Source: Diadema antillarum (taxonomy: Eukaryota). From it: 64,000 nt of DNA. The notes under the pieces were generated by a model that worked only from the letters and a program-made list of their open reading frames with translations, had not been told where the DNA came from and made no database searches. The translations under genes were made by a program, and so were the position numbers. Of this stretch, positions 1-64,000 are shown piece after piece (within the stretch, counting starts at the first letter, position 1; the number at the start of each line of letters is the position of its first letter). Where the stretch lies: NCBI RefSeq assembly GCF_040938485.1, contig NW_027270987.1:1302001-1366000 (forward strand). The letters are read 5' to 3'.

Positions 1-45
1 AGATAACTTTGATTGCAGATATACGACTTGTATAACTGGGCATTT

Positions 46-3000
46 TCAGATTCCGCCAAAACCAATGACCTTCATATTCTGGAACTCGTTCAGTCCATAT
101 TTCGACCCTTCCACGCCGAGACCAGACTCCTTGACTCCCCCGAACGGTAGGGCGTTGTCGAAGATGAAGGTGTCGTTGACACCGACCATGCCGACTTCCA
201 TCCGCTCGGCTACCCGCCAGATCTGGCCGATGTCGTTGGAGTAGAAGTAGCCCGCCAGTCCCATCCGCGTGCTGTTGGCGATGGTGACCGCTTCTTCCTC
301 GGTTTTGAACCTGCGTGAGAGGGGTAACCATGGCAACAAAACATCATCTTGAAAGATACATGTACATTGTTGACAGCTACACAGTGCTCTATTCGTAACT
401 ATTTATTTGCCATGGTGCAATATCTGAGTACCAACTTTGATTCATACAAATATTTCTTAACGTTAAATGTTATTGCGTTATCCAAATAAGTATATACTAA
501 TATGATTACGAGCTGCTTTCTAAAATACGGACATTGACAATGAAAAAAGCAACTTCCCAATAGTTTCACAATTTTCGCTGCAATGGGAGGCATTCATTTG
601 TCTGTAACTATCGATTAGGTCATTTAAAGTGGTTTAGCTAAAATGGAGTTGAAGTGGGGGAGAAAACACATGAATTAATGGGTAGTCCTAATGATAATAA
701 ATGATAAGAAACCGGTTTACTGAAATAAGTTAGAAAGGGCTAATAATGTGTGGAGGACGAAAGATGAGAGGTGGGTTGAGATTTCTGCCAAGTGGGTTTA
801 GCTGGAAAGAAAATGAAGTTTAAGACCATGTGCTTTGTGGCCTCTACAATATTTGCCAACAGAGCAATACAAAGAAGTAGTACAAAAGGGAGTCTGTACT
901 TATCAGAAGAAACTTTATATTTCTTATGTCATTTTTTTCTTTTCACATATATTTCAAAATCCTTAAAAGATATATTTTCTGCTTTAGTCTTTCAGCCCAA
1001 TTGTCCTTCTTATTCACAGCGGAAGAAAGATAACCCAAAAGTATTTGAAACACGGCAGTTCCAAACGCCTCTTATACGATAGGTTTACTCTCGTCAACTT
1101 TACGAGACTGCTAACTGTCAATTGGTTTAAATTTGTGAATTTGGTTTAAATTGATTTAAATTCGTGACGGACGCAGAGCATCTCTGTGACGTCACTCACT
1201 TGATGATGGAAGCAAGAGGACCAAAAGTCTCCTCAGAGCAGACGAGCGCCTCCTTCGGAATGTCGCAGACGACTGTCGGCTCGAAGAAATTCCCGCCGAG
1301 TTCCGATCGCTTGCCTCCCACCAAAAGTCTCCCGCCACTCTTCACGGCATTTTGAACGTGGCGCTCAACCTTAAAAGAACAATCAAGGGGATAATCTTTT
1401 TATTTTTGGCGCACACAACGTCATTTACACTACACAAACCAGCGCTGCAGAAAGCTTGAGGCTGCAAGGTTGACTCTGGTGCATAAAAAGTCAAATAAAA
1501 ACATATACTTCCAGCAGTACAACTCTGAAGTCGGACTTTAATTGAAACAAGTAGCAGTACTGTCTCATCCAAGCAAAACAGTTCAAACGCTTACGAATGG
1601 CTTCATTCCCTAGCTAAGTCCATTGAGCAGTTCAGTCGGTTAATTTGCAGATACCGACAGTGCTCAGTCATTACAGTGCAAACAGTGAAAAAAAACCCCG
1701 GGCCAACTGGTATGCTGGAGAACACAGACTTACTACCAACAGGAAAGCAGTACATTTGTGTTGTCATGGAGACTATCTGGCCTCCATTCTGTGATCCATT
1801 AATACCTTTTCCAGTCCCTTTGCGTTGATCAGGGGGCCCAGTGTGGTCTTTGGATCCATGCCGTTGCCCACGACGAGACTTGAAGTAAGCTTGGCCAACT
1901 TTTGACAGAACTCATCGTAGATCCCTTCCTGGACCAGGATCCTGTTGGCGCTGATGCAGACCTGGGTGTAGCAACAAGCCAAGGTTGGTTTTAATGCCAT
2001 GTTGACGTAACTATCAGAAAGGAGACACCCCGATTTACCTACCCGTGTCTATTAACTCCTTATAAATTTTTGTCAAAGATAAGACAATTTCCATGATGAT
2101 ACACACAACAGCAAATAAAGAAGCGTTCTAATCAGTTGTTCATTCGTAATTGGTTGCAATTATTACTTTTATGTAGCTTTGTTACTTTGCCATACGTACA
2201 AAGGTCTTATCAATGTGATGAAGTCACCCTTTTGTAGAAGAGTACACAAGTCACTTTCCCCTTTTGAAGTTGAAAAACAAATGATATTCCGATATATTAT
2301 GATGCCCTGTCCTTGGAAAATATTCATGATGACATGGTCCTGAGACATTACAGAAAGTTTGCCATTGCCCGTCTAGTTCCTTATTCGACTATAATTAATC
2401 TAAATAATATGCATACTGTCCCTCCTTGAAACACAATCCAGCATGTCCAGAGTGTTACAACCCAGCCCTGAAGTTGACACCTTTTAGCCAAGTCTCAATC
2501 CGAGTTTGCCGATGAATATATCCCTTACTTCAGATCTGTGACTGTCTGTTTTCGTCCTAGTTTACAATGTTAATTTCTCAAACACCCATTCATGTTACCG
2601 TAGATAATCATTTGAATCCAATGGTTCCTGACGTCGTTTTCAGTTGATGTAAATGGAAGAACGTTCAGTAAAGGGTACTGATAGAATCCAGTGCGAAATA
2701 TCGGAATGACCACGCAAACCAGCGATGTTTGAAGGGAAATTTAACGAAAATCTCCTCTCACACTACTTCTCCTTATTTTGCTCTGAATATATGTATAGTC
2801 CATCTACACTCACCTGGCCTGATCCGTAAAATTTGAGTATGAAACAACCCATAGAGGCCGCATCGACATTGGCCGAGTCAAAGACGATGAAGGGCGAGTT
2901 TCCCCCGAGCTCCATAGATACCTTCTTCACTGTGCTAGCCGACTGAGCCAGGAGAATCTACAGCAAACAAATATAGGCCTATATATTATAGTCACGTCAT

Positions 3001-6000
3001 AACCGGCAAGGTCATATTTAGGTACGAGCAATGCCATATGTTTTAAATGCTGTCATTTTGTTCTTATTCTCCAACAATTGTGTTTCCTTCACATTTTGAA
3101 GCCATACAGAAACACACAAAGAAAATGCATTCTCTGACCGAGTAGGCTCCCTAGATTTCAGATTTACCAGTAGACCTACGCTAGTTGTATATAGAACATG
3201 GCTGACGCCACGTTTTCTAAAGAGGGTGGGGGGGGGGGGGGAGGACCAGTTTATATTTTCTGGTGCTACTTCCGGGTTTCATCAGCTAACAAACAATGTT
3301 TTATCGGCTCTGCTGATATAACTTACATTAACCACATTCTATGTTTTTACTTGTGCCACTTCCGAGGTTATAAAAGAAAAGTGGTTATACCCTATATGTT
3401 TTCCAATGCATTCTGCAAAAAAAAAAAAAAAAAAAAAAAACCGTTCCGCTGGTTGAAGTAACTGCCAACGTGTAAAAACTTATCGAGAAATCAACTCTAA
3501 GACCTCTTTCAGCATCCTGTTTGAATAGCTGCTGTATGATACTACATGAGACGTGATTGATATTTTCACACATTGATAAAGAATAAGTTAAAGAGCCTAG
3601 ATGTACATAGTGCAATTGGAGGATGTGAGCTAAAAACTGGTGCGCATCATACCCACCTTGCCCGTGGCTGTCGATCCAGTGAAAGAGATCTTGGACACGA
3701 GCTCGCTCTCGCACAGCACCTTGCCGACAGCCGGAGCGTTGGCGCGAGAACATGGCACGACGTTGAAGACACCGTCTGGGATGCCAGCCTCCTTCATCAT
3801 CTGAGATTGAATAAACAATAGGGTGATGGGGGGGGGGGGGGGATAAAATCGTTAACAAAGGTCCCTGAGGCGTCGAACTATACTGATTATATCCCCAATA
3901 CTGCCTTATTGAGAGCTATTGAAATGCATCAAGTTCATTAATCGCAAAAGCAATTGCTAGATTTTATTGTTATTAACATTATCATGATTAACATCATGTT
4001 TATCACTATTTATTCCATTATCACAATTTAAGTTTTTCTTCGTCATAGATCCTTTTTTTTTTTGGGAGTGGGGGAGGCTAACTAAGGTCCCTGCGGCGTA
4101 GAACTAATGATTATGTTTCCAATATTTCATTAAGAATTATTGAAACTATTGAAAAGTTTATCTATCGCAAAGACAATTGTTAGATTTCATTGTTGTTGTG
4201 AGCATTGTCATGATTAACATAATGTCTGTTTATCACTACATTGTATTCTATTATCGTAGTTTGAGTTTTTCTTCATCAGTGACCCTTTTTTGACATGATA
4301 ATGATACTACGATGCTTATAGCGCATATCACTACTGTAGAATCTCTTTACGCTTTACAGGATAAGGTTGAAAATGGAAAATTATAATAAGAGTAGTAAAT
4401 GATCATAAATGATCATTATCATGGGGAGAAGAATTCCACCAATCACTGGTCGAGATATACTTATCAACATCTTTACCATCATTTTCATTATCATTATGAA
4501 CATCAATGCTACTACTATCACCATGATCACTATCATATCGCTATGCGTGAGTGTAGTCGTAGGCCTCGTGATCACGCTTTAGAAATAGTTTTGTTAACAT
4601 ACAATATTGCCAAGAAAACTATCTCGCATCTGTTGCACCAGGCGGATCATAAATACCTTTAAAGCCTTAATTAGGCCTACTATTGAATTCTCTCTTCTTT
4701 GCTTTTCCTTAGCCGTAGAGATTTTCAATACAGCAAATATTTCCGATCTTCTCGTATGAACCTATTATGGTGTTTTCCAAAAATCAAAGAGGACAATTTT
4801 GTTTCTTGGGGGGCATTTCATCAACGAGTTCGTCGGAAATTTTCACCGACAAATTTGCTATCAACCAATCAGACGCAAGAATTTCAGTAGCTTTTAACAG
4901 TTGTCAGTGTAAATCACTGACAAGAAGTTTCATGAAACGGTCCCCTGGTCGTGTCATAAAACCGGACTTACGTCACAAAGGGCAAGAGCTGAAAGGGGCG
5001 TGTCCTCTGAGGGTTTGATGACGACAGTACATCCCGCGGCCAGCGCCGCTCCAGCCTTCCTCGTGATCATCTCCATTGGGAAGTTCCACTGGAATTCACC
5101 ATGACAGTCAGAGTAATCATCTAGTAAATGTTATCAATCTCTGTCGCCAGAGGGCTTACTTTAAAAACACTTCACAGCCAAGAATACACCCATTATAGTT
5201 AATGTTAAAGGACAAGTTCACTTTCTCAAACATGTGGGTTGAGCGAATGCAGCAATATTAGTAGAACACATCATTGAAAGTTTTGGGGAAATCCCACGAT
5301 CTGTTATGAAGTTATGAATTTTTAAAGTGTCTGCGCAATCACTGCTGGATGAGAAGACTACTACAGTGTATGATGTCAGATGCGTACAACGATATAAGGA
5401 AAATAAAACGAGAATTTCACAAAACTTTACTTTTTGAATAAAGTGGAAATTTCTTCAACTTGTTACTGACATATGTTAAGGGTAATATTATTCCCTCTGC
5501 CTCCTAAAAGAGAGAAGTGAAGTGACCATCTGTTATGCGAGAAAATTGAAAGCATGTTGAATTTTCTTTATACTTTCTTTATATCGTTGTACACATGTGA
5601 CATCACAAGCTATAGTAGTCTTCTCATTCAGCCGTGACAGAGCAGAAACTTTAAGAATTCATAACTTTTGAACAGATTGTCCGATTTTCCTCAAACTCTC
5701 ACTGATGTGTTCTACTAATATTGCTGCATTCACTCAATCCACATGTCTATGAAGGAGAACTTGTCCTTTAATGTTACAGTGTATGACTGTTTCTTCCCTG
5801 AGCCTGTGTTGAATGTGCAACGAAATACATGTACTACATTCCAACAGGTAAATCACATATCACGCTGAAGTGTTGATAAAGATTGTGATTTTCACCAGAG
5901 CCTATGTGTGAAACGTCCAGTCTTGGCAGCTTAGCACTAAAGTAGAACTAAAGGATTTCGGAGTAATTTTAGATGATGAGGGCTATGTAACAAACAAACA

Positions 6001-8904
6001 TCACCTCTCAGTATACTATATGAACAGCACATCACGATCCATTGTTACAGTACTCATACACGGAATTTATGGTTAGTCTGTTTATTTTTCATCGATTTCG
6101 CGAAACCTCCGTTCTAGAATCTGTGAGCAGTGTCATAATCCGATTTTAAAATGAAAACAAATATATTATGACGAGTATCAGACTTTTGACAGTATAGCTT
6201 CTGGCATTAAATGACTCTAATGATTTGTCAAGCGCCATTTTGGTAATATCTCTATTTTGGCATCTGGCAACATTAATCCAGAGGGTACTCACAGGGGTGA
6301 TAAGACCAGCCACGCCCACTGGCTGTCGAATCACCAGGGCCCGTTTATTCTTCTGCAGGTTGGTATGGACGTCCCCGACAGTGCGCGTTGCTTCCTCCGC
6401 GAAGTACTTGACGAAACCGGAAGCACCCCTAGCTTCATTGGTCGATTCCATCATCTTCTTGCCCTAACAAGAGAACAGAAATGTGTGGCGGTAAACATCT
6501 TGTGTTTTCAAAGCGCTAATATGGGTGGAATTACAATTATTGTTCTTTTTGAAATAAGTTACAATCGCTAGCAATTGAGACACTTCTGAGCTCTTCCACG
6601 AGTTTCTCAAAATGACCCCCAAAGTTTAGACATGCTCTCTTTGAGGACCCTTTCTTCTCATTCTTTTCCTGAAAGTCCACCTTCTTAGCAGCCTCAAGTT
6701 AAAACTCCACAGAATAATATTATGTTTGGGAGTTCTACTTTTTCAAGATCCAAAGTGAGTTTTCGTATGGTACATTCGTACAAGTGTCTCTCTGTATGGT
6801 CGTTTACTAAGCTAGTATGGCATCCAATGCACTTAGCCACCACAGTTCATTCCCATGCACACCATCTTAAGAATTGCATGTTTCATGTCTAAGTTATTGC
6901 AGAGTATTCGCTCATGCCATCCTTCTTTGCTAAGATAATGATTTAAATCAAAAGAGTGTTACCTAATTTTACTTTCTCTCTCAATCATGTTAAAACTACG
7001 GCCAATCCGGAGTCTACAGCAACATTTATATTTACACTATCAGCACTTTTAATCCGTATACATGCACTGCTCAGTAATTTAGATTAAGTATAGGAATGAC
7101 GCTTATGTTTACAGAGCAACCAATTTGTGAAATATCATTCTGTTGCTCTTCCAAGGTATTACTATGGCGTTCTGGGCTGGTAAGCAGGATATGGAGCAAT
7201 TACTAGAAAAGAAAATATATATATAAATCTCGGTTTAACATCTGATCAACAATTTCTCATTTGTTTCAGAGTGTGCGGGGTAGAGAATTCACTTCTAAAT
7301 GGTGTGTAACGTTTTTAATCAATTTTTCCTCTGATCGTGATCAAGATTGATCGACTTGCTTCATTATACAGTCATAAAACTCAGCGTATAAATTATCATT
7401 GTATTTCCGTTAACAGTATATATTTTTCTTTATTACGATGTTTATCTATCTTGCATCACGCTGTATAATATAATATGTTAAAGTTTTGCTGTAATTGTGT
7501 TTTGTTGGAAATGAATTCAAATGAAATAAAATGAGTGAAAAAAGGTGAAAACTGTGTAATGCAAAGATTTAATGTGACGGTCCCTGACAAATGTTTATCA
7601 AAATGGATAATAAAGATATGAGAGTGTATATGATATCATACGTGATTAAATTCCCACCAAATAAAGATAGATTTGCAAATGGTACAACCGAAAATAAAAT
7701 TTATCCCTCCACGGATTTGATAACATAGGATAATTGAAAGTGATAATGCAAAAAAAAAGAAAAAAGAATGACGTCCAGATGTTATCCAGTATGCAACGTT
7801 AGTAATTTACGAAGAATATTAACTTAATACAGAGTTTCAATGTCCATACCGCGCCCATTTTTTCTTTAAATGATCCTGTATTACCAGATTTTAGACCCCA
7901 AACCTATGAAATGCTGACATCGAAGAACTTCGGCCTTTATAATGCTATAGAATGCAGGTAAGAATATATCACTGTATATAGTTCCAACAATTCAGTGGAA
8001 TCACTGCGTGAAGAACCACCCTCCCCCTTCAAAAAAAAAAAGTTTACCTACTTGCACTTCAACTTTGGACTTTACCAGGGAGGTGGAAAGCTCCTATCTT
8101 CGCAAGACCCATAAAGTATACACACAAGGCATACATGTTAACAATATACACTAAAAATTGTATAGGAACCACATGAGAGCATCGCGTCTGACCTCAACTG
8201 CCCGTTCCACGTTCACCAAACAAGAGGCGGTGAAAACCTCACCAATTTATTAACAATGTCACGTGACTGCAATCGTTCCGCCTTCAAAATTGTTAACTCA
8301 TCCCAGAATCCTGTCCTCTGTGAACTTACATTTTCAACAGTAATAATCTTTGCGAGGTTTTCGACATTTTCATCCATCAGTTGGCCGAGACGCTTTAAAA
8401 TGGCCGCCCTCTCCTGCATCGTACAAACAAAACACAAAGGAAGACAAAACAAAATATGACAAGCAAACAATGAACATATTGAACACATCCTGTAATGGTA
8501 CAGGTGGTGGTCAATTCACTCCATGATACAGTGTGCGATACGACCAGCAATTAGATGGTGATATAGAGGTTGGTATAATATATTGCTTGAGTACTTGACC
8601 ATTGCATATCTTTATAAAGATCTTGAATTGCTCAATAATGATAAACGACATCAACTTAAAGACCCTTCGTATTTTGAAAAAGCCGTCAGTATGTGACATC
8701 TGTTAAATATTCTATGCAAGTCTTTGAATGATACACCTGTGCATAACATATTGAAGACCTAGCATACACGATTTTAAACAATACAGATAGACCTGATCAT
8801 GCATTTCAGCGTTAGCCGTGGAAACATGGGGACATAATGACATGAATCATGCTTATAGTGCCATGTCTAATAAACAGCAGTAGACGGGACTTTATCACAC
8901 ATTG

Positions 8905-8939
<35 letters not shown>

Positions 8940-10574
8940 GCATACACAGTAGATGCACACACAAAATCTATATGAATGCCATTGTACATGAAACGCTCAA
9001 TACGATAATGTGATAAAGGAGCTCATGGGCTCCAATGCCAGGATGCACCCTCGACCTTTCCGTACACACTTCCAGGAGAATGTCAACATTATACACTTGT
9101 ACTTACTATGCAAAATAAACACCACGACCTGGCTGCTTTCCCAACGAAGAGTCAACATTTCATCGTGACTTGACGAAATTAGTACTACTAGTATTACCTA
9201 GCAAAATCGTGGAACAATATTTGTTGTGTTTGACCGTTCATTGGTCAATATCTCGTACGATTCGATGAAGGTCAAGACCAATGGAGGACATGCAGATTAA
9301 TAATTGTTTGGGGAGTCTTTTGTTTTGCATAGAATTTGTCGTATGAAGCCAGGCGTGTTCCTTCTAGTAACCTACGCATGAATAGGCCTACGTGTACCTC
9401 CCGAACAGATTTATTTCGATAAAAACTCGCCGCTGCAACTCTGTTAATAATACACATAACATAATTAGGATCAAGTTCCACCTTTTGCAATCGTTATCTT
9501 GCCATATTCCTTTATAGCATCTGTGTGTGTGCGTGTGTGTGTGTGATGTGTGTGTGTGCATTCTTTTCAGACCCAAGTGCTAAAACGAACACACAAACAT
9601 TGGCTACACTATGAAACTAAAATGGCGCTTTAACGTATAATAAATGGACATGGCGTCTAACTTCGAATCAGGTCAAAGGAAGGTGTGGAAACGTCGGATC
9701 TCGCGGATTAACACAGGTCGAAATGTTTTCAATTTGGTATCACTGTAATGTTTTCTAGATGTCTCACTTTTTGACCTTGTTTTGCGAGAGATAACATTTT
9801 GCCATCTGATGATATACAGAATCTGACAGACACATACAAACATTATCGTATGTGGAGTCGTCGACCCGTAAATGAGAAGTGGACAAACGAGTTTTAGGAA
9901 CAGTATTCAGGACTGCACTCGAAAGTATAGTTTCATAACTACGGAGCAAGACTGGAGTGATGAAAAGGGTGTGGTGTGTACACTGACAAAGAAGTGCGTT
10001 GTCAGAGTGAACAAAACATTAGAAATAAGTAGTTAATGTTATCAACGGACTAACCCTGAAATTTAATCGGTATATGAGTGACCAAGAGTACAGTAACGAG
10101 CGATGTCAGGAATGACACCTGAAGTAGTTTCTATATAACGTATCCGTAAGACTGGAGCAATAATCAAAGGTGTAGCATCTGTTCTGAATAAAAAATGTTT
10201 GACATTTAGACTGATTCCTGAACTTTTTTTAAGGGGGAAATTTGGGAGCGGTGATTTCGGTGCACAAGTCATAGTTTGGAATCATAGAAACTGACCCCAA
10301 GGAGTGAGTTTCGAGGGAGCAAGATTCGAGTAGGCCTATAATGTGCGAGAGTTGCATATAAACCAACCTTCGAAGTGGTTTCCCTCCAAGTTTGGAAGGC
10401 TGTGTACGCCCTTTGGATGGCCGCCTCGGTGTCCGCGGCATCGGTGTCGGCCACGTTGGCGACCACCTCTCCCGAGGCGGGGTTGAGCACCTCGAAGGTC
10501 TTTCCCGACTTCGCCGAAACCCACTCTCCGCCAATGAACGCCTTCTCGCGAATAAGAGGATTCTTGTCCGCCAT
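46..10574 (-). CDS. ALDH5A1-like: SSADH-like aldehyde dehydrogenase, paralog B (9 coding exons, 485 aa, no mitochondrial presequence)
   Basis: Exons assembled by hand, all GT-AG: 10574-10368, 8413-8330, 6463-6293, 5088-4972, 3800-3657, 2957-2814, 1961-1806, 1369-1200, 310-46 (TGA 46-48). The frame stays open across all junctions. ALDH motifs: WNFP, KPSEDTP, FTGST, SMELGG (catalytic Glu), GQVC (catalytic Cys), [15 protein letters not shown]. Confidence 0.95.
3854..4290. repeat. Diverged tandem duplication of a ~225-bp unit in intron 4 of paralog B
   Basis: Units at ~3854 (aaggtccctgaggcgtcgaacta...gtttttcttcgtcat) and ~4080 (aaggtccctgcggcgtagaacta...gtttttcttcatcag) align end to end with many substitutions. 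Confidence 0.8.
5209..5767. mobile_element. Non-autonomous Kolobok-type MITE
   Basis: Perfect 11-bp TIR AGGACAAGTTC/GAACTTGTCCT flanked by TTAA at 5205-5208 and 5768-5771; no ORF. Confidence 0.85.
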
Positions 10575-11620
10575 CTTGTACGATTAGACCGGCACTGGCG
10601 TCTGGATTCCTAGAATGAATTTGAAACACAAACGAATACTATATTGCCTGCCATTGACTAAAGAAAGTGAACGGAGACAGGCGACGTTACAGATAGATCG
10701 ATTGATAGATAGGTTGGAACAACAACAGATAGATAGACAGCCATATTATGTATAAAATAGACAGACCGCAGTACTTAGGAAATACCTAGTCATAAATACG
10801 GCGGCTATATCCAAGTAAGGCTCTGATGAAAAAAAAATACAATGTACTTAAGGTAAACGTGGGAGTAAAGACATGTAGGCCTATACCTATGTCTTATGCA
10901 CGGTCCTTATACAGGACGAACAAGCAAACATTTGTCGTTGTTGCTTTATCGTTTTATCACGTCTTTCGTACTCCGGACACCTGAGCAGAAACAAGGGGTC
11001 ATGCCAATATGACCTCCTTAAGCCTATGCGGACTACATCAATTTCCTGTGCACAGGTATGTGTGTGAACTTTGATTCATTGGCATAGAAGGGGTCAAAGA
11101 GAAACTTCATCGATTTCATGTTGGCTCATACAAACCGAAGAAACAGTGAAATTTCTATTATATCGAACAAAATCAGAAAGGGATGGCGTTACAGAAGGGT
11201 GTTTTTTTTTTTGAAATATAGTGAGATATATGTAAAAAATCCTCGGGACGTGATGAAAATTAATCATTGCTTCGATCTCTCCGATTAATTATCCTGTTTT
11301 CTATCGACTGAAAATAAAAGGTTATTATACTGTGTTAGAATTATTTCACAGTTATGCCAATTAAGCAATCGATCATAATACTTTGACACAAGCTCTCGTA
11401 TAGTTGCAATTAAAGAGTGATGCTTTTTTGTACAAATTTATAGGAAAGTCGAAAGGAGGACGGAACATGATGAACAATAATTATCCATGATGTGTACATG
11501 TATATTCATCAAATTTGATGGACGCTCATAAATATTCATTTGCACACCAATGGGTGCTTCATCTGTTTGATGAGAGGTAGACTGGAATAACAAGGTAAAA
11601 CATTAAAATCGACAGCAAGG

Positions 11621-11900
11621 ACCACCACTATACCAACAACAACATCAATATCAACACCACCATCAACACCACTGTCACATCATCAACACCACCATCAACA
11701 CCACTACACCAACAACAACATCAACATGAACACCATCATCATTACCCTTCTCACCACAATTTCTACCATCAACCAAGCCACAACAACTATTGTCACTACC
11801 ATAAAATATACCACCATCACCACCACCACCATCGGTCAAACTAACACCATTGATACCACAACCAGTATCTCAACCATCAGCACTGCGAATATAACAACCA
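11621..11900. repeat. Degenerate (ACC/AAC)n low-complexity tract
   Basis: Runs of accaccacc/aacaacatc; the source of the spurious Thr-rich ORF 11726-11974. Confidence 0.85.
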
Positions 11901-12389
11901 CCAACGACAGATCTGGCCCAATGACGCTTTTCAAACTGACAATTTATCACAAGTTGAGCTTGCCGCTCGGGTAATATTATACAAATATTGCACATTAAAC
12001 AGAGCGTTGATAAGAATTATCTACCCAAAAGTAACCTTGGAACACTGAGTTGGAAACACTTGAGGCGAAGCAGAGTGCTTTGGACCGTTCCAAAGTAAGT
12101 GGGTGAATTATTCCATCATAATGCCCAATCGAGTAAATATGCATTATTTCAAAATATGATTTACTTTCTGCGGCAGCCATTTTTCGCAAAATTCCCTGGC
12201 CAGCAAGCTAACTGGATTGTACACAATAATTGCGATGTAATCTATATTGTAATAGACAGCCTGCACGAGCGCAGACGAGCGTATATTCGTTGGTACTATA
12301 TATATATGAACCGACCATGCTGACGCATGGTAAAAAGTAAAGTTAGTCGTTTTGGCAAAAGTAAAACGAAAATACAATAAAAGTAGTAA

Positions 12390-12485
12390 AGAAGAAGAAG
12401 AAGAAAAAAAATATGAAGGAGGACAAGAAGAAGAAGAAGAAGAAGAAGAAGAAGAAGAAGGAGAAGAAGAGGAAGAAGAAGAAGA
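12390..12485. repeat. (GAA)n microsatellite
   Basis: Direct reading; the source of the spurious poly-Ser and poly-Leu ORFs. Confidence 0.95.
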
Positions 12486-13189
12486 CTGGTCACACGATAG
12501 GTCTATAGCTCTCACTCAACCTTCTGATTAGGACCAATATCACCTTTTATAGGATCATTATACGGTTTCCTGGGATGGATGGATGGATGACAAAATAGAG
12601 AACTAACACAATTTGATAAAACAGCAAGACTTTTTGACACAGTCAAAATTATGATACATAACATATCTCGCGTGGGTTGCAGATGGGCCTCTCCAATGAA
12701 TGATGACTTCTGGATTATCATCAGGGAGATGGTTCCACCTCCCTGATGAACTGTAAGTCTTTCTCTATCAACCACAAATCACACTTAGCGGGAACAACCC
12801 TCACACGCACTCACGGGCAACATATCACACACATCTGAAATACTATACTCCTCCGCCTGTCCTACAGAACTACATACGAGTGTGTCATCAAAACAAACGG
12901 TCTCATTTTGAAACATTGACCCGTAGCCAATCCCTATAAGATTCCGTGTTTGATCTCCCACAAGGTCGCAGTTATCAGTCGTTTTCCTGATTGACTGATC
13001 TACGCTGATTTACCCCTGCCGTTCATTGTTGTATTAGTGCAACAAAATATTACGTGTGCCATGTGGTTGGCAAGAGATATATCATTGAAACGCACAGTGT
13101 TACAATTAGGGTTTTCCATTTCGTCGCATGTGCGCATTCATAACTTTGAACTTGGACTCAGACAATTTAAACTGACACAGTATACTTAC

Positions 13190-13330
13190 CAGGCACTGAG
13201 CTCTGCTGGTTCACAGCTACCGTACGAGGTACGCAAGCGGGGAGTGATGGGTCACATTCAACATACCCTCGACCCAACCACCTACGGCTGAGTTCGTTCT
13301 GATGACTCCGCCCCTCTCTGATCGGAGACA
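13190..13330 (-). promoter_or_regulatory. Probable promoter and non-coding first exon of paralog B
   Basis: CpG-rich patch with a GC box (GGGGCGGAG on minus, 13306-13314) and a GTAAG donor at 13189-13185; matching acceptor ttcattctag at 10611-10610, 35 nt before the ATG. Confidence 0.5.
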
Positions 13331-13543
13331 ACTCGGATCCAATACCTGTCGCGCATCGACGATAACGGCGATTTTATTGACATCGCGCTAAAATATCGTA
13401 CAAAGTTCATAACCATTGTAACTGTCTGCAGACGGCGATGGCTACATTGTCAAAGAATGAAAAACAGAGAAACGAAAGATCAGTGAGAAGAGAACCAAAA
13501 TTGTCTCCCTTGTCAGCAAAAGCGACAACACAAATACCTTTAA

Positions 13544-14155
13544 AGAGGGTCCAAAAATAAGTTAGTCTGAAAAAAAAAGAGTAAAATTATATTAGTTCAA
13601 CGGAAAAATTTGACTGAAATCAGATGAAAAATAAGGAAGTCATGACATTTTGAAGTTTTGCTGATTTTTTTGCGAAATAGTTCTTGTACAGTGGATATGA
13701 TATGCATTTCAGTGAGCTAACATGTCATACCCTCACAATTTTCCATTGATCGTGAACAAAAAAAAAAAAAAAAAAAAATGACGGAAATTCAATGTTTCTG
13801 TCATTGAAGTCTGAAGCATGACGTTATTCCTGGTTGAATAACTTCAGAATAGTGATCATAGGAGGATTTGGGCCTCGGGCAAAATTGCATTTGAATGAAA
13901 AACTGGAAATTTCAAAATTTTATGTACAAACTATAACATGCCTATATGGTAAGTTGTGAGGGAATGACATGCTCACTTTGTCATTTGCATATTCATATTG
14001 ACTGTTCAAGAACGGTTTCCCCCAAAATAGCGAAACTTCAAAAAAACTTCCTTATTTTTCATCCGATTTCGATCAAATTTATACAGTTGAACTCGTAATA
14101 TTTTACTCGACTCTTTCTTTCCACACTAACTTACATTTGGATTAAATTTTCCCCT
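13544..14155. mobile_element. Non-autonomous Kolobok-type MITE (imperfect TIR)
   Basis: TTAA at 13540-13543 and 14156-14159 around AGAGGG.../...CCCCT ends; AT-rich non-coding body. Confidence 0.6.
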
Positions 14156-14353
14156 TTAAAAGGTCAAAATTTTCAAGTTAGACGACGACTTTTGACTCGT
14201 CACTGTTTCAATACAGCGTTGCCTTTTGAGAGAAAATGTCACATAGCTGTTATAAGCACAGACAGCCACTGATAGTTATTATTGACTTACGTAAATTATG
14301 TGAATAATACTTATGTTCTATATGCAACACAGGGAGACAATAAGTTATGCCTG

Positions 14354-14767
14354 ATGCCCCAGTCACATATAAACACGGATGCTCAAGGATTTACACGGTG
14401 ATCCGGGGAGATCCGGGGACGTCCGGGGAGATCCGGGATTTTGGTATGACTGTACACACGGTATCAACACGGCAGCTACATACACGGATAAGGCCGGAAG
14501 AGCGCGGCGTCTACACGGACAAACACGGCATCTACACGGATCAACACGGTAGCTACACGGATCAACACGGCAGCTACACGGCAGCCACACGGCAACCACA
14601 CGGACCACCCCGGATTGCTCTGCCAACACGGCAATCCCCGGATGACGCCGGATGTTTTTGACCTCCAAAAGTTGCCGTGTTGGCCTCCCGGCGTCAACAC
14701 GGATCTCTCCCCGGATCAGATCTGGGGTGGTCCGGGGTGATCGTGGATGTCTATGTCACTGGGGCAT
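14354..14767. mobile_element. MITE with internal ACACGG repeats (PIF/Harbinger-like ends)
   Basis: 16-bp TIR ATGCCCCAGTCACATA / TATGTCACTGGGGCAT (1 mismatch); many ACACGG and ATCCGGGG repeats inside; no clean TSD. Confidence 0.8.
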
Positions 14768-15214
14768 GATATCTGTATAATATACAGAGGAAATAAATAC
14801 AGAGCAAGCTGTTAATGATTTTCTTTATACTAAACGAATTAGGATAATGCCACTTGAGGGTTCCATGACATGAATAATGCTCCATCGACATATTACTCAG
14901 TATGCTCCGCCGACATTGTACTTGTTCCAAAAATTGCAAAGAATGCTCTGCGACATATGCTACGAGACAATCGCTTCGTCCGCATTTGCTTCGCCGACAA
15001 TTGCTCCGCAGACAATATTGCTCTGCCGATATTTGCCGGCAATTAGACCCCGTTTACAGGGCGAGGCTCGGCCGCGCCCGCCTTCACTTCAGTGTAAACG
15101 CGCAAAAGGCCAAAATGCGGGGCCAAAATTGGCCGCGCATTTGGCCACGCTCTGGAGGTGGTCTCGACCTTTTCTCAGTGTAAACGCAAACTGGGCCAAA
15201 TGCGCGGCCAATTT

Positions 15215-15409
15215 TAGTCTGGCTTCCAAACCCTCTGCCCCGTACTCTTTCGTTATTCAGGATATTAACCCCTTCAACGTCGAAAACTAGTATAGTTTAA
15301 GATGGTTTTGTCCTGCAAAGGATTTTTCCTTCGGCAAAGGCCTTTGCCCGAACGGCGACGAAGTCGCCACGGAATCCAGTTGTGGTCAAAGGGTCTGAAA
15401 ACCAGACTA
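15215..15409. mobile_element. MITE with TAG...CTA ends (Academ/MULE-like)
   Basis: TIR TAGTCTGGCTTCCAAACCCT vs reverse complement TAGTCTGGTTTTCAGACCCT; flanking 9-mers ggccaattt/taccaaatt match 6/9. Confidence 0.65.
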
Positions 15410-15475
15410 TACCAAATTGCGTTTTTGTTGACAAGCAGAGCGCACTATGACAAAATATTGAAAGGTTTGAATTAA

Positions 15476-18400
15476 GGTGTCACCATGCAGTTTACAGCAA
15501 AATAATCATTTTTGTGCATTTTCTTCTATTTGGTGTATTTTAGCTTGTTGAAGTTGTTTTATATTTATCATGTGTACAATGACAAATGTATTAGTGAGCA
15601 TGAAATCCGACACCCAATATTCCTCATTACCATATAAAGGAATACATAAGAAATACTTTATTAAAGCCTCTCTCATCAACCACTCATCCAATCATGTTAC
15701 AATTTGGTGTCAAGATAGCTCATGTATATTAGACATGATTGAATGTTTTGGTTTTTGTGTTTTTAATTTCTTTTTTTTTGTATGATTTTTTTTTAAACCA
15801 ATCACATTCAAGCTCACCTAATTATGTATTCATTTGTTAATTAAGAAGAAATTACACAACCAGGAGATATAATTTTTCATTCAAACAACAGCTTACACAT
15901 CAACAAAACATCACTGCAAGTTTGGGCTTAATCTATGCTTTCATTCTCACAAAATCTTTCACTGAAATATATCACCTCACATGAAATCACACTTCTGTTA
16001 AAACAAAGGAAATAAAAAGCTGTGCAATTCGCATTACCTCATCAATGCACACACACACATGCCAACACCTGGATAATGCAAAAAAGGGGGCATAAATGCA
16101 TTTTCTGCTTGTGATACATATATTTACAGATAATATCAAATATTTACAATGTCACATATAAAATTGGAATTGGAAATTAATTCATTAATATATAATTAAA
16201 CATTAAAAACTACAATAAGGGTTGAAGGACCCAGCCACCAGCATTGTCTGCGTGAGTAGCTGGGCCTTCCTGCTACAGTATGTATAACTACATAGCTGCT
16301 GGGGTCGTGGGGATGTGGCAGTGTTATGCTGGTCCCTGAAAGACAAGGGTAGTGTTAAGTAATGAAAGACAAAGGGATGAATTAATTAAACAATATAATT
16401 AAAATAATAGAACTTTCTATAAATCAATATATACATATACACGCAGGAAAATAAACAATTTTTTTTTTTTTTTTGCATGGCAACTGCAAATACGAATCAA
16501 TCTTGTCTTAGATTAAAGACAAGTTGACAACTTTTCAATAATCTAACATTGTTCATAAACATCCTTCATAAAATACAAGTATAATTATATCAAAATGTAT
16601 AAATAATGAATTAAAGCGCGCATTGAGATGTCCATATCAGTGCAGGCAAAATATTGACCTGCAATCAATGTGCATACTGAATTGGACTCTCTATGAGAAG
16701 GCACCCATCGAATACACCCCACCCTCCCTCTCTTCATCCTCCTCATCCCTAGCCTTCCTAGCCTTCCTAAGTGCTTCCCTCCTTTTCTTTTCCTCTTCCC
16801 TAGCCCGTTTTTTAGCCCTTTTTTTCCTAAGATTATCCCTTCTTTGCGAAACTTCTGTGGCATGAGCTCCCAAACTGAGATTGAGTCTGTGGAAGACTCT
16901 CTCACGACTGGTTTGCGCGCCACAGTTGAACGCAAGGACTGCAAGATCTACTGCAGTGCGAACAACACGTGGGCCTCGCCATAGGTGTTTTGGACACCGT
17001 TTCCAGATGAGAGAATGGAAGCTCTCATTCTGGTTCTGGGTCATGCCTGGGAGGCATCTCTCGAGGAGATCGGGCTTACTCAATCGTGAGAATGTTGGCA
17101 GGAGAAGGTCCAGAAACACGGGGTCTAAGTGATTCTCATTGTCCTTCTCTTTGCCTGTTTTCTTGTACTCACACCATGTGTTCTCGCCATCGGGACAATA
17201 TTGATGACGTACATCAGGATCAGGCAGTTTGACTGAATGATACAAGATGGCCAATATTGCCCTTCGCATCTTCTCTACTGCCCTATCCCTAGCCTCCTCA
17301 CTATCTAAAGCCCCCTTGTCTGCATGTTTACGTATTGTACTTCTATATAATTTACATAGCCTACCAATTGATCCCGTGTCTGATGTCCCCCTTAGCCTAC
17401 CCTTTGCACGCCCTACCCCCTTCCCATCTGCTAATTTGCCTTTATTTTGTTTCCTTACAGTGTCCAGTGCCTTGTACATTCTCTTACCTACATGCCCTAC
17501 ACAGTCTACCTTACGAACCTCATGACCCTCCCCATAAACATCCCTAACAGCATTGAATGAACTACTATCCCCATCACACAACATATACCTATACCTTATC
17601 TTATGCTTACTAACTGACCTTTTCCACATTGTTACTGCCGCATCTACTTCCATTTTACCACTACTCCCCTTATGATTACGGAAACACCTATCCTCATGCC
17701 CAGCCCACCATGTTTTGTATTTATCTTTCGTCTTATCCCACCCCTTCCTAACTTCACACTCCTTACAAACCTTTGACAAAACTTCCCTATCTATTACCTC
17801 CCCAGTATCTAGTGAAATTACCGCCCCCACCCCGTGATTCGATACGTGCCCCCTCCTGTGCCACGTTCCATCATACGACACTGCCACATCCACCACATCA
17901 TCGGCTGTCAGCCCGGGGTTGCCCTCCCTAGCCTTCTCCCTCAGGCGCTCAGCAGCCTCGGACATTTGGTCCTCGCAGGTCTGTGATAGGGAAAATGAAA
18001 ACAGTAAAAATACAATTTATCATACAGATAGATGTTTTCACATGTCAAGAGAAAAATGTGACAAATAATTAAAAAATGAGAAAAATACAACTTATTCCTT
18101 TCAGTAAATAAGTCAACTAATCAATACTAATAATTTGAGTTTAACTATTTCAAAGTTAACTTGTGTACATGTTATCAATTTTAATATCAAATTACTGCCA
18201 AAATTATAATTCACAACACTTCAAACAAACCTCATGTATGGATGTTGACAGAGAGGTCACATGTCGCGTGTAGCTCCTGCAGGTGACAGGCGGTGGTGTG
18301 CCCAGCAGAGCCGTCATGTCCTCCAGGCCAGCCCTTGCCAGTCCCACTTCCATGCCAGCCAGCGTTGCCCTCTTGTTGATTTCAGCTGACTTTCCTGCTC

Positions 18401-19785
18401 CCTCACATGCATTGGGTGAAGAGCAGAATTGGTGCTCTTCACCACAAACAGAGCATTGTAAGATGAGGGAGCAGTTCAGGCCATCACGCTGGCTGGCATC
18501 CTCGAGCGGAATGAGGTGTCCTGAAAATAAGAGAATATTTTGTTACCCTCTATACAATACAAATGATGGCTGATCAATTTATGCAAGGGAACACTGAACT
18601 ATGTGACAGAATTATCAGTTGTTCCTTCTATTGACCAGTAAATAACATTCATAATCTTTTTTCTAATACACTAACTTAGAATTTATAATGTACGCTACCT
18701 ATAATATAGTGGTACACCAACATGTCAACTCACGACATGTTTCGTGGTCACACAATCCAACTTCAGTCTTCACCATATTCATCTGTGTAATGCTACTTGA
18801 CACTAGGACACTCACAGGTGGAATTCAACACTATAACACTCTCATTCTAAGTCAAAAACACTCATAATTATTACCTGCCTCCTATTTCTTGTATGCTTTC
18901 AAATTCAAGATGAACTTACTTACAGTTAGAATCTAGAGCCTTCTCTACATCTGTCACATATCGCTTTCCAATAGAGAAGCCAGTCTAAATAAAGCAACCA
19001 TTCATCTCAATCTAATGTAAATATAAATAAGAATATACATCATTACTTGTATAAAAGTGTCATTTCACAAAGATCTCACCTCCATTGCAAACATGTGCTG
19101 CCTGAAGAGCATCCTTCAGCTGCTGGCCACTGATGAGGTAAAACCCCTCCAATTCCCGACGCGAATTGCTATGGGTGGGACTAGGGGCACTTGTACGTGG
19201 CAGTGCTGACTTGTTAGCCTCCAGTTTTCTTTCGGAGGCTGTTGGTGCTCCTTCTTCTTTCTCCTCCTCAAGCTTCCTTTTTTTTACTTCATAGGAGGGC
19301 ACTCCATGGAAACCTTTGCGTTTTTTGACATATCCTTGCCGTTTTCGCGTCATTTTGCTACAGAAAGTGAGTGTACTGGTGCTACTGTTCACACAGGCTG
19401 AGCAGGGCTAGAACCATGTGTGACCTCTCTACTGTGTCAGGGTCTGACACTAGAGGGCAGCATGCCACATTTAAGATCATGGGCTCATTTTGCTGAGCTC
19501 ACTGTGCCCTTCAAAATGATGCCTCATTTCATTATTTTTTTTCAAAAAATGGTGATTTTTTGGTATGTTGAAAAATGATAAATTATTTGCTGGAAAATAG
19601 CATGCAAGGTCATTAAATACCTATGTAATTATGCAATTTGAACTTGATTTTGAGGCATTTATTGTTGAGATACAACCATACAATTACAGATATTCATTTT
19701 TTAAATATCCATGAATCAACTGGACTTAAAATAAAAAAATCAAAATTTTTCAAGTATTTTGACCATTTATTGTGCATTTCCCCCC
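15476..19785 (-). mobile_element. Kolobok-type DNA transposon, apparently full length (4310 bp)
   Basis: TTAA at 15472-15475 and 19786-19789; GG...CC ends with short imperfect TIR (GGTGTCACCATGCA vs GGGGGGAAATGCA); encodes a DDE transposase. Confidence 0.75.
16691..19353 (-). CDS. DDE transposase, 3 exons, 617 aa (Kolobok-type; family often labelled Mutator-like transposase)
   Basis: Exons 19353-19080, 18520-18231, 17980-16691 join in frame through GT-AG (1854 nt, no internal stop). Motifs: CSVC zinc finger, YDGTWHRRG (D), CDGDSS (D), DCVGH (C2H), TQNQNESFH (E), basic C-terminal tail. Confidence 0.9.
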
Positions 19786-20093
19786 TTAAAAGCGCGGCCG
19801 AGCCCGGCAGTGTAAACGGACAAAATTGCGGGGTCTCATTCCAGTACATTGTAATTGCTCTGAATATATACGACATTATTTTCCTTGACATCATTCCTTC
19901 TGCCTTAAGATATAATTATTATTACGAATGATTGTGCCATGAACTATACGTAAGGGGCCGGAAAGGGGAGCACATGCCGGCGGAGCAATTATTGGCAGAG
20001 GAAAATTATTACAGAGTACAAGCATTTGTGGCAACTCTCGGAGCAATATTGTCGGGGAGCATTTTCTCGTCACCCCTCGTTATTTCCGTCTAT

Positions 20094-20123
20094 CCAGGGA
20101 GGTGGAAGAGAGCACCTCCCTGG
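20094..20123. mobile_element. 30-bp hairpin micro-element with 5-bp TSD
   Basis: tctat-CCAGGGAGGTG-gaagagag-CACCTCCCTGG-tctat. Confidence 0.75.
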
Positions 20124-20202
20124 TCTATCGTATCGCCTCGCACACCATTATCACTGTCAGATGATTTCCAATTAATACCAGTAAATGAGCTCTCGAAACC
20201 TG

Positions 20203-20241
<39 letters not shown>

Positions 20242-20718
20242 CGTGTTAGAGGGGAGTGGGGTATGGACAGTTTATATATATATATACGCTGCAAACAGAT
20301 ACATATAAAACGATTGTTGCATATACGTATTTTGTTTTCCTGGAAAAATCAGATATAAGAGACCAGGGTTATGGGTAGGGTGATAGTAATATAAATAGAA
20401 GGATTCCGTTGGATCTAACACGAGTCAGGTTACCTTGGTCAAATCTGAAAAAAAAAAAAAAAAAAAACTCGGAAGGTAAGTGCAAGTTTGATAACAAGAT
20501 ATAATACATGTATTTTGTAAATTGCTCGGCTCCGAAGTCCTATTGCCAACTGATTAAATGTCCAGATAAACATTTCTGGCTTACAAATACCATCTCTTTC
20601 TCACTTTTACTGACAGACTTACAAAAATATAAAATCTTATGCACACTTTACTTCAGTCTTAACACAATTTCCATATACCAACCTTGAAGGCGCTACAGGG
20701 ATCCATTGCTTAATTAAA

Positions 20719-20747
20719 GCAGGGAGGTGAGATTAAAACCTCCCTGC
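20719..20747. mobile_element. 29-bp hairpin micro-element with 5-bp TSD
   Basis: ttaaa-GCAGGGAGGT-gagattaaa-ACCTCCCTGC-ttaaa. Confidence 0.75.
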
Positions 20748-22804
20748 TTAAAGCGACCATGCACATGAAAAACACAAACACACACGCACACACCCAACAA
20801 ACACTAACACACAACAACTACATATACATGCCTATAGATGATGGTGTGTGTGCTGTTGTGTTTGTTTCTCTACCATTATGCATGAATCTACACGGAAGAT
20901 TTCATGCTGATTTCATGCTGATGTATTAAAGTGCTTCCGCTTACACATCATGACCATGAAATTCAAAGGAAAGTAGTCATATATTTCTCAGATGGAAAGG
21001 GGCGAAATGTTTATTGGCTCGGAGAAGCTTTGTTCGCTACTCTGCACTTATTGCATATACTGTCGTCTAAGCGATTTATACAATACACTGTATACAAATT
21101 ATTGTATAAAGATTATTCTTATGTGGACATACTTTTTTTCAGCTCTCGAAAACACTTGCGTCCCTTTCGTTATATGCAGCTTCGATACGAAGTTTCTTAC
21201 AGTATACAACTTAGCATGGCAAGGGTCATATACCAAGGATTTTATGACAAATATACCAGTCAAGATGATGATACACTGTATAAAGAACTACTGTATTCAG
21301 AAAGTTTGCATGCAAAACCAAGTACGATGAAAATAAAAAGATCATCATTTTATATAATGACGAAAATAAACATATTATGTTTCAATGAATCTATGTGTTG
21401 AAAAGGATTTAGTAGTCCCATATACATTTCAAACTTATTGCGCAATAATGATGATTACCAAGGAAATCATGGCATATCATGTGTTCAGAGGGAGAACGGT
21501 TAACGGAGACGTTTTTGATCAAAATCTGCTTTTATGTCCATGTCAGGTCCATGTGAAATCCGTATCACATTATTTTGTTATGTCTTCATTGTGTCAGTTA
21601 CTCTAGCAACGTTAGAACAAATCAGTGATGACGATGATTTCACGCAAAATGACCAAAATACCAGGTTCTTAATTCATATAGTTTCAAAATGATCACTAAA
21701 ATAAAAGTATTCATCTATTAAAAACAACTGTGCGGGGTTTTGCGTCACTCTTTTGGAAGATTCGGTCAAAATCCTTCATTTTTTTTCACTCTGTCGTATC
21801 TCAAAAAAAAAAAAAAAAATCGGGTACCCATTTTGCCATTTTATTCCTATACATGCATACCCGACTTAAAAACGTTTAAAGCAAACACGATCAAATGTAT
21901 CACAGACCACGAATATTTAGCGTTCCATGTCGAACAAAGCTCATTTTAGCATATACTGTATGATCCCTGCTTATCTGAATCTAACTGGTCAACGCGTAAA
22001 AGGAGAAGAAAATAAGAATGCTCGGTTTCAATTGATACGATTCAATGCTAAGTTTCAAGTGTGATGTGTTCTCGCTTACAAACTTTTGGAGGAATTTAGA
22101 CCAAAATTCCCTCAGCCAATGTTTACATGCAAACTTGCTCTTTGATTGTTGAATTAATTCAATTCACATCGAAATAATGGGAACTCCTTCACGACACGCT
22201 TTAAAAGTGCAATATTCTTCAAGATTCAATTAGTAAACCTTACCATGCATGACTGATAACGATATAAAAAATATATAATGTAATCATCATTGTCTCGTTC
22301 ACATCATATATTCAGAGTAATTATATAACAACAAAGCATATGATCTATTTTCCATGATATACAATTATAATACAATTTAGTATACTCTTTTTCTCAAACA
22401 CTTGTATATGTGTTTAACTTACATCTTTGAGTAAGTTAAGTTTATAATCATAATCCTTAATACAGTATTTTTTTTTTTCTAATCAAGTTCTCTACATAAA
22501 TTGTTCCCCCATGTGGAACGTTAATTAAGTCTGGTCTTAGGTATATGTACATAATGCTAAACAAGTGATTTCACCTTCGAAAAACACATTGGGAAAAATC
22601 TGACGCCTGTTTCATAAAGAGGTATACAGAATTGTAAGTTGCGGTGAAAATAACTGATGTTGCCATGACAACAGTCGGAAATCAACCAATCAGCTGTAGG
22701 CAGTGACGTCATTACCGTGGCAAACCGGCATCAATGCAATTCACAGAGTACTGCAGTCATTCTCAATGAAAACGGGCCCCAGTGAGAGGAGGGGACCCGC
22801 GTGC

Positions 22805-24575
22805 TCACACACCGCCGAAGCAGGCATACTTGATCTCCATGTATTCGTCGATGCCGTACTTGGATCCCTCGCGCCCCATTCCCGACTCCTTGATCCCGCC
22901 AAAGGCCGACACGTCGGAGGAGATGAGGCCCTCGTTGATCCCGACCATGCCAACTTCCATCCGCTCGGCGACCCGCCAGATTTGGCCGATGTCGTTGGAG
23001 TAGAAGTAGCCCGCCAGTCCGACGCGCGCGCTGTTCGCGATTGTCAGCGCCTCCTCTTCCGTCCGGAATCTTGGGGAAAAAACAACAACAAAACTAAACA
23101 TGAAACAAATAACAACGTGATAAAAGGGTAGAAGTTTAAAGGGTACCGAACAGACAGATTCCCCTTCCTGTTGACATTGCCTTTGACTGAGTTAAAGGTG
23201 AAAACACCTTGAAAATTAATTTGTGTATGTATAAGAAGCAGAAAAAAAACCCCTGAAGAAATACAGTGCTACGTTTGAGGACATTCGGATCAAACCTGAG
23301 AAAATTATGATTTTTTTTTTTGTCGTTGTTGTTACGACAAATCAAAAATAAACTGCAATTCTGTGATGTCACACGCATGCTCACGCCATTGGCGCTGCAT
23401 TACAAAATGATAAAAAAAAAGAATTTCCCTGAAGCAAATCCCCATCATACAGGCACCCTTGAAACAAATACTATATTACATATGACATAATAATTCGGTA
23501 CAGTGCTAATGCATCCAACTTGGCACCTTCACACCCTCAAGTTGAAAAAACACATTGCCAACAAACCTAACACATGAACTTGATTTCTCATCAGTTAATA
23601 GTTGAATTAATTCATATATCTAAATTACTAATTTGAATAAAGCCACAACCAGTAATGCTACTCTCGCTCTTAGATCTTATGAAGAATTGGCCTTGGGTGC
23701 ACCACTTCCGGATCAAACTAGCCTTACAAACTAGTCTGGATTCCAGACCGTCGGGTTGTACTAATTTCCTTCCCAGAATATTAACGCCCTCTAACGATAA
23801 AAGAAATGGCAGGTTCAGCTGGATGGTTCTGTAGACAGTCTTCGGCAAAGGCAGCTGCGAGTAGAGCGCATTTGTGAAAGGAGTACAGTTGGCAAAGGGT
23901 CTGGTAACCGCCTGAATAATGTGATAAACAAATGATACTACAGGCAAAACTTGGGTGAAAGATCCAAAATGACCCAAATAAAAGGATAATTTCTGGAAAA
24001 TATTGTTTTTATCAATTACCTCTAGTACATCTAGATGTTTGATGACTGTCACATGAAAAAAAAAAGACCATTTCACAACCATTCACAACCCTTCATAATT
24101 TGGTCTTTCAGTAAACGATAGCCACGAAAACCCTATCTCACTCACTTATTCATTTGTTAACTGAAATGAAATGAACAGAAAAACATGCAAAATCTGACTG
24201 ACAAGATTGTTAGCTTAGGTTTGACATGGCAACCAGCAATATCAGTCATACCTAAGTTATTAAGTATTCGCAACAAAATTTTAGGAAAAGTCACCGAATT
24301 AGGTTTAAATTGATTCAAAGGCGCAAGAGTGGCAAATGGAGATAGGGGAAACAATGTGCCCCTGGGATTTATAGGGTTACAGGTCAAAAGCAAATTAAAG
24401 TTATTAAACGTTATTAAGCAGAGTGGTTTCTTTGACATTACATAACACACTTCCTAACCAGAACGGATTTAAGCAAGATTGTTGACTCAAATAGAAGTTA
24501 GTGAGATCATCCCCACTCCCATAAAAAAACGACAAAGAAACAATCAAACGAAATAAAACACTCCCCTCCCCTCCA

Positions 24576-24624
<49 letters not shown>

Positions 24625-27600
24625 TGGAAGGGGGACTGGAACGCTTGGGATTAATGTTCAAGGAAATCCAAACTATCATCACTATGTCTATTTAATCATG
24701 ACTTTATTCAAGTTGAAGGCAATGTGAGTAGAACATTTACAAAAACCAGGTCCACCGTTTTTTCAATACGAAGTGCAGGTTTAAGTTTTTAGAGTTACGA
24801 AATAACTGTTGAAGGTTACATTACCACAACAAAAGATACATTATCATGCATATGATACTTTCGAATATCAATCAGTTATCTCAATCTTCACTATCTTAAT
24901 TTTTACGTGACCCTGTGCCCCAAAATCCCCACAATCACCAACTAATGATAAATACATAAATCCATCTCTACGACTATAAACCATTATTTCAGAATATACA
25001 GAAACACAAACACAAAATTCTACATTGTTCGGCTATCGCCTTTACCCATGGCCCACTCTTTCTCAATAAAATCACTATCGATCTACACTCAGTTAAAAAA
25101 AAAATACATGTAATTAAAACCTTTACCACCAAAACACATTTAAAACAAAATACAAACAATTACCTTGTGTTCGCAAGGCAAAAGATATAAACTCAACTTT
25201 CCAGACGTATTATTTATCCATTTAACACCCTGTGACCTTGTGACCCGAGATTCCCTCCCCTTTCCATCAGAAACGAAACTTAATCAATGTAGTGTACTAC
25301 GTATACGCCTTAAACCTGCGGCTAATACTAAAATTTAAAAAGAAAAATCTATTTCAATACATATCTCAAACAATATTCTGAAATCACCGCATAAAAACGG
25401 TTACGGATAGACATGCATATTGCCTCCGGTGACACTTCGTCGCGAAAACATAATGGGTGTGAATATCAGCTTGTGAAGCCCTACGGATCTAGGTACCGTA
25501 CCTCCCTAAAAGCTTTCTCTTTTCTGGCTTAGAATATCGTAAAGAGGAAGGTATGGCGAGTTTAGAAAGTATCTGAAAGAAATCATTTGGACGAATTTTG
25601 GAATTTGCTGTTTTCAGAATTGTTACCCGGAATAATGAGTCCCCTTGCCCAGATTTCTAACGCATAGAATGACACGGAGTAACTCTTATCCTGGGTGTCC
25701 CGCACGATTGAACTATACTTTTCTACTTTCCTTTGATGTGCATCCTCGAGGTTGGTTTCAATGGGGACAGTTAACTCAACAATCGTGATTTTTTTTTTCT
25801 TCTTCCCACAAAATAAGTAAATCTGGGCGAAAACTTGTGGTGGGAATATGTGCAGGTACGGTGCCCCCGGCAATTGAATGTCCTTTTAAATCAGTGTAGG
25901 TGTAGACGTTCCCATTGAACAGATTTTCAAGAAATGTTTTGTGTATGTACCTCAGTAAATCATTATGTCGCCACTCATATCTAAAAGAGAGGAAGAAATA
26001 TGGGCAATTTGAGAGTATAATGATGCAAAGTACCTGTGGTGCCCAGAAAAAAACAAACACATTTATCACTAATAAATAATAAAATATACGATAGTGACGT
26101 GACCATTGTGACTCTCTTTCAATAGCGGAGTTGTTGCTATCATTAAATATATTTATTTATTTCAGAATGGCTTGATCAGTATCAGCTGCTTTTCATTATT
26201 GAATGCAATAAACTTGTATCACACCAGTGGCAAGGAATTCCAGGTCAGCTGCAGTAACAATTTGAAAAAAAAGGAAAAAAATCGACAGTATAACAAATAT
26301 CAAAACAACAAATAAAAATCGTGTCTCTGACTCTATACACTCTTTTAACGAAAGGAAATACAAAGGATTACAAAAAAATCTCGAGTTGATATTAAAGTAC
26401 ACATGCGCAAGAAAGCAGCCATACGTCACTTTTTTCTCTTTTTTTTTAGACAGTTGGGGGGGGGGGGGGCTAGTGGCAAAAGTACGCAAGATGGGGGGAG
26501 GGGGAGGGGTAATCACGGAGAGCTTCGATGGCATACTGGACTATCTTTATATCCGTTTACAGAGTTGACTGAGTTGAGTTGACTGATGCATTTGCAGCAC
26601 ACACACACATCCGTTGATTTTTACGTCGCCGTGTTGATCACAAAGCTGGCACTGGTCCCGAGGAGCGTCTATTGGCATCACTCTGATCTACATCATTTTC
26701 AACGGGATCATTCTGGGTAGTGTCATTGCGAAGGGTCGATGCACTGGTCTTGTCATTAGCCGTTTGAAACCCTCGAGCTATGAAAATGACGGCGATCATT
26801 CCAATGCTTTAGGTGTAAGTACACTTACGGTCTCCGAGATGGAAATCTCCGTCTTGCACAGCCCGTCAGGTTCAACTTTGTGGGCAGTTTGGATGAGGAC
26901 AAGAGCATACATGATTCTCCAGTTTGTTATCCCTTTCGTAGTTTGTATGTGAAGGCTCCAGCCCGGTACTTCGTGGACTACTCAGTACGTTTGTATCTAT
27001 TGGTCCTTACACCAGCTGCCAGCCATAGATTGGACTGATGCGTTAGGTGACGAACATACTAAACTCCGGGCAATAACAGCAAAGACGATCAAACAGAGTT
27101 GCATATCTCATAAGGCTCTCCAACAATGTCCCTGAAAAGCAGACTAGATAGAGTACGTATCAAAATCACACACGTGATATATTCAGGCTCTGCAAAATTT
27201 GCATGTAAAACGAAGTACGGGAATATAAAAGTTTCAGCGACATTTCTCCGTCCGTACAAACCACGGTCAAAACTGTCTTAAAACAAGAGTAATTCTTGCC
27301 TATGAAAGAATCACAGACAATGACGAACTAGGACTGACTACAGTCCACCGATGCACAGGTACTTGACGTTCATATACTCCAGCATGCCGAACTTGGCCCC
27401 CTCCTGTCCTCGCCCGGACTCTTTAAAGCCCCCAAATGTGGCGCCCTCGGTTGAGATGAGGGGCTCATTAACCGCCATCATGCCGAACTCGAGCCGCTTG
27501 GTTAGACGCCACACCTGCCCAATGTCTCCAGTGTAAACGTAGCTCGCGAGGCCGTATCGGACGCTGTTGGCTATAGCAATCGACCCTAATCCTAATCCTA

Positions 27601-30600
27601 ACCCTAACCATCAAACCCTAACCCTAACCCTAACCCTAATCCTAACCCCAACCCTAACCCTAACCCTAACCTCCTCCTCGTCCTAAAATCTGAGCGGGGA
27701 AGTGGACTTTGCGTCTTACTATCCCATGATTCCGTACGATATCACTTTGCTGTGCCACTTCGGCCGCACAATACAGCAACTTTGACATTTTCGATTACGA
27801 CACTGCGACTGATGGTGAATCATAACTTGTTTTCAAGGACATTACACCGCAGTCTATTGCGGATTTTGATATGAAAATCTGTGAAATTTTACACATATAC
27901 GGTAATCATACTGTAACAGACCAGTTATGTTAATCTCTGCAACTAAGCAATGTACAATTTGAATTGGCAATAGTGCCTTACTTGAGTCTAGTTTTGAGAC
28001 TAATCTTGTGAGTCTGAGAGGTGTGGATGAAAGCTAGCATGTCTTAGCTCAAAGGTTCCAGAAGTTTCAACAAAGTTGTGGAGAAACAAGAGGCCTGAAC
28101 TTGGTGAGAAACCTGGGTTACAATGCCTGGACTATGAAAATGACAACTTTGTTATTATATAGTTGTACAATAAGTGACAAGTGTGAGTTTGAAGCATGAT
28201 TTGTCAAGTTGTGTAAAGAAAGGTTGTAGTCAGTGCTGCTGAGGGCAGCTGCATTACGCAGAGTTACTGCATAAGCTAAGGTATGGTACCGATGGTGCAG
28301 ATAAATGTGTGTGTTATACCTGGCAAACTAGAGAGTAACTTGTCACAATGCTATGTCATATATGAAGAATACTGGTTGGCTTCATGATATTAGAGGGAGC
28401 TTGTGTGATTACTTTTGGGTGACACAGTAATGTATGCTCCAATGCAGGCAAGCCGTTCATGTTTATGCATAGTGTTTCCATTGGAAGTTTGATGCTATGC
28501 AAGTATAAATAGTCACGGTGTAATCACTGAAACTTTGAAAGGTGACTGATTATAGGTGATAAGTGATCCGGAGTGATTGTGTAGTAAGAAATAAGGGAGA
28601 TGAAGGAAGACAGGGTATGCTGTTTCATTCCTTTCCCTAGGAATAAGGTTGTAGTTTTATGGCATAGGTTGCAGTGTGAGTGAGAATGCCATATTTCAAG
28701 AGTCACTTCATGCTGTGTTCATAGTTTAATGAGAATGATGGAAATAGAAGGTATGACAAGTATCCTGTATGAGGTACACCATACGATGGAAACGGTATTA
28801 GCTTTACCATTCAGGCATTGAATGATGGTACGTCATAGCACTCTACATGGGGTATAAGGTAGCCTTAGATACATGGTATCGATCCATCACCCAGAGAGAT
28901 GATGAACTAGTTGTATCTAGGTGTAGTGGTGCAGTGTACTAAAATTCAAGAAGTATGCTGTATCGGCTATAACATACACCTATGTTACTGTAGCATCAAT
29001 GTGTTGTATATTCTTCTCTATGGAGAGTGTGCCAGATGGGATATGTTACCATGCTCGCTGGAATGTATAATACGGATGACACTGGCTAGGTGTTTGATAG
29101 GAGTTATCTGTTATGACAAATAGAGTCTGTGACTCAAATTATAGTGCCGTTAGGTACAACAAGACACTAAGACATTCATGTTATTTTTATGTAATGTTGA
29201 TACTACAGAGTTCAAGTTCACTGAGTGGCTTGGAAGTCACTGCACGGAGTCGAGTCTCGAGAGAGCTCAAGAGGGGTGAGTTGTAGTAGGGCAGTGATAA
29301 GCATATAGGCTAGCAAGCTCAACACTGCTTAATTTGTACATAGGTTGTTGTTGAAAGGAAACTTGTTTCAGGAAGTTTTTGGTCAGTTGAAATGTGCTTT
29401 GTTTAATACATTTCAGAGTTGATGTTGTACGATACAGTATATTGGTGTTGATAGTCCTACAAGCCTGTTTGCTGACAAGGTAATATCATTAAATTTGTGC
29501 TGTTTGTAGTACATATAGCAGGCTGTGAGTTATTTTGCATATTATGAAAGCAGATGTTGGGACATATACACTGAGTCCAAAACAATACAAAGCAAAATAA
29601 ACAACAAAAAAAGGGGGGGGGGGCAACTATATGCATGTGGTTGAAATAAATCAGAAGGGAGTACATTGTATATTGTGAACTTAAAGAATAAAGATGATTA
29701 TCAGTGTAGATAATCTTCAGTGACAATGGTATAAAATCATATTTGTACAATGGTGTATGGTAATGAAAACGATATGGATGGAAAATCATAAAACGTGATA
29801 TTGATGCTTCCATTACAGTTCACATGGATTGGAATGCTGAAAAGCATGAATGAACAAAACTTAAGCATCAGTTGTGAAGTATGTTACAACAATATGCAGT
29901 TTGTAGGTATGTTACATGGCCATTGTGTAAGTCATGGTTTGTTCTTTGTTGTTGTTGTTCTTTTCAGGGTTAAGCCACCCTCAATTAAAGTCTGCCACTA
30001 TACTGAACAAATGATGGAGTCCAGTGTCATTTGTCTCAAACCTGCTGTGTTACAATACAATTTATACTATACACTGACAAACAAACAAACAAACAGACAA
30101 ACACATAGGATTGACAATGTTTTACGGATTTCTAACACGGCAAGGCATCTTGTCGAGTAAGGAGAATGCGATCCGCTGCAAACCGATTCTTTTTTTCTTT
30201 TTAAAGTGCCACTATATTAAGTCATTCATTTTAGTTGTTCAAGGTTTCTTCGAGTGACGTTTAAAAGCTCTTGAAAAAAAATCTTGGAAAGGAAATATAT
30301 ATTAGAATTTCATTTTTTTGGCACTTTTAATCTGAAAGCTATTTCAGTTATTTCTTATTTTAAACGAAATAACCATCCGTGTTCAAAATTATGTATTGAT
30401 TTGAGACTTAATCTGCATTCACATAGCATTATACTTTGTATTGTCCACTGAATTGTGGCGGTGAATGATAATAAGAAAAATCGCCTACTAGACTATACTG
30501 TACGTGTGTAATAGAGCCTAGAACTACAAATTATGAGTACGTTCCTGCTCTCGGCATTTAATCAGTGTTTCGCAGAGAGATTGGTACATGGGACATGGGG

Positions 30601-33600
30601 CGGGGGGGGGGGGGGGGGGGAGGGGTTCCAATGAGCTAGTCATGAAGGGTATCTGACTTATCAACCAACACTTACTTTATGATCGGGGCCAGAGGTCCGA
30701 AGGTTTCTTCTCGACAGACGAGGGCGTCATTCGGAACATCGCGAATAACGGTGGGCTGGAAGTACGACCCGCCAAGGGCGTGTCTCTGGCCTCCCACCAG
30801 GACCTTGCCGCCACGAGCCACGGCATCGTCCACATGCTTCTCCACCTGTAGACATCAGAGAGAGAAATGACGGCAGGTATTGTTTGTTTGTTCATTTTCC
30901 ATCTGAGAAGATGGTTGGATAACCAATATTCAGCTACGATAAGCTGGTCTCGCATGGGCTCCAGTTGATGTGAGGCGGAACACTTCACCGGGTTAAACAC
31001 GCTGCTCTTTACGATCTGAATGAATGAAGCGGAATCTTTTACGTGCATGAGATGTGGCTCTCTCACACACGGGACCTTCATTTTATGTCCTATCCGAGGG
31101 ACAGAGTGTTTTGCCTCTTGCTAGAGGGGGACGGTATCATTACACACAACATTGCTCAGTCCAGACTCGGGTTCGAACCCGGGTCGCTTGGGTCTGAGGC
31201 AGACGCGCTACCGACTGAGCCAACTCACCACACTAAAGTTTATAACAGGGACTCACTGTTAGCTCCAGTGAGTTTCGACAAAAATCATGAAAATAGTAAA
31301 TAAATCAAAGAGTCAGCAAAATAATGCAGGAAGAAGCAAAGTTGGAGTAACACTTAGCTATAACGAACTGTGTCGTACAGTAGTACGATCAAAATGTAAT
31401 GTCTGGCTTTGATTTCAATGGACTGAAATTAACTAACGTTTCAGCCAGTTGATTGCATTCGAGTATTATAATGATAGAAATGGCGAAAGGATGACATTTT
31501 GAAATTAGCGTGATACACACGCTGTCATTCAAGATAGACTTTGGAGAAGCTCTTGAATTTAATGTGCGAGGAGCGACCAGTGAAAGAAAGGGAAAACAAT
31601 TCCAACAAACTAACAAACTAACAAACACATAATCTTGCGACTACACAATGTCGTATTCGAAGCAGTTATACATACTTTCCTAAATTTCTATGGTTATTTG
31701 CTGTAATTGAATGCTCTGCTGTTCGCATTGACTTCTGAGCGTTCTGTATCAGCTTTCCGATCCACACAGGGGCCTATAAGGAAGATCGTATCATTAATGC
31801 CCAGGGTCATGGCTGTGAGATTACTCAGTACTTTTCAACATGGTATGGCAGCATAGATTTACAAACAGAAAGAGGAAGCTCTGAAAGAGGAAATTACTCA
31901 ACAATGTGATATCGGAAAGTCTAGAAAGTTCACTGATCGGCGCACAAAAGTTATATACATGTGTGGATGGGTTTCGAAATGCTTTCTCACTATCAGCGAA
32001 ATAAAAATCCTAAAAACCTATTGAGATATCAACAAGTCTTCGCAAAACTCTATACTTCACAGCTGGAGTGTAAAGCAACATGTTTCACTGGTTTTGATTG
32101 GATATAGTACTTAGAGACAATCATATAGACTTCTGTAGGCTAGTCTTGATCTTTTCCTCTTCTTTNNNNNNNNNNNNNNNNNNNNNNNNNNNNNNNNNNN
32201 NNNNNNNNNNNNNNNNNNNNNNNNNNNNNNNNNNNNNNNNNNNNNNNNNNNNNNNNNNNNNNNNNNNNNNNNNNNNNNNNNNNNNNNNNNNNNNNNNNNN
32301 NNAACTGAATACTCACGAACATGTTTGGCGTATGCTTGCACATGTCACATATCACCCTTTCCCCCCTCCCCCTCCCCCTTCCCCTCCCCCCCCCCCCCCC
32401 CCCCAATGACGTTTCACGTGAATATACCCTCTGCTCCCTCATCGTGCAAGTACTACATTGATAGAGCTTGGATCAAAGGCTAGCACCCACCTTCTCCATA
32501 CCACTGACGTTGATGAGCGGTCCCTGGGTGGTGGCCGGGTCCATCCCGTCGCCTACTACCATCTTCTCCACCTCGGCGCTCAGTTTCTGGCAGTACTCGT
32601 CGTACACTTTCTCGTGCACCAAGATTCGATTAGCGCAGACACAAGTCTGACCGAAACAAAACAACAACACACACAAACAAAAGGGGAAAAGGTCAAATTC
32701 ATTCTGGAAGTGTTGCATGTACTGTAGCCAGTTATCAATGTAAAACTTCCACACTATCCCTCATGAATGATTCCAAATGCTGACAATCTCAAGTACACGA
32801 AAGTAACTGTTAACTGCTAAATATGTTAATTGATAAATCGGTTAACCGCTATCCACAATGACAATTCTGGAAAGCTCACAACTCGTTAATATTTCACGCA
32901 TCACAAATAGGTCACACACGTTTCACATCACTATGATATTTTCACAAATTTTTGCGTCTTAATCCAATGCTGCCAAAACACGACGGTTTCTGTTTCTTGA
33001 TGTTTTCTTCTTTATAATTCCTTTGCTATTGGCAACATCTTAGGTATATAATATCAATATGACGTATAGATGTTGTGCCGCTGACAAGGGAAACGTCTTA
33101 ATTTGCGAAATTAAATCAATACCAAATTTAGACAAAGAGCAGCAAACTGTTTTTCTTAAGAATAATAACAGACGGTCGAGTTGATCATACTCAGTACCTG
33201 GCCCGATCCGCGGAATTTGCAAACGAGCGTGCCCGCCACGGCAGCATCCACGTTCGCTGTTTCGAAGACAATGAAGGGGGCGTTGCCGCCGAGCTCCATG
33301 GAAACGCGTTTGACCGTGTCTGCAGCTTGCTTCAGGAGAATCTGGGGGCACGCACCCAGAGAGTGTGTGGAAGACAGTGAGTAACATACACGAAAATATA
33401 GAAACTAATACACACATAATTAGATAATGCACATGAAATACGTACCAATACACAAGAAATGTCGGATGTTTAATATCACGGCTGTTTTCCGGGCTTCCGG
33501 GCAATCAATAGGTTATCAATCATGCACTTAATAATCACAAACAAATTAAACACTTCCACCGACATTTCATAGATATTCATAGCATTTATGATACATCGTC

Positions 33601-36600
33601 ATAATGGTCAGGCTACAAAAACCTCTAAACATCTTGCCTACGAGAACGCAACTTATCTCATTACCCACAAATATCGGACTTCTCTAGTCGGGGTTTTAAC
33701 CATATACAGTTATTCACAACATGGCTTTTGAATGTGTCAGCCTGGAAAATGAATACGGAGAAATATCGTTTAAAGTGAATGAGCAGTAATTTTGACTTGT
33801 CGTGGAGGGTCTAGGTATACCTTTCCTGTATTCGTGGACCCGGTGAAGGAGATTTTGGCCACCTGCGGACTCTCGCATATCACCTTGCCCACTTCGGCGG
33901 CGTGAGCGCGGGAGCATGGCACCACATTGAACACACCCGCTGGAAGACCCGCTTCGTTTGCAAGCTATGGGGAGAAAAGAGACGCTACAATCTTGATCAC
34001 AATGTCTGGCTTTAATACTACGTTATTTCTCTTAAAACATCTTCGAAAGAAGTGTAAATTAGCTGCAGTGACGCACAGTGTAATTACTATTGAATAAATA
34101 TGAAATCATAGATTTTCAGATTTCTTTCACTTTCCTATACAGATTTCGCAATACATGTACTTTCCTCACATTACAATGATGAAATATTCTGAGGATTCTG
34201 CACTGTATGTACAGATGATATCAAATACAAAGCGTAACTTCTACAAACAAAACTACAGCTACTCCAAAATAGGTAAAACTGACAAGTAAAGCTTTTTTTA
34301 AGTAATTGATTGTAATGTCTGTCTTTTTTCTGCTCACGCGCGAAGTGGAATTATGAACTATATTCATACAGCCAGTCTACGCAAGCACGTTCCTCCAGTT
34401 TCCATACCTCACACAGGGCCAGAGCCGACAGGGGAGTGTCTTCGGCCGGTTTCACCACCACCGTGCAGCCAGCGGCGATGGCGGCTGCTGCTTTCCTCGT
34501 GATCATGGCACTAGGGAAGTTCCACTATACACAAATGGAGATAAGACAGAGGTAAGCGTTAGTAAGAAAATAAATGAAATATGAACAAGTCCATTATTAT
34601 GACACAAACTGTCACAGCACGATGCTCTGAATATAGGAAAAACCCTTTCAGCGCTACGATTTACAAAAACGCCGTTGACAATGTATTGTATGACTACGTT
34701 TTTACGAAGGTAACGACAGAATTAACAATCACTTTTACTAAAAGATATCCATTTCCTAGATCGCCTGAAGAAAACTTCTTCCCATTTTGCTCTTACAAAA
34801 CAACAAACATAATTACAACAAACATAATGAGCAGCAGCTACATTTTCCTGATTTTATTGAGATATGTTATGTTGTCAAGTAGCTATTGTTCTGTGTACAT
34901 TTTGATAATATTAACGTCGAAATAATAATAAACAATATTGCGGGGGATTTTTATGTGTGTATACATAATCTGGTCCCAAGTCTTAATTCTGGTTATTGAC
35001 TGACAATACATTGGAACATGATTATCAATGTTCTGTTGGCATTGATAAACCATCAGCGCCAGTCTGAAAGATAAAATGTGTGCTGCTGCTACTACTAACT
35101 GCTACTGACTACTACTACCACAACCACTGCTATTTAGAGTATAGCAACAAAACAGGTGCATTGAACAGCTCGTTACTAGATTTCCAGGGGAATACAAGCA
35201 GCAATATATTTGAAAACATTTTAGTAAACCGGCCAATTGGGACGTGTAACGTACGGGTGTTATCATGCCGGCTACGCCTACTGGCTGCTTCATGAAGATC
35301 ATCCGTTTGGTCTTGAACGGCGACGGGACAACGTCCCCGTAGGCCCGCTTGGCCTCCTCAGCAAACCACTCAAAGAACGACGCTGCGTATCCGATCTCGC
35401 CCTTAGCTTCCGCCAGTGGCTTGCCCTGTCGTGTCGATCGGTAACCGTCAATCCGCGCGACATGGGGAAAGTTTGGGGTGTGAATAAAGAGAGTTTACAT
35501 GATAAGACTGAATATGTCTTCTTTAAAGTTGTTTCCTTGCACGATGAGATGGTATATTATCATACATAGTCGGTACGTGGATTATCGCAAACTTCTACTA
35601 ATCATCGGTCAGAACAGTTAAGTTGTCAGACATTGCGGAATGGGAGTCAGATATGGCGATTATTAAGAATTAGAATAAAACGACGCACAAGTATAGACCT
35701 AGTTGTAAAAAAAAAGCAAGGTGAAGACGAAAATAACATTGCGCTGTAAGTCGGTGATACGTGCGTTAACGGGAATCATATTATCATTATAGTGCGCAAT
35801 AGCGATTATTATCGGTTTATCAATACAAATTAATCATGATTCGTTACTATAGACATATTACTGCGATATATTTAACATGATCACTTCATCTTACGTTTGA
35901 TCCACGGTGGAACATATGTTATCCGTCATATCAGCAGAATTACCCTTATTTAATGACTGGGAAACTGTCAACATTCGGAATCATGTTGTCAATGATTACA
36001 CCTAGTGTTTGAATTTTACAGATACAACGTCGATAATCACGTCAGATAGAGAATAAAGGATTTACCTCCTCTCAAAAAAAGGAAAAAAAATCGAGTGAAA
36101 ATATTCACTCTTGAAGGAGTGAATACAAAAAAGAGTGAATTTAGAGTGAAATTGGAGTGAATTTTGAGTGAAAATGTTCATCTTCACTCGTTTTAGAGTG
36201 ACCTCAGGGATCACTCCAAAATCTTCGAGTGATCCCTGAGGTCACTCCAAATTGAGTGAAATGAATGATATAAATGATATACGTATATTCTTATAAGAAC
36301 ATGTTTACGGCATATAAATTATGGTTGCCGTCATTACGTACGTTTTCAGCCGTCAGGATCTTTGCCAGCTTCTCCTGATTCTGCATCATTAGCTCAGCCC
36401 ATCTTCGTAGGATGATACTCCTCTCCTGCCGATTGGAACAAATATCGATTCTTTGTTATCGTAACCCATTAGGTCCTTGGGTCCTTACTGCAGAAATAAT
36501 CACTTTGCCCTCTTTAAATTGGAAACTCTACTTTTGTTGTTGTTTTTTCCCTGCGTATACTAAAAAAAGGATTAGTTGAAACCGTTAAATTCATCGGATC

Positions 36601-39600
36601 TTCACAAAATTAGAAGAAAAAAATACAGTAAATAAAAAATAGCACAATATGTCAACATCTTCCGAGTCCCAGGCATAATATATAAACGCAGACACGTAGA
36701 CCTATCATTCTGTACCTTACGCTTCTGAAGAAAAATTAATGCAATCATGTGATTCAACTTATGGTGTTGTATATGCTATCAACTATAAAGAGAGAGAGAG
36801 AGAAGGGGGGGGGGAGAAGAAGGCAAAGCAGATGCAATGTCACTGGTTCACCAAATTCATATGAATGTTCATGATCCTTCATATTTACGCACACTGTGTT
36901 TCGGATTTATTTTACGTGTATGGCCGTTGATGGAACAATAATTCTTGTAACTTGGCAAGCAGCCACGGGAAGACGGAAGCAAGTCTCGTCCAAGGGACTG
37001 GGCAAAGGTAACGAAGTACCTTATTCGAGAGTTCATCTGCTGATGCTGGTGGCTCGAACCAAGAGTCTCAATATTGAGAACCCATGATCATAACCACTGA
37101 GCCGTAACACCTCCTAGTATGTTGTATTCTTTTGGAATTTCGTATCCTTTTGAATCTATATCTTGTGGAAGATACACTATATTCGTGTATTTACGTGCAT
37201 ATTCCACATCATACTTTTGAACTTTATCAAATGTAGTTTTGAAAGCTCGTCCCGGATCGTGCTATATTATGCCAGACAATTCTGTATAGCAGGACAATGT
37301 GCACCCTCCATTGACAATATTGTCTCCCCGTGTGCACCCTCCTTTTTCTGTGTATCAACTGATTGGCCATCCTAGTCATTTATTTCAAAGAGAGCTTTGC
37401 GCAAGATTTAAGTCTCCCTCATACGGGGCGATTGCCTTCAGTCATACCATGGCTAATCCGCTTGTGGACAAAGAAAATGACATTTTCAGAAAATGGTATT
37501 AAGAGGCTTAATGGTCATCTCTCAGAGAACAAGCAGGAGGGGCTTATATCGTCTTGCATCTTCGCAGAGAGAAGAAAATTACAGAAGTCCTGCGATTCCA
37601 GTGAATTATACGGACATGAGTACATGTCATGACGTTTTGACTAAGATATCTCTCAAAAGGCAGTATTCTGATTCAAATTTGAGATTCATTATAATTATAT
37701 AGAACATGCGTTACCCCAAATAAAAGTGTTGATAACTGAGAAATGGCTGATTTTCAGTTTTCTTCCCTTTGTTAAAGTTGAGAAGTATTATATATGTGAA
37801 GGTCTCGATCGGCCTAAACACTCTTCAGATTATTTTTCATATGAGGATGGGTCCGGATCATGGTTAGTATCCGGGCGTGTGTATACACAGACCGAAAATA
37901 AGAGACTTTGCCAACATCCTTCTTGTCTCTTTCAGATTAGTATAATATGCATTTCACTTGCCACCGCGGGAAGGCGGAAAGATTGTTAAAAAAAAAGTGG
38001 CAGACTACTTGATATTGGTCTCCACTTCAATCCGTATCGAAAATACAATAACACAATAACAGTACACTGTGTACGAGTTGTCTTTGTTTTAAATTGAAGT
38101 AGAGAGAACAAAAAGAATGCAACTCTGATATCGTCAATAGCCTGGGATTATTTTGGATTTATATTGTACTCATGTACATTCAAAGTCATTTCCCTTGAGC
38201 AATTCAAGTAAATTTGACGGACTATTTCCCAGTACTGAGATGAAAAACAACCTCGCATTATAGGAATATGGGGGGGGGGGGGTCGGACACAGCTCTCTGG
38301 TTGTTAGGGGCGTTTATTACATTAGATGGCATGAATTGAACATGGGATAGCGCCCAGAATTATTGATGTCACGTAACTTTAAATGATCTGGTAACTTGTG
38401 TACTCAGATTTATTGTACTTCAAATTTACGAGCCATTAACTACTAGTGATCCTAACCCACAACTACGACGGGTGCCAGAGATTTTGTCCGATAATGATTA
38501 ACGGGGCAAATTCCACCAACAGAAGCAGGAACGTAAAATAGCCCATCGCATCGCAGGCTATTAAACCGGAACACGCGTGACATTGAATGTTAAGATAACT
38601 TGTTCTACGTGAAGGAGAATAATAATTTATATCTGTCAAAGTTGAATTCATCATATATCTATAACAAGGTTTAATACGCGTGAGATTATACCTGTCGGAA
38701 AATTTTCAAACAATGCTTGTGTGTGTCTACGATAAGGTGCGCGATAACAATATTTGCGATTCAATATAACGTTTATGACTTCCATAAAATGAGTCGAATG
38801 ATAAAACTTTTGAACGTTTTATAATGAAACAGTACAATCATGTACTTGCACAAAGAAGCGCTGTCTTTTCTGTTATTTTGTGTTGTTGTTTGTGTTTGTC
38901 CCCAACGAATTGAACAAAATGCTCCTTATCCTCTAAGTGGACAGTTGATTGTATGAAATGTGGGGAATTATGCCCATATGAATAATATTATTAAAAATAA
39001 CAAAATACCGGTGATGTTCAGAGTAAAACTTCACCACCTTGCAACGGATTTTGAATAAATCGATCACTGATAAGATGGGAGTTCAGAGTGCATGTTTACT
39101 TCAGTTTCATAAGAAATGCGAAATAATCTACCTTTGATCTTCTCTTCGTATTCACATGGTTTGCTCTTCGTCAATGAAATACCGTGTGTCTATGAAGTGG
39201 CCTATCAATATCGTTGTAATATATCTACGCATTACAAGTGTATGTGTGTGTGTGTGCGTGTGTGTGTGCGTGTGTGTGTGTGTGTGTGCGTTGGAAATTC
39301 TTGGAGAGGCCTGAACGGGAACGCATGGGAGAGGACTTTGTATTATTCATGTCTTGTACCAATGCACGCTTTATCATTCATAATGAGAATCTAGTTATAT
39401 AATGGAAACAAATGAGCATCTTACGTTAATTTCTTTGGGATAGGGCTAAGAGGAATAACATTTTTGCATGGTGTAAAAGCAAAGGAAGTGACATTGTTTT
39501 TCTTCAAGAAACTTATAGTACTGTTGATGTAGAGGAAAGGTGGAGCTCAGAGTGGGATGGCTCAATGTTTTTCAGCCATGGATCAAACCATAGTAGGGGA

Positions 39601-42600
39601 ACTTTAGTTTTGTTATCCCCAAATTTAAAGTTTAAATTTGAGAATGTTTTATTAGATAAAGATGGGCGTTATATATTACTGACGGGAGAACTGAGAAGCG
39701 TGAAAATATTAGTAGGTAATTGTTATTTCCCAACTAGAGATAAAGAAAAAACACAGTTTGAATTTTTGGATAAGCTAAATACTAAGATAGCGGAATTGTA
39801 TGATCCTTCTCAGCTCGTAGTTTTAGGGGGAGATTTCAATATACTCATGAATGGAAAATTAGATTATATGGGGCAAAAGAATATTATAAAAACTAAGTTT
39901 AATGAGAAATTGGAAGAATTTTTGAGAAGGTATGAGCTAGAAGATGTGTGGCGAAAAAGAAACCCGGATAAAAGGGAATTTACTTTTAGGCAAAAGTGGC
40001 CAATCGTTCAAAGTCGTTTAGACTATTGGTTTTTTTCCTCTAATGCACTTAATTTGGTTAATAAGTGCGATATCATTACGTCAATTACACCTGATCATTC
40101 TTGTATTTTGTTACAACTTAAGAATCTAGCAGATAAATTTTCATTTGGTAAATCTTATTGGAAATTTAATAATAGTTTATGTGCAGATCTTGAGTTTGTT
40201 AATATGTTGAATGAGAAAATTTATCAATTAAGGGAACAATTGATTCCAGAAATCCAGGATAAATTACTTTTTTGGGATTTTTTAAAGATGAAAATGAGAA
40301 ATATTATAATCAGTTATTCGAAGGAGAAGGCAAAACGAAGGAGAAAGGAAATAGAAAAGTTAGAATCAGAAATAAGTCATTTACAAACTCAATTATTGAC
40401 TTTACCTGTAAAATTTATAACGGATGAAATTGAAGAGAAAAAAACAGCACTAAACAATTTGTATGATTATTCTCGCCAAGGTCTGAGAATCAGGTCAAGA
40501 GCAGAGTGGTATGAAGAGGGAGAACAGAAAACACAGTATTTTGAACAGTTGTTGAAATCTAAGAAAAGGAAAAGTGTTATCAAAGAAGTATACAATGAAA
40601 AGAAAGAAATAGTGTCAGATAAAAATGAGATTTTGAAAATTATTAGAACATTTTATGAAAAATTGTATTCTGCTTGTGATATCCTTGAAGATGAAAAGTT
40701 GATGTTTTTATCTGGTATTCCCAAATTAAATGAAGAAAGTAGAAATTTATGTGAAGGTGAAGTAACTAAAAATGAATGTTATGAAGTTTTGAAGGAAATG
40801 AAAGTTAATAAGTCTCCGGGAAATGATGGATTTACTGTGGAGTTTTATAATACTTTTTGGCCAGTTTTAGGAGATATTTTAGTTGAAACGCTAAATGAGG
40901 CATATAATAGGGGGGAACTGTCTACATCTCAAAAGCAAGGAGTAATTACACTTATAGAGAAGGAAGGTAAAGATGGTATGTATGTTCAAAACTATAGACC
41001 TATTACTTTGTTAAATGTTGATTATAAGATTTTATCAAAAATATTAGCTAAAAGGATTCAAAAGGTGTTACCGGAAATTATTCATCATGATCAAGTAGGC
41101 TATATGAAAAACAGAAATATCGGAGAAGCTGTAAGAATAATAGATGACATTCTTTTTCATGCATTGGAACATCCTTGCGGTTATCTAGTTGCGGTGGACT
41201 TTGAGAAAGCATTTGATTCGGTAGCGCATATCTTTTTATTTAAAATTCTGCAATTATTTGGTTTCGGGAATTCATTTCAATTTTGGGTTAAAGTCTTGTA
41301 CACGGATATCAGTAGCTGTGTTATGAACGGTGGAAACTCAACGGGGTACTTTAATATCAAACGGGGTGTGAGGCAGGGTGATCCTCTGTCTCCATATATA
41401 TTTTTATTAGCTATGGAAACTTTAGCTGGAGCTATTAGAAAAGATAAGGATATTAATGGAATTAAATTTGGTCAAAATGAAATAAAACAAATTTTATACG
41501 CGGATGATATTTCTTTGTTTGTGAAAGATGAGGGTTCAATTAAACGGTTACAATTTTTATTTGATGAATTTGGGAAAATAAGTGGTCTCAAAATAAATAA
41601 AGGGAAGACTAATTTCTTATGGCTTGGGGAGGAAAAAGATAGGCCAAATATTCATTTGTTTGGGAATTTTGTTCAAGAAATCAAAATATTAGGAATTTAT
41701 TTTTCCTTAGATGTTAAGGCAAAAGAGAATTTAAATTTTAAAGAAATATTAAGTAAGATAAAAAGTCTTTTAGGATGGTGGAAAGAAAGAGATTTAACAC
41801 TTATGGGAAAAATACATCTTATGAAAACATTCGCCTTGTCAAAATTGAATTATGTAGCATCACTTATTGTTGTTCCTCAGTGGGTATTTTCAGAAGTCGA
41901 AAAAATTACCTTTGATTTCTTATAGCATGGCAAAGACCGTATAAAGAGAAATATTATGTATCAAGATTATGAGTTTGGGGGTTTAAGAATGACGAACTTT
42001 CGGTTATTTGTTAAGGCACAACGTATTATGTGGCTAAAACGCCTTCTATATGGAGAAAAAGAAGTTGGGTGGAAATTATTTTTTGACTTCTGTTTTAGTA
42101 CTGTAGGAGGTAGATTCCTGTTTATGTGTGACTTTGATTCATCTATTATGACAGATAATGTACCACCTTTTTATTCGGAAATATTGAAGGTTTGGCTCGA
42201 TATCTATAAATATAGACAATTGGAAAATGAGGTTGTAAATCCAATAATATTTAATAATAGGAGTGTACGCATAGCAGGTAGGATGTTTTTTCATAGAGAT
42301 TTATTTGATGCAGGAATAATTACAATACAAGATATATTAGATAACGGTCATTTGAGATCTCAGTCACATTTTCAAAGCTTGGGTCTTGGTTTTAAGGTAG
42401 AAGAATTGCTTAAACTGAATGATATATTTAATGCTATACCCCAGAAATGGAAGGATTCTATGAGAGCAGGTACACTTCAGCAAGTTGATTCCACAAACTT
42501 TGACTTAAAATTGATTTTTTCTGGTCAGAGAGTAAATTTGCAAGTTTTAAAATCGAGAAAAATATATGAGGCTATGGTGGAAGATTTACAGTCATCTTAT

Positions 42601-44751
42601 GTTTTACAAATCAAAGATGACCACAGTAGCTATGATTATACAAACAAAGAAATAAAAGATCTTTTTATTAAACCGAGTAAGTGTACATTGATAAGAAAAT
42701 ATAGAGAATTTCAATTTATGATGTTACATGGCGTAGTTTACACTAAGGAGCGTTTAATGAAGTTTGGTTTTGTAACAGACAGCCTTTGTTCCTTCTGCCA
42801 ACATGAGCCTGAAACTTATCTGCATTTATTTTTACACTGTGTTAAAGTGAAACCGTTATGGGAATTCATAATTAATTATTTTGATATAAATGAGTTAAGG
42901 AATATGAATTGGAGAGATATATTTGGGGGAATTTCTGGTTATTCAAATAGATCAAAATGTGTAAATACTTTGATTATCTTAACAAAATACATCATTTTTA
43001 AATCTAGAACGGGAAATAAGTTACCCACTGGAGAAAAGATGCAAAAGATTATTGTTGAATTAATAAATGAGGAAAAAATCCTTGCGACCAAGGCTGGGAA
43101 GCTACATGTACATTTACAAAAATGGGAATATTTTGAGACTTCGTTGAATAAACCAGTCTGAAGCTACGTGCAACGTCTGTGACTTTTAAGAAAATAGTAA
43201 TGTTTCCATAGTATTCCACTCTTTCTTTTCTTCATTTTTTTCCCTTTCCTTCATTCCTCCTCCTCTTCTTCTTCTTCTTTTTTTTTTTCTTATGTTGTTT
43301 TGTATTTTCTCCCCCTCCTTTCCCATGCGTTCCTGTCAGCCTGTTGGCGGGCTGATTATATAACTATATTTACTATATTGTGATGTGTAGGCAAGAGCAG
43401 TTAACCAAATTAGGTGCATGTGTATGTGTGTGTGTATGGGTGTGTTTGTGTGTGTTTGTGTGTTGCATGTGTACAGATAGGGGTGGGGGAGGAAACAGGA
43501 AGGGAGGGAACTGGTGGGGGTGGTCATAGGGACTCAGTAAGGGATATGAGTTAGTAGGTGGGCGGGTATTGGTTGATAAATAATATGGTTCCATTATTTA
43601 TTACTGTATAATTTTGCTGCATAATTCATTTGGATGATTATTAAGATTAATGCTAGAAGAATTGAATTATCACTGTTAAATTCAAGCAATTTTTTGAGAG
43701 CATAGGGGAAGTGACTGTATGTAAATTGATAATTGTTCATGAAAATGTAATTTTTGTTATGTCATTATGTACAGCAATAGCAAATTTGCTATTATGATCA
43801 CAAATGTATATTTTCGTCATTTCAATTGTAGCAAATGAAAATTGTTATTTTTTTCTATTACTTTGAATGGAACAGAATAAACATCGTTGAAAAACAAAAA
43901 AAAAAGTATTATGTTTGTGTGCATGTGGGCGTGTGGTTGACTTTATGGAGTTTGACGACCAATTTCAGACAGAAAGAGACGGCGATAGAGAGAGTGGTAG
44001 AGAACAAAAAGAGAGAGCTACAGAGATACAAAGAAGGGAAAGAAAAGGATTACCAACATCGTGCTTTCACGAGTCCTTTCTCCAGTTTCAAAGTACAATC
44101 ATGAATGATGTGATCAAGAGCACAAAGAACAGCTTCAGGGGGGTGTTTCATCAAAATCCTTGGTTTTGATTGGCTGAGAAGCTCTGGTCACTGCCTGTTA
44201 CTATGGTGATTGTCAGCGATGACAACTTGTCAGCGCTGACAAAAGTTGATGAAACACCCCCAGGTCAACAAGAATTACTAAACATAATGAATATTGCATG
44301 AAGTGATCCATGGTTTGGGGGTCGAAATTTTTGTGCACAAAGTACGCATAAAATCTGAATACATTACAGAACCGGCCTTTAAAGAGAAAAGCCAAATAGA
44401 AAGGAAATGCACTCAATAAGCAAGGTTAAAAATGAATAACGTACATATTATTATGCAATATATGCATATTGAATATATGAGTTGATTCCATAAATAAATG
44501 CAGTAAACATTCCTTTTTTCGACTCCAAAGGGACCAAAGAAAACTCTTCGGCTTACGTGAATGTCGACTTACACGACAGAATTAACATAATTGTTCTATA
44601 GTTATCTATCGGGGGGCAGATTTTTTTTTTTCTTCGACGTATCCAATTTTTCGAGATGTGCAAGCTCGATGTAGGCGAGGTTGACTGTATCTATCTATTC
44701 AATATCCCCACATATCGATTTGTCTATATCTATATATGTGTATGTGCGTGC

Positions 44752-44782
<31 letters not shown>

Positions 44783-47543
44783 CATGAATGCATTTTAGTA
44801 AATCATACAATGTACATGACCTCGATTCTGTACTATTAGATTAAATCCATGACAATGCACAATAATCCCAGGGGTAGATTTATTTTACCAAAGTCAAAGG
44901 CAGAGGTGAAATTCAAAAAAAAAAGTACGGGGTCATCTACCATTGCACTTGGAATGCACATAATATTGAATAGTGCCTTAAAGGGATGGTACAGTATTGG
45001 TGGAGATGGGAATTGGGTTTTAACTTTTTGCGAGATACCAAGAGAACACTTATGAAATAGTACAGAGCATACCATTTTAAGAGGAATTCAAAGTTTATTT
45101 GATGAAAATCGGGTTTGGCATAACTGAAACATCCAAAAACAAAGGAAAACAAAGCGATCGTAAAAAAGTGTGGGTCCCACACTTATTAGAATCGCTCTGT
45201 TTTGGATATCTCAGCCATTTCAAAACCAATTTTCATCAAATAAACGTCGAATTCCTCATGGAATTACATGTTCTTTCATATTTCATAAGAGGTTTCTCAT
45301 TATCTCACCAAAAAATGTAAGAAACCTGAAATTAGGTCTCTCCCAAAACTATACAGTCCCTTTAAAACCTACTGAACACGCACAATGAATTTGTTTAAGT
45401 ATACAGGTGGTGTCTTTCACATTAAATTATAACTAGGGCCAGATCTCGTGGGTATAATAAGTGCATGAGCGTACGCTATATCGTAAAATCAACAACAAAT
45501 GCAAATTCAACCAATATATTATATGGTATCAGAACAATAATAAAATTCATCCCACGAAGTCATTTTTCCGGTCCCTTGACAAAAAAACAATTAAAGTACC
45601 AGATCTTCGCTCTGCAGAGCAAAGACCCGGCACGAGCGAACCTTGAAGGTCAAATCATTTTGTATGACTTCTCAAAATCTTCTTCCTGTACTTTGAACCT
45701 TACAGCTGTACCTACAGTCGAAATAACGCACTGTCACCATACCGTGTGCCCGGTAAGAGTATGAGTCGGTATGTGTAGAGATTATCGGGGACATTTCATC
45801 TAGTTCTTTGTGCACTGCAGGAATTCCTACGTGGAGGCTATCGAGCGTCTTATCCAATTGTTTGATATAGCGTCGTTTGTCTGATGGTCGTTACGTAATG
45901 TAATGTACCCATAACGACGTTTAGTTGCTCTCACAATGTGTTTTGTTCTCTCTCTCTATTTTAAAACGATTCGTCCACATTCAGAATAGGTGGAATCTTG
46001 CTCCGCCTGGCAAATCATTAGTACAACGAAATTACGCCACAGTTACCTGTCTCCATCGCATTTCTATGGGTAGCTCAATAGACCACTTCACCAGGGAGGT
46101 GGAAGAGAGATCGACTCTTTCCCACCTCCTCGACTTTACTGACAAGTCACATTACATGTATACCTTAATAACGTAGACATTTCCCCTAGACAACAATCAA
46201 ACTTCCCCAAGGCTTGCCTGACATACCAACAACTACAATGCATACGAAATGGATTCTACGTATTGAAATGATTTTAGTATGCACAGGTGGAAGACCAAGC
46301 TTGCCCAGGTCCTTAAAAGAAAAACATTCATAAAAGTATTATTTGAATACGCTAATAAACTGACATAATAAAAATGAAATATATTTCTCGAGTTGGAGTG
46401 CACAAAGAAATGTAGTTTCTGTTGAAATAATCAGTCGCCTCACTCCTGTGTAGGCCGTCACAAATGTTTTGTGAATCGTGTAGTAAAAGAAGTCCTGAAA
46501 TCGTCGGGAGCAGCAATGATTATTAACCTTACAATGATGCATTACGAGGTCGTATTCTTTGGGTTGATATTCGAAGAAATGCACGGAAACGTGTATACTT
46601 GGGTGCAAAATGGAAAGGATAAGGGAAAAGTGGAATCAGGTCGACAGCACAGATTTAGTGTTCAGGTGATGTATTATTTAGAATCCCTTGAAGACTCAAA
46701 ATATGCAATCATAATTACTTTCCCAAGTGAAGAATCTAGAAAATCATCACAAGAAGGCGAAATAAATCGCTACTATTACTAAAAGCGCATTTGGACCTAT
46801 AGCGGGGAACACAAAAAAAAAAACCCACAAAAGCAAAGCAAAGCAAACCAAAACAACTTTGAATCAGAAATTCGTATTGACATCGAAGCAAGGGTATTTA
46901 ATGACAACTAGGTCAACTGATGGAACGGACGCTAGCTTGTATGAGCCTGATGGACACCCGGTTGAATTTTGTTGGCCCATGCAACCCGATATACCACCTA
47001 CATGTATCTCTGACAGTTTCATTCGTTCAAGACCACGTCTAGTCTGAAGCGAGTGAGCTCTACAAGGATTCTCTCTTAAGGGTTTACATGATATACCTTG
47101 GCAGTTGTGTCCCTCCAGGGTCCGTAAAAAGTCTCGTAGGCAACCCTGACCGCTTCTTCCATGTCGGCGGCATTGCCATCAGCAACCAGGGCCAGTTGGT
47201 TCCCATTGGCCGGATTCTTCACGGGGTACGTCGCTCCGGACTTGGCCGCCACCCACGAACCGTTGATGAAAGCCTGCTCGCGAAACAGCGGGCCGAAGCT
47301 CGACAAGGACGACGACATTCTGAGGTGCTGGTGGAAAAAGAGGTGCGGCTTTGGGACATCCGTCCGTGAGAGTCTGGCGGTGAGAGGTCCTCGACAGACG
47401 GTGGCGTGCGGCTGGGATGACACTGACTGATGCCGGAGCGAAGTGTGACACCTCGTGCGGTTGCTGAACCGTGCAGAGAGCACCCTCGGAAAATTTGCCG
47501 AAGGCCTGAGCAGGTATGTCACTGACTGAGCCATCATTGCCAT
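22805..47543 (-). CDS. ALDH5A1: Succinate-semialdehyde dehydrogenase, mitochondrial-type, paralog A (9 exons, 565 aa)
   Basis: Exons 47543-47097, 36425-36342, 35425-35255, 34524-34408, 33964-33821, 33341-33198, 32646-32491, 30845-30676, 23069-22805, all GT-AG and in frame. [22 protein letters not shown] and NEGLISS keep the SSADH residues R213, R334, S498, E306, C340 and C342 (human numbering). The N-terminal ~75 aa are Arg/Ser-rich and acid-poor. The ORF-track start at 47573 is TTG; the first ATG is 47543. Confidence 0.96.
25560..26045 (-). mobile_element. 3' fragment of an RLE-type non-LTR retrotransposon (HERO/NeSL/R2-like), degenerate
   Basis: After correcting two +1 frameshifts: TLHHILSNCP...[10 protein letters not shown]...RPDLLILW...IVELTVP...HQRKVEKY...LEIWARG, i.e. 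zinc-knuckle end, RHN motif and PD-(D/E)xK endonuclease. Confidence 0.8.
27338..27689 (-). pseudogene. Disabled extra SSADH terminal exon inside intron 8 of paralog A
   Basis: Phase-2 acceptor (ccacttccccgctcag); reads F*DEEE[87-bp insert][84 protein letters not shown]. Confidence 0.9.
27583..27669. repeat. Interstitial telomeric repeat (TAACCC)n with TAATCC variants
   Basis: 87 bp, about 14 units, sitting inside a codon of the pseudo-exon. Confidence 0.95.
30881..31229 (-). mobile_element. tRNA-derived SINE with Nin-like central domain
   Basis: A box TGGCTCAGTCGG, B box GGTTCGAACCC, core ggacataaaatgaaggtcccgtgtg...atgcacgtaaaaga, (AAAC)n tail. Confidence 0.8.
32166..32302. other. Assembly gap in intron 7 of paralog A
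   Basis: Run of N. Confidence 0.99.
36068..36265. mobile_element. GAGTGA/TCACTC-repeat MITE fragment (same family as 50267-50469)
   Basis: Shares gagtgaaaat(a/g)ttcactcttgaag with the 50267 copy; internal perfect hairpin gagtgacctcagggatcactc...gagtgatccctgaggtcactc. Confidence 0.7.
39290..43906 (+). mobile_element. Tx1/L1-clade non-LTR retrotransposon, 5'-truncated (ORF2 plus 3' UTR)
   Basis: ORF2 39402-43161 has an APE domain (FLQET, GGDFN, SRLDY, PDH), RT ([32 protein letters not shown]) and C-terminal CSFC...HLFLHC. A-rich tail at ~43890-43906. No ORF1 in view. Confidence 0.93.
39402..43161 (+). pseudogene. Tx1/L1 ORF2 (endonuclease + reverse transcriptase) with two lesions
   Basis: Frameshifting deletion near 39438 where the NVRGL-type APE motif should be, and an in-frame TAG at 41923-41925 (FDFL*HGKDR, expected W). 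ORFs 39565-41925 and 41956-43161 share one frame. Confidence 0.9.
44139..44260. mobile_element. Small Harbinger-type MITE
   Basis: TIR GGGGTGTTTCATCAA/TTGATGAAACACCCC; possible CAG TSD. Confidence 0.75.
44982..45361. mobile_element. Non-autonomous Kolobok-type MITE
   Basis: TTAA on both sides; TIR AGGGATGGTACAGTATTGG vs AGGGACTGTATAGTTTTGG (15/19). Confidence 0.8.
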
Positions 47544-47880
47544 TTCATGTGTCCTGACTATCGTGTAGTACAACGTAGGTGGCGATAGTTAATTCCCGAG
47601 CTAATGTTTATTCACTCAGGCGAGCACGCTGCCAGCTTCATCAAACTCGTGACTTCCGTTATCTATTCTGTGCGAGGTCTATGCTTGTCCCATTGATGAG
47701 AGATCCCTGTACAAGGGGGAGAGAAATCGATTAACTAATATTCATGTTCAATGCATAGATTCATTCTTCATGATAAACATATGTAGTTCTTATACACGAG
47801 AATGTTCTCCGCAGCTTGCCCGACACAGCAAAATCTACAGCTGGCCAGAAATATTTCACATTATCATTGAAATGTATATA

Positions 47881-48484
47881 AGGCTGCGTTCACATATGTA
47901 TACGGTATTCGGTATTCGGTATGCGCTCTTCGCTATGCGCCGTCAAGTCGACCCAGTACACCATCACCCGCACCATCAACTCCCTACTTCTTCCTCCTAC
48001 ACAATCATCCCTGCAATAACAATTTCTAAACTGCACCGGAATGCCAGTCTACATGCCTATTTTTGCTAAAGGGCAAATCCAGACCAAAATTGTCATCATT
48101 TCATAAACGAAAGATGGTATACGCTGCTCGAAAATCGAACAAGCGCGATTCCCACTATCAGGGGCGGATCCAGGAATTCTGTAAGGGGGGGGGGGGGGGC
48201 GTGACTAATATTTCTAGTGCCACTTCCGGGTTTCATTTCATTGTTTTTCTTTTTATTTTTGTTGTTTTTTTACGAAAATTAAAGGGGGGCGTGCGCCGGT
48301 TGCGCCCCCCTCTGGATCCGCCACTGACTATGCTATATTATTCGCAGCTATTCGGTATTTTCGAATAGTGCCCTATTATGTGAACCGGTGTTAGGAAATC
48401 CTATTGTTCGATTCAAGCTGTTCGCGTGTCCTCGAAAACGAGCACCGAATACCCGAATAGTATACTTCTATGTGAACGCAGCCT
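47881..48484. mobile_element. Harbinger-like MITE just upstream of paralog A, containing a nested insertion
   Basis: Perfect TIR AGGCTGCGTTCACATA/TATGTGAACGCAGCCT flanked by TA; internal gtattcg/cgaata repeats. Confidence 0.85.
48159..48326. mobile_element. Unclassified MITE with 5-bp TSD
   Basis: actat-CAGGGGCGGATCCAG...CTGGATCCGCCACTG-actat. Confidence 0.85.
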
Positions 48485-48758
48485 TATGGTTACTTTGTGG
48501 CTTGCATGATATCAACACTTTTATGAGGGGTTTTCCCGTTCATTTTCAAACTATTTCATTCAATATAATTATTTGTAGTTTAATTTCATCCCGAGAAATC
48601 TGGAATATGCAAATCCTAATTTCAAATTCTTCTTTTGTCGATCATTTTCGAACAAAGTCAATCCAATTTAGTCATTAACTTTTGTCACACATTCACGTCA
48701 TTTACAATTTAAATCCGTACAATTGCAAACGTGACATCAAACGCAATTTCGTCTTTTA

Positions 48759-51005
48759 AGGGGGTATCTCACTGAGCGGCGAACGTTTGCGAACGTAGCG
48801 AATTTGGGAATTCGCCAGGGTTCGTAAACGGTTGCAAAAGGTTCGTTAACATTCGCAAGAAGTTCGCAAACGGTTTTTATTGTCGCAAACAGTTTTTCTT
48901 GTCGCAGATAAATTTTGAACATGTTCAAAATTTCTTTGCGAACCTTTGCGAATTTGTATTTTCGCTAACAATTGCAAACATTCGCAAACATTCGCAAAAC
49001 ACTCGTAAGAATTCGCAAACGGTCGTAATACGGTGTCGCTAACATATGATTCGCCACTGCTAGCGAACAAGTAACCACATGGTTCCTATATAAAAGCTTC
49101 TGACACAGACAAGGTTCCACTCTAAGAAAGTTCTTGAAGCTCTTGACATCTCCATCATAATTGTAATTGCTTGAAAAGCTTTTCATATTGACTAAAGTCT
49201 GTCCTCTGCAACAAGCACTCTCTGACTCTCTTTCTTTTCTTCTTCCTTTCTTGTTTTTCTTTATTTTATTTCTCTTATGCTGCACAATTATAGCTGTAGC
49301 AGCAGCCTGACAAAGCAGCTCTTCAAGGATAGCAACACCTTGAGCCTCTTCTTGGCAGAAATTTATTTACATATCCTGGAAATCCATTGTCACAAGAGAT
49401 CTGAATTCAGTGGAAGGTTTTATGTCGTTTTATGGGTCTTACTATACACAATCGCCTGGTACTTTTCTAGGTCCAACAACATTCGCAAAATTGTCGCAAA
49501 GGATTTGCAAACAGTTGCTAGTATTTGCAAAACTGTCGCTAACATTTGCAAAATTGTCGCTAACATTTGTAAAATTGTCGCTAACATTTGCTAACATTCG
49601 CTAATAGTCGCCACCTGTGTTCGCAAACACTTTCGCAAACATTCGCTAAAGTGTTGCTAATTGTCGCTAAACATCGCTAAAAGTCGCTAACTGTCGCTAA
49701 TGGCAGAAGCGAACTTTGATTTTTCGCAAACATTTAAAAAAGCTGGTATCTCACTGAGCGGCGAACGTTTGCGAACGTAGCGAATTTGAGATTCGCCAAC
49801 TTTTCTGACGAATGTTTGCGAAAAATCAAAGTTCGCTTCTGCCATTAGCGACAGTTAGCGACTTTTAGCGATGTTTAGCGACAATTAGCAACACTTTAGC
49901 GAATGTTTGCGAAAGTGTTTGCGAACACAGGTGGCGACTATTAGCGAATGTTAGCAAATGTTAGCGACAATTTTGCAAACGTTAGCGACAATTTTGCAAA
50001 TGTTAGCGACAGTTTTGCAAATATTAGCAACTGTTTGCAAATCCTTTGCGACAATTTTGCGAATGTTCTTGGACCTAGAAAAGAACCAGGCGATTGTGTA
50101 TAGTAAGACCCATAAAACGACATAAAACCTTCCACTGAATTCAGATCTCTTGTGACAACCGTTCAAGATGGATTTCCAGGATATGGAAATAAATTTCTGC
50201 CAAGAAGAGGCTCAAGGTGTTGCTATCCTTGAAGAGGTGCTTTGTCAGGCTGCTGCTACAGCTATTCTCTCTAGAAAAGAAGAGTGAAAATGTTCACTCT
50301 TGAAGAAGTGAATAACAGAAAAGAGTGAGTTTCAAGTGAAATTAGAGTGATTTTGGACTGAAAATGTTCATTTTCACTCAAAATTCACTCCAATTTCACT
50401 CAAAACTCACTCTTTTCTGTAATTCACTCCTTCAAGAGTGAACATTTTCACTCTTTCTTTTTCAGAGAGTTGTGCCGCATAAGAGAAATAAAATAAAGAA
50501 AAACAAGAAAGGAAGAAGAAAAGAAAGAGAGTCAGAGAGTGCTTGTTGCAGAGGACAGACTTAAGTCAATATGAAAAGCTTTTGAAGCAATTACAATCAT
50601 GATGGAGATGTCAAGAGCTTCAAGAACTTTCTTAGAGAGGAACCTTGTCTGTTTCAGAAGCTTTTATATAGGAACCATGTGGTTACTTGTTCGCTAGCAG
50701 TGGCGAATCCTATAAAAACGTTAGCGACACCGTATTACGACCGTTTGCGAATTCTTACGAGTGTTTTGCGAATGTTTGCGAATGTTTGCAACTGTTAGCG
50801 AAAATACAAATTCGCAAAGGTTCGCAAAGAAATTTTGAACATGTTCAAAATTTCTTTGCGACAAGAAAAACTGTTTGCGACAATAAAAACCGTTTGCGAA
50901 CTTTGTTGCGAATGTTAACGAACCTTTTGCAACCGTTTACGAACCCTGGCGAATTCCCAAATTCGCTACGTTCGCAAACGTTCGCCGCTCAGTGAGATAC
51001 CCCCT
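48759..51005. mobile_element. Palindromic PIF/Harbinger derivative (inverted duplication of a deleted element)
   Basis: Ends AGGGGGTATCTCACTGAGCGG at both sides, TTA TSD (48756-48758, 51006-51008); ~975-bp inverted arms; a third terminus copy (AGCTGGTATCTC) at 49741; both arms carry the N-terminal transposase remnant. Confidence 0.9.
50267..50469. mobile_element. Palindromic GAGTGA/TCACTC MITE inserted into the right arm of the Harbinger palindrome
   Basis: ~40-bp TIR ctctctagaaaagaagagtgaaaatgttcactcttgaag; absent from the left arm; possible 2-bp TT TSD. Confidence 0.85.
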
Positions 51006-51771
51006 TTAGCGATCATTTTCGTCAAATTTGCCTTCAAATTTATCTAATACCCTTTCTGTTATGATTTCAGTTATTTTTTTCCTGTAACCGTTCACTTTTC
51101 CACATTTTATACACACACGTGTACCCCACCCCAACACAAAACAGACAGACAGACACACGCACACATACAAATACACCATACTCAAGAGCACATCACACGG
51201 AGACAAATATAATTATTATGTACTGTCACACAAACGATTTCCAGGCACATAATTAAAGACAAAAAAAAATTATATTGTAGAGTCTTTTATTTTTTATTTC
51301 AAAACGGACTTTCTAATTTTTTTTAAGAAGATCGAATGAAATGAATAAATACAAGTGTACATACATTTACCTCCATCAAATCATTAAAAAGAGAAGAACA
51401 TATTGCGACAACAGGAAAACGTATAGACCGTAAGACCATGAGTGCTACAAACGAACGACGCGATAGGCACCATTATTGAATCACTAGTATACCGTGGAGC
51501 TCAGTCTGCATATCATTATCTACAGGGTTCCGCAGAGGGACGGGGTTTAACCATCCGAAGGAGTGCAGAATTCTGCTATCATATAAGGGCGCATATCGCA
51601 GATCTTGTGGTAGCCTTTTGACAAGGCCCTCTCGCTGTATGATGGCTACAACGAGAGGGTCTTGGCCAAAGGCTAATCTTGTGGTTGCCCGACAGCGTTT
51701 TTTTTTTTTTTTTTTTTTTAAGACGGCACAGATTGGGGCATGGCGCGTGTTAAACCTATGGGAAAAACGTT

Positions 51772-51912
51772 NNNNNNNNNNNNNNNNNNNNNNNNNNNNN
51801 NNNNNNNNNNNNNNNNNNNNNNNNNNNNNNNNNNNNNNNNNNNNNNNNNNNNNNNNNNNNNNNNNNNNNNNNNNNNNNNNNNNNNNNNNNNNNNNNNNNN
51901 NNNNNNNNNNNN
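51772..51912. other. Assembly gap
   Basis: Run of N. Confidence 0.99.
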
Positions 51913-53540
51913 TAGCGTCTAAAAAAAACACGCTGCCCGATATACAGTCAACCTCGCCTCAGAAGTCGAATCCGAAGGGACCGACGGCCGGAGTGGCTGG
52001 AGAAAAATCTGTCGACTTACGTGAATTTCGACTTGTATAACAGAATCACCACATACAACATATAACACCACATAACTGTCTTCGACTATATGCCAATTTT
52101 TTTTCTATTGTGTGAGGTCGACCTTGGAGGTTGACAGCACTTGAATGTAGGGCAGAATAGACTATCAGGCTCAATTGAAAGAATCTCGTCAGCCGCACAG
52201 CTTGGGGAGACAGAACCTTATACATCTCTGGACCCAAGCTGCTTTGGAATGCCCTACTTCGATGAATCAGGAATGCAGATTCTATATCAATATCATGCTG
52301 TATGATTTACCTTAACACTTAAATCTTCCCAGCCACGCCTTCCCAACATAGTACTTTATTCTTGACTCGGGATAATGGTAATTAAATATCCTAACATCAT
52401 GGCTGAACAGTTGAAGTTGGAGACATTCTAGATCAAGAAAGACGGATACCGGCGCTGTACAAGAAACCATCATCATCATCACCTCTCGAGCGCGAGACGG
52501 GGCTTTTTTTTTTTTCTTTCTTTTTCGGTTGTCGACGGTCTCCACTGCTGAATAAACACCCTCGATCAATCCGCTCTCGTTTAGCTCCGGATAATATTCA
52601 ACCCCTGATTCAACCCCTGCTCGCATGCGCATGTTTACGGAGGGAGCGTGGTGCAGTGGAGGTTCTTTATATTTTTTTAGAAGACATTGGGGGGGGGGGG
52701 GTAGCTCCTAAGTGTGCCTCATTTGTGTTCCAGATTACTTCCCCCTCCCTCTCTCTCTCTCTGATTCATGAATTATATATTCTGTGCAAAAAATCAAAAA
52801 AAAAAAAAAAATCCCGAATCTCCGCACCCAGGTACACTGTAAAGCAATAATTCTGCACGAAATCGACAATATGCCTATCAACACTGAGATGCAAAAACAG
52901 CAGCAACCGCTCGTTAGGGGACGAGGCTGGCCAATATTATTTTTCTGAGAAGGGCCAAAAACTCATTTGTGCGCCTCTGTAAATGTAACTCTATACGGCT
53001 TCCTTCTGAAGCGCGAACACAGCAGTATACTAAGGCCTATTAAAACGCCCCTTCAAGCACGGAACGTATCTTATGGAATATTATCATTTATTGTCGTAAC
53101 TTAGCTATTACTCATATCAATGACGGTGTTATCTGATATTATAGTTTTTGATATAAACAGTGGGGAATGTTTTGTAGCACCTGTAGTGTTGATGAATATG
53201 GTACGTGCAAAAGACCGATCTCGCAGCACACCATGCACACTGCAAATGCGCCATCATTCAAATCCAATGGCGCCTTTCGCTGTGACAGCTCCCGAAGATA
53301 GCCCATAGGCCTACATCGAACGGACAATACAGGGGCTGCTACACACACACACACACACACGTACACACAAACACTTTTGGCTCGTTAAAAAAAAAGAGAG
53401 AGCAAAAAGCCGAAGCCACAAACGAAAAACAAAATCGGGAAACACCCATGAATTTCAATTTCTAAAGATTCCGCCTAAGCAGGGGGGGGGGGGGGGGGGG
53501 TGGTCTTGACCTTGACACCCTTTCGGTCCCGCAGTGCTGC

Positions 53541-53571
<31 letters not shown>

Positions 53572-53597
53572 AAACGTTGCGAATAGGCCCCAGAGAT

Positions 53598-55680
53598 AAG
53601 TTTGAAAGTTTGAAAGTTTGAAAGTTTATTTACTCACAACCCAAACTCTGGGTATCGGAGTCCAATGAAAAACATATAGCACATTATAATATCAATAAAT
53701 AATAATTACAAATAACTCTGAAAAGTGTACAAAACAACTATAACAAACAAAATAAGAATGAGATGCGACTGATGAAAAGAAAAAAAATGTACAGAAATAT
53801 ACAATATATACACGATATATGGTTTAAAAAAAACAAAGAAAGGGAAATATGACGAGAGAGAGAGAGAGAGGAGAGAGAAAGAAGGGATATATGGAGGTGA
53901 AGAGGGAGAGTGAGAAGGACACAAGACTGGTGAATTAACAAAAGATATACGAGTGACTTTTGGTTCAGGAAAAAAAACAAAAAAAAAACGCAAAGACATA
54001 CGGAAATGAATTCATACGTTAAGTGAACAAGAATGAAGGAAATATGGACGAGAAGAAGAAGAAGTAGAGAGGGGAAGAAAAAAGGAGGAGAGAATGAAAA
54101 GACAAATAAGTTACATATCAATTGTAAAGAAGGCACAGCCTGTAAAAAGGCATGTAGTATTTGCAAAAAGGATAAAAAATACTAATAATCTAAACATGTG
54201 TCATTATATAATTACAAAACTTGGATAAATTGGAAAGGACTGTTTTCTTTTGACAATTAAATAATTGATCCATCTTCATAGTGTTGGGGTATTTCCAGTA
54301 ATATTTTTTAAGTATTTCTTTCGTTGTTCATTAAAGAGTCTACACTGAAAAAGGTAGTGAAATTCATCACCAATTTTCTCTTCATGAATATGGGTACAAA
54401 ATCTTTCGTTTCTTGGAATCTGATTGTATCTTCCGAAACAATTGGCAGTTTATGATTAGCGCAACGGAATTTACATAAAATTTTTGCCTGTGAATCATTA
54501 AGGTGTCGAAAATACTTCTCAAAATGAAGATCCTGCTTAAAAATTCGATAATTTAAACATTGAGAATTTTTGTCTACATTACTATGCCACTCTTGTTTAT
54601 AAATATCATTTAATCTGGTACTAACTAAACTTTTGAAGCCAGCTAAAGTGAGATGTGCTGCTTGGCTGTTCCAAATTGCAGTTAGACCTAAGTTGTTAAA
54701 TATTTCTTTTATCCTAATTACCCATGTCATCGAATTTTCTTGTCTCGCCGATAAAACATATTGAAAATTATACAAAATATGCGCTATCTTTGACATATTA
54801 CTGTTAACAAGTTTAAACCAAAACATTAACATCCGAAGGGTCACTGTTTTTTGTAATCTATCTTTACCTATTTCTCCGTAAACCATATAATTCGGAGTTC
54901 GCTTATGTAATCCAAGAAGTTCCTTACAATATCTACAAAAGAAAGTTTCAATTTGGGCGAGGTCTTCAAAACCCCAAATTTCACTGCCGTAAAGCAAAAT
55001 AGGCATGATCAAACGTTCAAATAGCTCTAGTTTTACGTCGATTGGAAGGAGGAGAGGTAAAATTTTACTTTTCATGGAATACAACGCTCTTTTGGCTTGG
55101 GTTACTTGTTTGTTTATAGCTTTCTTAAAATTATTATTATTATTGAACGTCGTTCCTAAGTAAACATAATCATCGCAGACACAAATTTTGTCATCTCCGA
55201 AAAGAAAGGTAGGAGCTGTTCTAACTTTTCCACGGGAAAAAATAACTATCTTGGTCTTAGCAGTATTAACGGTCAGATGCCACAATTGGCAATAATCAAA
55301 TAAAGCATCAAGAGCTAACTGGAGTTCCTCAGCATTTTCAGCCAACACAATCGTATCATCTGCATATAGTAATGTGAATAAATCAACAAACATATTCACT
55401 TCTTCGGTAGAACACGTTTCATTGATACCTGACGAAAGAAAATCCAGGCCAGGGTATCTCTGAGACAGAAATGACGAAAAATCGTTTAAATACAACGAAA
55501 ATAATATTGGCGATAAATTCTCACCTTGTTTTACACCGATGTTACTCTTAAAAAACTCTGATTTAGAATAGGCCCTCATAAAGGTCACGGATTGCGAATA
55601 TGTGTCTATTATTGTTTGCATAAATCCACTGTGCTGTGTCAATACAAACCTAACCACTAATCGTTTGTAATACCAAGGAG
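53598..55680 (-). mobile_element. 5'-truncated non-LTR retrotransposon, RTE-X/CR1-group reverse transcriptase
   Basis: ORF 55657-54308 has GVKQGENLSP, LYADD, YVYLG, LLYGSEIWG, KFRCANHKLP. A frameshift near 54440 restores GRYNQIPRNERFC...DEFHYLFQC. AATAAA is followed by a (TCAAACTT)3 tail. Clade assignment is from motif memory. Confidence 0.85.
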
Positions 55681-57100
55681 GTTCAACAGGTTGAGTTCAA
55701 ACTGGCTGTAACTATTCAAACAGCTGTCAGTTTTCTTTACGGATGCCCAAAACAAAAGAATTCTATACAGGCGCATTGATTATGTGCCTTCCATGATCGG
55801 TGTTCGATGTCGCCGTCGTTCTGAGCAATCTGAAGATTAACCGCGAACATTATATCGGGCATATTTTGCGTATATATTTCAAGATTCGGAAATTAAACTT
55901 CACCTATCTTATACAAACGATAAAGCTAATAATAATAATAAAAAGTTCATCTCACGCAATGTTCAAAAGTGTAAATCTGAGCTGTAGAAGTGGACATGTT
56001 AAAAACTTGTACCCTCCTGAAAGCCGATTTAATCACCGTAATAAAATCGGCAAATAATATTTCTCGTAAAGTAATCGGAAAGTTTCCAATTATTTAGGAC
56101 AAATTCCGACAAATGCAACTGGTATGATATAGGCCTATCTATTCCAGTATAGCTTCTTTTTTTAATTTGATTTGTCAGATTAGTGTCCAGACATAAAATG
56201 TCATGCAGTGGATTAATTTTCATTCTTATTTCAAAAATATTTGCGCAAATTCTATTCGCACACTCCCCGTGTCTTTACCTACCGTTGCCTTGTAACTGCC
56301 CATCTTTTATAGGCATGGCAGGGATGGCGAAAAGAAATTACCATCATTAAGACAATATTTTCCTTAAAGAATGGCAGCGGTATGGCCATTATGCAATGAG
56401 GCATGAATCCAGTGTCTTCCTTATCTGTACGAGCATAACCAATTTGGCACATACAAGTACTTCAAATATTCTTGAGCAACGGCATCGAACATGCATGCGA
56501 TCACAAGGAAATAAGACTGATACGAGACTCTATCACTCAAAGCTCCTTTAGTGTAATCATGGCACTACCATTGCCTACTACACATGGACATTCATCATTT
56601 TCGTTAATCAATGCATGCCCATGTCTATGTCAAAAGTGTCCAAAAACATTTTGGACATTCTCCCCTGCTTTGATCTTATGATCTCCGCTGCCGGCAAGCC
56701 AGAGCAAACACAACGCATCTTAGAAAACTCTATAAACCAAAATGCGCAGAAGATAATAACCGTCTTAATTCAAGGTAAATGCACATGTGCAGTGGTGGTA
56801 CGTATATCAGTATATCACCGCTCAGATATCTTCATTAGCGCAATGCAGATACCAAAGAGAAAGCTAACTTTTCAGATAACCCTTTGATTATGATTTGTAA
56901 TCTCATTTTTCACCTTTTCCACCTATTTTTCCAACGTACAAAGAGACAGTAAGGGGAGCGGGTGTGATATATTGTTGATATGTTTCACTATTCGGCAAAG
57001 TCGTATACGATAGCGAGCGAGTCTGTTACTTCCACGCAAATGATACGAAATTAGTCATTCTCTGACGTTTGCTGCTTCTCATTATTTGCTTTTTATCTAA

Positions 57101-57952
57101 GGGTGCGTTTATCAACTCCTTTTCTCGGCAGAAACAGGTTATCCAAACAGCGTTCAAGGAATTTTTACGAGTTGATAAACGCAAAGCTGTTTTGAAAGCC
57201 CTTTAGGAAAGCCTTTACGAAAGGGTGAGTTTATCAACTCTCCTTTCTCGGCAGAAACAGCTTATCCAAACGAACAAGGAATTTTTACGAGTTGATAAAC
57301 GCAAAGCTGTTTTGAAAGCCCTTTAGGAAAGCCTTTTCGAAAGCCCCAAATTTGTGGCTATCCAAACAGGTTTCCTAAACAGGTTTTCAGAAACCTGTTT
57401 GTGAAAGCCTTTTGGAAGTTGATAAACGCAAAGCTGTTTTGAAACGGCTTTGTAGTCTTGTACTTGCAGTTACGAACAATGCACGCCTTATGGCCTCTTC
57501 TCCTCGGGTCGAATTGCTTAATGCAGCTGTACGGTGACAAGCCAGTTAAAAAATCGATAAACGCAAATATTTTGAAAGCCGTTTCTAAAGGGCTTTGGAA
57601 AGGGCTATCGAAAGCCGTTTAAACAGGGGAAAGTTGATAAACGCAGCCAAAGTCTCATGCCGCCACTCAGAAATATTTGAAGTATGTGCTACACTGGAGC
57701 TGCCTCACAGATAGGAGGACAATTGATTCATGTGGCATTGCATCATGACTCGTCACTCTCAAGGAAGATATGTCTTTATGATGGTAATTGCTTTTCGCCG
57801 TCCCTTCTTAGAAAACAAGCGGCACATTAATAGTACAGGCAGTCAGGGCTTTGGAAAGGGCTCTCGAAAGGGCTATGGAAAGGGCTTTCGAAAGGGCTAT
57901 CGAAAGGGCTATCGAAAGCCGTTTAAACCGGGGAAAGTTGATAAATGAGGCC
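57101..57952. mobile_element. Harbinger-like non-autonomous element with reiterated termini
   Basis: GGGTGCGTTTATCAAC at 57101 and GTTGATAAACGCAGCC ending at 57648; ~120-bp tandem units inside; a second right-end copy with gaaagggct repeats at ~57850-57952. Confidence 0.7.
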
Positions 57953-58619
57953 AAAGACGTTTCCGCCTGAGAACGCGCATCAGCCAAAACAGAAACGGTT
58001 CCTTTGTCAGTGACCATGCATGATCATGCAATCATCATTTTCGAGACACCTGTATGTAGGTCCTATACTCACTGAGATGCGCATAGTAAGGTTAGGTGGC
58101 GTCGGATCTCGCACATTCAAAGTGGTTTGATTCGCCGAAAGTCCATTCGTTATAGGTCCATGGTCTATATAGCCCTGATACACTTGCGGCGTTACATGAA
58201 CTTGTGGAGGACAGTTCGAAAAGCGTCACAAGGTAGAAGACGTTTGTGATAACGATCATCAGAAAGGTGGCAAATACATTCCCAATGAGAAGACGGAAGA
58301 GCTAACGGAACTGCCGAGTGGTGGTGGTATGGTACTGTAGGGCAGTGTTCGGCTTCCCCTTGAACTTCCACGCTGTTGCTTCAGTTTATTGCTTGGAGCT
58401 TGGTGTGTAAAACCTGGCTTTAAAAACCCGCGGCACGAGGGCTACTAGTCTAGTACCAGTAATGATGCAATGATATGAGTGGGAGTGCTCATCCCATCAA
58501 AGAGCAGGCGCTTCATTAGACGGAAAGTGGATTTTTTTTTTTTTGGTTTTCAAATGTGTTTTTTTTTATATCTTTATTTTACTTTTTTATTTTTCATGCA
58601 TTCAAATGAAAAGAATGAT

Positions 58620-59280
58620 AATCTAGAGGTTATTGAGACAGTCAAAGAGGAAAAGGATCTTGGGGTGTACTTTTCTCCTAACCTCAATTTTACTCTTCAT
58701 GTACCGGTATACACAAAGTAGCTGCAAAGGAAAATAAAGTACTTGGTCTGATCATCAAAGGGACCTTTACTCATCTGACTAGGGAAGTGTTTGTCCTATT
58801 GTATAAGGCCCTTAGGTGGACCGCTCTTGGAATATTGCTCTTGGTATGGAACAAACGAATTAAAGTTAGCATCTGAAGTTAACTCGTCATATTCTGAGAT
58901 ACTCTTAGTATTTGGGGATTCCATCCCCAGAACATCGACGTGAACGTTCAGATATGATTCAAGTGTTCAAGATTTTGTATGATATGGAAGATTTTAATCC
59001 AGCTGTTCTCTTTGTTATTCATGATCAAGTTTATCAGGCAGAGAGTAGTAAATACTTGGAATAGCCTTCATGCAGAAGCTGTCGAGACATCATCAGTTAG
59101 CAGCTTCAAGTCTAAGCTCAATGATCACTGGAAACAGAAACAACAAATTTAATCCAGATTGCATGTGACCATCCCGTGGATACATCACATGGGACTCCTC
59201 AGCAGGCTCAGGATTGAATCATTTGAATGACCCTCTACAAGTCTTCAACTTACTGGGCGTCACCATAGGTAATTCAGGTA
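58620..59280 (+). mobile_element. Degenerate CR1 LINE 3' fragment
   Basis: Broken frames give EEKDLGV, KVLGLI, LLYKAL, LLEYC, RSDMIQVFKIL, SSFKSKLNDHWK. Confidence 0.8.
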
Positions 59281-59856
59281 ACCCCCCCCCCAAAAAAAAA
59301 AAAAAAAAAAAAAAGAAAGAAAGAAAAAAAAAAACTTTCATAGGCCTATGGCTCTCCTCCGTGAAGCCAGACGTAGTCTATGTGGTATTCTAGCCCCAAC
59401 CAGGCGCGCGCGAAGGAAACTACATAGTCCTGAGTAAAAGGTGCACTTGAGCAATGTGTTGTAACGGCGTTGTTGTTGTGGGTTTTTTTTTTTTTTTCTT
59501 CTTCTTCTTCCGGTTATGTCTGCCTTCTTAAGCTGAAGATTCTTTAGGACTCGAATGTCTGGATCTGTATAGATGCGTTTGTGATCACAATAATGTACAC
59601 ATTTCACAAATTGTACTGATGACGTTGGAATATTATAACAATAAACGCCATGAATAAGATTGCTAACGAGTAACGATAGAGCTTCCGAGCCATATATTTA
59701 GTTAACACATATAACATTAAACTGGATTTGTCAACTGGCATCATAAGACATTCTTGGCTTTATACTACACTACACTCTCAATTGACGTACTAAGTGATGG
59801 TCCCTTTTGCATTGCCACGGCCGCCTGAGCTGGCCTGGCCCGAGGAACGGGGCGAC

Positions 59857-60038
59857 TAGTTTGCAGGCACAAACCCTTGTTGGTCGTAAAGGAGTCTGCG
59901 CCAAGACTACTACATGCACCACTTTGGCACTGTCCCATAGGCCCTGTGTTGGGAGAGGCTGCAGTGTAGTGGTGCGTGTATTAGTCTTGGCGCATGCAGA
60001 CTCCTATACGACCAACAAGGGTTTGTGCCTGCAAACTA
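59857..60038. mobile_element. 182-bp MITE with TAG...CTA ends and perfect 9-bp TSD
   Basis: TSD CGGGGCGAC at 59848-59856 and 60039-60047; ~70-bp TIR starting TAGTTTGCAGGCACAAACCCTTGTTGGTCGT. Confidence 0.9.
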
Positions 60039-60356
60039 CGGGGCGACCGCCAGTGCTGACCCGTACCCGTACCCATATCCACCTAGACCTTCAATGCATG
60101 CATTCATCCGCTAGTAGTAGGGTTGGGGGTACCACGTATCGACACCCTAAGGATCTGTAGCTTGTTTATTCTAAAAATATAATACAAATCCGCCTAATTC
60201 TTACCTCAAATATGCCATAAATACTGCAGTTTTGAATGTCGTGACCGTCTCGTTGATTATGAATCTCCGTTTTAAAATAGCGCAATTTTAGTGCGTGCGT
60301 TCCGTTTTCTTCGCGCAGCTAAAAAGGGAACCTTGCGATCGACACCCCCTCTCCTC

Positions 60357-60437
60357 CATAGGTATACACGTGAATTTCACAGCATAGGTATACACGTGAA
60401 TTTCACAGGCCATAGGTAATACACGTGAATTTCACAG
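60357..60437 (+). promoter_or_regulatory. Triple 26-27-bp tandem repeat, each unit carrying a CACGTG E-box, upstream of GTF3C6
   Basis: cataggtatacacgtgaatttcacag twice plus cataggtaatacacgtgaatttcacag, ending ~420 bp before the ATG at 60861. Confidence 0.7.
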
Positions 60438-60860
60438 CCATGCGTCGTTACTGATCGGATGTGTAATTTTTAGCTTGGTTTGTTTGAGTTTGATTTTCGT
60501 TTCTTCGTTTTTATTGTTTTTATAGCTAATGACACTTAATCCCGCGCGTACTTTTTTGTTCTATACGCAAACAGCCATGATACGCAGGGTGTCGATGGGA
60601 AGGTGCCCTGTCGATAGGTGGTGCCCCAACCATACACAGCGGCCGCTGTGCACTGCTACACTTGATACAATTACAAGTAGCACAGCACTACGCTGCACGA
60701 CCGCTTTTCGCGAATTAGCGGGCGTATTTTATGCACACAGCTCTTTCACACAGACCTTTCCGTTCAATCTCTAACCCAGAACTATCGGCCTCTGAAGAAT
60801 AAATGGACTAGCCAGAGAGGGGCTGATTTCATTGACGGTGACACTGATAATTGTAGCAAC

Positions 60861-63800
60861 ATGACAGATACCCATGATAATGACTGGATCGAGGAGGTAA
60901 GCTATTAAATAAACACTAGATCTAACACTAGTAGCAGTGGTGACCTCGACCCATCTTAATTTTCAAACATTGAATCGAACGTGTGGGACTACAATATGCT
61001 ATCTCCACTTGCGCCGAGTCTATCAAATGTTTATAAGCTATTTACCGATCTTAGGACGAACAGAGTTGAATGTGTAAAAACTCACCCCTATCTGCCGTGC
61101 CTCCACACGTGTATACCCCAGCCCAGGTGAAGTAACATTTAAACCACAGCCACAGGCATGGCAAAGTATTTACACTCTACCCGAACGCTCCGCACCTTGT
61201 CAATCGGCAGAGCGAGCGTCGAGCGGTCACGGTCGGCTCATCAGAGTTGAACATTGAACTTGCAGTTTTAGATAGGTCCATAGGTGTAAAAATTTGCATG
61301 TAGAACAAACATGGAAACGCTTTCTGCATACTAGTCTGTTCCCAACGCTACCATACCATTAACAAGTGCAAATTGCAAATTTAATTTGATTATGAATTTA
61401 TGGTATGCCAGTGTAAGGCCAGGGTTTAATAATATGTCTAGTTAGATTAGCATTGACCATTTTTGACTTGTATCAGTCATTAAGCTTGTCTTCAGTGTGA
61501 CAATTTTTTTTTTTTTTTTTTTTTTATGGTGGGCCGGCCATGAGCTTGTCTAATGTTAGTGTTTTGGTCCTTCTTCTGCATTGGCTATCCCAGCAATGCA
61601 AGTAGCAACTTAACCATATGATCCCTAGCTTTTGCGATTATCCATGCAGAGTTAAATGTACATGGTAATTCTGCAAACTTAATTCCAGTGCTTGGTTAAA
61701 ATGGATTCCTTTAATTGTTTTGTCAAATGACTTTGCTGTTATTGTACGGTACCGCTTGTCTTTCTACACCATTCGAAACAACAACAACAACAAAATTTCT
61801 TTCCTTTTCTAAAAACGAAATTGCCCCTGTTGGGTTGCTGGGATGTTGGTCATTAAAGTGATATGTAACTTGTATAATGATAATTATAACAATGATAATA
61901 AAAAAATAGAACTCCAAAATTGTGTTCCTTGGCTGATGGGATTTCCTTTTTTTTTTCTGTCCTAGATAGATGATGTGTTAGTAAGACCATATCCAGGGAT
62001 GCGCAATCATGAAACATGGAGATACTAAACTATAATTTTGCCAAAGTATTGAATACTAGTACAGCTGTAATATGTGTCACCTTAAATCGGGACTATATTC
62101 TAGTGATGTAATACCGGTAATCATGTCACCAATTTTATTCAGGCTTCTGCAGCGAAATATCCATAAAGTGGTGCAGTAGATTATATTGTAGCAAGAATTT
62201 GCTTCAAATTTTCAAGTAGCTGTTTGTAGTGGTTCTCCTATTAGAGGTACTGTTATGCTTTAAATTACTTGTGAGGGCTAAGTTGTTGTTTTCTTTTTGA
62301 CATTTGTGGTCTGGTTTTCTCTTGACCCTTTCTCTCCCTTCCTCTTCCCTCTCTCTCTCTCTCTTTCCTACAATGAAGGAACATCTGGTCCTTGTAGAGC
62401 TGTCTGGTGTGGCGGATGATCAGAACTTTGCCAAGTCCAAAAAGGAGTGTAAAATTCTGGTGAGTAGGGCTGTGCTTCTATGAAGGGCAGGAGAAGAACG
62501 ATGAGCTGGCTCAGTTGGTAGTTTGTCTGCCTTACCATCAGTGGGTTCAGGGTTCAAGGCTCATTGACAACTAGCTTAGCCAATGTGTGCATGGTAAAGC
62601 CGCCACCTCTATTAAATGGCAAAGGTGTAAAGGTAACCAACAAGTTAGCACAAAAACTCTGACCTGTCAATGACTCAAAAAGTAGGTTTACTTTACTTGG
62701 ATTTACTTGGATGTAGAGATGTAAAACGGTGAATTATTTGCCCCTCCAGATACTGTAAAACATGATATATTCGCGGCATGAAATTTTCGCGAATTGGAGC
62801 CGACAGCCTTTTTCGTGGCATGAAATTTTCGCGAATTGCCACTGGCGTTCAATGCATGTAGTGTAGACAAAAACTTTCGCGTGCATTTTAATTTCGCGAA
62901 TTTTGGCGCTCACGAAATTCGCAAAATTAAAATGCACGCGAAAATTCCTCGTTTTACAGTATTACTTCAGTCCTCTGACATGGGTTCTAATTCAGGGGAT
63001 GGCCATTCCATTGTTTCTCAAGGATAACTTTGAGCTGATTAACACTTGATGATGCTATAACTGCCTTGTCTGGTGAGGATTTCCACTTGTTACAATATTG
63101 AACAGAGAAAGACTTGTGATGTATTATTACATTTGGATCTAGGTTTTCTCACTTGGAGGCTGTGGCCTCTGATTCTGGAGCTGCCTATCAGTCTGAAAAA
63201 TTGATAGAGATCAATTGAAAGATTGATTGAGAGTCACACCTCATGCACAGTGGCAATGCTACCTCATGTTTCACATAGAGTGGGATGAATGCACAGTGCA
63301 TTGGTTGGTTTCTTATTCCTTCTCAAAAATATTTGTTTGTTACCAATGCCAAGTTTTCAAGGGAATTGCTGGAGAAGTAATAATCGGGGAATTCAGGGAA
63401 TGGTACATATACCTACAGTACAGTGAATGTTGTGTTGTCCCCCCCCCCCCCCCCCCCCCAACATACATAGAAAAATACACATACTGGGGCTTTCAAACCT
63501 GTTTAGATACCAGTAGTCACTTTTTGTAGACTATCAAAGAACATCCAATACAGTCAGGTTACTGTGTAAAATCATCTCATTGTCTGCATTTGAAATCTTA
63601 ATAGCCACTGTATACGAGCTGATGCTACAGACTAATTAAAGCATGGGCAAATTAGGCAGTTAACTGTTTATGATTACCCCATATCAAATATGAAATACCA
63701 TTTTACTATAAAAGACAGGATGATATAAATATTCTGTGGCAAATGATGGTCATGTGTTGATGGAAAGTGATAGGACAACACCAACAAAAATGGATCATAT

Positions 63801-63936
63801 TTATGACAATGATTTATTTGTTGTTATTTCTTGTTACAGGGCATTGAGACAGAGAAGCCAGTCTTGCAAGTTGGCAACTCTGTCTTCCAAGGAGAATACA
63901 AGAAGGCCGTCGGCACCATTGTTATTTTTGAAGGAG
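60861..63936 (+). CDS. GTF3C6: General transcription factor IIIC subunit 6 (TFIIIC35), first three coding exons; gene continues beyond the window
   Basis: Exons 60861-60896, 62379-62459, 63840-63936 (GT-AG) give MTDTHDNDWIEE-EHLVLVELSGVADDQNFAKSKKECKIL-GIETEKPVLQVGNSVFQGEYKKAVGTIVIFE, matching the recalled vertebrate sequence EEQLVLVELSGII...CKVLGIDTERPILQV...FAGEY...GTCVIFE. Confidence 0.9.
62500..62570 (+). mobile_element. Degenerate tRNA-like SINE head
   Basis: gatgagctggctcagttggtag (A box) and gggttcaag (partial B box). Confidence 0.45.
62751..62961. mobile_element. TA-flanked MITE
   Basis: TACTGTAAAAC/GTTTTACAGTA ends; internal ttcgcgaa repeats. Confidence 0.8.
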
Positions 63937-64000
63937 GTAGACGAGTTTCTCTCCTCTGTTATGTCTCTTACAGTCTCCTGATTAATTGATTATTATAGCT

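What the first reader, a model, noticed from the sequence alone, without database searches (positions are those of the whole stretch)
46..10574. Paralog B looks like a neofunctionalised ALDH5 with a re-charged substrate pocket
Seen: catalytic Glu (SMELGG) and Cys (GQVC), NAD-binding motifs and the whole frame are intact. Two of the three residues that bind the succinate-semialdehyde carboxylate in human SSADH are replaced: R334->Y (KFYGSGQ, codon 2828-2826) and S498->F (codon 162-160); R213 is kept. Acidic residues appear nearby (A209->E at 5073-5071, S499->D). Paralog A keeps all three residues. Inference: an active enzyme for a different, possibly neutral or amino-, aldehyde, i.e. a new activity arising in a family that is normally single-copy in animals.
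Basis: partly seen in the sequence, partly recalled or inferred. Interest (0 to 1): 0.85.

Follow-up and report, generated by a model that had tools for sequence, protein, structure and literature searches.

The report
Diverged ALDH5 paralog, rebuilt substrate pocket
Next to an ordinary mitochondrial succinic-semialdehyde dehydrogenase gene lies an old, intact copy under purifying selection that keeps the catalytic machinery but has lost most of the succinic-semialdehyde-binding residues and the mitochondrial leader, so it probably oxidises a different aldehyde in the cytosol.

Summary
Paralog B (46-10574, minus strand) is an intact 9-exon, 485-aa ALDH5-type gene with GT-AG at every intron. 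Mapped on human SSADH (PDB 2W8N), R213 is kept. The changes are R334Y, S498F, S499D, A209E and S208M, plus C342S (redox-switch Cys), T338V and R514V. N205, E306, C340, K214 and E515 are intact.

Paralog A (22805-47543) has identical exon sizes, all canonical residues and an Arg/Ser-rich leader of about 80 aa. B has no leader.

- **Age:** A and B are sisters (100/99 support). dS is saturated, and B's branch is 2.3 times longer.
- **Where B changed:** at positions where A matches the SSADH consensus, B changed 15 of 33 in four pocket segments and 24 of 186 elsewhere (p = 5e-5).
- **Selection:** in a related species' contigs, 9 of 10 listed exonic differences are synonymous. Exon divergence is about 2.6%, against about 9% in the flanking intron.
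- **Relatives:** two metagenome fragments are B-type. One keeps Tyr334. The other keeps Val514 and also lacks the Ser498 motif.

So B is a functional enzyme with changed specificity, not a decaying copy. Its substrate and its transcription remain untested, because no RNA run was listed. This is a new variant of a known kind, of moderate interest. The scan's only other notes on this locus are on this same window.

The parts
46..10574 (-). Paralog B: complete ALDH5-derived gene. It has 9 exons (10574-10368, 8413-8330, 6463-6293, 5088-4972, 3800-3657, 2957-2814, 1961-1806, 1369-1200, 310-46), encodes 485 aa, and its stop codon is at 48-46.
   Evidence: open frame, GT-AG at all 8 introns. Each exon hits human SSADH or TIGR01780 best, except the 28-aa exon 2 (no family hit) and exon 1 (several ALDH families score alike).
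10368..10574 (-). Exon 1. The ATG is at 10574-10572 in a good Kozak context (acaagATGG), and an in-frame stop lies 4 codons upstream. No mitochondrial presequence is encoded.
   Evidence: Nothing in the window downstream of A resembles A's leader.
6293..6463 (-). Exon 3: the long helix at the mouth of the substrate pocket. It is the most diverged exon (49% identity to A). Residues invariant in SSADHs are replaced here: P->K, Y->G and W->Y.
   Evidence: The helix runs 103-124 in the model of homolog P0107. The corresponding helix 106-121 forms the pocket mouth in RlGabD.
5059..5088 (-). Motif [11 protein letters not shown]: N205 (5085-5083), S208M (5076-5074), A209E (5073-5071), R213 kept (5061-5059), followed by K214.
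   Evidence: Residues 209 and 213 are i and i+4 in helix 160-174 of the homolog model.
2910..2912 (-). Catalytic Glu306 codon, in the motif SMELGG.
2826..2828 (-). R334->Tyr codon, in the motif KFYGSGQ.
   Evidence: Arg is invariant in 21 and in 122 SSADHs. Tyr is also present in B-type fragment P0387.
1950..1961 (-). Motif V-C-I-S: T338V, catalytic C340 kept (1958-1956), and C342S (1952-1950), which removes the redox-switch partner.
   Evidence: The role of C342 is described.
151..180 (-). Pocket loop [10 protein letters not shown], replacing NEGLISSVEC of human SSADH. S498F is at 162-160 and S499D at 159-157.
   Evidence: The loop is also remodelled, and 1 aa longer, in B-type fragment P0151.
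112..114 (-). R514->Val, next to the kept E515 (motif GLGVEGS). The change is shared with P0151.
182..261 (-). Near-identical tract shared with paralog A's terminal exon, read as recent gene conversion. It ends directly 5' of the divergent pocket-loop codons.
   Evidence: about 3 mismatches in the tract, while the rest of the CDS has third-position identity of 0.33-0.44.
22805..47543 (-). Paralog A, the comparator: a canonical ALDH5/SSADH of 565 aa. Exons 2-9 have the same sizes as in B. Exon 1 encodes an Arg/Ser-rich leader of about 80 aa. An N run at 32166-32302 lies in intron 7 and was left untouched.

Best explanation
Paralog B is a functional, probably cytosolic, NAD-dependent aldehyde dehydrogenase. 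It descends from an old tandem duplication of the animal's SSADH (ALDH5) gene.

What it keeps (shown):
- The reaction chemistry: oxyanion-hole Asn205, general base Glu306, nucleophile Cys340, the Lys214-Glu515 dyad, and the motifs KPSED, GSTATGK, EETFGP and PFGG.

What it has lost or rebuilt (shown):
- The carboxylate clamp that makes the enzyme specific for succinic semialdehyde. Arg334 is Tyr and Ser498 is Phe.
- The helix and loop that form the pocket mouth.
- The Cys342 redox switch.
- The mitochondrial leader.

Inferred:
- The remaining Arg213 now has a Glu one helical turn away (A209E, i/i+4). This Glu could neutralise it.
- Positions 213, 334 and 498 are the three classical specificity positions of the ALDH fold (ALDH2 W177, F296, F459). 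B has therefore reverted two of them to the aromatic state typical of enzymes for neutral or cationic aldehydes.
- The enzyme no longer prefers succinic semialdehyde. It acts on an uncharged aldehyde (aliphatic or aromatic) or an amino/onium aldehyde outside the mitochondrion. Which one is unknown.
For: - Intact 9-exon gene with canonical splice sites.
- Residue mapping on human SSADH.
- R213, R334 and S498 bind the SSA carboxylate. K214 and E515 are needed for catalysis. The C342A variant is still active (PMC11681614; bioRxiv 2023.03.13.532361).
- A and B are sisters at 100/99 support, with branch lengths 0.20 and 0.47.
- Tajima relative-rate test: B has 55-62 unique changes and A has 30 with three of the six outgroups (p = 0.0009-0.007) and 48 vs 30 with a fourth (p = 0.04). 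With the other two the excess is small and not significant.
- Pocket enrichment: 15/33 against 24/186 conserved positions changed in B (Fisher p = 5e-5). The mirror count for A is 1/19 against 15/177.
- In 140 columns invariant in 21 diverse SSADHs, B alone changes 14, nine of them radically. A alone changes 6, all conservative.
- Purifying selection: contigs of a related species cover exons 4-9. Nine of the 10 listed exonic differences are synonymous and none of the listed indels is exonic. Exon 7 differs at 4 of 156 positions, and the adjoining intron at about 16 of 169.
- B-type fragments from other organisms. P0387 matches B at 40/48 and A at 30/48, and has KYYGAGQ. P0151 is 79% identical to B and 62% to A, has GLGVEGS, and its loop lacks the Ser motif.
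- Residues 209 and 213 lie in one helix in the AF2 model of homolog P0107.
- No leader: an in-frame stop lies upstream of the ATG, whereas A's N-terminus has 10 Arg and 0 Glu in 79 aa.
Against: - No transcript evidence. No RNA run was listed, and the two small runs of the same species showed no exon coverage.
- No activity data.
- Arg213, the one clamp residue conserved in all SSADH families, is retained, so some SSA activity cannot be excluded.
- The dN/dS estimate rests on 10 differences from a truncated list.
- I fixed the pocket segments after seeing the clusters, although they match published pocket elements.
- Full-length B could not be modelled or searched, because a spliced protein has no reference in these tools.
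- An upstream leader exon spliced to the AG just before the ATG is unlikely (weak polypyrimidine tract) but not excluded.
- The two B-type fragments are single exons from short metagenome contigs of unknown organisms.
Confidence: 0.62

Rival explanations
1. B is still a succinic-semialdehyde dehydrogenase, as an extra-mitochondrial isoform. It would bind the carboxylate with Arg213 alone or with other residues, as the non-ALDH5 bacterial SSADHs do without Arg334.
For: - Arg213 and Lys214 are kept.
- Arg334 and Cys342 are dispensable in the 'other SSADH' family.
- Each exon still matches SSADH models best, apart from exon 2 (no hit) and exon 1.
Against: - Ser498, which is conserved in all SSADH families, is also lost.
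- A Glu now sits one turn from Arg213.
- The pocket-mouth helix and loop are rebuilt.
- Without a leader the enzyme would be separated from mitochondrial SSA production. That GABA transaminase is mitochondrial is stated in the preprint.
Confidence: 0.15
2. B is an unexpressed or recently silenced duplicate that only looks intact, and its pocket changes reflect relaxed constraint.
For: - No RNA evidence.
- B evolves faster than A.
- The locus contains a dead third terminal exon, so copies do decay here.
Against: - dS between A and B is saturated, yet B has no stop, frameshift or broken splice site.
- Nine of 10 listed differences to the relative are synonymous, and exons are about 3-4 times less diverged than the intron.
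- B-type fragments with open exons exist in other organisms.
- The changes are clustered, not spread evenly.
Confidence: 0.08
3. B is a non-catalytic ALDH-fold protein recruited for a structural or binding role, as ALDH-derived crystallins were.
For: - Several invariant SSADH residues are replaced radically.
- ALDH-derived crystallins in invertebrate eyes are a known precedent. This rests on my own knowledge and was not tested here.
Against: - All residues needed for chemistry and NAD binding are kept and conserved.
- P0387 also keeps the catalytic Glu.
Confidence: 0.05

Closest known systems
Human/animal ALDH5A1 (mitochondrial SSADH; PDB 2W8N-2W8R) and bacterial GabD-type ALDH5 enzymes
   Same: - Best hit for exons 4 and 9; for exon 6 two bacterial ALDH5-type enzymes score slightly higher.
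- About 53% identity to a vertebrate SSADH.
- Same catalytic residues and the same K214-E515 dyad.
- Same exon structure as the neighbouring canonical copy A.
   Different: - Lacks R334, S498, C342 and R514.
- Has Glu at 209.
- The pocket-mouth helix and loop are rebuilt.
- No mitochondrial leader.
GabD-like enzymes with shifted acidic substrates, such as sulfolactaldehyde dehydrogenase RlGabD/SlaB
   Same: They are ALDH5-type scaffolds re-used for another aldehyde, and specificity is set at the same positions (213 and 334) and by the 449-458 loop.
   Different: Those enzymes keep a cationic or polar pair (Arg/Arg or His/Asn) for an anionic substrate. B puts Tyr and Phe there and adds acidic residues, which argues against an anionic substrate.
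ALDH1/ALDH2-type and betaine/amino-aldehyde dehydrogenases (ALDH9/10)
   Same: They carry aromatic residues at the positions equivalent to 334 and 498 (ALDH2 F296 and F459; spinach BADH W285 at the 334 position). I mapped these by fixed spacing to the catalytic Cys and to PFGG, using my own knowledge of residue numbers. This agrees with the hit coordinates.
   Different: B is not related to them by descent: it is sister to A inside ALDH5. It keeps Arg at the W177-equivalent position, so it has no complete aromatic box.

Membership tests
ALDH superfamily (Pfam PF00171) | Aldedh fold with Asn-Glu-Cys catalytic residues and NAD-binding motifs | tested here: met
   WNFP, SMELGG, GQVC, GSTATGK, EETFGP and PFGG are all present. 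Exons 1 and 3-9 hit ALDH models, while the 28-aa exon 2 hits none. The related fragments carry PF00171.
ALDH5 family (by descent) | Groups with SSADH/GabD-type sequences and shows at least 40% identity to ALDH5A1 (the nomenclature rule is from my own knowledge) | tested here: met
   B is sister to canonical paralog A at 100/99 support, inside the eukaryotic SSADH group. It is 53% identical to a vertebrate SSADH and 64% to A. Human SSADH is the top PDB hit for exons 4 and 9 and third for exon 6.
ALDH5 family (signature residues) | Cys342, Lys214 and Arg334, which are conserved only in ALDH5 (PMC11681614) | tested here: not met
   Lys214 is kept, but Cys342 is Ser and Arg334 is Tyr.
Functional SSADH (EC 1.2.1.24/16) | Carboxylate clamp Arg213 + Ser498, conserved in all SSADHs, plus Arg334 in ALDH5 | tested here: not met
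   Only Arg213 remains, and S498 is Phe.
Functional SSADH (EC 1.2.1.24/16) | Whole-protein score above the TIGR01780 cut-off (646 bits) | tested here: inconclusive
   Only single exons could be scored. The sum for B is about 471 bits. For A, the seven exons scored sum to 476 bits; allowing for its two unscored exons I estimate about 580, also below the cut-off. Over those same seven exons B scores about 93 bits less than A.
Mitochondrial SSADH of animals | N-terminal mitochondrial targeting presequence | tested here: not met
   B starts MADKNPL with an in-frame stop upstream. A has an Arg/Ser-rich leader of about 80 aa. No targeting predictor was available.
Betaine/amino-aldehyde dehydrogenase type pocket | Aromatic box at the positions equivalent to ALDH2 F170, W177, F296 and F465, plus acidic entrance residues | tested here: inconclusive
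   B has Phe206, Tyr334, Phe498, Phe504 and acidic E209 and D499, but Arg at the W177-equivalent position. The mapping to BADH rests on my own knowledge.
Any enzyme activity | Measured aldehyde oxidation and substrate profile | not testable with these tools
   This needs the recombinant protein.

The most novel reading that the evidence does not exclude
B-type genes form an unrecognised animal ALDH5 subfamily found in marine invertebrates. In it an SSADH scaffold was converted into a cytosolic dehydrogenase for a cationic aldehyde (amino-, betaine- or sulfonium-type), using Tyr334 and Phe498 for cation-pi contacts and E209 and D499 as counter-charges. That would give these animals an ALDH5-derived route to an osmolyte or signalling metabolite.
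Probability: 0.12. Interest if true: 0.65.

Novelty: new variant of a known kind. Interest (0 to 1): 0.45.

Why it matters
SSADH is a textbook single-function enzyme of GABA catabolism. Its substrate clamp (R213, R334, S498) is used to interpret human disease variants. Here there is a natural, selected paralog lineage in which the chemistry is kept while the clamp, the redox switch and the mitochondrial address are removed. Its unmodified sister copy lies 12 kb away. Together they form a clean pair for studying how ALDH specificity is rewired. The paralog may also point to an unknown aldehyde-oxidising step in the cytosol of marine animals. It does not overturn any general idea, because duplication followed by pocket remodelling is the usual way the ALDH superfamily diversifies.

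Tried and rejected
1. **Full-length search with B.** A spliced protein has no reference and I did not type it, so several steps were left out: the full-length database search, the exact cluster look-up and structure prediction of B.
2. **Workaround with a template plus exon references in align_proteins.** MAFFT misplaced the short exons. The one usable alignment (A3) returned only relatives of the bacterial template, which wasted one search.
3. **Representative search with exon 9.** Clustering at 50% merges B with ordinary SSADHs. No hit has an SSADH-like loop with Phe at 498.
4. **JGI metagenome scan and ESM Atlas.** Both returned only bacterial or protist SSADHs.
5. **RNA evidence.** No RNA run was listed for 1-6000 or for exon 1. 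The small runs X11 and X12 of the same species covered only repeats and one intron piece.
6. **Summing TIGR01780 scores per exon as a membership test.** This does not discriminate, because A would also fall below the cut-off.
7. **Literature.** I found no paper on a divergent animal ALDH5 paralog. The coral tandem-duplication paper does not mention ALDH. Kim et al. 2009 is not held.
8. **Organism identity.** It stayed unknown. The sequence is from a non-vertebrate with TTAGGG repeats, and the nearest A-type and B-type fragments come from Tara marine metagenomes.
9. **Horizontal origin of B.** Rejected: B has the same intron positions and phases as A and is its sister in the tree.
Full report
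**What is there.** The minus strand of 46-10574 holds a complete nine-exon gene.
- The exons are 10574-10368, 8413-8330, 6463-6293, 5088-4972, 3800-3657, 2957-2814, 1961-1806, 1369-1200 and 310-46.
- Every intron is GT-AG, and only the last junction splits a codon.
- The CDS is 1458 nt and encodes 485 aa, with no internal stop.
- A second copy, paralog A, lies at 22805-47543 on the same strand. Its exons 2-9 have exactly the same sizes and phases (84, 171, 117, 144, 144, 156, 170, 265 nt).
- A's first exon is longer. It encodes about 80 extra N-terminal residues with 10 Arg, 1 Lys, 1 Asp and no Glu, which is typical of a mitochondrial presequence.
- B starts MADKNPL at a good Kozak site, with an in-frame stop four codons upstream.
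- The N run at 32166-32302 lies in an intron of A and was left alone.

**Check of the observation.** I aligned single exons to human SSADH chains, where 2w8n/2w8p chain number + 48 gives precursor number.
- Exon 4 reads [11 protein letters not shown] against [11 protein letters not shown]. This gives S208M and A209E, with N205, R213 and K214 kept.
- In exon 6, residue 44 (Tyr) pairs with chain 286, which is R334. SMELGG holds E306.
- In exon 9, residues 50 and 51 (Phe, Asp) pair with S498 and S499.
- Exon 7 begins VCISANR, so C340 is kept while T338 is Val and C342 is Ser.
- R514 is Val, next to the kept E515.
- Paralog A has the canonical residue at every one of these positions.
- PMC11681614 states that R213, R334 and S498 are essential for SSA binding. 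It adds that C340, E306, E515, R213 and S498 are conserved in all SSADHs, while C342, K214 and R334 are conserved in ALDH5 only.
- The same paper shows that K214 and E515 are needed for catalysis and that the C342A variant is active.

**Is it unusual?**
- In 122 full-length SSADHs, and in a more diverse set of 21, R334, S498, C342, T338 and R514 are invariant.
- Among the 267 C-terminal fragments held after the two exon-9 searches, the 498 position is Ser in 239 and Thr in 13.
- Of 140 columns invariant in the 21 diverse sequences, B alone changes 14. These include W->L, P->K, Y->G, W->Y, R->Y, T->V, C->S, S->F and R->V.
- A alone changes 6 of these columns, all conservatively (F->Y, A->T, L->I, P->A).

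**History.**
- A and B are 64% identical.
- Synonymous sites are saturated: NG86 dS is about 2.6 and third-position identity is 0.33-0.44. The exception is a near-identical tract of about 80 nt in the last exon (B 182-261), which I read as recent gene conversion. It stops just before the divergent pocket-loop codons.
- I built a tree with vertebrate, invertebrate, protist, fungal-like and bacterial SSADHs. A and B are sisters with 100/99 support, and B's branch is 2.3 times longer (0.47 against 0.20).
- Tajima relative-rate tests give 55-62 unique changes in B against 30 in A with three of the six outgroups (p = 0.0009-0.007) and 48 against 30 with a fourth (p = 0.04). With the other two the excess is not significant.
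- The duplication is therefore lineage-specific but old. Taxon sampling is thin, and the organism itself stayed unidentified. It is a non-vertebrate with TTAGGG repeats.

**Where B changed.** I considered positions where A agrees with the 90% consensus of the SSADH set.
- B differs at 15 of 33 such positions inside four pocket segments, and at 24 of 186 elsewhere (odds ratio 5.6, Fisher p = 5e-5).
- The four segments are the helix at B 99-114, the WNFP..RK segment at 155-165, the catalytic-loop segment at 283-294 and the loop at 444-453.
- The mirror count for A is 1 of 19 against 15 of 177.
- I fixed the segments after seeing the clusters, which is a weakness.
- They do coincide with published pocket elements. 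In RlGabD, helix 106-121 and loop 449-458 form the pocket mouth, and Arg171 and Arg289 (equivalent to R213 and R334) bind the anionic group.
- An AlphaFold model of the homolog P0107 (pLDDT 82.7) places residues equivalent to 209 and 213 in one helix (160-174), four residues apart. The new Glu209 could therefore pair with Arg213. The exon-3 cluster lies in the long helix 103-124.

**Is B alive?**
- No RNA run could be listed.
- DNA contigs of a related species ('organism B') laid on 1-6000 cover exons 4-9.
- Of the ten exonic differences listed, nine are synonymous and one is T315A. No listed indel is exonic.
- Exon 7 differs at 4 of 156 positions, and the adjoining intron at about 16 of 169.
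- For exons 6 and 7 this gives dN of about 0.004 and dS of about 0.10.
- The list is truncated to the best-supported rows, so the numbers are minimal counts. The filter does not depend on codon position.
- No difference was listed at the Tyr334 codon.

**Relatives elsewhere.**
- The exon-9 search found one B-type fragment, P0151, on a 718-bp Tara metagenome contig. It is 79% identical to B and 62% to A. It shares GLGVEGS and the C-terminal ..FQN.KV.GFG signature. Its pocket loop reads NDPSSPFGIDIP, one residue longer and again without the [LI]-I-S-[ST] motif.
- The exon-6 search found P0387, on a 680-bp metagenome contig. It matches B at 40 of 48 positions and A at 30 of 48. It has the same exon borders and KYYGAGQ, that is Tyr at 334, and it keeps the catalytic Glu.
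- B-type genes therefore exist in at least one other organism. Loss of Arg334 and Arg514 is shared among them, and the 494-503 loop is remodelled but variable.

**Mechanism proposed.**
- Shown: the chemistry residues are intact, the clamp is dismantled, the redox-switch Cys is gone, there is no leader, and the gene is under purifying selection.
- From established knowledge: positions 213, 334 and 498 correspond to ALDH2 W177, F296 and F459. The mapping uses fixed spacing to N169, C302 and the PFGG motif. These are the classical specificity positions.
- Inferred: B has shifted from an anion-binding pocket towards an aromatic one, with two extra acidic side chains (E209, D499). It would work in the cytosol on a non-anionic aldehyde.
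- The KPSED motif keeps the Glu that favours NAD over NADP. This last point rests on my own knowledge.

**Comparison and verdict.**
- By descent B belongs to ALDH5. By signature residues and clamp it is not a canonical SSADH.
- The nearest functional analogies are GabD-like enzymes that changed substrate at the same positions, such as sulfolactaldehyde dehydrogenase. Those stayed with anionic substrates.
- I found no paper describing such an animal paralog.
- I rate it a new variant of a known kind. It is of moderate interest, is directly testable, and has its canonical sister gene beside it as a control.

**Limits.**
- Full-length B could not be submitted to any search or fold tool, because it has no reference. 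Those steps were left out.
- Transcription, localisation and substrate are untested.
- The selection estimate is small-sample.

Noticed in passing
L084:4804-4923 and L084:5251-5379: An ALDH5 gene of another animal sits on a metagenome contig (also GCA_013332975.1 JAAUXT010147195.1). It carries two tandem versions of the exon homologous to window exon 4: YNYPFSMVTRM... and WNFPNAMITRK.... These may be mutually exclusive exons that would swap the pocket helix holding N205, R213 and K214.
   Followed up: no
window 27341-27583 (-), repeat at about 27584-27669: A relic third SSADH terminal exon lies in paralog A's last intron. It is 49-56% identical to B and A and keeps the Ser motif ([14 protein letters not shown]). 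Its 5' part is replaced by a (TTAGGG)n-like run. The locus has therefore had at least three copies.
   Followed up: partly
window 182-261 vs 22960-23039 region of paralog A: A near-identical tract of about 80 nt sits between otherwise dS-saturated paralogs, which I read as recent gene conversion. It ends directly before the divergent pocket-loop codons of B.
   Followed up: partly
window 3201-3400, 4801-5000, 5201-5800: B's introns contain very high-copy repeats. Summed contig depth in the relative's runs reaches 10^3 to 10^6, with many inverted joints around 5300-5720.
   Followed up: no
P0001 (representative protein, 200 aa): A single ORF holds two tandem copies of the ALDH C-terminal segment. 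Its origin is unknown.
   Followed up: no
L002:94-1593: A JGI metagenome contig holds an intron-less eukaryote-like SSADH of 500 aa with a leader-like N-terminus. It is 52% identical to B. I used it as an outgroup.
   Followed up: partly

What the first reader, a model, noticed from the sequence alone, without database searches (positions are those of the whole stretch)
182..261. 80-bp gene-conversion patch shared by two deeply diverged SSADH paralogs
Seen: 182-261 (paralog B exon 9) and 22941-23020 (paralog A exon 9) differ at only 3 of 80 nt, all synonymous ([27 protein letters not shown] is identical). In the conserved codons a little further 3' ([14 protein letters not shown] vs [14 protein letters not shown]) most third positions differ. 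Inference: non-allelic gene conversion homogenised this segment and stopped just before the S498 substrate loop, where the copies differ (NDTFIFDN vs NEGLISSD). This is the pattern expected if selection preserves the diverged pocket.
Basis: partly seen in the sequence, partly recalled or inferred. Interest (0 to 1): 0.7.

Follow-up and report, generated by a model that had tools for sequence, protein, structure and literature searches.

The report
Short conversion patch between SSADH paralogs
Two neighbouring, anciently duplicated sea-urchin genes for succinate-semialdehyde dehydrogenase share one 80-base stretch of near-identity in their last exon, most likely left by an old copy-and-paste (gene conversion) between them; this is a known kind of event, notable here only for being small and between very diverged copies.

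Summary
Window 182-261 and 22941-23020 differ at 3 of 80 bases (193, 211, 223), all silent. Elsewhere the two genes share 64% of residues and their silent sites are saturated. Silent difference (pS) is 0.21 in the patch and 0.76 in the rest of the gene. The lowest 27-codon window elsewhere has pS 0.48, and equally conserved protein segments have 0.74-0.79. The patch is not an assembly error. Contigs from four public runs (two species, four studies) carry both versions, each with its own letters at 211 and 223, so the homogenisation predates the split of those two species and is not ongoing.

Gene conversion is the best explanation (about 0.6). The paralog pair is the closest pair in the patch but the most distant in the flanks, and trees for patch and flanks disagree. 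It is not proven. Only two distant echinoderm-like exon fragments could be retrieved, and every pair shows lower silent divergence in the patch. A local silent-site constraint therefore remains possible (about 0.28).

The claim that selection stopped the tract before the substrate loop was not tested. Loss of homology explains the boundary equally well. This is an ordinary kind of event. The scan has not noted it on other DNA.

The parts
182..261 (-). Near-identical patch in the last exon of paralog B (27 codons)
   Evidence: 3/80 differences from 22941-23020. pS is 0.21 and pN is 0. Bridged to both flanks by contigs 1-253 and 232-1675 in run X1, and by one contig 48-838 in the sister species.
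22941..23020 (-). Matching patch in the last exon of paralog A
   Evidence: A short contig with G at 211 and T at 223 (the A-copy letters) is present in all four runs laid.
49..310 (-). Paralog B exon 9 (terminal coding exon; stop codon at 46-48)
   Evidence: AG acceptor at the same alignment column in both copies, open frame to the stop. Outside the patch it differs from A at 39% of bases.
22808..23069 (-). Paralog A exon 9 (terminal coding exon; stop codon at 22805-22807)
   Evidence: Its translation matches the last 87 residues of human SSADH chains 2w8n/2w8p, E 3e-39.
1200..10574 (-). Paralog B exons 1-8: 10574-10368, 8413-8330, 6463-6293, 5088-4972, 3800-3657, 2957-2814, 1961-1806, 1369-1200
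   Evidence: Exon pairs found by tblastn of B open frames against the A region, with shared AG/GT boundaries. Total 1455 nt, 485 codons, no stop.
30676..47306 (-). Paralog A exons 1-8, aligned part: 47306-47097, 36425-36342, 35425-35255, 34524-34408, 33964-33821, 33341-33198, 32646-32491, 30845-30676
   Evidence: Intron positions and phases are the same as in B. Residue identity A/B is 64%.
27341..27583 (-). Third terminal-exon-like copy (C) in the last intron of A. It is not part of the homogenised pair; it was included only in the pairwise comparisons and one of the three GENECONV-style runs, not in the trees.
   Evidence: only three exon-9 copies exist in the genome. C differs from A and B at 26-28 of 81 patch bases.

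Best explanation
An interlocus (non-allelic) gene conversion copied about 80 bases between the last exons of two tandem, same-strand SSADH paralogs that lie 22.8 kb apart. This reset both silent and replacement differences in 27 codons. The rest of the genes had already diverged to saturation. The event happened before the window's species split from its sister species. Since then four GC-to-AT point changes have accumulated: two in A, one in B, and a fourth (181) whose direction is ambiguous. The direction was probably A to B. Shown here: the contrast between patch and flanks, that the patch is real in DNA, and its minimum age. Inferred: conversion as the cause, and the direction. The tract probably ends where it does because homology ends there. 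Selection on the substrate pocket is not required.
For: 1. Divergence contrast. Patch pS is 0.21 against 0.76 for the rest of the gene. The lowest 27-codon window elsewhere is 0.48, and the most conserved protein windows (exon 4, pN 0.085) still have pS 0.74-0.79.
2. Codon identity. 20/24 codons are the same in the patch, against 109/276 outside, which equals the independent-usage expectation. Scan-corrected P is 0.003. No codon-column shuffle of 20,000 reached an 80-nt run with 3 or fewer mismatches; the maximum was 64.
3. Rank reversal. In the flanks the A/B pair is the most distant pair (39% nt, pS 0.83) and the orthologs are closer (24-26%). In the patch A/B is the closest pair: 4/81, against 12/81 for winA-L004 and 15/81 for winB-L003 (Fisher 0.031 and 0.006). 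Independent evolution predicts about 11.5 differences (Poisson P 0.011).
4. GENECONV-style permutation on all polymorphic sites. winA-winB is the only globally significant pair (P 0.003, <1e-4, 0.0004 with 4, 7 and 8 sequences).
5. Trees. In the flanks winB groups with B-like L003 (100/98), and the AU test rejects a winA+winB clade (p 0.008). In the patch the AU test rejects winA+L004 (p 0.012), and winB+L003 costs 4.2 lnL (p 0.096).
6. Silent-polymorphic codons. A and B differ at 4/12 in the patch and 19/23 in the flanks (P 0.006). The ortholog pairs show no such contrast.
7. Layout. The two genes are tandem, on the same strand and 22.8 kb apart. These, with copy C, are the only exon-9 copies in the genome.
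8. No RNA element. There is no Rfam match and no significant fold (z -1.4 and 0.2).
9. Direction hints. The GC3 of B's patch is 0.85 against 0.73 in its flanks (A: 0.85 against 0.87). B's patch is as near to A-like L004 (12) as A's patch is, and farther from B-like L003 (15).
Against: 1. Every pair, including pairs from distant species, has lower silent divergence in the patch than in the flanks: winA-L004 pS 0.37 against 0.76, L003-L004 0.48 against 0.74. Part of the similarity is therefore a local property. If 0.73 same-codon (winA-L004) is taken as the patch's equilibrium, 20/24 is unremarkable (P 0.18). With a GC3-based expectation of 0.52, P is 0.0015.
2. A silent-sites-only run test is not significant (global P 0.3-0.9).
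3. No change is listed in the patch between the window's species and its sister species in either copy, although third positions of the 3' part of B's exon differ at 4/44. This fits slow silent evolution.
4. The residues at the four positions where B-like L003 differs are shared by A, by copy C and, at three of the four, by A-like L004 (Lys for Arg at the fourth). They may therefore be ancestral, so the protein level does not call for conversion.
5. Conversion between copies whose silent sites are saturated is mechanistically disfavoured. Duplicates are expected to escape conversion as they diverge (abstract of 10.1101/135152).
6. Only two distant ortholog fragments of unknown species were available.
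Confidence: 0.6

Rival explanations
1. No conversion. The 27 codons are under unusually strong constraint at both the protein and the silent-site level (site-specific codon preference or an unrecognised nucleotide-level element). Both paralogs have simply kept a near-ancestral sequence since the duplication.
For: Patch pS is lower than flank pS in all pairs. winA and A-like L004 share 16/22 codons in the patch against 22/48 in the flanks, although the flanks are saturated. Patch GC3 exceeds flank GC3 in several taxa, for example L005 0.63 against 0.28. No changes are listed in 161-313 between the two sister species. In the patch tree winA and winB sit near the centre on very short branches. 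The silent-only run test is not significant.
Against: Other equally or more conserved protein segments of the same gene pair show saturated silent sites (pS 0.74-0.79), so the constraint would have to be unique to this patch. Distant metazoan sequences with nearly the same peptide use different codons (same-codon 0.27-0.57). No RNA family or stable fold was found. Under a clock the paralog pair should be at least as different as the ortholog pairs, yet it is less different: 4 against 12 and 15. The patch keeps about seven third-position CpG sites. In a gene body whose CpGs are methylated (assumed, not measured here; general knowledge of sea urchins) such sites would be mutation-prone (read from the alignment).
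Confidence: 0.28
2. Concerted evolution that is still ongoing: repeated conversions keep an island of identity between otherwise escaped paralogs. This is a variant of the best explanation, not exclusive of it.
For: An island that stayed similar could keep seeding short conversions. A-like L004 and B-like L003 share two silent states against the window pair, as expected if conversion also occurred in another lineage.
Against: The A/B differences at 211 and 223 are fixed in both the window's species and its sister species, in four runs from four studies. No conversion has therefore covered these sites since the species split. It is not known whether L003 and L004 come from one species.
Confidence: 0.08
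3. Assembly or polishing artefact: one copy's patch was overwritten with the other's, or the two copies were collapsed.
For: None found. The only oddity is that contigs of organism A break inside the patch at 232-253. A k=31 graph is expected to break there because 224-261 is identical in both copies.
Against: Both versions, each with its own letters at 211 and 223, are present in independent runs of two species. The B version is joined to B-specific flanks on both sides, and in the sister species one contig spans 48-838. There are only three exon-9 copies in the genome, with no stray haplotig.
Confidence: 0.02

Closest known systems
Non-allelic (interlocus) gene conversion between tandem gene duplicates, as surveyed in human duplicates by Harpak et al. 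(bioRxiv 10.1101/135152)
   Same: A short tract of near-identity between paralogs on one chromosome. The sequence is GC-rich and has decayed since by GC-to-AT changes. It is detected by contrast with the flanks and by tree incongruence.
   Different: That abstract gives a mean tract of 250 bp and says conversion slows as copies diverge until they escape. Here the tract is about 80 bp, and it lies between copies whose silent sites are saturated everywhere else.
Gene conversion among GOT1 paralogs of the copepod Tigriopus californicus (PMC3728101)
   Same: Conversion among enzyme-gene paralogs in a marine invertebrate, with the idea that selection for new function shapes where conversion is tolerated (abstract).
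   Different: There, islands of divergence persist in a converted background. Here one island of identity sits in a diverged background. I read only the abstract.
Conversion limited by selection in primate red/green opsin and RHD/RHCE genes (my own knowledge, not checked here)
   Same: Homogenised segments lie next to sites kept different because they set function.
   Different: Those paralogs are young and more than 95% alike overall, with frequent ongoing conversion. Here the event is single or rare, and old.
Silent-site constraint inside coding exons, such as splicing enhancers or RNA elements (my own knowledge)
   Same: It would also give low silent divergence in a short exon segment across species.
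   Different: No structure or known RNA family was found. Such constraint does not predict that paralogs within a species are closer than orthologs.

Membership tests
Interlocus gene conversion tract | A segment whose divergence between paralogs is far below that of its flanks and of the rest of the genes | tested here: met
   4/81 against 71/180 within the exon. pS is 0.21 against 0.76 gene-wide, with scan-corrected P 0.003.
Interlocus gene conversion tract | Silent-site similarity not explained by protein constraint or codon bias | tested here: inconclusive
   Met against gene-wide nulls and against equally conserved segments. Against a patch-specific null it depends on the equilibrium assumed: P 0.0015 at 0.52 and P 0.18 at 0.73.
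Interlocus gene conversion tract | Tree incongruence: paralogs of one species pair in the tract, orthologs pair in the flanks | tested here: inconclusive
   The flanks are clear: winB+L003 at 100/98, and AU rejects A+B at 0.008. In the patch AU rejects winA+L004 (0.012), but winB+L003 is only at 0.096, and the patch tree is poorly resolved.
Interlocus gene conversion tract | Significant fragment in a GENECONV-type permutation test with orthologs | tested here: met
   With all polymorphic sites, global P is 0.003 to <1e-4, for the winA-winB pair only. The silent-only version is not significant. The test was my own implementation, not the GENECONV program.
Interlocus gene conversion tract | Donor and acceptor physically able to pair (same chromosome, near, same orientation) | tested here: met
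   Both are on the minus strand of one contig, 22,759 bp apart.
Interlocus gene conversion tract | Both copies real in DNA of independent samples | tested here: met
   four runs, two species, four studies. The A copy was seen only as a short contig over the patch, because the stretch laid was the B copy.
ALDH5A1 / succinate-semialdehyde dehydrogenase | Sequence match to solved SSADH and to the aldehyde dehydrogenase family | tested here: met
   A exon 9 matches human SSADH 2w8n/2w8p with E 3e-39. Exon-fragment relatives carry PF00171. Only exon 9 was searched.
ALDH5A1 / succinate-semialdehyde dehydrogenase | Ser at the position of human Ser498 in the substrate loop (its role is from my own knowledge) | tested here: not met
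   Copy A keeps Ser. Copy B has Phe at the aligned position. B is therefore ALDH5-derived, but its substrate is open.

The most novel reading that the evidence does not exclude
The 80 bases are a nucleotide-level functional island shared by both paralogs: either an embedded RNA or DNA element, or a site-specific codon requirement. Alternatively they are an island of identity that has been re-homogenised repeatedly over tens of millions of years between duplicates that have otherwise escaped conversion. Either reading would explain why silent sites here are also slow between species.
Probability: 0.2. Interest if true: 0.5.

Novelty: new member of a known kind. Interest (0 to 1): 0.3.

Why it matters
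If it is a conversion, it shows that short tracts can still pass between tandem enzyme paralogs whose silent sites are saturated, seeded by a stretch that protein constraint kept similar. This matters for dating duplications and for building trees of this gene pair: exon 9 must be split before it is used. It says little about function. The patch encodes a segment that is conserved in SSADH across animals, and the diverged substrate loop of copy B lies just outside it.

Tried and rejected
I redid it from coordinates only.
2. Word searches with the exon-9 translations of B and A gave only two echinoderm-like fragments, P0001/L003 (B-like) and P0002/L004 (A-like). The rest were bacteria or distant animals.
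3. The search of all cluster representatives returned no full-length sea-urchin protein. Its top hit, P0215, is an unrelated 200-residue product with two C-terminal segments in tandem.
4. I tried to place the exon translations, each by reference, on a full-length scaffold. MAFFT scattered the fragments. The alignment was discarded and not searched.
5. The JGI metagenome scan found nothing above 68% identity.
6. L089 comes from a compact genome with very short introns and was not used as an ortholog.
7. RNA structure and Rfam were checked as a source of constraint: no signal.
8. Copy C was checked as a donor and rejected: 26-28 differences in the patch.
9. The spliced proteins were searched exon by exon, by reference. 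The joined protein was not sent to any search tool, so the annotated full-length orthologs were not retrieved. Exons were concatenated only inside one script to check frame and length. All statistics were computed exon by exon (onward).

Full report
WHAT IS THERE. The window holds two tandem minus-strand genes of the ALDH5A1 (succinate-semialdehyde dehydrogenase, SSADH) type, in a genome that earlier notes of this scan call a sea urchin. I found the homologous exons by comparing open frames of 1-22700 with the rest of the window. I fixed their ends from AG/GT sites that fall at the same alignment column in both copies. Gene B has nine coding exons between 10574 and 49 (485 codons, no stop). 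Gene A has the same nine exons, with the same intron positions and phases, between 47306 and 22808. A third, partial copy of the last exon (C, 27583-27341) lies in A's last intron. A whole-genome search finds only these three copies of exon 9. The translation of A's exon 9 matches the last 87 residues of human SSADH (2w8n/2w8p, E 3e-39).

THE OBSERVATION. 182-261 and 22941-23020 differ at 3 of 80 bases (193, 211, 223). All three are silent, and the 27 residues are identical. A fourth silent difference lies at 181. Immediately beyond both ends the copies differ at about 40% of bases.

IS IT MORE THAN CHANCE?
- A and B share 64% of residues.
- Outside the patch, 109 of 276 comparable codons are the same codon. 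Independent codon usage of the two genes predicts 107.7, so silent sites are saturated.
- Inside the patch 20 of 24 are the same (P about 1e-5). After correction for scanning the whole gene, P is 0.003. No shuffle of codon columns (20,000) gave a run of 80 nt with 3 or fewer mismatches; the maximum was 64.
- By Nei-Gojobori counting, pS is 0.21 in the patch (dS 0.25, pN 0) and 0.76 in the rest of the gene. The lowest 27-codon window elsewhere has 0.48. The most protein-conserved windows, in exon 4 with pN 0.085, have pS 0.74-0.79.

IS IT REAL DNA? I laid contigs of four public runs on window 1-6000. Two runs are of the window's species (organism A, two studies). Two are of a sister species (organism B, two studies; about 7.6% divergence in the adjoining intron).
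- In X1 one contig covers 1-253 and another covers 232-1675, both without a difference. The break lies where 38 bases are identical in both copies.
- In the sister species one contig spans 48-838.
- In all four runs a second short contig carries G at 211 and T at 223, which are the A-copy letters.
Both versions therefore exist in both species, and a collapsed or chimeric assembly is excluded. It also follows that the A/B differences at 211 and 223 predate the species split, so nothing has re-homogenised these sites since. The sister species' B exon differs from the window at 101, 118, 135, 145, 148 and 160, and at no listed place in 161-313. The table was truncated, so this last point is probable, not certain.

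ORTHOLOGS. The spliced proteins have no reference, so I searched exon by exon, by reference. Two exon-sized gene calls from TARA ocean metagenomes proved to be echinoderm-like. L003 is B-like: it shares B's Val in the motif where SSADH has Arg, and B's C-terminal residues. L004 is A-like. Their introns do not align with the window and their silent sites in the flanks are near saturation, so they are distant. Further fragments (L005, L007, L008) come from other animals. The representative search, a JGI metagenome scan and a scaffolded alignment gave nothing further.

CONVERSION OR CONSTRAINT?
In favour of conversion:
- In the flanks the paralog pair is the most distant pair (39% of bases, pS 0.83) and the orthologs are closer (24-26%).
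- In the patch the order is reversed: A-B 4/81, winA-L004 12, winB-L004 12, winB-L003 15, winA-L003 16. The distances to L003 and L004 predict about 11.5 A-B differences if the copies had evolved apart; 4 are seen (P 0.011).
- A GENECONV-style permutation over polymorphic sites singles out winA-winB alone (global P 0.003 to <1e-4).
- The flank tree joins winB with L003 (100/98) and rejects a winA+winB clade (AU 0.008). In the patch, winA+L004 is rejected (AU 0.012) and winB+L003 costs 4.2 log-likelihood units (AU 0.096).
- Among codons that are silent-polymorphic across the four sequences, A and B differ at 4/12 in the patch and 19/23 in the flanks (P 0.006). The ortholog pairs show no such contrast.
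Against conversion:
- Every pair has lower pS in the patch than in the flanks (0.37 against 0.76 for winA-L004).
- A run test on silent sites alone is not significant.
- The patch did not change between the two sister species.
- If the 0.73 same-codon rate of winA-L004 is taken as the patch's equilibrium, 20/24 is unremarkable (P 0.18). With a GC3-based expectation of 0.52, P is 0.0015.
Against a constraint-only reading:
- No other conserved segment of the gene shows it.
- Distant animals encode nearly the same peptide with other codons (same-codon 0.27-0.57).
- There is no Rfam match and no significant fold.
I put conversion at about 0.6 and constraint alone at about 0.28.

DIRECTION, AGE AND BOUNDARIES.
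- Three of the four A/B differences are singletons against the other three sequences and are GC-to-AT changes: two in A, one in B. The fourth, at 181, is also GC-to-AT if B is the derived copy, but its direction is ambiguous because L003 has a third state there (alignment). This looks like decay from one common sequence.
- The GC3 of B's patch (0.85) matches A's exon (0.85-0.87), not B's flanks (0.73). B's patch is as near to A-like L004 as A's patch is. A to B is therefore the more likely direction, but weakly.
- The tract is at most about 83 bases. That is short against the 250-bp mean estimated for human duplicates, and it lies between copies that should have escaped conversion (abstract of 10.1101/135152).
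- The 3' end lies seven codons before the position aligned with human Ser498, where A keeps Ser and B has Phe (the role of that residue is from my own knowledge). The 5' end is equally sharp with no such residue nearby. Loss of homology explains both ends, so selection on the pocket is possible but untested.

VERDICT. It is most likely an old, short interlocus gene conversion, which is a known kind of event. The decisive test is exon 9 of both paralogs from a graded series of sea urchins. I could not run it with the tools as they stood.

Noticed in passing
window 27341-27583 (-): The third exon-9 copy (C) keeps an open frame of 81 codons and the conserved glycine-rich motifs. In the flanks it is nearer to A-type than to B-type sequences (36-38% against 44-47% of bases). 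It is as far from A and B in the patch (26-28/81) as elsewhere.
   Followed up: partly
window 3201-3400, 4801-5000, 5201-5800: Summed contig depth rises to thousands and up to more than a million in all four runs, with many opposite-strand joints around 5308-5716. These are very abundant repeats, partly palindromic, in introns of gene B and shared by both species.
   Followed up: no
window 5026 (exon 4 of B, third codon position): A>G is seen in all four runs, including about 40% of the depth in the run that best matches the assembly. It is a shared or ancestral polymorphism, or the reference carries the minor allele.
   Followed up: no
P0215: A 200-residue cluster representative from an unknown source carries two SSADH C-terminal segments in tandem. 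This recalls the exon-9 plus copy-C arrangement in gene A.
   Followed up: no
window 46-48 and leftwards: The sister species' contig stops aligning exactly at B's stop codon, although 947 more bases of the contig continue. The 3' UTR is therefore replaced or too diverged at 80% likeness.
   Followed up: no
L003:346-606: The B-like TARA fragment has one extra codon and a different, Pro/Ser-rich substrate loop compared with the window's B. The loop of the B type therefore varies between lineages.
   Followed up: no

Follow-up and report, generated by a model that had tools for sequence, protein, structure and literature searches.

Duplicated genes whose products have come to reside in different compartments are a known kind of paralog: neolocalisation has been surveyed for the human mitochondrial proteome (PMC2790464), and paralog pairs such as TOP1/TOP1MT are cited more widely (bioRxiv 10.1101/2025.03.27.645657). 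In such pairs one copy carries a mitochondrial targeting peptide and the other does not, and both are retained under selection. Alternative-start dual-localised isoforms are a related system, in which the short form starts at a methionine located at the mature N-terminus (bioRxiv 10.1101/2025.03.27.645657; Ptychodera flava isoforms X1/X2). For human ALDH5A1 (2W8N/2W8O), Arg213, Arg334 and Ser498 are essential for succinic-semialdehyde binding, with Ser498 conserved in all SSADHs, while Cys342 is the redox-switch partner, linked to mitochondrial redox changes, although the Cys342Ala enzyme is still active (PMC11681614). A literature search for sea urchin SSADH paralogues found no paper.

Here we describe two ALDH5 paralogs, A and B, of the sea urchin Diadema antillarum, encoded in a 64,000-nt window (GCF_040938485.1, contig NW_027270987.1, positions 1,302,001-1,366,000 of the forward strand). 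Both share with ALDH5A1 its clade, a full Aldedh domain and residues Cys340, Glu306, Arg213, Lys214 and Glu515; A resembles it also in a presequence-like extension and a complete SSADH pocket, whereas B is without the extension and its pocket is changed. We put the probability at roughly three in four that B is a presequence-less, probably cytosolic, ALDH5-derived enzyme, likely with another substrate, beside the mitochondrial A. As in other relocalised duplicates, the two differ in the predicted targeting signal, outgroups have the signal, and both copies are functional as judged by dN/dS, conservation and transcripts. In contrast to the described pairs, the direction in sea urchins would be signal loss from a mitochondrial ancestor, through a changed 5' gene structure and coupled with a remodelled substrate pocket, with the location of B being predicted from sequence; and unlike in alternative-start isoforms, the short form has its own gene, unable to make the long form. 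No general principle is altered by this pair.

Gene models and the 5' region of paralog B

The gene for B is already annotated, as "mitochondrial-like". Joining its nine exons, all at GT-AG boundaries, gave a continuous 485-aa open frame, and the exon models built here match the NCBI proteins exactly for both A and B (Table 1). The RefSeq XP_ entries for Diadema, Strongylocentrotus and Lytechinus are computed models, with an independent transcript contig only for Strongylocentrotus. A and B are 64% identical over 485 columns, the alignment beginning at A residues 80-85, and exons 2-9 are equal in size and phase. Both are 56-58% identical to pig SSADH. Exon 1 of B covers positions 1-49 of the Pfam Aldedh profile PF00171 (residues 18-67) and the last exon positions 378-461; the database lists PF00171 for A and for the B orthologue of D. 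setosum, with the D. antillarum B entry in the same 90% cluster.

Table 1. Features of paralogs A and B, in window coordinates.
Feature	Position	Strand	Remarks
Paralog B coding span	46..10574	-	9 exons, 485 aa, stop codon counted in; identical to XP_071486182.1
B coding exon 1	10368..10574	-	69 codons, ends ...TTSK; donor GTTGGT after 10368
B start codon	10572..10574	-	ATG, context acaagATGg; matches XP_071486182.1 and the orthologues of four other urchins
Non-coding leader	10575..10609	-	35 nt, acceptor to ATG; without upstream ATG
In-frame TAA	10584..10586	-	5' of the B ATG, with TCG TAC AAG (three codons) in between; kept in D. setosum
Splice acceptor and pyrimidine-rich tract	10610..10630	-	tttcaaattcattctAG; AG at 10611-10610, ttcattctAG/G; D. 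setosum differs by one base
Putative 5'-UTR intron	10610..13189	-	inferred; donor CCTG/GTAAGT at 13190/13189, acceptor at 10610
Putative non-coding first exon of B	13190..13330	-	3' end fixed by donor; 5' end provisional
Closed uORF in putative first exon	13217..13264	-	15 codons, MLNVTHHSPLAYLVR and stop
Paralog A coding span	22805..47543	-	9 exons, 565 aa; identical to XP_071486185.1
A exon 1	47543-47097	-	9-exon gene model
A N-terminal extension, presequence-like	47292..47543	-	part of A exon 1; 84 residues; exon shared with mature N-terminus

A preliminary description of this DNA had B starting at the mature N-terminus without a presequence, behind an in-frame TAA and a likely upstream exon with only a short closed uORF. 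All three elements hold: the ATG is a good Kozak match and is placed identically in five echinoids, reading the minus strand confirmed the TAA, and the uORF and the donor lie where Table 1 gives them. The B mRNA most likely opens with a short exon that is non-coding, ends at 13190 and is spliced to the acceptor at 10610, which would leave the 35-nt leader, with its in-frame TAA, ahead of the ATG; a presequence would thus not be translatable from such an mRNA. For Diadema, we infer this exon and the point where transcription begins from the sequence.

Comparison with D. setosum is consistent with this structure. The block 13170-13410 is about 92% identical and nearly gapless, with the donor kept, in surroundings of 65-85% identity with many gaps. 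With a depth of 0 in the single run aligned there, the putative first exon lies outside repeat DNA. A 1-nt indel between the two species speaks against a coding role for this exon; within the uORF, D. setosum has a 1-nt insertion that changes the frame, and the uORF is therefore not conserved as a peptide. The D. setosum leader measures 32 nt through a 3-nt deletion, with the TAA and the acceptor kept. Neither a remnant of the A presequence nor upstream DNA homology with A was found near B beyond the coding part. One contig-only run from a relative, DNA-like in character, contained 0.18 of the exon 1 words; over positions 8000-13600 it covers repeats alone, with no coverage of B exon 1 or the putative first exon and no useful joints.

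B-type genes in other sea urchins

Orthologues of B in D. setosum, Strongylocentrotus purpuratus, Lytechinus variegatus and L. pictus are likewise 485 aa long and share the start MA-x-x-N-PLIR, so that the identical short N-terminus is annotated in five echinoid species, each with one isoform listed for B. S. purpuratus has an equivalent layout with a 5'-UTR intron of 1.26 kb. An intron-less Strongylocentrotus transcript contig (L007) carries a 203-nt 5' UTR from a non-coding exon with the donor CCTG/GTAAGT, spliced 13 nt before the ATG at the acceptor equivalent to Diadema 10610, and an in-frame TGA arises at the junction itself. Leader length is 13 nt in S. purpuratus against 14 nt in L. variegatus; hence no frame is kept through the leader of these camarodonts. 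Outside the donor context, the putative Diadema first exon has no real similarity to the Strongylocentrotus 5' exon. Both A-type and B-type genes are present as spliced transcript contigs; no B-type transcript fragment came up when residues 1-130 of the D. setosum orthologue were used for a word search. Judged from these comparisons, the short start of B is old, predating the split between Diadema and the camarodonts, and neither recent nor Diadema-specific.

A-type and B genes are located on one and the same S. purpuratus chromosome record (the S. purpuratus pair being XP_030853381.1 and XP_030853387.1), and the tandem spacing is seen in Diadema; a search of the 10 kb upstream of the B gene found no A-type exon in either S. 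purpuratus or L. variegatus.

N-termini, substrate pocket and phylogeny

The preliminary description credited A with about 75 extra Arg/Ser-rich residues, and we find 79-80 more than in B, with 10 Arg, 18 Ser/Thr and no Asp/Glu before position 62. Taken as crude sequence features rather than the output of a trained predictor, the A N-terminus has a net charge of +9 over 60 residues and an amphipathic moment of 0.53; B has only five residues before the conserved PLIR, acidic residues at Asp3, Glu10 and Glu17, and a moment of 0.25. More generally, the first 25 residues of A-type and outgroup proteins are free of acidic residues with a net charge of +3 to +5, and B-type proteins have acidic residues from position 3 or 10 and a low moment. 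Extensions of 22-84 residues are found in A-type, sea-cucumber (503 aa), starfish and brittle-star proteins and in none of the B-type; the nearest tree relatives from echinoids, sea cucumbers, starfish and brittle stars with a canonical pocket and a long N-terminus all have presequence-like extensions. The A-type proteins of Diadema, S. purpuratus and one further urchin transcript share an R/K-M-S motif at the extension boundary, and in 2W8N, the mature human SSADH chain, residue 10 is the aligned counterpart of B residue 7. B thus has no basic, acid-free and amphipathic extension of the kind that marks a cleavable presequence, and with no targeting peptide it should remain in the cytosol.

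A and the five B-type proteins all have the catalytic Cys340 and the general base Glu306 (human numbering), and Lys214, Glu515 and Arg213 are also kept in the B-type. A retains Arg213, Arg334 and Ser498, the whole SSADH pocket, and because it has kept the presequence as well, we regard it as the mitochondrial GABA-shunt enzyme. The B-type proteins carry R334Y, S498F and Ser in place of the ALDH5-specific Cys342 in 5/5 urchins, together with Glu209 and Val339, leaving Arg213 as the only ligand of the succinic-semialdehyde carboxylate, short of what marks a functional SSADH. Since the ligands Arg334 and Ser498 and also Cys342 are replaced, B is probably no longer an SSADH and likely oxidises an aldehyde other than succinic semialdehyde. 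The proposal of a cytosolic ALDH5 beside the mitochondrial GABA-shunt enzyme thus stands as regards descent, but a simple SSADH role for B probably does not.

For the phylogeny, exon translations were aligned with full-length scaffolds (MAFFT), leaving aside exons 8-9 and, in B exon 3, the first 13 residues; a representative search with B exon 1 had returned mostly exon-sized ORF fragments at no more than 68% identity and supplied the full-length scaffold P0087. The B-type forms a 100/100 clade, with a long stem branch (0.41-0.42), within an echinozoan ALDH5 clade that also includes the A-type; among the echinoderm ALDH5 sequences, one clade (98/94) unites the A-type, the B-type and the holothurian 488-aa type. 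A and B may have exchanged a patch in the last exon. The holothurian form, represented by Holothuria leucospilota KAJ8046947.1 and by Logan transcripts, begins MEKYGIPQ... with no N-terminal extension, as in B, and groups with the B-type with weak support (82/52); in contrast to B it keeps Arg334, Ser498 and the Cys-Val-Cys motif and looks like a presequence-less but ordinary SSADH. A simple tree, ((A, sea-cucumber presequence type), (B, 488-aa type)), was 10.3 log-likelihood units worse (p-AU 0.028), and we therefore refrain from placing one duplication at the base of the Echinozoa. Both the rooting of the tree and the succession of events are tentative.

Origin of the short form and alternative explanations

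On our reading, the B lineage probably exchanged the 5' part of exon 1, which encodes the presequence, for a new acceptor and a non-coding exon further upstream, before the split between Diadema and the camarodonts. The preliminary description had gone further, to a compartment switch after duplication; of this, the loss of the presequence and with it a probable change of compartment are upheld by the five echinoids, the closed leader of the Strongylocentrotus transcript and the outgroup extensions; the cytosolic location is predicted from sequence, and a dual-start ancestor may have been partitioned instead of a true switch taking place. Under such subfunctionalisation, which we consider conceivable but rather doubtful, the ancestral gene would have made both forms, with A keeping the long and B only the short one. 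Dual starts do appear outside the echinoderms: isoform X2 of the Ptychodera flava ALDH5-like gene (486 aa, MAAKNPFIRD...) matches the end of X1 (515 aa) residue for residue, Glandiceps has an internal MAGKNP after a basic extension, and amphioxus isoform X2 begins at the internal MAKSYS of X3. The start of B shares the hemichordate MA-x-KNP-like motif, and A-type urchin proteins have an internal Met 9-10 residues ahead of the mature part. However, these hemichordate and amphioxus isoforms are computed models, the presequence-bearing proteins of starfish, brittle stars and sea cucumbers have no Met at that place, and the hemichordate MA-x-KNP genes fall outside the echinoderm clade of A and B, so the shared Met may be convergent.

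The remaining explanations concern B itself. Its short form could be one isoform or an annotation artefact, with a presequence supplied by an unannotated upstream or alternative first exon. An AG directly before the ATG (AAG/ATG, 10576-10575) in both Diadema species could in principle accept a coding exon, and the 13-nt leader of S. purpuratus is by itself without a stop; yet this AG has a poor pyrimidine tract and camarodonts read AAA/ATG instead, the functional-looking acceptor leaves the in-frame TAA in both Diadema species, and the Strongylocentrotus frame is closed at the exon junction. Indels of 1 and 3 nt between the sister species in the leader or first exon break any frame, the 5 kb upstream contain no ORF that is basic and has a usable donor (among ATG ORFs in 10575-15500, only 12916-12815 runs into a phase-0 donor, and it is acidic and not presequence-like), and the single B isoform recurs in each of the five species, all of which makes a hidden presequence very improbable. 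Some matrix proteins are imported into mitochondria without a cleavable presequence, and B might reach mitochondria or another organelle by an internal or non-canonical signal. We regard this as unlikely, as its first 25 residues belong to the conserved ALDH fold, with acidic residues and a low amphipathic moment, its C-termini (GFGGI or GFGLL) are not the peroxisomal signal PTS1, and the loss of the redox partner Cys342 fits a life outside the matrix. That B is a decaying, non-functional duplicate, with presequence loss as part of the decay, might be read from the long stem branch and the lost substrate-binding residues, but is already contradicted and hardly credible: D. antillarum and D. 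setosum both have 9/9 exons intact together with their splice sites, annotation of a 485-aa protein extends to five species, identical replacements are fixed in 5/5 species while the catalytic residues stay, Strongylocentrotus has a spliced transcript of the gene, and the dN/dS of 0.10 against D. setosum shows purifying selection on B.

Returning to B as a presequence-less enzyme with a changed pocket, the A/B pair would be a clean, dated example of a mitochondrial enzyme escaping to the cytosol via replacement of the 5' part of exon 1. Should B be cytosolic with a new substrate, sea urchins would possess an unrecognised aldehyde-oxidising activity, and the database label "succinate-semialdehyde dehydrogenase, mitochondrial(-like)" would be wrong in both location and substrate. 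More tentatively, the Echinozoa may hold an old cytosolic ALDH5 branch that changed compartment before it changed chemistry, the reaction of B being new for ALDH5. The holothurian 488-aa form would represent the first step, with no presequence and a normal pocket, to which the echinoid B-type would have added Tyr334, Phe498 and Glu209; the substrate of B could then be, for example, an uncharged, aromatic or amino aldehyde, a course we would describe as "relocalise, then neofunctionalise".

Invertebrates may commonly have ALDH5 without a presequence, as related short forms from sea cucumbers, crinoids, hemichordates, amphioxus and a nemertean suggest; the vertebrate view, by contrast, is of a purely mitochondrial enzyme.

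Gene models and the start of B

Two ALDH5 (SSADH-type) genes lie in the window, both on the minus strand. Nine paired exons per gene were located from stop-to-stop frames and an all-against-all comparison; every junction is GT-AG, and exons 2-9 of A and B are equal in size and phase. The models agree letter for letter with the NCBI proteins XP_071486182.1 (B) and XP_071486185.1 (A), which identifies the genome as Diadema antillarum. The B gene and its start are already present in RefSeq, where the protein is named "mitochondrial-like" by homology.

Coordinates of features at the two ALDH5 genes and in the Strongylocentrotus B transcript
Feature	Position	Strand	Remark
B coding span	10574 to 46	minus	485 aa
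A coding span	47543 to 22805	minus	565 aa
B ATG	10574-10572	minus	sequence read
TAA in frame with B ATG	10586-10584	minus	sequence read
Pyrimidine-rich acceptor	ends at 10610	minus	35-nt leader left, no upstream ATG
Block with proposed exon end CCTG/GTAAGT at 13190	13170-13410	minus	
S. purpuratus B transcript features	L003 (genome stretch) 8575-8731, 9988-10000; L007 (transcript contig) 1-203		

On the minus strand the start of B reads ttcattctAG/GAATCCAGACGCCAGTGCCGGTC TAA TCG TAC AAG ATG GCG GAC AAG. In alignment, residue 7 of B falls on residue 10 of the mature chain of human SSADH (Protein Data Bank), so that B begins at the start of the processed mitochondrial enzyme. A carries 84 residues ahead of the conserved PLFRE, encoded by the exon that also holds the mature N-terminus; this extension includes 10 Arg and 18 Ser/Thr, lacks acidic residues before position 62 and has an amphipathic moment of 0.53, while the N-terminus of B contains Asp3, Glu10 and Glu17 and has a moment of 0.14-0.25. 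The preliminary description of the B start, the TAA and the A extension was right in all details checked.

In D. setosum, gene A has two annotated isoforms (XP_072181695.1 and XP_072181696.1, both 565 aa) that are identical except for their final 86 residues. Isoform X1 ends with the orthologue of a third terminal exon of the window (27341-27669, minus strand), which is therefore an alternative last exon used in a mutually exclusive way. In D. antillarum TTAGGG-type repeats stand in place of the first codons of this exon, and the alternative C-terminus of A thus appears broken in this species. A Kolobok-type element between A and B (window ~15046-19837) has no counterpart in the orthologous interval of D. 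setosum, where the alignment jumps from window 19838 to 15045 at a single point of the locus (L001, position 6570); it was thus either inserted in the D. antillarum lineage or deleted in D. setosum.

Upstream sequence and the Strongylocentrotus transcript

Several independent lines agree that no presequence is hidden upstream of B, and this conclusion is solid. When the good acceptor is used, the in-frame TAA closes the main frame; acceptor, TAA and ATG are all retained in D. setosum, where the leader has a 3-nt deletion. The sole alternative acceptor, AAG/ATG, has a weak tract and is missing in camarodont urchins, which have AAA/ATG. Only one ATG-started frame with a usable phase-0 donor exists within 5 kb upstream of B, and with 7 acidic and 0 basic residues it was discarded as a presequence source. 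No remnant of the A presequence was found between B and A at the protein or the DNA level.

The upstream exon end had been proposed within a block of non-repeat DNA that proves to be the best-conserved non-coding stretch between both Diadema species (~92% identity, nearly gap-free), with conservation similar to that of B coding exon 1. Its 15-codon uORF is interrupted by a 1-nt indel between the two species, and the block therefore acts like a conserved non-coding exon or promoter. Within the putative 5'-UTR intron, the stretches at window 11730-12090 and 10833-11400 are matched at 85-92% by high-depth contigs of one run, and 11730-12090 is also ~90% conserved in D. setosum; the matched stretches are probably dispersed-repeat copies rather than regulatory sequence.

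The layout guessed for Diadema, namely a non-coding exon 1, an intron and an acceptor near the ATG, is demonstrated in Strongylocentrotus, which shares the B gene. The intron-less public-run contig L007 (SRR31798689; 1,700 nt), a member of the 90% cluster of the S. purpuratus B orthologue, encodes a 485-aa protein with 98% identity to XP_030853381.1. Its 203-nt 5' UTR maps to a separate S. purpuratus exon 1.26 kb upstream, with donor AACCTG/GTAAGT, which is spliced to the acceptor CTCTCCAG/ lying 13 nt ahead of the B ATG. The junction forms an in-frame TGA (ACC TGA TCA CCA TCC AAA ATG), and more in-frame stops lie upstream. Lytechinus variegatus has the same acceptor 14 nt before the ATG; given leaders of 14 and 13 nt, no frame is conserved through the leader. 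The TGA itself consists of the last 2 bases of the non-coding exon 1 and the first base of the next exon, and the first 29 bases of L007 have no match in the 10 kb of S. purpuratus genome compared.

Age and origin of the short start

Orthologues of B were found by word searches seeded first with window exons on a scaffold and later with the orthologue from D. setosum. These B-type proteins all measure exactly 485 aa, start MA-x-x-N-PLIR and come from D. setosum (97% identity to B), S. purpuratus (76%), L. variegatus and L. pictus. A-type proteins occur in D. setosum (565 aa, with the long basic N-terminus kept as in A), in S. purpuratus (547 aa; XP_030853387.1 and XP_030827901.1, on the chromosome record shared with B) and in one further urchin transcript; the basic extension measures 66 residues in the latter two, and an R/K-Met-Ser motif marks its boundary in all A-types found. 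It can be stated that the A/B split and the short B start are older than the Diadema-camarodont divergence.

Maximum-likelihood trees unite the B-type with 100/100 support, on a long stem (0.41-0.42), within a 98/94 clade that also holds the A-type and a 488-aa holothurian type (Holothuria leucospilota KAJ8046947.1). A sister relationship of B-type and 488-aa type receives weak support (82/52), and the AU test speaks against a simple tree of two paralogues (p-AU 0.028). A patch of the last exon that A and B may have exchanged by gene conversion is cause for caution over the tree. Since presequence-like extensions are found in sea-cucumber 503-aa, starfish and brittle-star proteins of the same tree region, the economical reading is that the B lineage lost its presequence.

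The frame of B starts at the mature N-terminus behind a leader closed in frame, an arrangement that is conserved, and transcribed in Strongylocentrotus. We suggest that the 5' part of ancestral exon 1 gave way to a new non-coding exon further upstream, together with an acceptor close to the mature N-terminus, and that the presequence would have been lost in this way; the Diadema B mRNA would begin near 13300-13400 and splice 13190 to 10609, and the protein would presumably remain in the cytosol. Alternatively, the ancestor may already have made both forms, and the urchin pair would then have divided an older dual localisation between two genes: alternative starts within single genes are suggested by the computed isoforms of Ptychodera flava, where X2 is an exact suffix of X1 with the start MAAKNPFIRD, and by those of amphioxus. 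Duplicates that moved into or out of mitochondria are well documented (PMC2790464), and dual localisation has been described as reached interchangeably by paralogue duplication or by alternative starts (bioRxiv 10.1101/2025.03.27.645657). A literature search found no paper on SSADH paralogues of sea urchins. As the gene and its start are in RefSeq, the case belongs to a known kind of event, of which it is a well-supported member; it contributes an altered pocket and a clear genomic mechanism, not a new type of system.

Presequence-less forms are also seen elsewhere. Sea cucumbers possess, beside a presequence-bearing 503-aa form, the 488-aa paralogue (P0401, the H. leucospilota protein; P0157, P0278; transcript L006), which starts MEKYGIPQ... 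without N-terminal extension, has a fully canonical SSADH pocket and groups weakly with the urchin B-type; the start in L006 is less certain because its 5' UTR is only 17 nt. ALDH5-like proteins of hemichordates and amphioxus (P0404, P0191, Ptychodera flava; P0206, Glandiceps; P0286, P0285, Branchiostoma floridae) form computed isoform pairs whose short member begins at an internal Met at the mature N-terminus, which suggests dual localisation by alternative starts; the hemichordate short-form motif, MA-x-KNP, is the same as in urchin B. Presequence-less paralogues stand beside longer forms in crinoids (P0306, P0323; 485 aa) and the nemertean Lineus longissimus (P0335; 484 aa), as separate clades, and Logan transcripts (P0154, P0158, P0165) supply further ones. 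Presequence loss seems to have occurred several times among invertebrates.

Substrate pocket of B

The B genes of D. antillarum and D. setosum differ by 39 synonymous and 13 non-synonymous changes (dN/dS 0.10), and B is subject to purifying selection. It retains Cys340, Glu306, Arg213, Lys214 and Glu515 (numbered as in human, with the 535-aa pig sequence as a check). All five B-types carry Arg334 to Tyr, Ser498 to Phe, Cys342 to Ser, Ala209 to Glu and Thr339 to Val; the canonical residues at these pocket sites are kept in the A-type and the holothurian 488-aa type. Arg213, Arg334 and Ser498 are essential to succinic-semialdehyde binding, Ser498 being conserved across all SSADHs, and Cys342 forms the redox-switch disulfide, with the Cys342Ala enzyme still active (PMC11681614). 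Given these roles, the kept catalytic residues and the changed pocket, B is very probably an active dehydrogenase for which succinic semialdehyde is no longer the preferred substrate. One positive charge is lost and Tyr, Phe and Glu are gained, from which we would guess at a less acidic, aromatic or amino aldehyde as substrate. The earlier reading of B as a cytosolic ALDH5 thus holds in part: the absent presequence stands firmly, the cytosol is the probable compartment, and "SSADH" is probably the wrong function by now. No peroxisomal signal was found at the B-type C-termini.

A very divergent animal-like ALDH5 relative without presequence, the 476-aa P0087 from a JGI metatranscriptome contig, carries Gln at position 213 and Ile at position 334, with VNDTLYVP replacing VNEGLISS. 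Its VNDT motif resembles that of the urchin B-type, but the protein is placed elsewhere in the tree, on a long branch (1.5).

What the first reader, a model, noticed from the sequence alone, without database searches (positions are those of the whole stretch)
20094..20747. Family of ~30-bp hairpin micro-transposons with 5-bp TSDs and co-varying terminal base pairs
Seen: tctat[CCAGGGAGGTG-8nt-CACCTCCCTGG]tctat at 20094 and ttaaa[GCAGGGAGGT-9nt-ACCTCCCTGC]ttaaa at 20719. Related copies are at 12721-12746 (TCAGGGAGATGG-tt-CCACCTCCCTGA, no TSD), 46091-46133 (longer loop, TSD 4/5) and a half copy at 8075. The core CAGGGAGGT is fixed, the loop varies freely, and the outermost pair changes but stays complementary (C-G, G-C, T-A). 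Five copies in 64 kb imply high abundance. Inference: minimal TIR-only elements far below usual MITE size, or footprints of an unrecognised mechanism; standard repeat finders would miss them.
Basis: partly seen in the sequence, partly recalled or inferred. Interest (0 to 1): 0.7.

Follow-up and report, generated by a model that had tools for sequence, protein, structure and literature searches.

The report
Transposon excision scars, sea urchin
The tiny hairpins are not jumping genes: they are the scars left where a cut-and-paste transposon sat and then left, thousands are kept in this sea-urchin genome, and their shape records how the enzyme cut the DNA.

Summary
The hairpins are real. CAGGGAGGT occurs 7 times in the window against 0.24 expected. 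CAGGGAGGT-N(0-30)-ACCTCCCTG occurs at 5,974 places in the 1.75-Gb assembly, and the reversed control at none.

The target duplication is 7 bp, not 5 (gtctatc at 20088/20123). The "co-varying outer pair" is the last and first base of that duplication.

Each hairpin is two truncated copies of one transposon end joined head to head with 0-7 extra bases.

I found a long family with the same ends. It is mostly a 1,561-bp non-coding element with 31-bp inverted ends. At least 74 copies are 99-100% alike, and 36 of 37 paired copies have perfect 7-bp duplications.

Hairpin arms stop abruptly at 19-20 nt of that 31-nt end. Sizes of 49-108 bp are almost absent. Informative hairpins mostly carry one left-type and one right-type arm.

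One public run holds the exact empty site at 20095.

Best reading: these are excision footprints of a transposase that cuts about 19-20 nt inside the element, as the P element does at 17 nt. The family is probably of the P superfamily (7-bp duplication, GT...AC target as in Galileo). No transposase gene was linked to it.

The scan had reached the same reading on other DNA of this genome (s1-224560, s1-211237, s1-220911).

The parts
20088..20094 (.). left copy of the 7-bp target duplication, gtctatc
   Evidence: identical to 20123-20129
20095..20122 (.). 28-bp excision scar: an 18-nt arm (CAGGGAGGTGGAAGAGAG) joined directly to a 10-nt arm (CACCTCCCTG)
   Evidence: It is polymorphic: a contig of run X1 skips 20088-22 exactly, 35 nt with 7 nt of ambiguity (table 5). 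Contigs of run X2 carry the scar (record 11).
20123..20129 (.). right copy of the 7-bp target duplication, gtctatc
20713..20719 (.). left target duplication, attaaag (6 of 7 match the right copy)
20720..20746 (.). 27-bp excision scar: a 13-nt arm of the T2 type (CAGGGAGGTGAGA), 5 filler bases and a 9-nt arm
   Evidence: present unchanged in run X2 (record 13) and present in run X3 (record 22)
20747..20753 (.). right target duplication, cttaaag
12722..12745 (.). 24-bp family member with one changed base in the left arm and no target duplication; the flanks extend the palindrome by 4 nt (tcat/atga)
   Evidence: A one-mismatch arm this close to a perfect arm is not expected by chance. The duplication was probably lost during repair.
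46085..46139 (.). 41-bp scar (46092-46132) with a decayed right arm, between acttcac and actttac (6 of 7 match)
8069..8090 (+). single arm (CAGGGAGGTGGAA...) after actttac, with no partner arm: a one-sided scar
   Evidence: Similar single arms are common genome-wide.

Best explanation
Each hairpin is an excision footprint. A cut-and-paste DNA transposon with ends CAGGGAGGTG... inserted at the site and duplicated 7 bp of target (preferred form roughly G-T-n-n-n-A-C). Later it was cut out.

Inferred step: the transposase cuts one strand exactly at the element's end and the other strand about 19-20 nt inside it. Each chromosomal flank therefore keeps a single-stranded tail made of the first 19-20 nt or fewer of the element's inverted repeat.

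Inferred step: the cell's end-joining repair trims these two tails by varying amounts and joins them, sometimes adding a few bases.

The result is: duplication + up to 20 nt of one end + 0-7 nt + up to 20 nt of the other end, inverted + duplication. That is a 17-48-bp palindrome which cannot move again.

Shown here: the 7-bp duplications, the existence of long elements with the same ends and the same duplications, the ceiling on arm length, an empty allele and paralogous empty sites.

Inferred here: the position of the staggered cut, the repair route, and the assignment to the P superfamily. I put the footprint reading at about 0.8 and the P-superfamily assignment at about 0.6-0.65.
For: (1) The duplication is 7 bp. 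It is perfect in 17 of 35 sites, in 24 of 39 sites (by eye) and in 36 of 37 paired long elements (by eye).

(2) A long family was found. It is mostly 1,561 bp with no ORF above about 85 aa. Its 31-bp inverted ends match at 29 of 31 positions, and it has the duplication attctac. There are 74 exact 35-mer left ends, and copies are 99-100% alike.

(3) The parent's two ends differ at nt 14-15 (GG against CA). Scars with both arms of 14 nt or more carry one arm of each type in 6 of 7 cases. So they derive from both ends of one element.

(4) Arm length has a ceiling. Among distinct events in the first 100 rows, about 10 arms are 17 nt, about 17 are 18 nt, about 9 are 19 nt and at most 2 are 20 nt. 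Every sequence that continues past 21 nt is an intact parent.

(5) Size has a ceiling. A gap of 0-30 nt gives 5,974 sites, 31-60 gives 115 and 61-90 gives 55. The last two classes are mostly two neighbouring scars.

(6) The junction spectrum fits end joining. Of the 27 held sites under 45 bp, 8 are blunt, 9 have 1-3 added bases, 6 have 4-7 added bases and 3 overlap by 1-2 nt. This matches end joining at P-element overhangs (PMC2895639).

(7) Empty sites exist. Run X1 has a contig joint from 20087 to 20123 that skips 35 nt with 7 ambiguous bases. Locus L067 carries a 27-bp scar with duplication ctgcaaa where loci L065 and L066 have a single ctgcaaa.

(8) Scars separated by exactly one 7-bp duplication, scars nested in scars, and roughly 130 neighbouring pairs against about 2 expected show repeated visits to the same spots.

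(9) Literature. P transposase cuts 17 nt inside its 31-bp repeat (PMC7776569). Galileo and 1360, both of the P superfamily, make 7-bp duplications, and Galileo's target is GTANTAC (PMC4168063, PMC3698922).
Against: No transposase was tied to the family. None of the listed ends lies within 20 kb of any of the 79 P-type RNase H matches or any of the 104 hAT matches.

Only one arm variant (T2, ...GGTGAGAG/GGTGAGAC) has a verified long parent. For the other two variants (...GGTGGGAAGAG and ...GGTGGAAGAG, the latter being the type of the scar at 20095) no parent was found.

A few members break the ceiling: a 48-bp family with one arm of about 29 nt and a 52-bp palindrome of 26+26 nt.

About one site in seven has no duplication, and two sites have inverted rather than direct flanks (L005 and window 12722).

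The cut position is read from scars, not measured. Several counts were made by eye on the first 100 rows of a listing.
Confidence: 0.78

Rival explanations
1. The hairpins are themselves mobile: ultra-minimal elements made only of inverted repeats, moved in trans by the family's transposase.
For: They have inverted ends and 7-bp duplications. One is polymorphic. Some short sequences recur at unrelated sites, for example one 26-bp form with four different flanks.
Against: Sizes and junctions form a continuum rather than families. The arms hold at most 19-20 of the 31-nt repeat and none of the subterminal sequence. Forms of 19-21 bp leave no room for two bound ends. The high-copy identical forms share their flanks and so ride inside other repeats. 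The forms that recur at unrelated sites are the simplest junctions, which are expected to recur as repair outcomes.
Confidence: 0.06
2. They are extreme internal-deletion derivatives made by interrupted gap repair. After a flush excision, copying from the sister copy starts at both ends, stops early and the ends are joined. No deep staggered cut is needed.
For: In Drosophila most repair products after P excision are of this kind (PMC2895639). Size variants of the long family exist: 659 bp, 1.6-2.6 kb and 4.76 kb. The rare members with arms of 26-29 nt fit short extra synthesis.
Against: Interrupted synthesis should give a smooth, long-tailed distribution of arm lengths. Instead arms of 17, 18 and 19 nt are common and arms of 21 nt or more are absent in the sample. 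Total sizes of 49-108 bp are almost empty.
Confidence: 0.12
3. They are chance palindromes, or a host motif such as a protein-binding site, unrelated to transposition.
For: None beyond the palindromic shape.
Against: The reversed control gives 0 sites against 5,974. The sites have 7-bp direct repeats of otherwise unrelated flanks. Their ends are identical to those of a transposon family. Empty sites exist.
Confidence: 0.01

Closest known systems
Excision footprints of the Drosophila P element (17-nt staggered cleavage, end joining of the donor overhangs)
   Same: The target duplication is kept on both sides. Between the two copies lie the outermost nucleotides of both inverted repeats, trimmed by varying amounts and joined blunt, with 1-3 added bases or with short overlaps. 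There is an upper limit on arm length set by the cut. The parent has 31-bp inverted repeats.
   Different: The duplication is 7 bp rather than 8. The limit is about 19-20 nt rather than 17. These are old, natural scars kept by the thousand in a wild deuterostome genome, not products of laboratory crosses. No P-type transposase has been tied to them.
Galileo and 1360 (Hoppel), the P-superfamily lineages of Drosophila
   Same: They make 7-bp target duplications. The target is palindromic with G-T at one end and A-C at the other (Galileo: GTANTAC, PMC4168063). They have many non-coding derivatives.
   Different: The inner target positions differ: here T and A are favoured at positions 3 and 5, against A and T in Galileo. 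The repeats here are short (31 bp), not long and foldback-like. Galileo and 1360 are insect elements. I found no report of scar populations for them.
MITEs (miniature inverted-repeat transposable elements)
   Same: Short, non-coding, with inverted ends and target duplications, and numerous.
   Different: MITEs are 50-800 bp, keep complete ends, and form families of near-identical copies that spread by transposition. The hairpins are 17-48 bp, have incomplete ends and nearly all differ from one another.
hAT transposons (Ac/Ds, hobo, Hermes)
   Same: Their ends begin CAG(G/A)G. The target motif is nT...An. Short derivatives arise by faulty gap repair.
   Different: hAT makes 8-bp duplications. 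It excises through hairpins on the flanking DNA, so its footprints hold no element sequence. None of the 104 hAT-domain matches lies near a family member.

Membership tests
P superfamily of DNA transposons | An autonomous member encodes a P/THAP9-type transposase (RNase H fold with a GTP-binding insertion) between the same ends | tested here: inconclusive
   The genome has 79 matches to PF21787, some with intact ORFs of 640-980 aa. None lies within 40 kb of a listed family end. Loci L055-L064 hold no CAGGGAGGTG within 1.5 kb either side of the match. DNA around the multi-copy P-type genes could not be fetched.
P superfamily of DNA transposons | Target duplication of 7-8 bp | tested here: met
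   The duplication is exactly 7 bp in scars and in 36 of 37 long elements. Galileo and 1360 make 7-bp duplications (PMC3698922).
P superfamily of DNA transposons | Deep staggered cleavage inside the inverted repeat (17 nt in Drosophila P), so that donor sites keep element sequence | tested here: met
   This is indirect evidence. Scars keep up to 19-20 nt of each end, with an abrupt ceiling. The cut itself was not measured.
P superfamily of DNA transposons | Palindromic target motif centred on the duplication | tested here: met
   Pooled over both orientations of 17 perfect duplications, position 2 is T in 27 of 34 and position 6 is A in 27 of 34. G/C is favoured at the outer positions. Galileo's target is GTANTAC (PMC4168063).
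MITE / self-mobile micro-element | Families of near-identical copies at unrelated sites, each with its own duplication | tested here: not met
   Nearly every site has its own junction. High-copy identical forms share the same flanks.
MITE / self-mobile micro-element | Complete terminal repeats able to bind the transposase | tested here: not met
   Arms are at most 19-20 nt of a 31-nt repeat. In the P element the inner half of the repeat and subterminal sites are bound by the enzyme (PMC7776569).
hAT superfamily | 8-bp target duplication | tested here: not met
   No site has a perfect repeat in the 8-nt register, against 17 in the 7-nt register.
hAT superfamily | A transposase with the hAT dimerisation domain inside a member | tested here: not met
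   There are 104 PF05699 matches and none lies inside or next to a listed long member. The nearest is 20 kb away on contig C1122.

The most novel reading that the evidence does not exclude
The family is moved by an enzyme that is not a canonical P-type transposase. No P-type or hAT gene lies near any long member, although copies are 99-100% alike. That would make it a second, undescribed lineage of eukaryotic transposases that cut about 20 nt inside the element. The thousands of scars would then be the first record of that enzyme's chemistry.
Probability: 0.12. Interest if true: 0.7.

Novelty: new member of a known kind. Interest (0 to 1): 0.42.

Why it matters
Excision footprints that keep element sequence are known mainly from laboratory work on the Drosophila P element. 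Here a wild deuterostome genome has kept at least about 6,000 of them. They outnumber the 74-150 surviving ends of the only long family identified by tens to one.

The scars are a natural record of three things. The first is how often and where the transposon landed and left, with strong local clustering and repeated use of the same 7-bp targets. The second is where the enzyme cut, about 19-20 nt in. The third is how the sea-urchin germ line joins non-complementary 3' tails.

There is also a practical point for annotation. Repeat finders miss these scars. They could be mistaken for micro-MITEs, hairpin RNA genes or regulatory palindromes.

Tried and rejected
(1) I first took a 1,512-bp stretch in locus L050 for a parent of the 48-bp hairpins. 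One search showed its interior is a different, very abundant repeat (ends CAGTCAGTCCGCAGCG, 4-bp duplication CACT) that had inserted into a 48-bp hairpin. Rejected.

(2) I took the 35-mer CAGGGAGGTGGAAGAGAGACTCTTCTTAGTGC(A/T)TA (568 hits) for the end of a second parent family. One search showed that all copies share the same upstream flank TACGTCAGGC. It is one single arm carried inside another repeat of about 590 copies. Rejected.

(3) Four single 19-mer ends followed for 9.5 kb (L046-L049) have no matching right end and no P-type coding sequence.

(4) There is no allelic copy of window 19800-20200 in the assembly. The empty site came from reads instead.

(5) A pattern for other families with the same 31-bp repeat found none.

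(6) A protein search with a P-type ORF of this genome found no identical protein. This genome's proteins are therefore not in that collection, and flanks could not be fetched that way. A P-type element of an unknown organism (L070) has 30-nt ends beginning CACTG and no clear duplication. It says nothing about this family.

(7) Literature searches for the motif and for sea-urchin footprints found nothing relevant.

I did not try to get round that.

Full report
SETTING. The window is eukaryotic DNA with microsatellites, poly-A runs and about 40% G+C. It is G000:C99:1302001-1366000 of a 1.75-Gb assembly in 2,963 contigs. Earlier notes of this scan name the organism as the sea urchin Diadema antillarum. 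I did not verify that.

THE OBSERVATION.
- 20095-20122 and 20720-20746
- 12722-12745
- 46092-46132
- a lone arm at 8076

The 9-mer CAGGGAGGT occurs 7 times in the window against 0.24 expected. None of 100 shuffles reached 7. Genome-wide, CAGGGAGGT-N(0-30)-ACCTCCCTG occurs at 5,974 sites and the reversed control at none. The 10-mer CAGGGAGGTG occurs 27,087 times against 1,375 for its control. The family is real and large, and the window is about ten times richer than average.

THE FRAME IS WRONG. Flanks of 15 unselected genomic sites showed direct repeats of 7 bp, not 5. Over 35 distinct sites held as DNA, 17 have a perfect 7-nt repeat and 8 more match at 6 of 7. No site has a perfect repeat in a register of 4, 5, 6, 8, 9 or 10 nt. 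Random pairing of flanks gives 12 perfect in 2,000. Read by eye from the rows, 24 of 39 further sites are perfect and 7 match at 6 of 7.

In the window the first element reads gtctatc|CAGGG...CCCTG|gtctatc and the second attaaag|...|cttaaag. These two bases are complementary in only 10 of 35 sites, so nothing co-varies.

The duplicated targets share a palindromic preference. T is at position 2 and A at position 6 in 27 of 34 orientations, G/C is favoured at the outer positions, and A/T in the middle. That preference can make the outer bases look paired in single cases.

ANATOMY. Between the duplications lie two copies of one sequence, head to head and cut back to different lengths. There are three variants of the arm...GGTGGGAAGAGAG...GGTGAGAG(G)/GGTGAGAC and ...GGTGGAAGAGAG. 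In the 27 held sites under 45 bp, the two arms are joined directly in 8, with 1-3 extra bases in 9, with 4-7 in 6, and with a 1-2-nt overlap in 3.

Total size falls off sharply. A gap of 0-30 nt between the two 9-mers gives 5,974 sites, 31-60 gives 115 and 61-90 gives 55. Most of the last two classes are two separate hairpins lying close together. So the hairpins are a class of their own and not the tail of a continuous series of deletion derivatives.

A LONG FAMILY WITH THE SAME ENDS. Listing what follows the 17-mer CAGGGAGGTGAGAGGAA showed one continuation that recurs at many places. It has 74 exact 35-mer copies. Three copies have different left flanks and then run on alike.

The element is 1,561 bp, ends in ...CACCTCCCTG and is flanked by attctac on both sides. 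It has 31-bp inverted ends that match at 29 of 31 positions. It has no reading frame above about 85 codons. Copies are 99-100% alike.

Pairing the left-end and right-end listings by position gave 37 copies, 36 with a perfect 7-bp duplication of the same GT...AC kind (by eye). Most are 1,561 bp. Others are 659 bp, 1.6-2.6 kb, 4,763 bp (at two different sites) and 8.8 or 13.2 kb (at one site on two contigs).

Two features tie the hairpins to this family.
- The two ends of the long element differ at nt 14-15 (GG on the left, CA on the right). Hairpins whose arms are both long enough to tell carry one arm of each kind in 6 of 7 cases. That is expected if both ends of one element were left behind. 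It is not expected if a single end had folded back.
- Arm length stops abruptly. Among distinct events in the first 100 rows, about 10 arms are 17 nt, about 17 are 18 nt, about 9 are 19 nt and at most 2 are 20 nt. Every sequence that goes on past 21 nt is an intact long element.

TWO ERRORS OF MY OWN, CORRECTED. A 1,512-bp "element" in L050 is another repeat nested inside a 48-bp hairpin. A 35-mer with 568 copies, which I took for a second parent, always has the same upstream flank, so it is one lone arm riding in another repeat. For two of the three arm variants, including the one at 20095, no long parent is known.

EMPTY SITES. The assembly has no second copy of the window's locus. When contigs of four public runs were laid on 18800-22800, run X1 gave a contig that joins 20087 to 20123. 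It skips 35 nt, with 7 nt that fit either side (table 5). That is the 28-bp hairpin plus one copy of gtctatc, which is the exact unoccupied site. Run X1 may be the sample the assembly was built from, so this may be its second haplotype rather than another animal. Contigs of run X2 carry both hairpins unchanged (records 11 and 13), and run X3 carries the second (record 22).

Inside the long family itself, locus L067 has a 27-bp hairpin flanked by ctgcaaa where L065 and L066 have a single ctgcaaa.

Two contigs with identical flanks carry different hairpins at the same spot: C168:725693 has ...GTGAGACACC... and C1461:595106 has ...GTGGATCCACC....

REPEATED VISITS. Pairs of hairpins separated by exactly one 7-bp duplication, hairpins inserted into the arms of older hairpins, and roughly 130 close pairs where about 2 are expected from 5,974 random sites all show that the same spots were used again and again. 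Part of this excess is inflated by contigs that duplicate each other.

MECHANISM. The simplest account has three steps: insertion with a 7-bp duplication, excision with a cut about 19-20 nt inside the element on one strand, and end joining of the two tails left on the chromosome.

This is what the Drosophila P element does. Its transposase cuts 17 nt inside a 31-bp repeat (PMC7776569). The donor ends keep 17-nt non-complementary 3' tails, which are joined blunt, with short insertions or at short overlaps (PMC2895639). The P superfamily also includes lineages with 7-bp duplications, Galileo and 1360, and Galileo prefers GTANTAC (PMC4168063, PMC3698922).

The position of the cut and the repair route are inferred from the scars. 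They were not measured.

THE ENZYME WAS NOT FOUND. The genome has 79 matches to the P-type RNase H domain. They include pairs that look like alleles of single genes, and a group of about a dozen intact 640-codon copies. No listed end of the family lies within 40 kb of any of them, and loci L055-L064 hold no such end. The 104 hAT-domain matches are no nearer than 20 kb. The superfamily therefore rests on the duplication length, the target motif and the scar geometry.

RIVALS.
- Self-mobile micro-elements are unlikely. The arms lack the inner third of the repeat, sizes down to 19 bp leave no room for two bound ends, nearly every site has its own junction, and high-copy identical forms share their flanks.
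- Interrupted gap repair after a flush cut would give a smooth spread of arm lengths. It may explain the few long-armed members (a 48-bp family with an arm of about 29 nt, and a 52-bp palindrome of 26+26 nt) but not the ceiling.
- Chance is excluded by the controls, the duplications and the empty sites.

NOVELTY. This is a known kind of scar in a new place and in unusual numbers. The scan has already noted the same hairpins on other DNA of this genome. Notes s1-211237 and s1-220911 are first-reader notes. In s1-224560 a follow-up agent reached the same reading.

- the genome-wide counts
- the correction of the frame at this window
- a verified long family with the same ends
- the arm-type pairing
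- the ceiling at 19-20 nt
- the empty allele at 20095
- the negative search for the enzyme

Noticed in passing
L050:7929-9440 (G000:C138): A very abundant repeat (at least 640 first-look candidates, 98-99% alike) with ends CAGTCAGTCCGCAGCG and a 4-bp duplication CACT has inserted into a 48-bp scar.
   Followed up: partly
G000, e.g. C2:4178859, C7:5010819: About 590 copies of another repeat all contain the same lone arm CAGGGAGGTGGAAGAGAGAC after TACGTCAGGC. One scar or arm has been multiplied passively by its host repeat. Clusters with spacings of 638 and about 2,777 bp recur on several contigs.
   Followed up: partly
G000 C168:725638-725772 and C1461:595051-595186: Three scars lie in a row. 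The two contigs share all flanks but carry different middle scars, so independent events hit one site in two haplotypes or paralogous copies.
   Followed up: no
G000 C915:447009-460172 and C594:946624-955442: The same insertion site (duplication gttagaa) holds a 13.2-kb version of the long family on one contig and an 8.8-kb version on the other. This is either nested insertions or a candidate autonomous copy. No P-type or hAT domain match lies inside.
   Followed up: no
L067 (G000:C7:2731036-2735798) and C948:1399445-1404207: A 4,763-bp variant of the long family is present at two different sites. From about nt 990 it carries a tandem repeat that reads as open frames of 160-180 codons.
   Followed up: no
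L005 (G000:C2:5570) and window 12722-12745: A minority of scars have inverted rather than direct flanks (8 nt and 4 nt), as if one flank had been copied in reverse during repair.
   Followed up: no
G000, (e.g. C400:807995, C400:927079, C224:826057, C99:560451): About a dozen P-type transposase copies have identical domain scores and intact open frames of 637-643 codons. They look like a young multi-copy family. Other P-type genes occur as near-identical pairs on two contigs (L056/L057, L058/L059, L060/L061).
   Followed up: partly
G000: Many loci appear twice on different contigs with the same flanks. The 1.75-Gb assembly seems to hold both haplotypes for part of the genome, so raw counts overstate the number of independent sites.
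   Followed up: no
window 20733 (table 4): One contig of run X1 lacks 4 nt in the filler of the second scar. It could be a second allele of the scar or a contig from another locus.
   Followed up: no
window 20006-20139, run X4: Contigs of a second organism pile up on the hairpin alone (depth about 400, while the neighbouring bins are empty). A related species seems to hold the same family of scars.
   Followed up: no
L069:216-382: The first 167 nt of the 1,561-bp element end in an inverted, slightly altered copy of its own terminus (...CACCCCTCCCTG). This is an internal subterminal repeat or an old nested short member.
   Followed up: no

What the first reader, a model, noticed from the sequence alone, without database searches (positions are those of the whole stretch)
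27338..27689. A third, divergent SSADH terminal exon in the last intron: lost paralog or former alternative C-terminus
Seen: same strand, same splice phase and same length (265 nt without the insert) as the two functional last exons, but very different in sequence (SYVYTGD...[23 protein letters not shown]). Apart from one TAG and the insert it has no indels or stops, so it was probably under selection until fairly recently. It lies upstream of the working exon 9 and keeps its acceptor. Inference: paralog A may have switched substrate-loop and oligomerisation tails by alternative last-exon use. If still spliced, it would give a protein truncated at K-F-stop.
Basis: partly seen in the sequence, partly recalled or inferred. 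Interest (0 to 1): 0.7.

Follow-up and report, generated by a model that had tools for sequence, protein, structure and literature searches.

The report
Dead third SSADH last exon
Inside the last intron of an ordinary sea-urchin succinate-semialdehyde dehydrogenase gene lies a dead spare copy of its final exon, from a separate old lineage that is still open in another organism; here a stop codon and an inserted telomere-type repeat killed it, so it is a tidy but fairly ordinary evolutionary relic.

Summary
At window 27689-27338 (minus strand) lies a third ALDH5/SSADH terminal exon. It has the same strand, the same phase-2 acceptor and the same 265-nt length as the working last exons of gene A (23069-22805) and gene B (310-46).

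It is broken by a TAG at codon 3 (giving K-F-stop). It is also broken by an 87-nt degenerate (TTAGGG)n insert that sits inside an Ala codon and carries an in-frame TGA.

The rest matches Pfam Aldedh (69 bits) and keeps the Ser498 and Glu515 equivalents. It shows dN/dS 0.13-0.18 against the two live exons and still has coding-type GC3 (0.73).

It forms a strongly supported, long-stemmed clade with an open exon from another organism (P0001/P0004, 72% identical). That clade sits inside the metazoan ALDH5 group.

This genome holds three ALDH5-type terminal exons but only two copies of the two other exons I checked (4 and 8). No other relic of a third gene was found.

Best reading, about 0.5: an old local duplicate of exon 9, once used as a proximal alternative last exon and recently inactivated. 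Main rival, about 0.3: the remnant of a lost third paralog.

The scan had already noted the telomeric insert separately (s1-215268).

The parts
27690..27712 (-). Acceptor region of the pseudo-exon: a pyrimidine-rich run ending in cag
   Evidence: The sequence ...tccacttccccgctcag|A is comparable with the acceptors of the working exons.
27670..27689 (-). 5' piece of the pseudo-exon: A TTT TAG GAC GAG GAG GAG G. The TAG lies at 27685-27683.
   Evidence: With the AA from exon 8A it reads K F stop D E E E. The homologues have R, K, S or D where the TAG stands.
27583..27669 (-). 87-nt interstitial telomeric sequence, (TTAGGG)n on the coding strand. Its length is a multiple of three and it carries an in-frame TGA at 27613-27611.
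   Evidence: period 6, 14.5 copies; 5 substitutions and one 2-nt indel against a perfect repeat. It sits between the G and the CG of an Ala codon, with no duplication or loss of flanking bases.
27338..27582 (-). Body of the pseudo-exon: an open frame of 80 codons plus the TAG stop. It encodes the SSADH C-terminal tail (Pfam Aldedh positions 386-460).
   Evidence: homology; dN/dS and GC3; clade with P0001; conserved columns.
30676..30848 (-). Exon 8 of gene A, with donor AA|GTAAGT after 30676
22805..23069 (-). Working terminal exon 9A of gene A (265 nt, canonical ALDH5A1 type)
   Evidence: 124 bits to human SSADH; 71% to fish SSADH.
46..310 (-). Working terminal exon 9B of the downstream paralog B (265 nt)
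27904..30057 (-). Solo LTR of a very young Ty3/Gypsy-type retrotransposon, lying between exon 8A and the pseudo-exon. It is not part of the exon.
   Evidence: 97-100% identical copies genome-wide, paired about 8.15 kb apart; a full copy has gag and a 1430-aa RT-RNaseH-integrase ORF.

Best explanation
This is a pseudo-exon: a dead third version of the last coding exon of an ALDH5 (succinate-semialdehyde dehydrogenase) gene.

**Shown**
- It belongs to its own fast-evolving tail lineage, which is nested among metazoan ALDH5 tails and is still open in at least one other organism.
- It evolved as coding sequence for most of its history.
- It is now disabled by a nonsense codon and by a telomere-type repeat inserted into an Ala codon.
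- Gene A, the canonical mitochondrial-type SSADH, is complete without it, through exon 9A 4.3 kb further on.

**Inferred**
- It arose by an old local duplication of exon 9 inside gene A.
- For a long time it served as a proximal alternative last exon, spliced from the exon-8 donor at 30676 to the acceptor at 27689. That would have given an SSADH isoform with a different C-terminal tail: the NEP(L/I)[10 protein letters not shown] loop and an [10 protein letters not shown] end.
- In this lineage the isoform was given up recently.
- The telomeric repeat was probably added during repair of a double-strand break, as described for short interstitial telomeric sequences in mammals.
- If the acceptor is still used today, the product ends at K-F-stop and lacks the last 86 residues.
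For: **Anatomy**
- Same strand, phase, length and acceptor as the working exons.

**Homology**
- Pfam Aldedh 69 bits and human SSADH E 1e-22.
- It keeps the equivalents of Ser498 and Glu515, which are conserved in all SSADHs (PMC11681614; positions taken from the alignment).

**Long coding history**
- dN/dS is 0.13 against 9A and 0.18 against 9B, with dS saturated. GC3 is 0.725, against 0.62-0.86 in the live exons and about 0.40 GC in the window.

**Separate lineage**
- P0001/P0004 are 72% identical and share G40P, R59Q/N and S62A.
- The Psi+P0001 clade has 100/97 support and a stem of 0.47, inside a metazoan group that is split from bacterial tails at 97/98.

**Recent death**
- The tip branches are equal (0.21 and 0.22).
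- Three near-invariant columns are broken only here and none only in P0001.
- The repeat has only about 6 changes in 87 nt.

**Exon-level rather than gene-level origin**
- The genome has three ALDH5-type terminal exons but only two ALDH5-type copies each of exons 4 and 8.
- No other relic exon lies in the window.
- Exons 3, 5 and 8 of gene A are closer to a fish-like SSADH than those of gene B, just as 9A is. Exons 1-8 therefore belong with 9A.
- Without the young solo LTR, the exon 8-to-pseudo-exon intron is about 830 bp, like gene B's last intron of about 890 bp.
Against:
It is therefore unknown whether the P0001 exon lies in an ALDH5A1 last intron or in a gene of its own.
- In the word search with 9A, no 9A-type ORF came from contigs of the sizes that hold P0001/P0004. 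This is weak evidence.
- P0001/P0004 run on past the usual stop, so that exon may be internal or itself decaying.
- There is no AATAAA or ATTAAA within 1.17 kb downstream of the pseudo-exon's stop. The working exon 9A also has none within 960 nt.
- The 80-residue tree cannot place the lineage relative to A and B.
Confidence: 0.5

Rival explanations
1. Stump of a lost third paralog. A complete Psi-type gene once stood in the tandem array. An unequal crossover in intron 8 made an A1-8/Psi9 hybrid next to a full gene A. A later deletion removed the second set of exons 1-8, and the parent gene was lost. The exon was never a regulated alternative.
For:
- The tail lineage is as diverged as a separate paralog.
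- No 9A-type ORF was seen from the P0001/P0004 contig sizes.
Against: - It needs at least three rearrangements plus the loss of the parent gene, against one exon duplication.
- No trace of Psi-type exons 1-8 was found in the window, and the genome holds no third ALDH5-type copy of exons 4 or 8.
- In the hybrid state the exon would have been the only exon 9 in reach of some exons 1-8 anyway.
Confidence: 0.3
2. The exon is still spliced. It would act as a 'poison' proximal last exon, giving a transcript that ends at K-F-stop. That would yield either a truncated protein or a way to turn gene A's output down.
For: - The acceptor and its pyrimidine tract are intact.
- The exon lies nearer to exon 8 than 9A does.
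Against: - There are no expression data.
- A protein cut before the last 86 residues lacks the Ser498 and Glu515 equivalents and the tail contacts.
- The three unique hits in near-invariant columns fit relaxed selection on the coding body.
- A 2.15-kb LTR now sits 215 bp upstream.
Confidence: 0.1
3. Dead on arrival. A fragment of a Psi-type gene from elsewhere was pasted into the intron by a transposon, a retrocopy or break repair.
For: - The window is rich in transposons (earlier notes).
- Young LTR elements are nearby.
- The scan noted MITEs that carry telomeric repeats elsewhere in this genome (s1-224732).
Against: - The homology starts exactly at the exon's acceptor. There is no exon-8 sequence upstream, so it is not a processed copy.
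- No inverted or direct terminal repeats bracket it.
- Other copies of the LTR do not carry it.
- The insert contains only telomeric hexamers.
- Landing in the homologous intron, on the same strand, would be a coincidence.
- No source gene exists in the genome.
Confidence: 0.06
4. The pseudo-exon is gene A's original exon 9, and 9A was taken over from a deleted neighbouring gene.
For: Without the LTR it lies at an ordinary last-intron distance from exon 8 (about 830 bp), while 9A lies 7.6 kb away.
Against: Exons 3, 5 and 8 of gene A are slow-evolving and closest to vertebrate SSADH, like 9A and unlike the Psi tail.
Confidence: 0.04

Closest known systems
Tandemly duplicated homologous exons used alternatively, and their decayed copies (pseudo-exons) in introns
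   Same: It is a homologous copy of a neighbouring exon, on the same strand, with the same phase and length and its own acceptor. It shows long purifying selection, and it now carries a stop.
   Different: It is a terminal exon, so choosing it would involve polyadenylation as well as splice-site choice, not an internal mutually exclusive pair. Use as an alternative was not shown here.
Human ALDH5A1 (SSADH, PDB 2W8N) C-terminal segment
   Same: The 80 residues align end to end (E 1e-22), with the Ser498 and Glu515 equivalents and the FGG.K.SG.G.EG motif.
   Different: About 51-54% identity only. Gly40 is Pro, the Pro before FGG is Thr, and Ser62 is Ala. The exon is not translatable as it stands.
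Short interstitial telomeric sequences inserted at double-strand breaks during repair (mammals: PMC2246262, PMC7215372)
   Same: A pure run of telomeric hexamers was inserted without target duplication or loss, and a paralogous 'empty site' reads straight through.
   Different: It lies in an echinoderm and inside a coding exon, and its length keeps the frame. No orthologous empty site was available, and telomerase involvement is inferred, not shown.
Paralog B of the same window (diverged ALDH5 copy)
   Same: Another fast-evolving ALDH5 tail at the same locus.
   Different: B is a complete nine-exon gene that lost the Ser498 equivalent. The pseudo-exon is a lone exon that keeps it.

Membership tests
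ALDH5/SSADH terminal exon (Pfam PF00171 C-terminal part) | Significant match to the Aldedh profile end and to solved SSADH structures | tested here: met
   69 bits, profile positions 386-460; best PDB hits are all SSADH (8OF1, 2W8N, 4V6H).
ALDH5/SSADH terminal exon (Pfam PF00171 C-terminal part) | Residues conserved in all SSADHs within this segment (Ser498, Glu515 in human numbering) | tested here: met
   In the alignment (query 1-80 to chain 408-487), positions 43 and 60 are Ser and Glu. The residue list comes from PMC11681614.
ALDH5/SSADH terminal exon (Pfam PF00171 C-terminal part) | Uninterrupted reading frame from acceptor to stop | tested here: not met
   TAG at 27685-27683, plus an 87-nt insert with a TGA at 27613-27611. 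It is a pseudo-exon.
Alternative last exon / homologous alternative exon pair | Same phase, length and strand as the partner exon, with its own acceptor and own stop | tested here: met
   265 nt, phase 2, cag|A acceptor, TAG stop.
Alternative last exon / homologous alternative exon pair | Own polyadenylation signal downstream | tested here: inconclusive
   the first AATAAA is 1177 nt after the stop. Exon 9A's first is at 960 nt, so the test has little power.
Alternative last exon / homologous alternative exon pair | Splice junctions from the shared upstream exon to each alternative | not testable with these tools
Alternative last exon / homologous alternative exon pair | Same arrangement at the orthologous locus of relatives | not testable with these tools
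Word searches are limited by length. The JGI scan found only bacterial types.
Short interstitial telomeric sequence inserted at a break | Only telomeric hexamers, with no target-site duplication or deletion against an uninterrupted homologous site | tested here: met
   Removing the 87 nt restores GCG (Ala), the residue in 9A, 9B, P0001 and human. The comparison is with paralogues, not an orthologous empty site.
Processed pseudogene (retrocopy) | Joined exons without introns, a poly(A) tail and flanking duplications | tested here: not met
   Homology begins at the acceptor. There is no exon-8 homology upstream, no A-run after the stop and no flanking repeats.

The most novel reading that the evidence does not exclude
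Echinoid ALDH5A1 carried, and some species may still carry, a homologous alternative last exon. It would give a second SSADH isoform with a remodelled C-terminal loop and tail. This species lost the isoform recently when a break in the exon was repaired with telomeric repeats.
Probability: 0.4. Interest if true: 0.5.

Novelty: new member of a known kind. Interest (0 to 1): 0.33.

Why it matters
It records a third ALDH5 tail lineage in sea urchins, known so far only from this relic and one unnamed exon in public data. If relatives still splice such an exon, SSADH would have a regulated C-terminal isoform that has not been described, and it could be compared biochemically with the canonical enzyme. 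It is also a clean example, outside vertebrates, of a telomeric repeat placed inside a codon without loss or gain of flanking bases. For annotation, the practical point is that the exon should be marked as a pseudo-exon and not joined into gene models.

Tried and rejected
**Readings rejected**
- Bacterial origin or horizontal transfer: the tail sits inside the metazoan group, split from bacterial tails at 97/98. It also shares the IANSxR and DIGQ(I/V)W motifs with the urchin exons.
- Retrocopy, or cargo of a transposon: no upstream exon homology, no bracketing repeats, and copies of the LTR do not carry it.
- Assembly join through the 2.15-kb LTR: exon 9A is the only canonical exon 9 in the genome. 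It lies on unbroken unique sequence with the pseudo-exon, so exons 1-8 must connect across this stretch.
- An intact copy or a second haplotype elsewhere in the genome: none.
- Relic exons of a third gene: none in the window, and no third ALDH5-type copy of exons 4 or 8 in the genome.
- Flank homology between the pseudo-exon and 9A or 9B: none beyond the coding part.

**Searches that added nothing**
- More Psi-type proteins: a representative search with the 80-residue body found only P0001 above 59% identity. A word search with P0004 and a JGI metagenome scan with P0001 gave only bacterial-type SSADH at 64% or less.
- Rfam on the window and on the full LTR element: no match.

All exon queries were made exon by exon, by reference.
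- The N runs at 32166-32302 and 51772-51912 were left alone.
Full report
**Setting**

The window is G000:C99:1302001-1366000 of a 1.75-Gb assembly. Earlier notes of this scan call the organism a sea urchin. The TTAGGG repeat and the closest protein matches fit a deuterostome invertebrate, but I did not establish the species.

A tblastn with E. coli GabD (locus L001), followed by exon-wise comparisons, shows two tandem nine-exon ALDH5/SSADH genes on the minus strand.
- Gene A: exons from about 47288 down to 30676, with the last exon at 23069-22805.
- Gene B: exons from 10577 down to 46.
- A and B are 49-82% identical per exon and 68% in exon 9.

**The observation**

Between exon 8A and exon 9A, at 27689-27338 on the same strand, lies a third terminal exon.

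Exon 8A ends at 30676 with two codon bases and the donor GTAAGT. The pseudo-exon follows a pyrimidine-rich cag acceptor and starts A TTT TAG, so a splice would read K-F-stop. After D-E-E-E and one G comes an 87-nt run of degenerate TTAGGG units (27669-27583; TRF period 6). Then comes CG and an open frame of 80 codons that ends GGL-stop.

Without the insert the exon is 265 nt, exactly the length of exons 9A and 9B. Taking the insert out restores GCG (Ala), which is the residue found in 9A, 9B, human SSADH and P0001 at that place. The insertion therefore neither duplicated nor removed flanking bases. The insert's length keeps the frame, but a degenerate unit gives an in-frame TGA (27613-27611).

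The body matches Pfam Aldedh at 69 bits, against 75.5 and 76 for 9A and 9B. It aligns end to end with human SSADH (E 1.1e-22).

**What kind of sequence it is**

Identity of the three tails is 56% (Psi-9A), 50% (Psi-9B) and 68% (9A-9B) in protein, and 64%, 60% and 72% in DNA.

Nei-Gojobori dN/dS is 0.13 and 0.18 for the pseudo-exon against 9A and 9B, with dS saturated above 2. For nearly all of the time since the copies parted, the sequence therefore evolved as a coding exon. Its GC3 is 0.725, within the range of the live exons (0.62-0.86) and far above the 0.36-0.45 GC of the window. This argues against a long neutral phase. Homology with 9A and 9B stops at the coding borders, so the duplication is old.

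**Relatives**

The word search with the 80-residue body found three short proteins. The best is P0001 (128 aa, ENA, 72% identical), with P0004 in the same 90% cluster. They read ...Y-R-F-S-D-E-R-E-A-L-A-I-A-N-S..., so they have the same exon start after a T-rich stretch. They share with the pseudo-exon the unusual NEP(L/I)[10 protein letters not shown] and [10 protein letters not shown] stretches.

The search of 1.84 billion representatives with the same body gave nothing else above 59% identity. A word search with P0004 and a scan of JGI metagenome contigs with P0001 gave only bacterial-type SSADH at 64% or less.

A maximum-likelihood tree of 37 tails shows two things:
- Metazoan-type tails separate from bacterial-type tails with 97/98 support. 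The metazoan group includes two fish, an amphipod, 9A and 9B.
- The pseudo-exon and P0001 form one clade at 100/97 inside the metazoan group, on a long stem (0.47) with equal tips (0.21 and 0.22).

The order of branching inside the metazoan group is unresolved.

Of 31 columns that are at least 90% invariant in 35 other tails, the pseudo-exon breaks six. Three are shared with P0001 (G40P, R59Q/N, S62A). Three are its own (V26L, V35M, G36A). P0001 breaks none on its own.

The Ser498 and Glu515 equivalents are kept. Both are conserved in all SSADHs according to PMC11681614. Paralog B has Phe at the Ser position.

**Timing**

Against a perfect repeat, the telomeric insert shows five substitutions and one 2-nt indel in 87 nt. 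If it was inserted as a perfect repeat, that is about 6-7% of neutral change. About 10% of invariant columns are newly broken in the exon, which is of the same order.

A simple simulation shows that an 80-codon frame stays open with probability 0.46-0.59 at 5-8% neutral change. The open frame alone is therefore not evidence of selection. GC3, the equal tip lengths and the few unique hits are the better evidence for a recent death. Which lesion came first, the TAG or the insert, cannot be told.

**Gene-level or exon-level origin**

The genome holds exactly three ALDH5-type terminal exons, all in this window. It holds only two ALDH5-type copies of exon 4 and of exon 8. No weak relic of any other exon lies in the window.

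Exons 3, 5 and 8 of gene A are clearly closer to a fish-like SSADH (P0071) than those of gene B: 61 against 41, 50 against 42 and 53 against 41% identity. Exon 9A shows the same pattern, at 69%, while the pseudo-exon is at 53%, close to 9B's 56% against a fish tail. So exons 1-8 and 9A form one coherent canonical gene, and the pseudo-exon is the odd one out.

One local duplication of exon 9 explains the arrangement of exons 1-8, pseudo-exon, exon 9A. A whole-gene origin needs an unequal crossover in intron 8, a deletion, and loss of the parent gene. A lone exon kept under purifying selection inside this intron could only have been expressed through the exon-8 donor, that is, as an alternative last exon. 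This is inference, and I give it about 0.5. The lost-paralog route gets about 0.3.

**What could not be tested**

No RNA or DNA reads could be laid, and present or past splicing remains untested.
The contigs that encode P0001 and P0004 could not be read.
- As an indirect check I looked, in the word search with exon 9A, for hits from contigs of 8901 or 8195 bases. There were none among the best 120. This is weak evidence against a 9A-type exon close to the P0001 exon.
- P0001 and P0004 read on past the usual stop, and they differ by a frameshift about 24 residues later. In that organism the exon either has a donor after ...CIG or has lost its stop.

**The telomeric insert**

It consists only of telomeric hexamers. 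The G-rich strand lies on the coding strand. There are no terminal repeats and no target duplication. This matches the short interstitial telomeric sequences described in primates, rodents and horse as insertions made during double-strand-break repair (PMC2246262 and PMC7215372, found). The scan noted this insert separately (s1-215268). It also noted MITEs carrying telomeric repeats elsewhere in this genome (s1-224732), but nothing MITE-like flanks this one.

**Verdict**

This is a real, well-preserved pseudo-exon of a third ALDH5 tail lineage. Most likely it is a former alternative last exon of the canonical SSADH gene, recently inactivated. It is a new example of a known kind of relic. Its worth lies in pointing to a possible undescribed SSADH isoform in other echinoids and in the clean telomeric insertion.

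Noticed in passing
window 27904-30057; full copy at L095 (G000:C792:297900-306500): A 2154-bp solo LTR lies in gene A's last intron, 215 bp upstream of the pseudo-exon. It is 97-100% identical to LTRs paired about 8.15 kb apart on many contigs. A full copy has a gag ORF (PNMA, zf-CCHC) and an open 1430-aa RT-RNaseH-integrase ORF, so this is a very young Ty3/Gypsy-type family. I only observed it. The copy here lacks about 175 bases that other copies have near one end.
   Followed up: partly
window 22808-23047 versus 49-288: Exons 9A and 9B share a block of near-identical DNA, about codons 9-36, inside an otherwise 68% identical pair. This is the conversion patch already noted by the scan (s1-215122). 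The pseudo-exon does not share it.
   Followed up: partly
genome-wide: Many ALDH exon matches come in identical pairs on different contigs (C291/C483, C453/C1780, C835/C711, C370/C36), as if haplotigs or a recent large duplication were present. The SSADH locus itself is present only once.
   Followed up: no
P0001 / P0004 (ENA, contigs of 8901 and 8195 bases): The only close relatives of the pseudo-exon read through the usual stop (...CIG-VKTIP...) and then differ by a frameshift. A donor site after CIG or a lost stop would both explain it.
   Followed up: partly
window 30597-30625 and 26456-26476: Long G runs (up to 29 G on the plus strand) flank the region, one of them just downstream of the exon 8A donor. 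The plus-strand GC skew of 28001-30000 is +0.29, mostly within the LTR.
   Followed up: no

What the first reader, a model, noticed from the sequence alone, without database searches (positions are those of the whole stretch)
48759..51005. Mu-killer-like palindrome: inverted duplication of a Harbinger transposase 5' end
Seen: 49741-51005 is a deleted Harbinger (left end AGCTGGTATCTC, subterminal repeats, start of transposase, right end). On plus from ~50168 the remnant reads MDFQDMEINF...KKGRRK / VRECLLQRTDLSQYEKLLKQLQ / DVKSFKNFLR.EP.LFQKLLYR, resembling the Harbinger N-terminal WVRxWL..GQY..LL.EL...F.NFLR motif. 48759-49733 is an inverted copy lacking the left end. The composite has two right ends and one TTA TSD, so it inserted as a unit. 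The arms differ by scattered SNPs, a 9-bp indel and a MITE in one arm only, which argues against an assembly fold-back. Established: maize Mu killer is an inverted duplication of the MuDR 5' end whose hairpin RNA silences the family. Inference: readthrough would form ~1 kb of dsRNA covering subterminal and transposase sequence, a possible animal Harbinger-killer endo-siRNA locus; it could also form a cruciform or nucleate silencing 1.2 kb from the SSADH start.
Basis: partly seen in the sequence, partly recalled or inferred. Interest (0 to 1): 0.85.

Follow-up and report, generated by a model that had tools for sequence, protein, structure and literature searches.

The report
Head-to-head Harbinger transposon palindrome
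Two copies of a small, very abundant cut-and-paste transposon lie head to head 1.2 kb upstream of an aldehyde-dehydrogenase gene, forming a real 2.2-kb DNA palindrome that would fold into double-stranded RNA if transcribed, but nothing available shows that it is transcribed or silences anything.

Summary
48759-49734 is the reverse complement of 49811-51005: 976 aligned nt, 19 substitutions, 98.05% identity. The 76-nt centre is a 6-nt filler plus the first 70 nt, including the left terminal repeat, of a complete 1,265-bp non-autonomous element. TTA flanks both outer ends.

The element is PIF/Harbinger-like by its 3-bp TTA target, its 53-nt terminal repeats and subterminal repeats. It also carries a frameshifted N-terminal transposase remnant that a related contig reads in frame.

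- All four family ends seen with a flank show TTA, so matching outer TTAs do not prove insertion as a unit.
- The "MITE in one arm only" is not private. MITE-bearing copies occur at roughly 75-120 times single-copy depth, and the MITE-less arm may carry an excision footprint.
- The family has hundreds of dispersed copies, so a single hairpin locus is not needed to make dsRNA.

No RNA or small-RNA data could be laid on the locus, and no listed contig bridges the centre. The Mu-killer-like function is therefore untested. The arms show no CpG decay.

Verdict: a real composite or aberrant-transposition product of a known kind, and a candidate hairpin locus only. Another unchecked note of this scan reports a second transposon palindrome elsewhere in this genome.

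The parts
48756..48758 (.). Outer left flanking TTA (target-site duplication candidate)
   Evidence: Read directly; matches 51006-51008.
48759..49734 (-). Left arm: inverted copy of the element from its position 71 to its right end. No MITE. Has a derived 10-bp deletion and a derived stop at codon 7.
48759..48811 (+). Outer-left terminal inverted repeat (a 'right end' in inverted orientation)
   Evidence: D6, I4.
49735..49740 (.). 6-nt filler TAAAAA between the broken inner end of the left arm and the intact left terminus of the complete copy. No TTA lies next to that terminus.
49741..51005 (+). Complete 1,265-bp non-autonomous PIF/Harbinger-like element: left TIR, subterminal repeats, coding remnant with nested MITE, subterminal repeats, right TIR.
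   Evidence: I11: 53-nt TIRs, 94%.
49741..49810 (+). First 70 nt of the complete copy, including the left TIR. Absent from the left arm. Together with the filler it forms the 76-nt spacer of the palindrome.
49811..51005 (+). Right arm of the palindrome
49845..50067 (+). Left subterminal repeat array (10- and 21-nt periods, TTAGCGACA-type). Its mirror lies at 49478-49700.
   Evidence: (D1-D5).
50168..50265 (+). Start of the transposase remnant (MDFQDMEINFCQEEAQGVAILEEVLCQAAATAI), interrupted by the MITE.
   Evidence: (P0001-P0003, P0005 share it).
50267..50469 (.). Nested foldback MITE (arms 50275-50366/50369-50460, 89%). An extremely abundant family.
   Evidence: I6; word depth 2.7e5 against about 12 in the flank.
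50470..50690 (+). Rest of the frameshifted N-terminal transposase remnant (KKKRKRVRECLLQRTDLSQYEKLLKQLQ / DGDVKSFKNFLREEPCLFQKLLYR).
   Evidence: the in-frame relative P0003.
50735..50945 (+). Right subterminal repeat array (GTTTGCGAA-type). Its mirror lies at 48819-49020.
50953..51005 (-). Outer-right terminal inverted repeat
   Evidence: I11.
51006..51008 (.). Outer right flanking TTA

Best explanation
This is a genuine 2.25-kb imperfect palindrome built from two head-to-head copies of one high-copy, non-autonomous PIF/Harbinger-type transposon. One copy is complete (49741-51005) and carries a nested foldback MITE. The other is inverted, lacks its first 70 nt, and abuts the intact left terminus of the complete copy through a 6-nt filler.

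At the centre, a terminus cut exactly at the first base, with no TTA beside it, is joined with filler and no microhomology to an internal breakpoint of a second copy. That is the signature of an aberrant-transposition or end-joining product. Possible routes are a composite insertion, an end-adjacent deletion between two neighbouring copies, or an inverted partial duplication. Ordinary insertion does not produce this junction.

Shown: the structure, the family's Harbinger-type hallmarks, its high copy number, and the shared ancestry of the MITE. Inferred: the way it formed. As far as any data go it is a passive transposon rearrangement. If RNA polymerase ran through it, either strand would fold into a stem of roughly 740-960 arm-to-arm pairs and could feed Dicer, but this is only a structural capacity.
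For: Structure: (976 nt aligned, 98.05% identity, 76-nt spacer). The terminal motif occurs three times against 0 expected.

Harbinger-type features: TTA at both outer ends, at the end of a divergent relative (L004) and at another copy's left end (X20 record 22). 53-nt TIRs and subterminal repeat arrays. The N-terminal remnant is read in frame in P0003. Language-model look-alikes fall in clusters carrying DUF8418, DUF8040 and Plant_tran (a lead only).

High copy number: word depth on the arms is 1e3-2e4, against about 7-15 for the single-copy right flank in X1, with similar ratios in X2 and X4.

MITE predates the locus: L002 carries it at the same site. A contig spanning the element-MITE junction (50113-50295) has depth 377.6 in X2 against about 5 for the flank. 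The matching indel variant has depth 1575 in X1 and 1771 in X4.

Outer junctions in two other samples of organism A: X2 record 9 (48460-48781) and X1 record 7 (50984-51120, no mismatch).

Not a fold-back artefact: the arms differ by 19 substitutions and four indels, and the centre is asymmetric.

Hairpin capacity: MFE -1881 kcal/mol against about -555 for shuffles, with 959 inter-arm pairs on the plus strand and 740 on the minus. The longest perfect duplex run is 164 bp.

No sign of long-term methylation: CpG observed/expected is 1.22-1.27 in the arms, and at most 1-2 of the 19 differences are CpG transitions.
Against: No listed contig bridges the centre (49734/49741), so the join itself rests on the assembly alone. 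An N run lies 766 bp to the right, at 51772-51912. The formation route is not resolved. At every site where the read data give information, one arm has the family-majority base and the other a rare one. That fits both a duplicated single copy and two young copies. No catalytic transposase domain is present, and Pfam gives no hit to the remnant, so the superfamily assignment rests on the ends, the target site and a motif-level lead. Passivity is an absence of evidence: no RNA or small-RNA library of the organism could be laid on the locus.
Confidence: 0.6

Rival explanations
1. Mu-killer-like silencer. Read-through transcription makes a hairpin RNA of about 1 kb, which is diced into endo-siRNAs that silence the autonomous Harbinger and its derivatives in trans.
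For: The structure has the required capacity. It contains TIR, subterminal and 5' coding sequence, as Mu killer does (PMC3440606). Composite inverted duplications of Ac/Ds made by alternative transposition do trigger siRNA silencing in maize (bioRxiv 10.1101/2020.01.07.897926). Animal hairpin-RNA loci that make endo-siRNAs exist in Drosophila (PMC10317233, PMC5392987). The locus sits 1.2 kb upstream of an Aldedh first exon on the opposite strand, so upstream antisense transcription is conceivable.
Against: There is no evidence of transcription. The only RNA-labelled run holding family words (X20, 8 Mb, labelled metagenomic) shows other copies, with foreign flanks and without the MITE, and may contain DNA. 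No autonomous partner was found among 1.84 billion representative proteins or in the word-indexed search. The family has hundreds of dispersed copies, which already provide sense and antisense sources, so one hairpin is not needed. CpG observed/expected of 1.2 shows no methylation footprint.
Confidence: 0.07
2. The composite was mobilised and inserted here as one unit, using its two outer 'right' ends. Other copies of the same composite should then exist elsewhere in the genome.
For: Both outer ends are flush with TTA. The inner left end has no TTA beside it and the left arm lacks its own left end, so neither part can be a simple independent insertion in its present form. The terminal 53 nt are nearly the same at left and right ends (D6 and I11).
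Against: TTA flanks every family end seen, so matching TTAs carry little weight. The subterminal arrays of the left and right ends differ, and it is unknown whether two right ends are competent for transposition. A centre-junction pattern found nothing in the JGI metagenome contigs, although that collection held no family member at all.
Confidence: 0.35
3. Inverted partial duplication of a single MITE-bearing copy, the Mu killer mode of origin. The arms then diverged by 2%, and the MITE was excised from the left arm.
For: At the MITE site the left arm reads AATT where MITE-less relatives read C or CA. It keeps the TT that borders the MITE in the right arm and in L002. The site is 3 nt longer and palindromic, which looks like an excision footprint. 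Both arms share the same state at polymorphic family sites 50935 and 50954.
Against: All four indels and 15 of the 19 substitutions set the left arm apart from L002. This asymmetry is uninformative if L002 is an allele of this locus. That is suggested by the near single-copy depth (18.8) of the right-arm base at 50084 in X1.
Confidence: 0.4
4. Assembly artefact: a mis-join of two family copies, or a chimeric fold-back read.
For: No listed contig bridges the centre. An N run lies 766 bp away. Another transposon palindrome with a 1-nt loop is noted elsewhere in this assembly (unchecked scan note s1-229767).
Against: Fold-back chimeras give identical arms and a symmetric centre. Here there are 19 substitutions, four indels including a 203-bp MITE, and a 76-nt asymmetric centre. 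Repeat-driven mis-joins link copies in direct orientation, not inverted. Both outer junctions are seen in two further samples.
Confidence: 0.07

Closest known systems
Maize Mu killer (Muk)
   Same: An inverted repeat of transposon sequence that includes a terminal inverted repeat and the 5' part of the transposase gene. It lies next to a host gene and can form a long hairpin RNA (PMC3440606).
   Different: [quoted passage not shown] None of this is shown here. Muk is a partial copy of the autonomous element. Here each arm is nearly a whole, already degenerate non-autonomous element, of which only about 320 bp is coding remnant. The superfamily differs (Mutator against PIF/Harbinger), and the host is an animal without plant RNA-directed DNA methylation.
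Ac/Ds composite insertions made by alternative transposition
   Same: Aberrant use of transposon ends produces composite insertions with inverted duplications of transposon fragments, joined at internal breakpoints (bioRxiv 10.1101/2020.01.07.897926). The centre here, an intact terminus joined with filler to an internal breakpoint, fits this kind of product.
   Different: That is hAT in a plant, and the dsRNA, two siRNA classes and silencing were measured there. Here the formation route is inferred from one junction only.
Animal hairpin-RNA (hpRNA) endo-siRNA loci, for example in Drosophila
   Same: A long inverted repeat that would be a Dicer substrate when transcribed (PMC5392987, PMC10317233).
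   Different: Those loci are defined by their small RNAs and their targets. Here no small-RNA data exist, and the pathway's use in this (apparently echinoderm) host is not examined.
Head-to-head double elements (double Ds, double P elements) and foldback-type derivatives
   Same: Two copies of one cut-and-paste family in inverted orientation, one of them incomplete (from my own knowledge, not checked in a paper here).
   Different: Double Ds is one element inserted inside the other with both ends of each retained. Here one copy has lost its inner end, and there is no target duplication at the inner junction.

Membership tests
PIF/Harbinger superfamily (non-autonomous member) | 3-bp target-site duplication, typically TTA/TAA | tested here: met
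   TTA at 48756-48758 and 51006-51008. TTA also follows the end of the divergent relative L004 and precedes another copy's left end (X20 record 22).
PIF/Harbinger superfamily (non-autonomous member) | Terminal inverted repeats with subterminal repeat arrays | tested here: met
   53-nt TIRs at 94% (I11). Arrays with 10- and 21-nt periods at both ends.
PIF/Harbinger superfamily (non-autonomous member) | DDE_Tnp_4/PIF-type transposase (or a recognisable remnant of it) | tested here: inconclusive
   Only an N-terminal remnant is present. Pfam gives no hit. P0003 reads the motif in frame. Language-model neighbours carry DUF8418, DUF8040 and Plant_tran, which is a lead and not an alignment. No full-length relative was found.
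PIF/Harbinger superfamily (non-autonomous member) | Second Myb/SANT-like gene in autonomous copies | not testable with these tools
   No autonomous copy of this family could be fetched. The scan's notes on complete Harbingers elsewhere in the genome are unchecked.
Mu-killer-like hairpin silencer | Inverted duplication covering the TIR and the transposase 5' region | tested here: met
   About 320 bp of each arm is coding remnant.
Mu-killer-like hairpin silencer | Transcription through the centre giving a hairpin RNA | not testable with these tools
   No RNA library of the organism was served. X20 shows only other copies and may hold DNA.
Mu-killer-like hairpin silencer | Small RNAs from both arms | not tested
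   No small-RNA run was offered.
Mu-killer-like hairpin silencer | An active autonomous element with matching sequence, silenced in trans | tested here: inconclusive
   None was found in the protein collections. The genome itself could not be searched.
Composite insertion by alternative or aberrant transposition | Transposon terminus joined to an internal breakpoint of a second copy in inverted orientation, without a target duplication at that junction | tested here: met
   At the centre, left-arm position 71 is followed by TAAAAA and then base 1 of the complete copy. AAA, not TTA, lies beside that terminus.
Composite insertion by alternative or aberrant transposition | Other copies or a donor site that document the event | not testable with these tools
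   A centre-junction pattern had 0 hits in the metagenome contigs, a collection that held no family member.

The most novel reading that the evidence does not exclude
An animal counterpart of Mu killer. A palindromic Harbinger composite beside a constitutively active promoter is transcribed into a hairpin of about 1 kb, whose endo-siRNAs (or hairpin-primed piRNAs) hold the whole Harbinger family in check. It would arise by the transposon's own aberrant transposition.
Probability: 0.06. Interest if true: 0.7.

Novelty: new member of a known kind. Interest (0 to 1): 0.3.

Why it matters
If it were shown to make small RNAs that repress its family, it would be a rare animal example of a DNA transposon initiating its own silencing through an aberrant transposition product. 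That mechanism is so far documented in maize (Mu killer, Ac/Ds composite insertions). As it stands, it is a well-resolved example of a palindromic composite of a very abundant Harbinger-type MITE-like family. It is useful mainly as a marked locus, with diagnostic variants on each arm and a unique centre junction, on which small-RNA, methylation and long-read data can be tested directly. A long palindrome 1.2 kb upstream of a housekeeping gene is also a potential fragile or regulatory site, but no data bear on that.

Tried and rejected
- Reads: one read-laying run on 48400-51400 with X1, X2, X4 and X20. Logan contigs break at the repeats, and none of the listed pieces bridges the centre. Contig depths are flat means, so per-site copy estimates disagreed between runs (for example 49597 and 49648). 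I dropped an argument for shared-derived variants built on them.
- RNA runs: only a tiny 'metagenomic RNA-Seq' run and a seawater metatranscriptome were labelled RNA. This is not evidence of transcription.
- Autonomous partner: phmmer of the 133-aa left-arm frame against 1.84 billion representatives gave only short N-terminal fragments from small contigs. A word-indexed search with P0003 gave one more. The 90% clusters hold 1-2 members. Exact look-up of nine window ORFs, including the one spanning the centre, found none in the collection.
- Pfam on the remnants and relatives: nothing meaningful.
- Pattern scans: the centre junction had 0 hits in metagenome contigs. The 17-nt TIR had 39 hits, none of which aligned to the element by BLASTN, so I take them as chance matches. 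The TIR had 0 hits in viral contigs.
- I first read L002's closeness to the right arm (15 of 19 sites plus all indels) as proof that the arms came from two sub-lineages. I withdrew this because the right-arm base at 50084 has near single-copy depth in X1, so L002 may be an allele of this very locus.
- Findings look-ups by sequence were blank.
Full report
**Observation.** The repeat finder gives five collinear inverted-repeat blocks that pair 48758-49734 with 49811-51006 at 97-99%. A pairwise alignment gives 976 aligned positions, 19 substitutions (8 transitions, 11 transversions), 98.05% identity and K2P 0.0197. There are four length differences, and in every case the left arm lacks the sequence:
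- 10 bp at 50158-50167
- about 203 bp at 50267-50469
- 6 bp at 50714-50719
- 1 bp near 50905

The 23-nt terminal motif occurs three times in the window, against 0.00 expected: 48763 (+), 49745 (+) and 50979 (-). The unit 49741-51005 therefore has both ends (53-nt TIRs at 94%, I11). The left arm is the same unit inverted, from its position 71 to its right end. The 76-nt spacer is TAAAAA plus the first 70 nt of the complete copy. TTA lies immediately outside both outer ends.

**What the element is.** Three lines of evidence point to a non-autonomous PIF/Harbinger-type element.

First, the target and the ends. TTA flanks both outer ends. It also follows the end (GAGATACCCAC) of a divergent relative in contig L004. 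It precedes the left end of another copy in run X20, whose loose flank ends in TT directly before the A at 49740.

Second, long TIRs and dense subterminal arrays of 10-nt and 21-nt units lie at both ends.

Third, there is a short degenerate coding remnant. In the right arm, one frame gives KKKRKRVRECLLQRTDLSQYEKLLKQLQS followed by a stop. The next frame gives DGDVKSFKNFLREEPCLFQKLLYR. A phmmer search of the left-arm frame against 1.84 billion representatives found four short relatives from small metagenomic or Logan contigs, plus one low-complexity, apparently spurious hit (P0004). One of the four, P0003, reads the same region in a single frame: KKKRKTVWVREWLLQRTDFCQYEKLLQQLHDEDVKSFK. The remnant is therefore a real, once-coding N-terminus.

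Pfam gives nothing on these pieces. Language-model neighbours of P0003, whole or residues 48-106, fall mostly in clusters carrying DUF8418 and DUF8040, some together with Plant_tran. From memory, these are N-terminal domains that accompany PIF-type transposases. This is a lead, not a test. No catalytic domain, second gene or autonomous partner was found.

**Copy number.** Logan contigs of three DNA runs were laid on 48400-51400: two samples of organism A and one of organism B. Word depth on the arms is 1e3-2e4, against roughly 7-15 on the single-copy right flank in X1, with similar ratios in X2 and X4. The family therefore has on the order of hundreds of copies and is shared by at least two labelled organisms. 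The run labels (an 'echinoderm metagenome' and marine metagenomes) suggest an echinoderm host. No other copy lies in this window.

**The MITE.** The insert at 50267-50469 is a foldback element (92-nt arms at 89%, I6). Its depth is 2.7e5 in X1, so it is among the most abundant repeats of the genome. A half copy lies at 36084-36189.

It is not private to this arm. ENA contig L002 carries it at the same site, with 88 more central bases. A contig spanning the element-MITE junction (50113-50295, 2 mismatches) has depth 377.6 in X2, where the flank is about 5. The associated one-base variant at 50279 has depth 1575 in X1 and 1771 in X4. MITE-bearing copies are therefore a multi-copy sub-family, and the insertion predates this locus.

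Out-group copies L001, L003 and L004 show three things:
- The MITE-less state is ancestral.
- The 10 bp before the ATG are ancestral, since they keep TTCAAG or GAGAAG before the ATG. The left arm therefore has a derived deletion.
- The left arm's TAA at codon 7 is derived.

At the MITE site the left arm reads GCTAT-AATT-GTGC. MITE-less relatives read GCTAT-C(A/G)-TGC. The right arm and L002 read GCTAT-T[MITE]TT-GTGC. The left arm is 3 nt longer than a true empty site, keeps the bordering TT and is palindromic. This looks like an excision footprint, though it is not proven.

**How it formed.** The centre is the informative part. The complete copy's left terminus is intact to its first base but has AAA beside it rather than TTA. 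Six filler bases follow. Then comes an internal breakpoint (position 71) of the inverted copy, with no microhomology. A normal insertion cannot give this. It is what end-joining of a transposase-cut terminus to a broken second copy would give.

Candidate routes:
- Alternative transposition giving a composite insertion, as documented for Ac/Ds (bioRxiv 10.1101/2020.01.07.897926).
- An end-adjacent deletion between two neighbouring head-to-head copies.
- An inverted partial duplication of one copy, the Mu killer mode (PMC3440606).

This is weak, because TTA flanks every family end seen, so any two right ends would be bordered by TTA.

I could not decide between one source copy and two. L002 agrees with the right arm at 15 of 19 diagnostic sites and at all indels. 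However, the right-arm base at 50084 has only about single-copy depth in X1 (18.8 of 1758.6). L002 may therefore simply be an allele of this locus, which removes the argument. At every site with read information, one arm has the family-majority base and the other a rare one. Both models predict this.

**Is it real?** Fold-back chimeras give identical arms and a symmetric centre, and repeat-driven mis-joins are direct, not inverted. Here the arms differ in structured ways and the centre is asymmetric. The outer junctions are seen in two other samples: X2 record 9 (48460-48781) and X1 record 7 (50984-51120).

Against this, no listed contig bridges 49734/49741. An N run lies at 51772-51912, which I left untouched. 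An unchecked scan note reports another transposon palindrome with a 1-nt loop elsewhere in this assembly. I put an artefact at about 7%.

**Function.** If transcribed, either strand folds into a long arm-to-arm stem. The MFE is -1881 kcal/mol on the plus strand and -1898 on the minus, against about -555 for shuffles. There are 959 inter-arm pairs on the plus strand and 740 on the minus, with perfect duplex runs up to 164 bp. The MITE forms a side hairpin. That is a capacity, not a finding.

The locus lies about 1.2 kb upstream of the first exon of an Aldedh-family gene on the minus strand (ORF 47076-47573, PF00171 at E 9e-6). That gene is transcribed away from the palindrome.

No RNA library of the organism was served. 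The one RNA-labelled run with family words (X20, 8 Mb) contains other copies, with foreign flanks and without the MITE, and may hold DNA. The arms show no CpG decay: observed/expected is 1.22-1.27, and at most 1-2 of the 19 differences are CpG transitions. With hundreds of dispersed copies, sense and antisense family transcripts are likely available without this locus.

My estimates: about 20-25% that hairpin-derived small RNAs are detectable, and about 6% that the locus acts as a family silencer.

**Comparison and verdict.** It works like, or could work like, Mu killer, the Ac/Ds composite insertions and animal hpRNA loci (PMC3440606; bioRxiv 10.1101/2020.01.07.897926; PMC5392987; PMC10317233). 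Only the structural criterion of those systems is met here. Transcription, small RNAs, a target and trans-silencing are untested.

It is best filed as a new member of a known kind: a palindromic composite of a non-autonomous Harbinger-type element produced by aberrant transposition or repair. Its value is as a well-marked test locus. Interest 0.3.

Noticed in passing
window 50267-50469; also 36084-36189; L002:470-765: Foldback MITE with word depth about 2.7e5 in X1, against about 12 for single-copy flank. It is among the most abundant repeats of this genome. The window copy lacks 88 central bases that L002's copy has. It contains no CpG at all.
   Followed up: partly
window 49286-49292 (left arm): At the MITE site the left arm reads AATT, where MITE-less relatives read C or CA and MITE-bearing copies have T[MITE]TT. 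It is 3 nt longer and palindromic, so it may be an excision footprint.
   Followed up: partly
window 49367-49369 and 49388 (left arm): The left arm carries a derived stop (TAA at codon 7 of the remnant) and a derived 10-bp deletion just before the ATG. Out-group copies keep the right-arm state.
   Followed up: yes
window 54308-55657 (-): A 449-aa open frame with an RVT_1 reverse-transcriptase domain (E 2.7e-16): a non-LTR retrotransposon fragment 3.3 kb to the right of the palindrome.
   Followed up: partly
window 51772-51912: N run (gap or masked) 766 bp to the right of the palindrome. Left as it is. It slightly raises the chance of local assembly trouble.
   Followed up: no
runs X19, X25, X26 (organism A): Small contig sets (17-41 Mb, kind unknown) hold 15-26% of the palindrome's sampled words. 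They may be transcriptomes containing family transcripts.
   Followed up: no
window 48400-48500: The left flank bin has word depth 5e4 in X1, so another very abundant repeat lies about 300 bp to the left of the palindrome.
   Followed up: no
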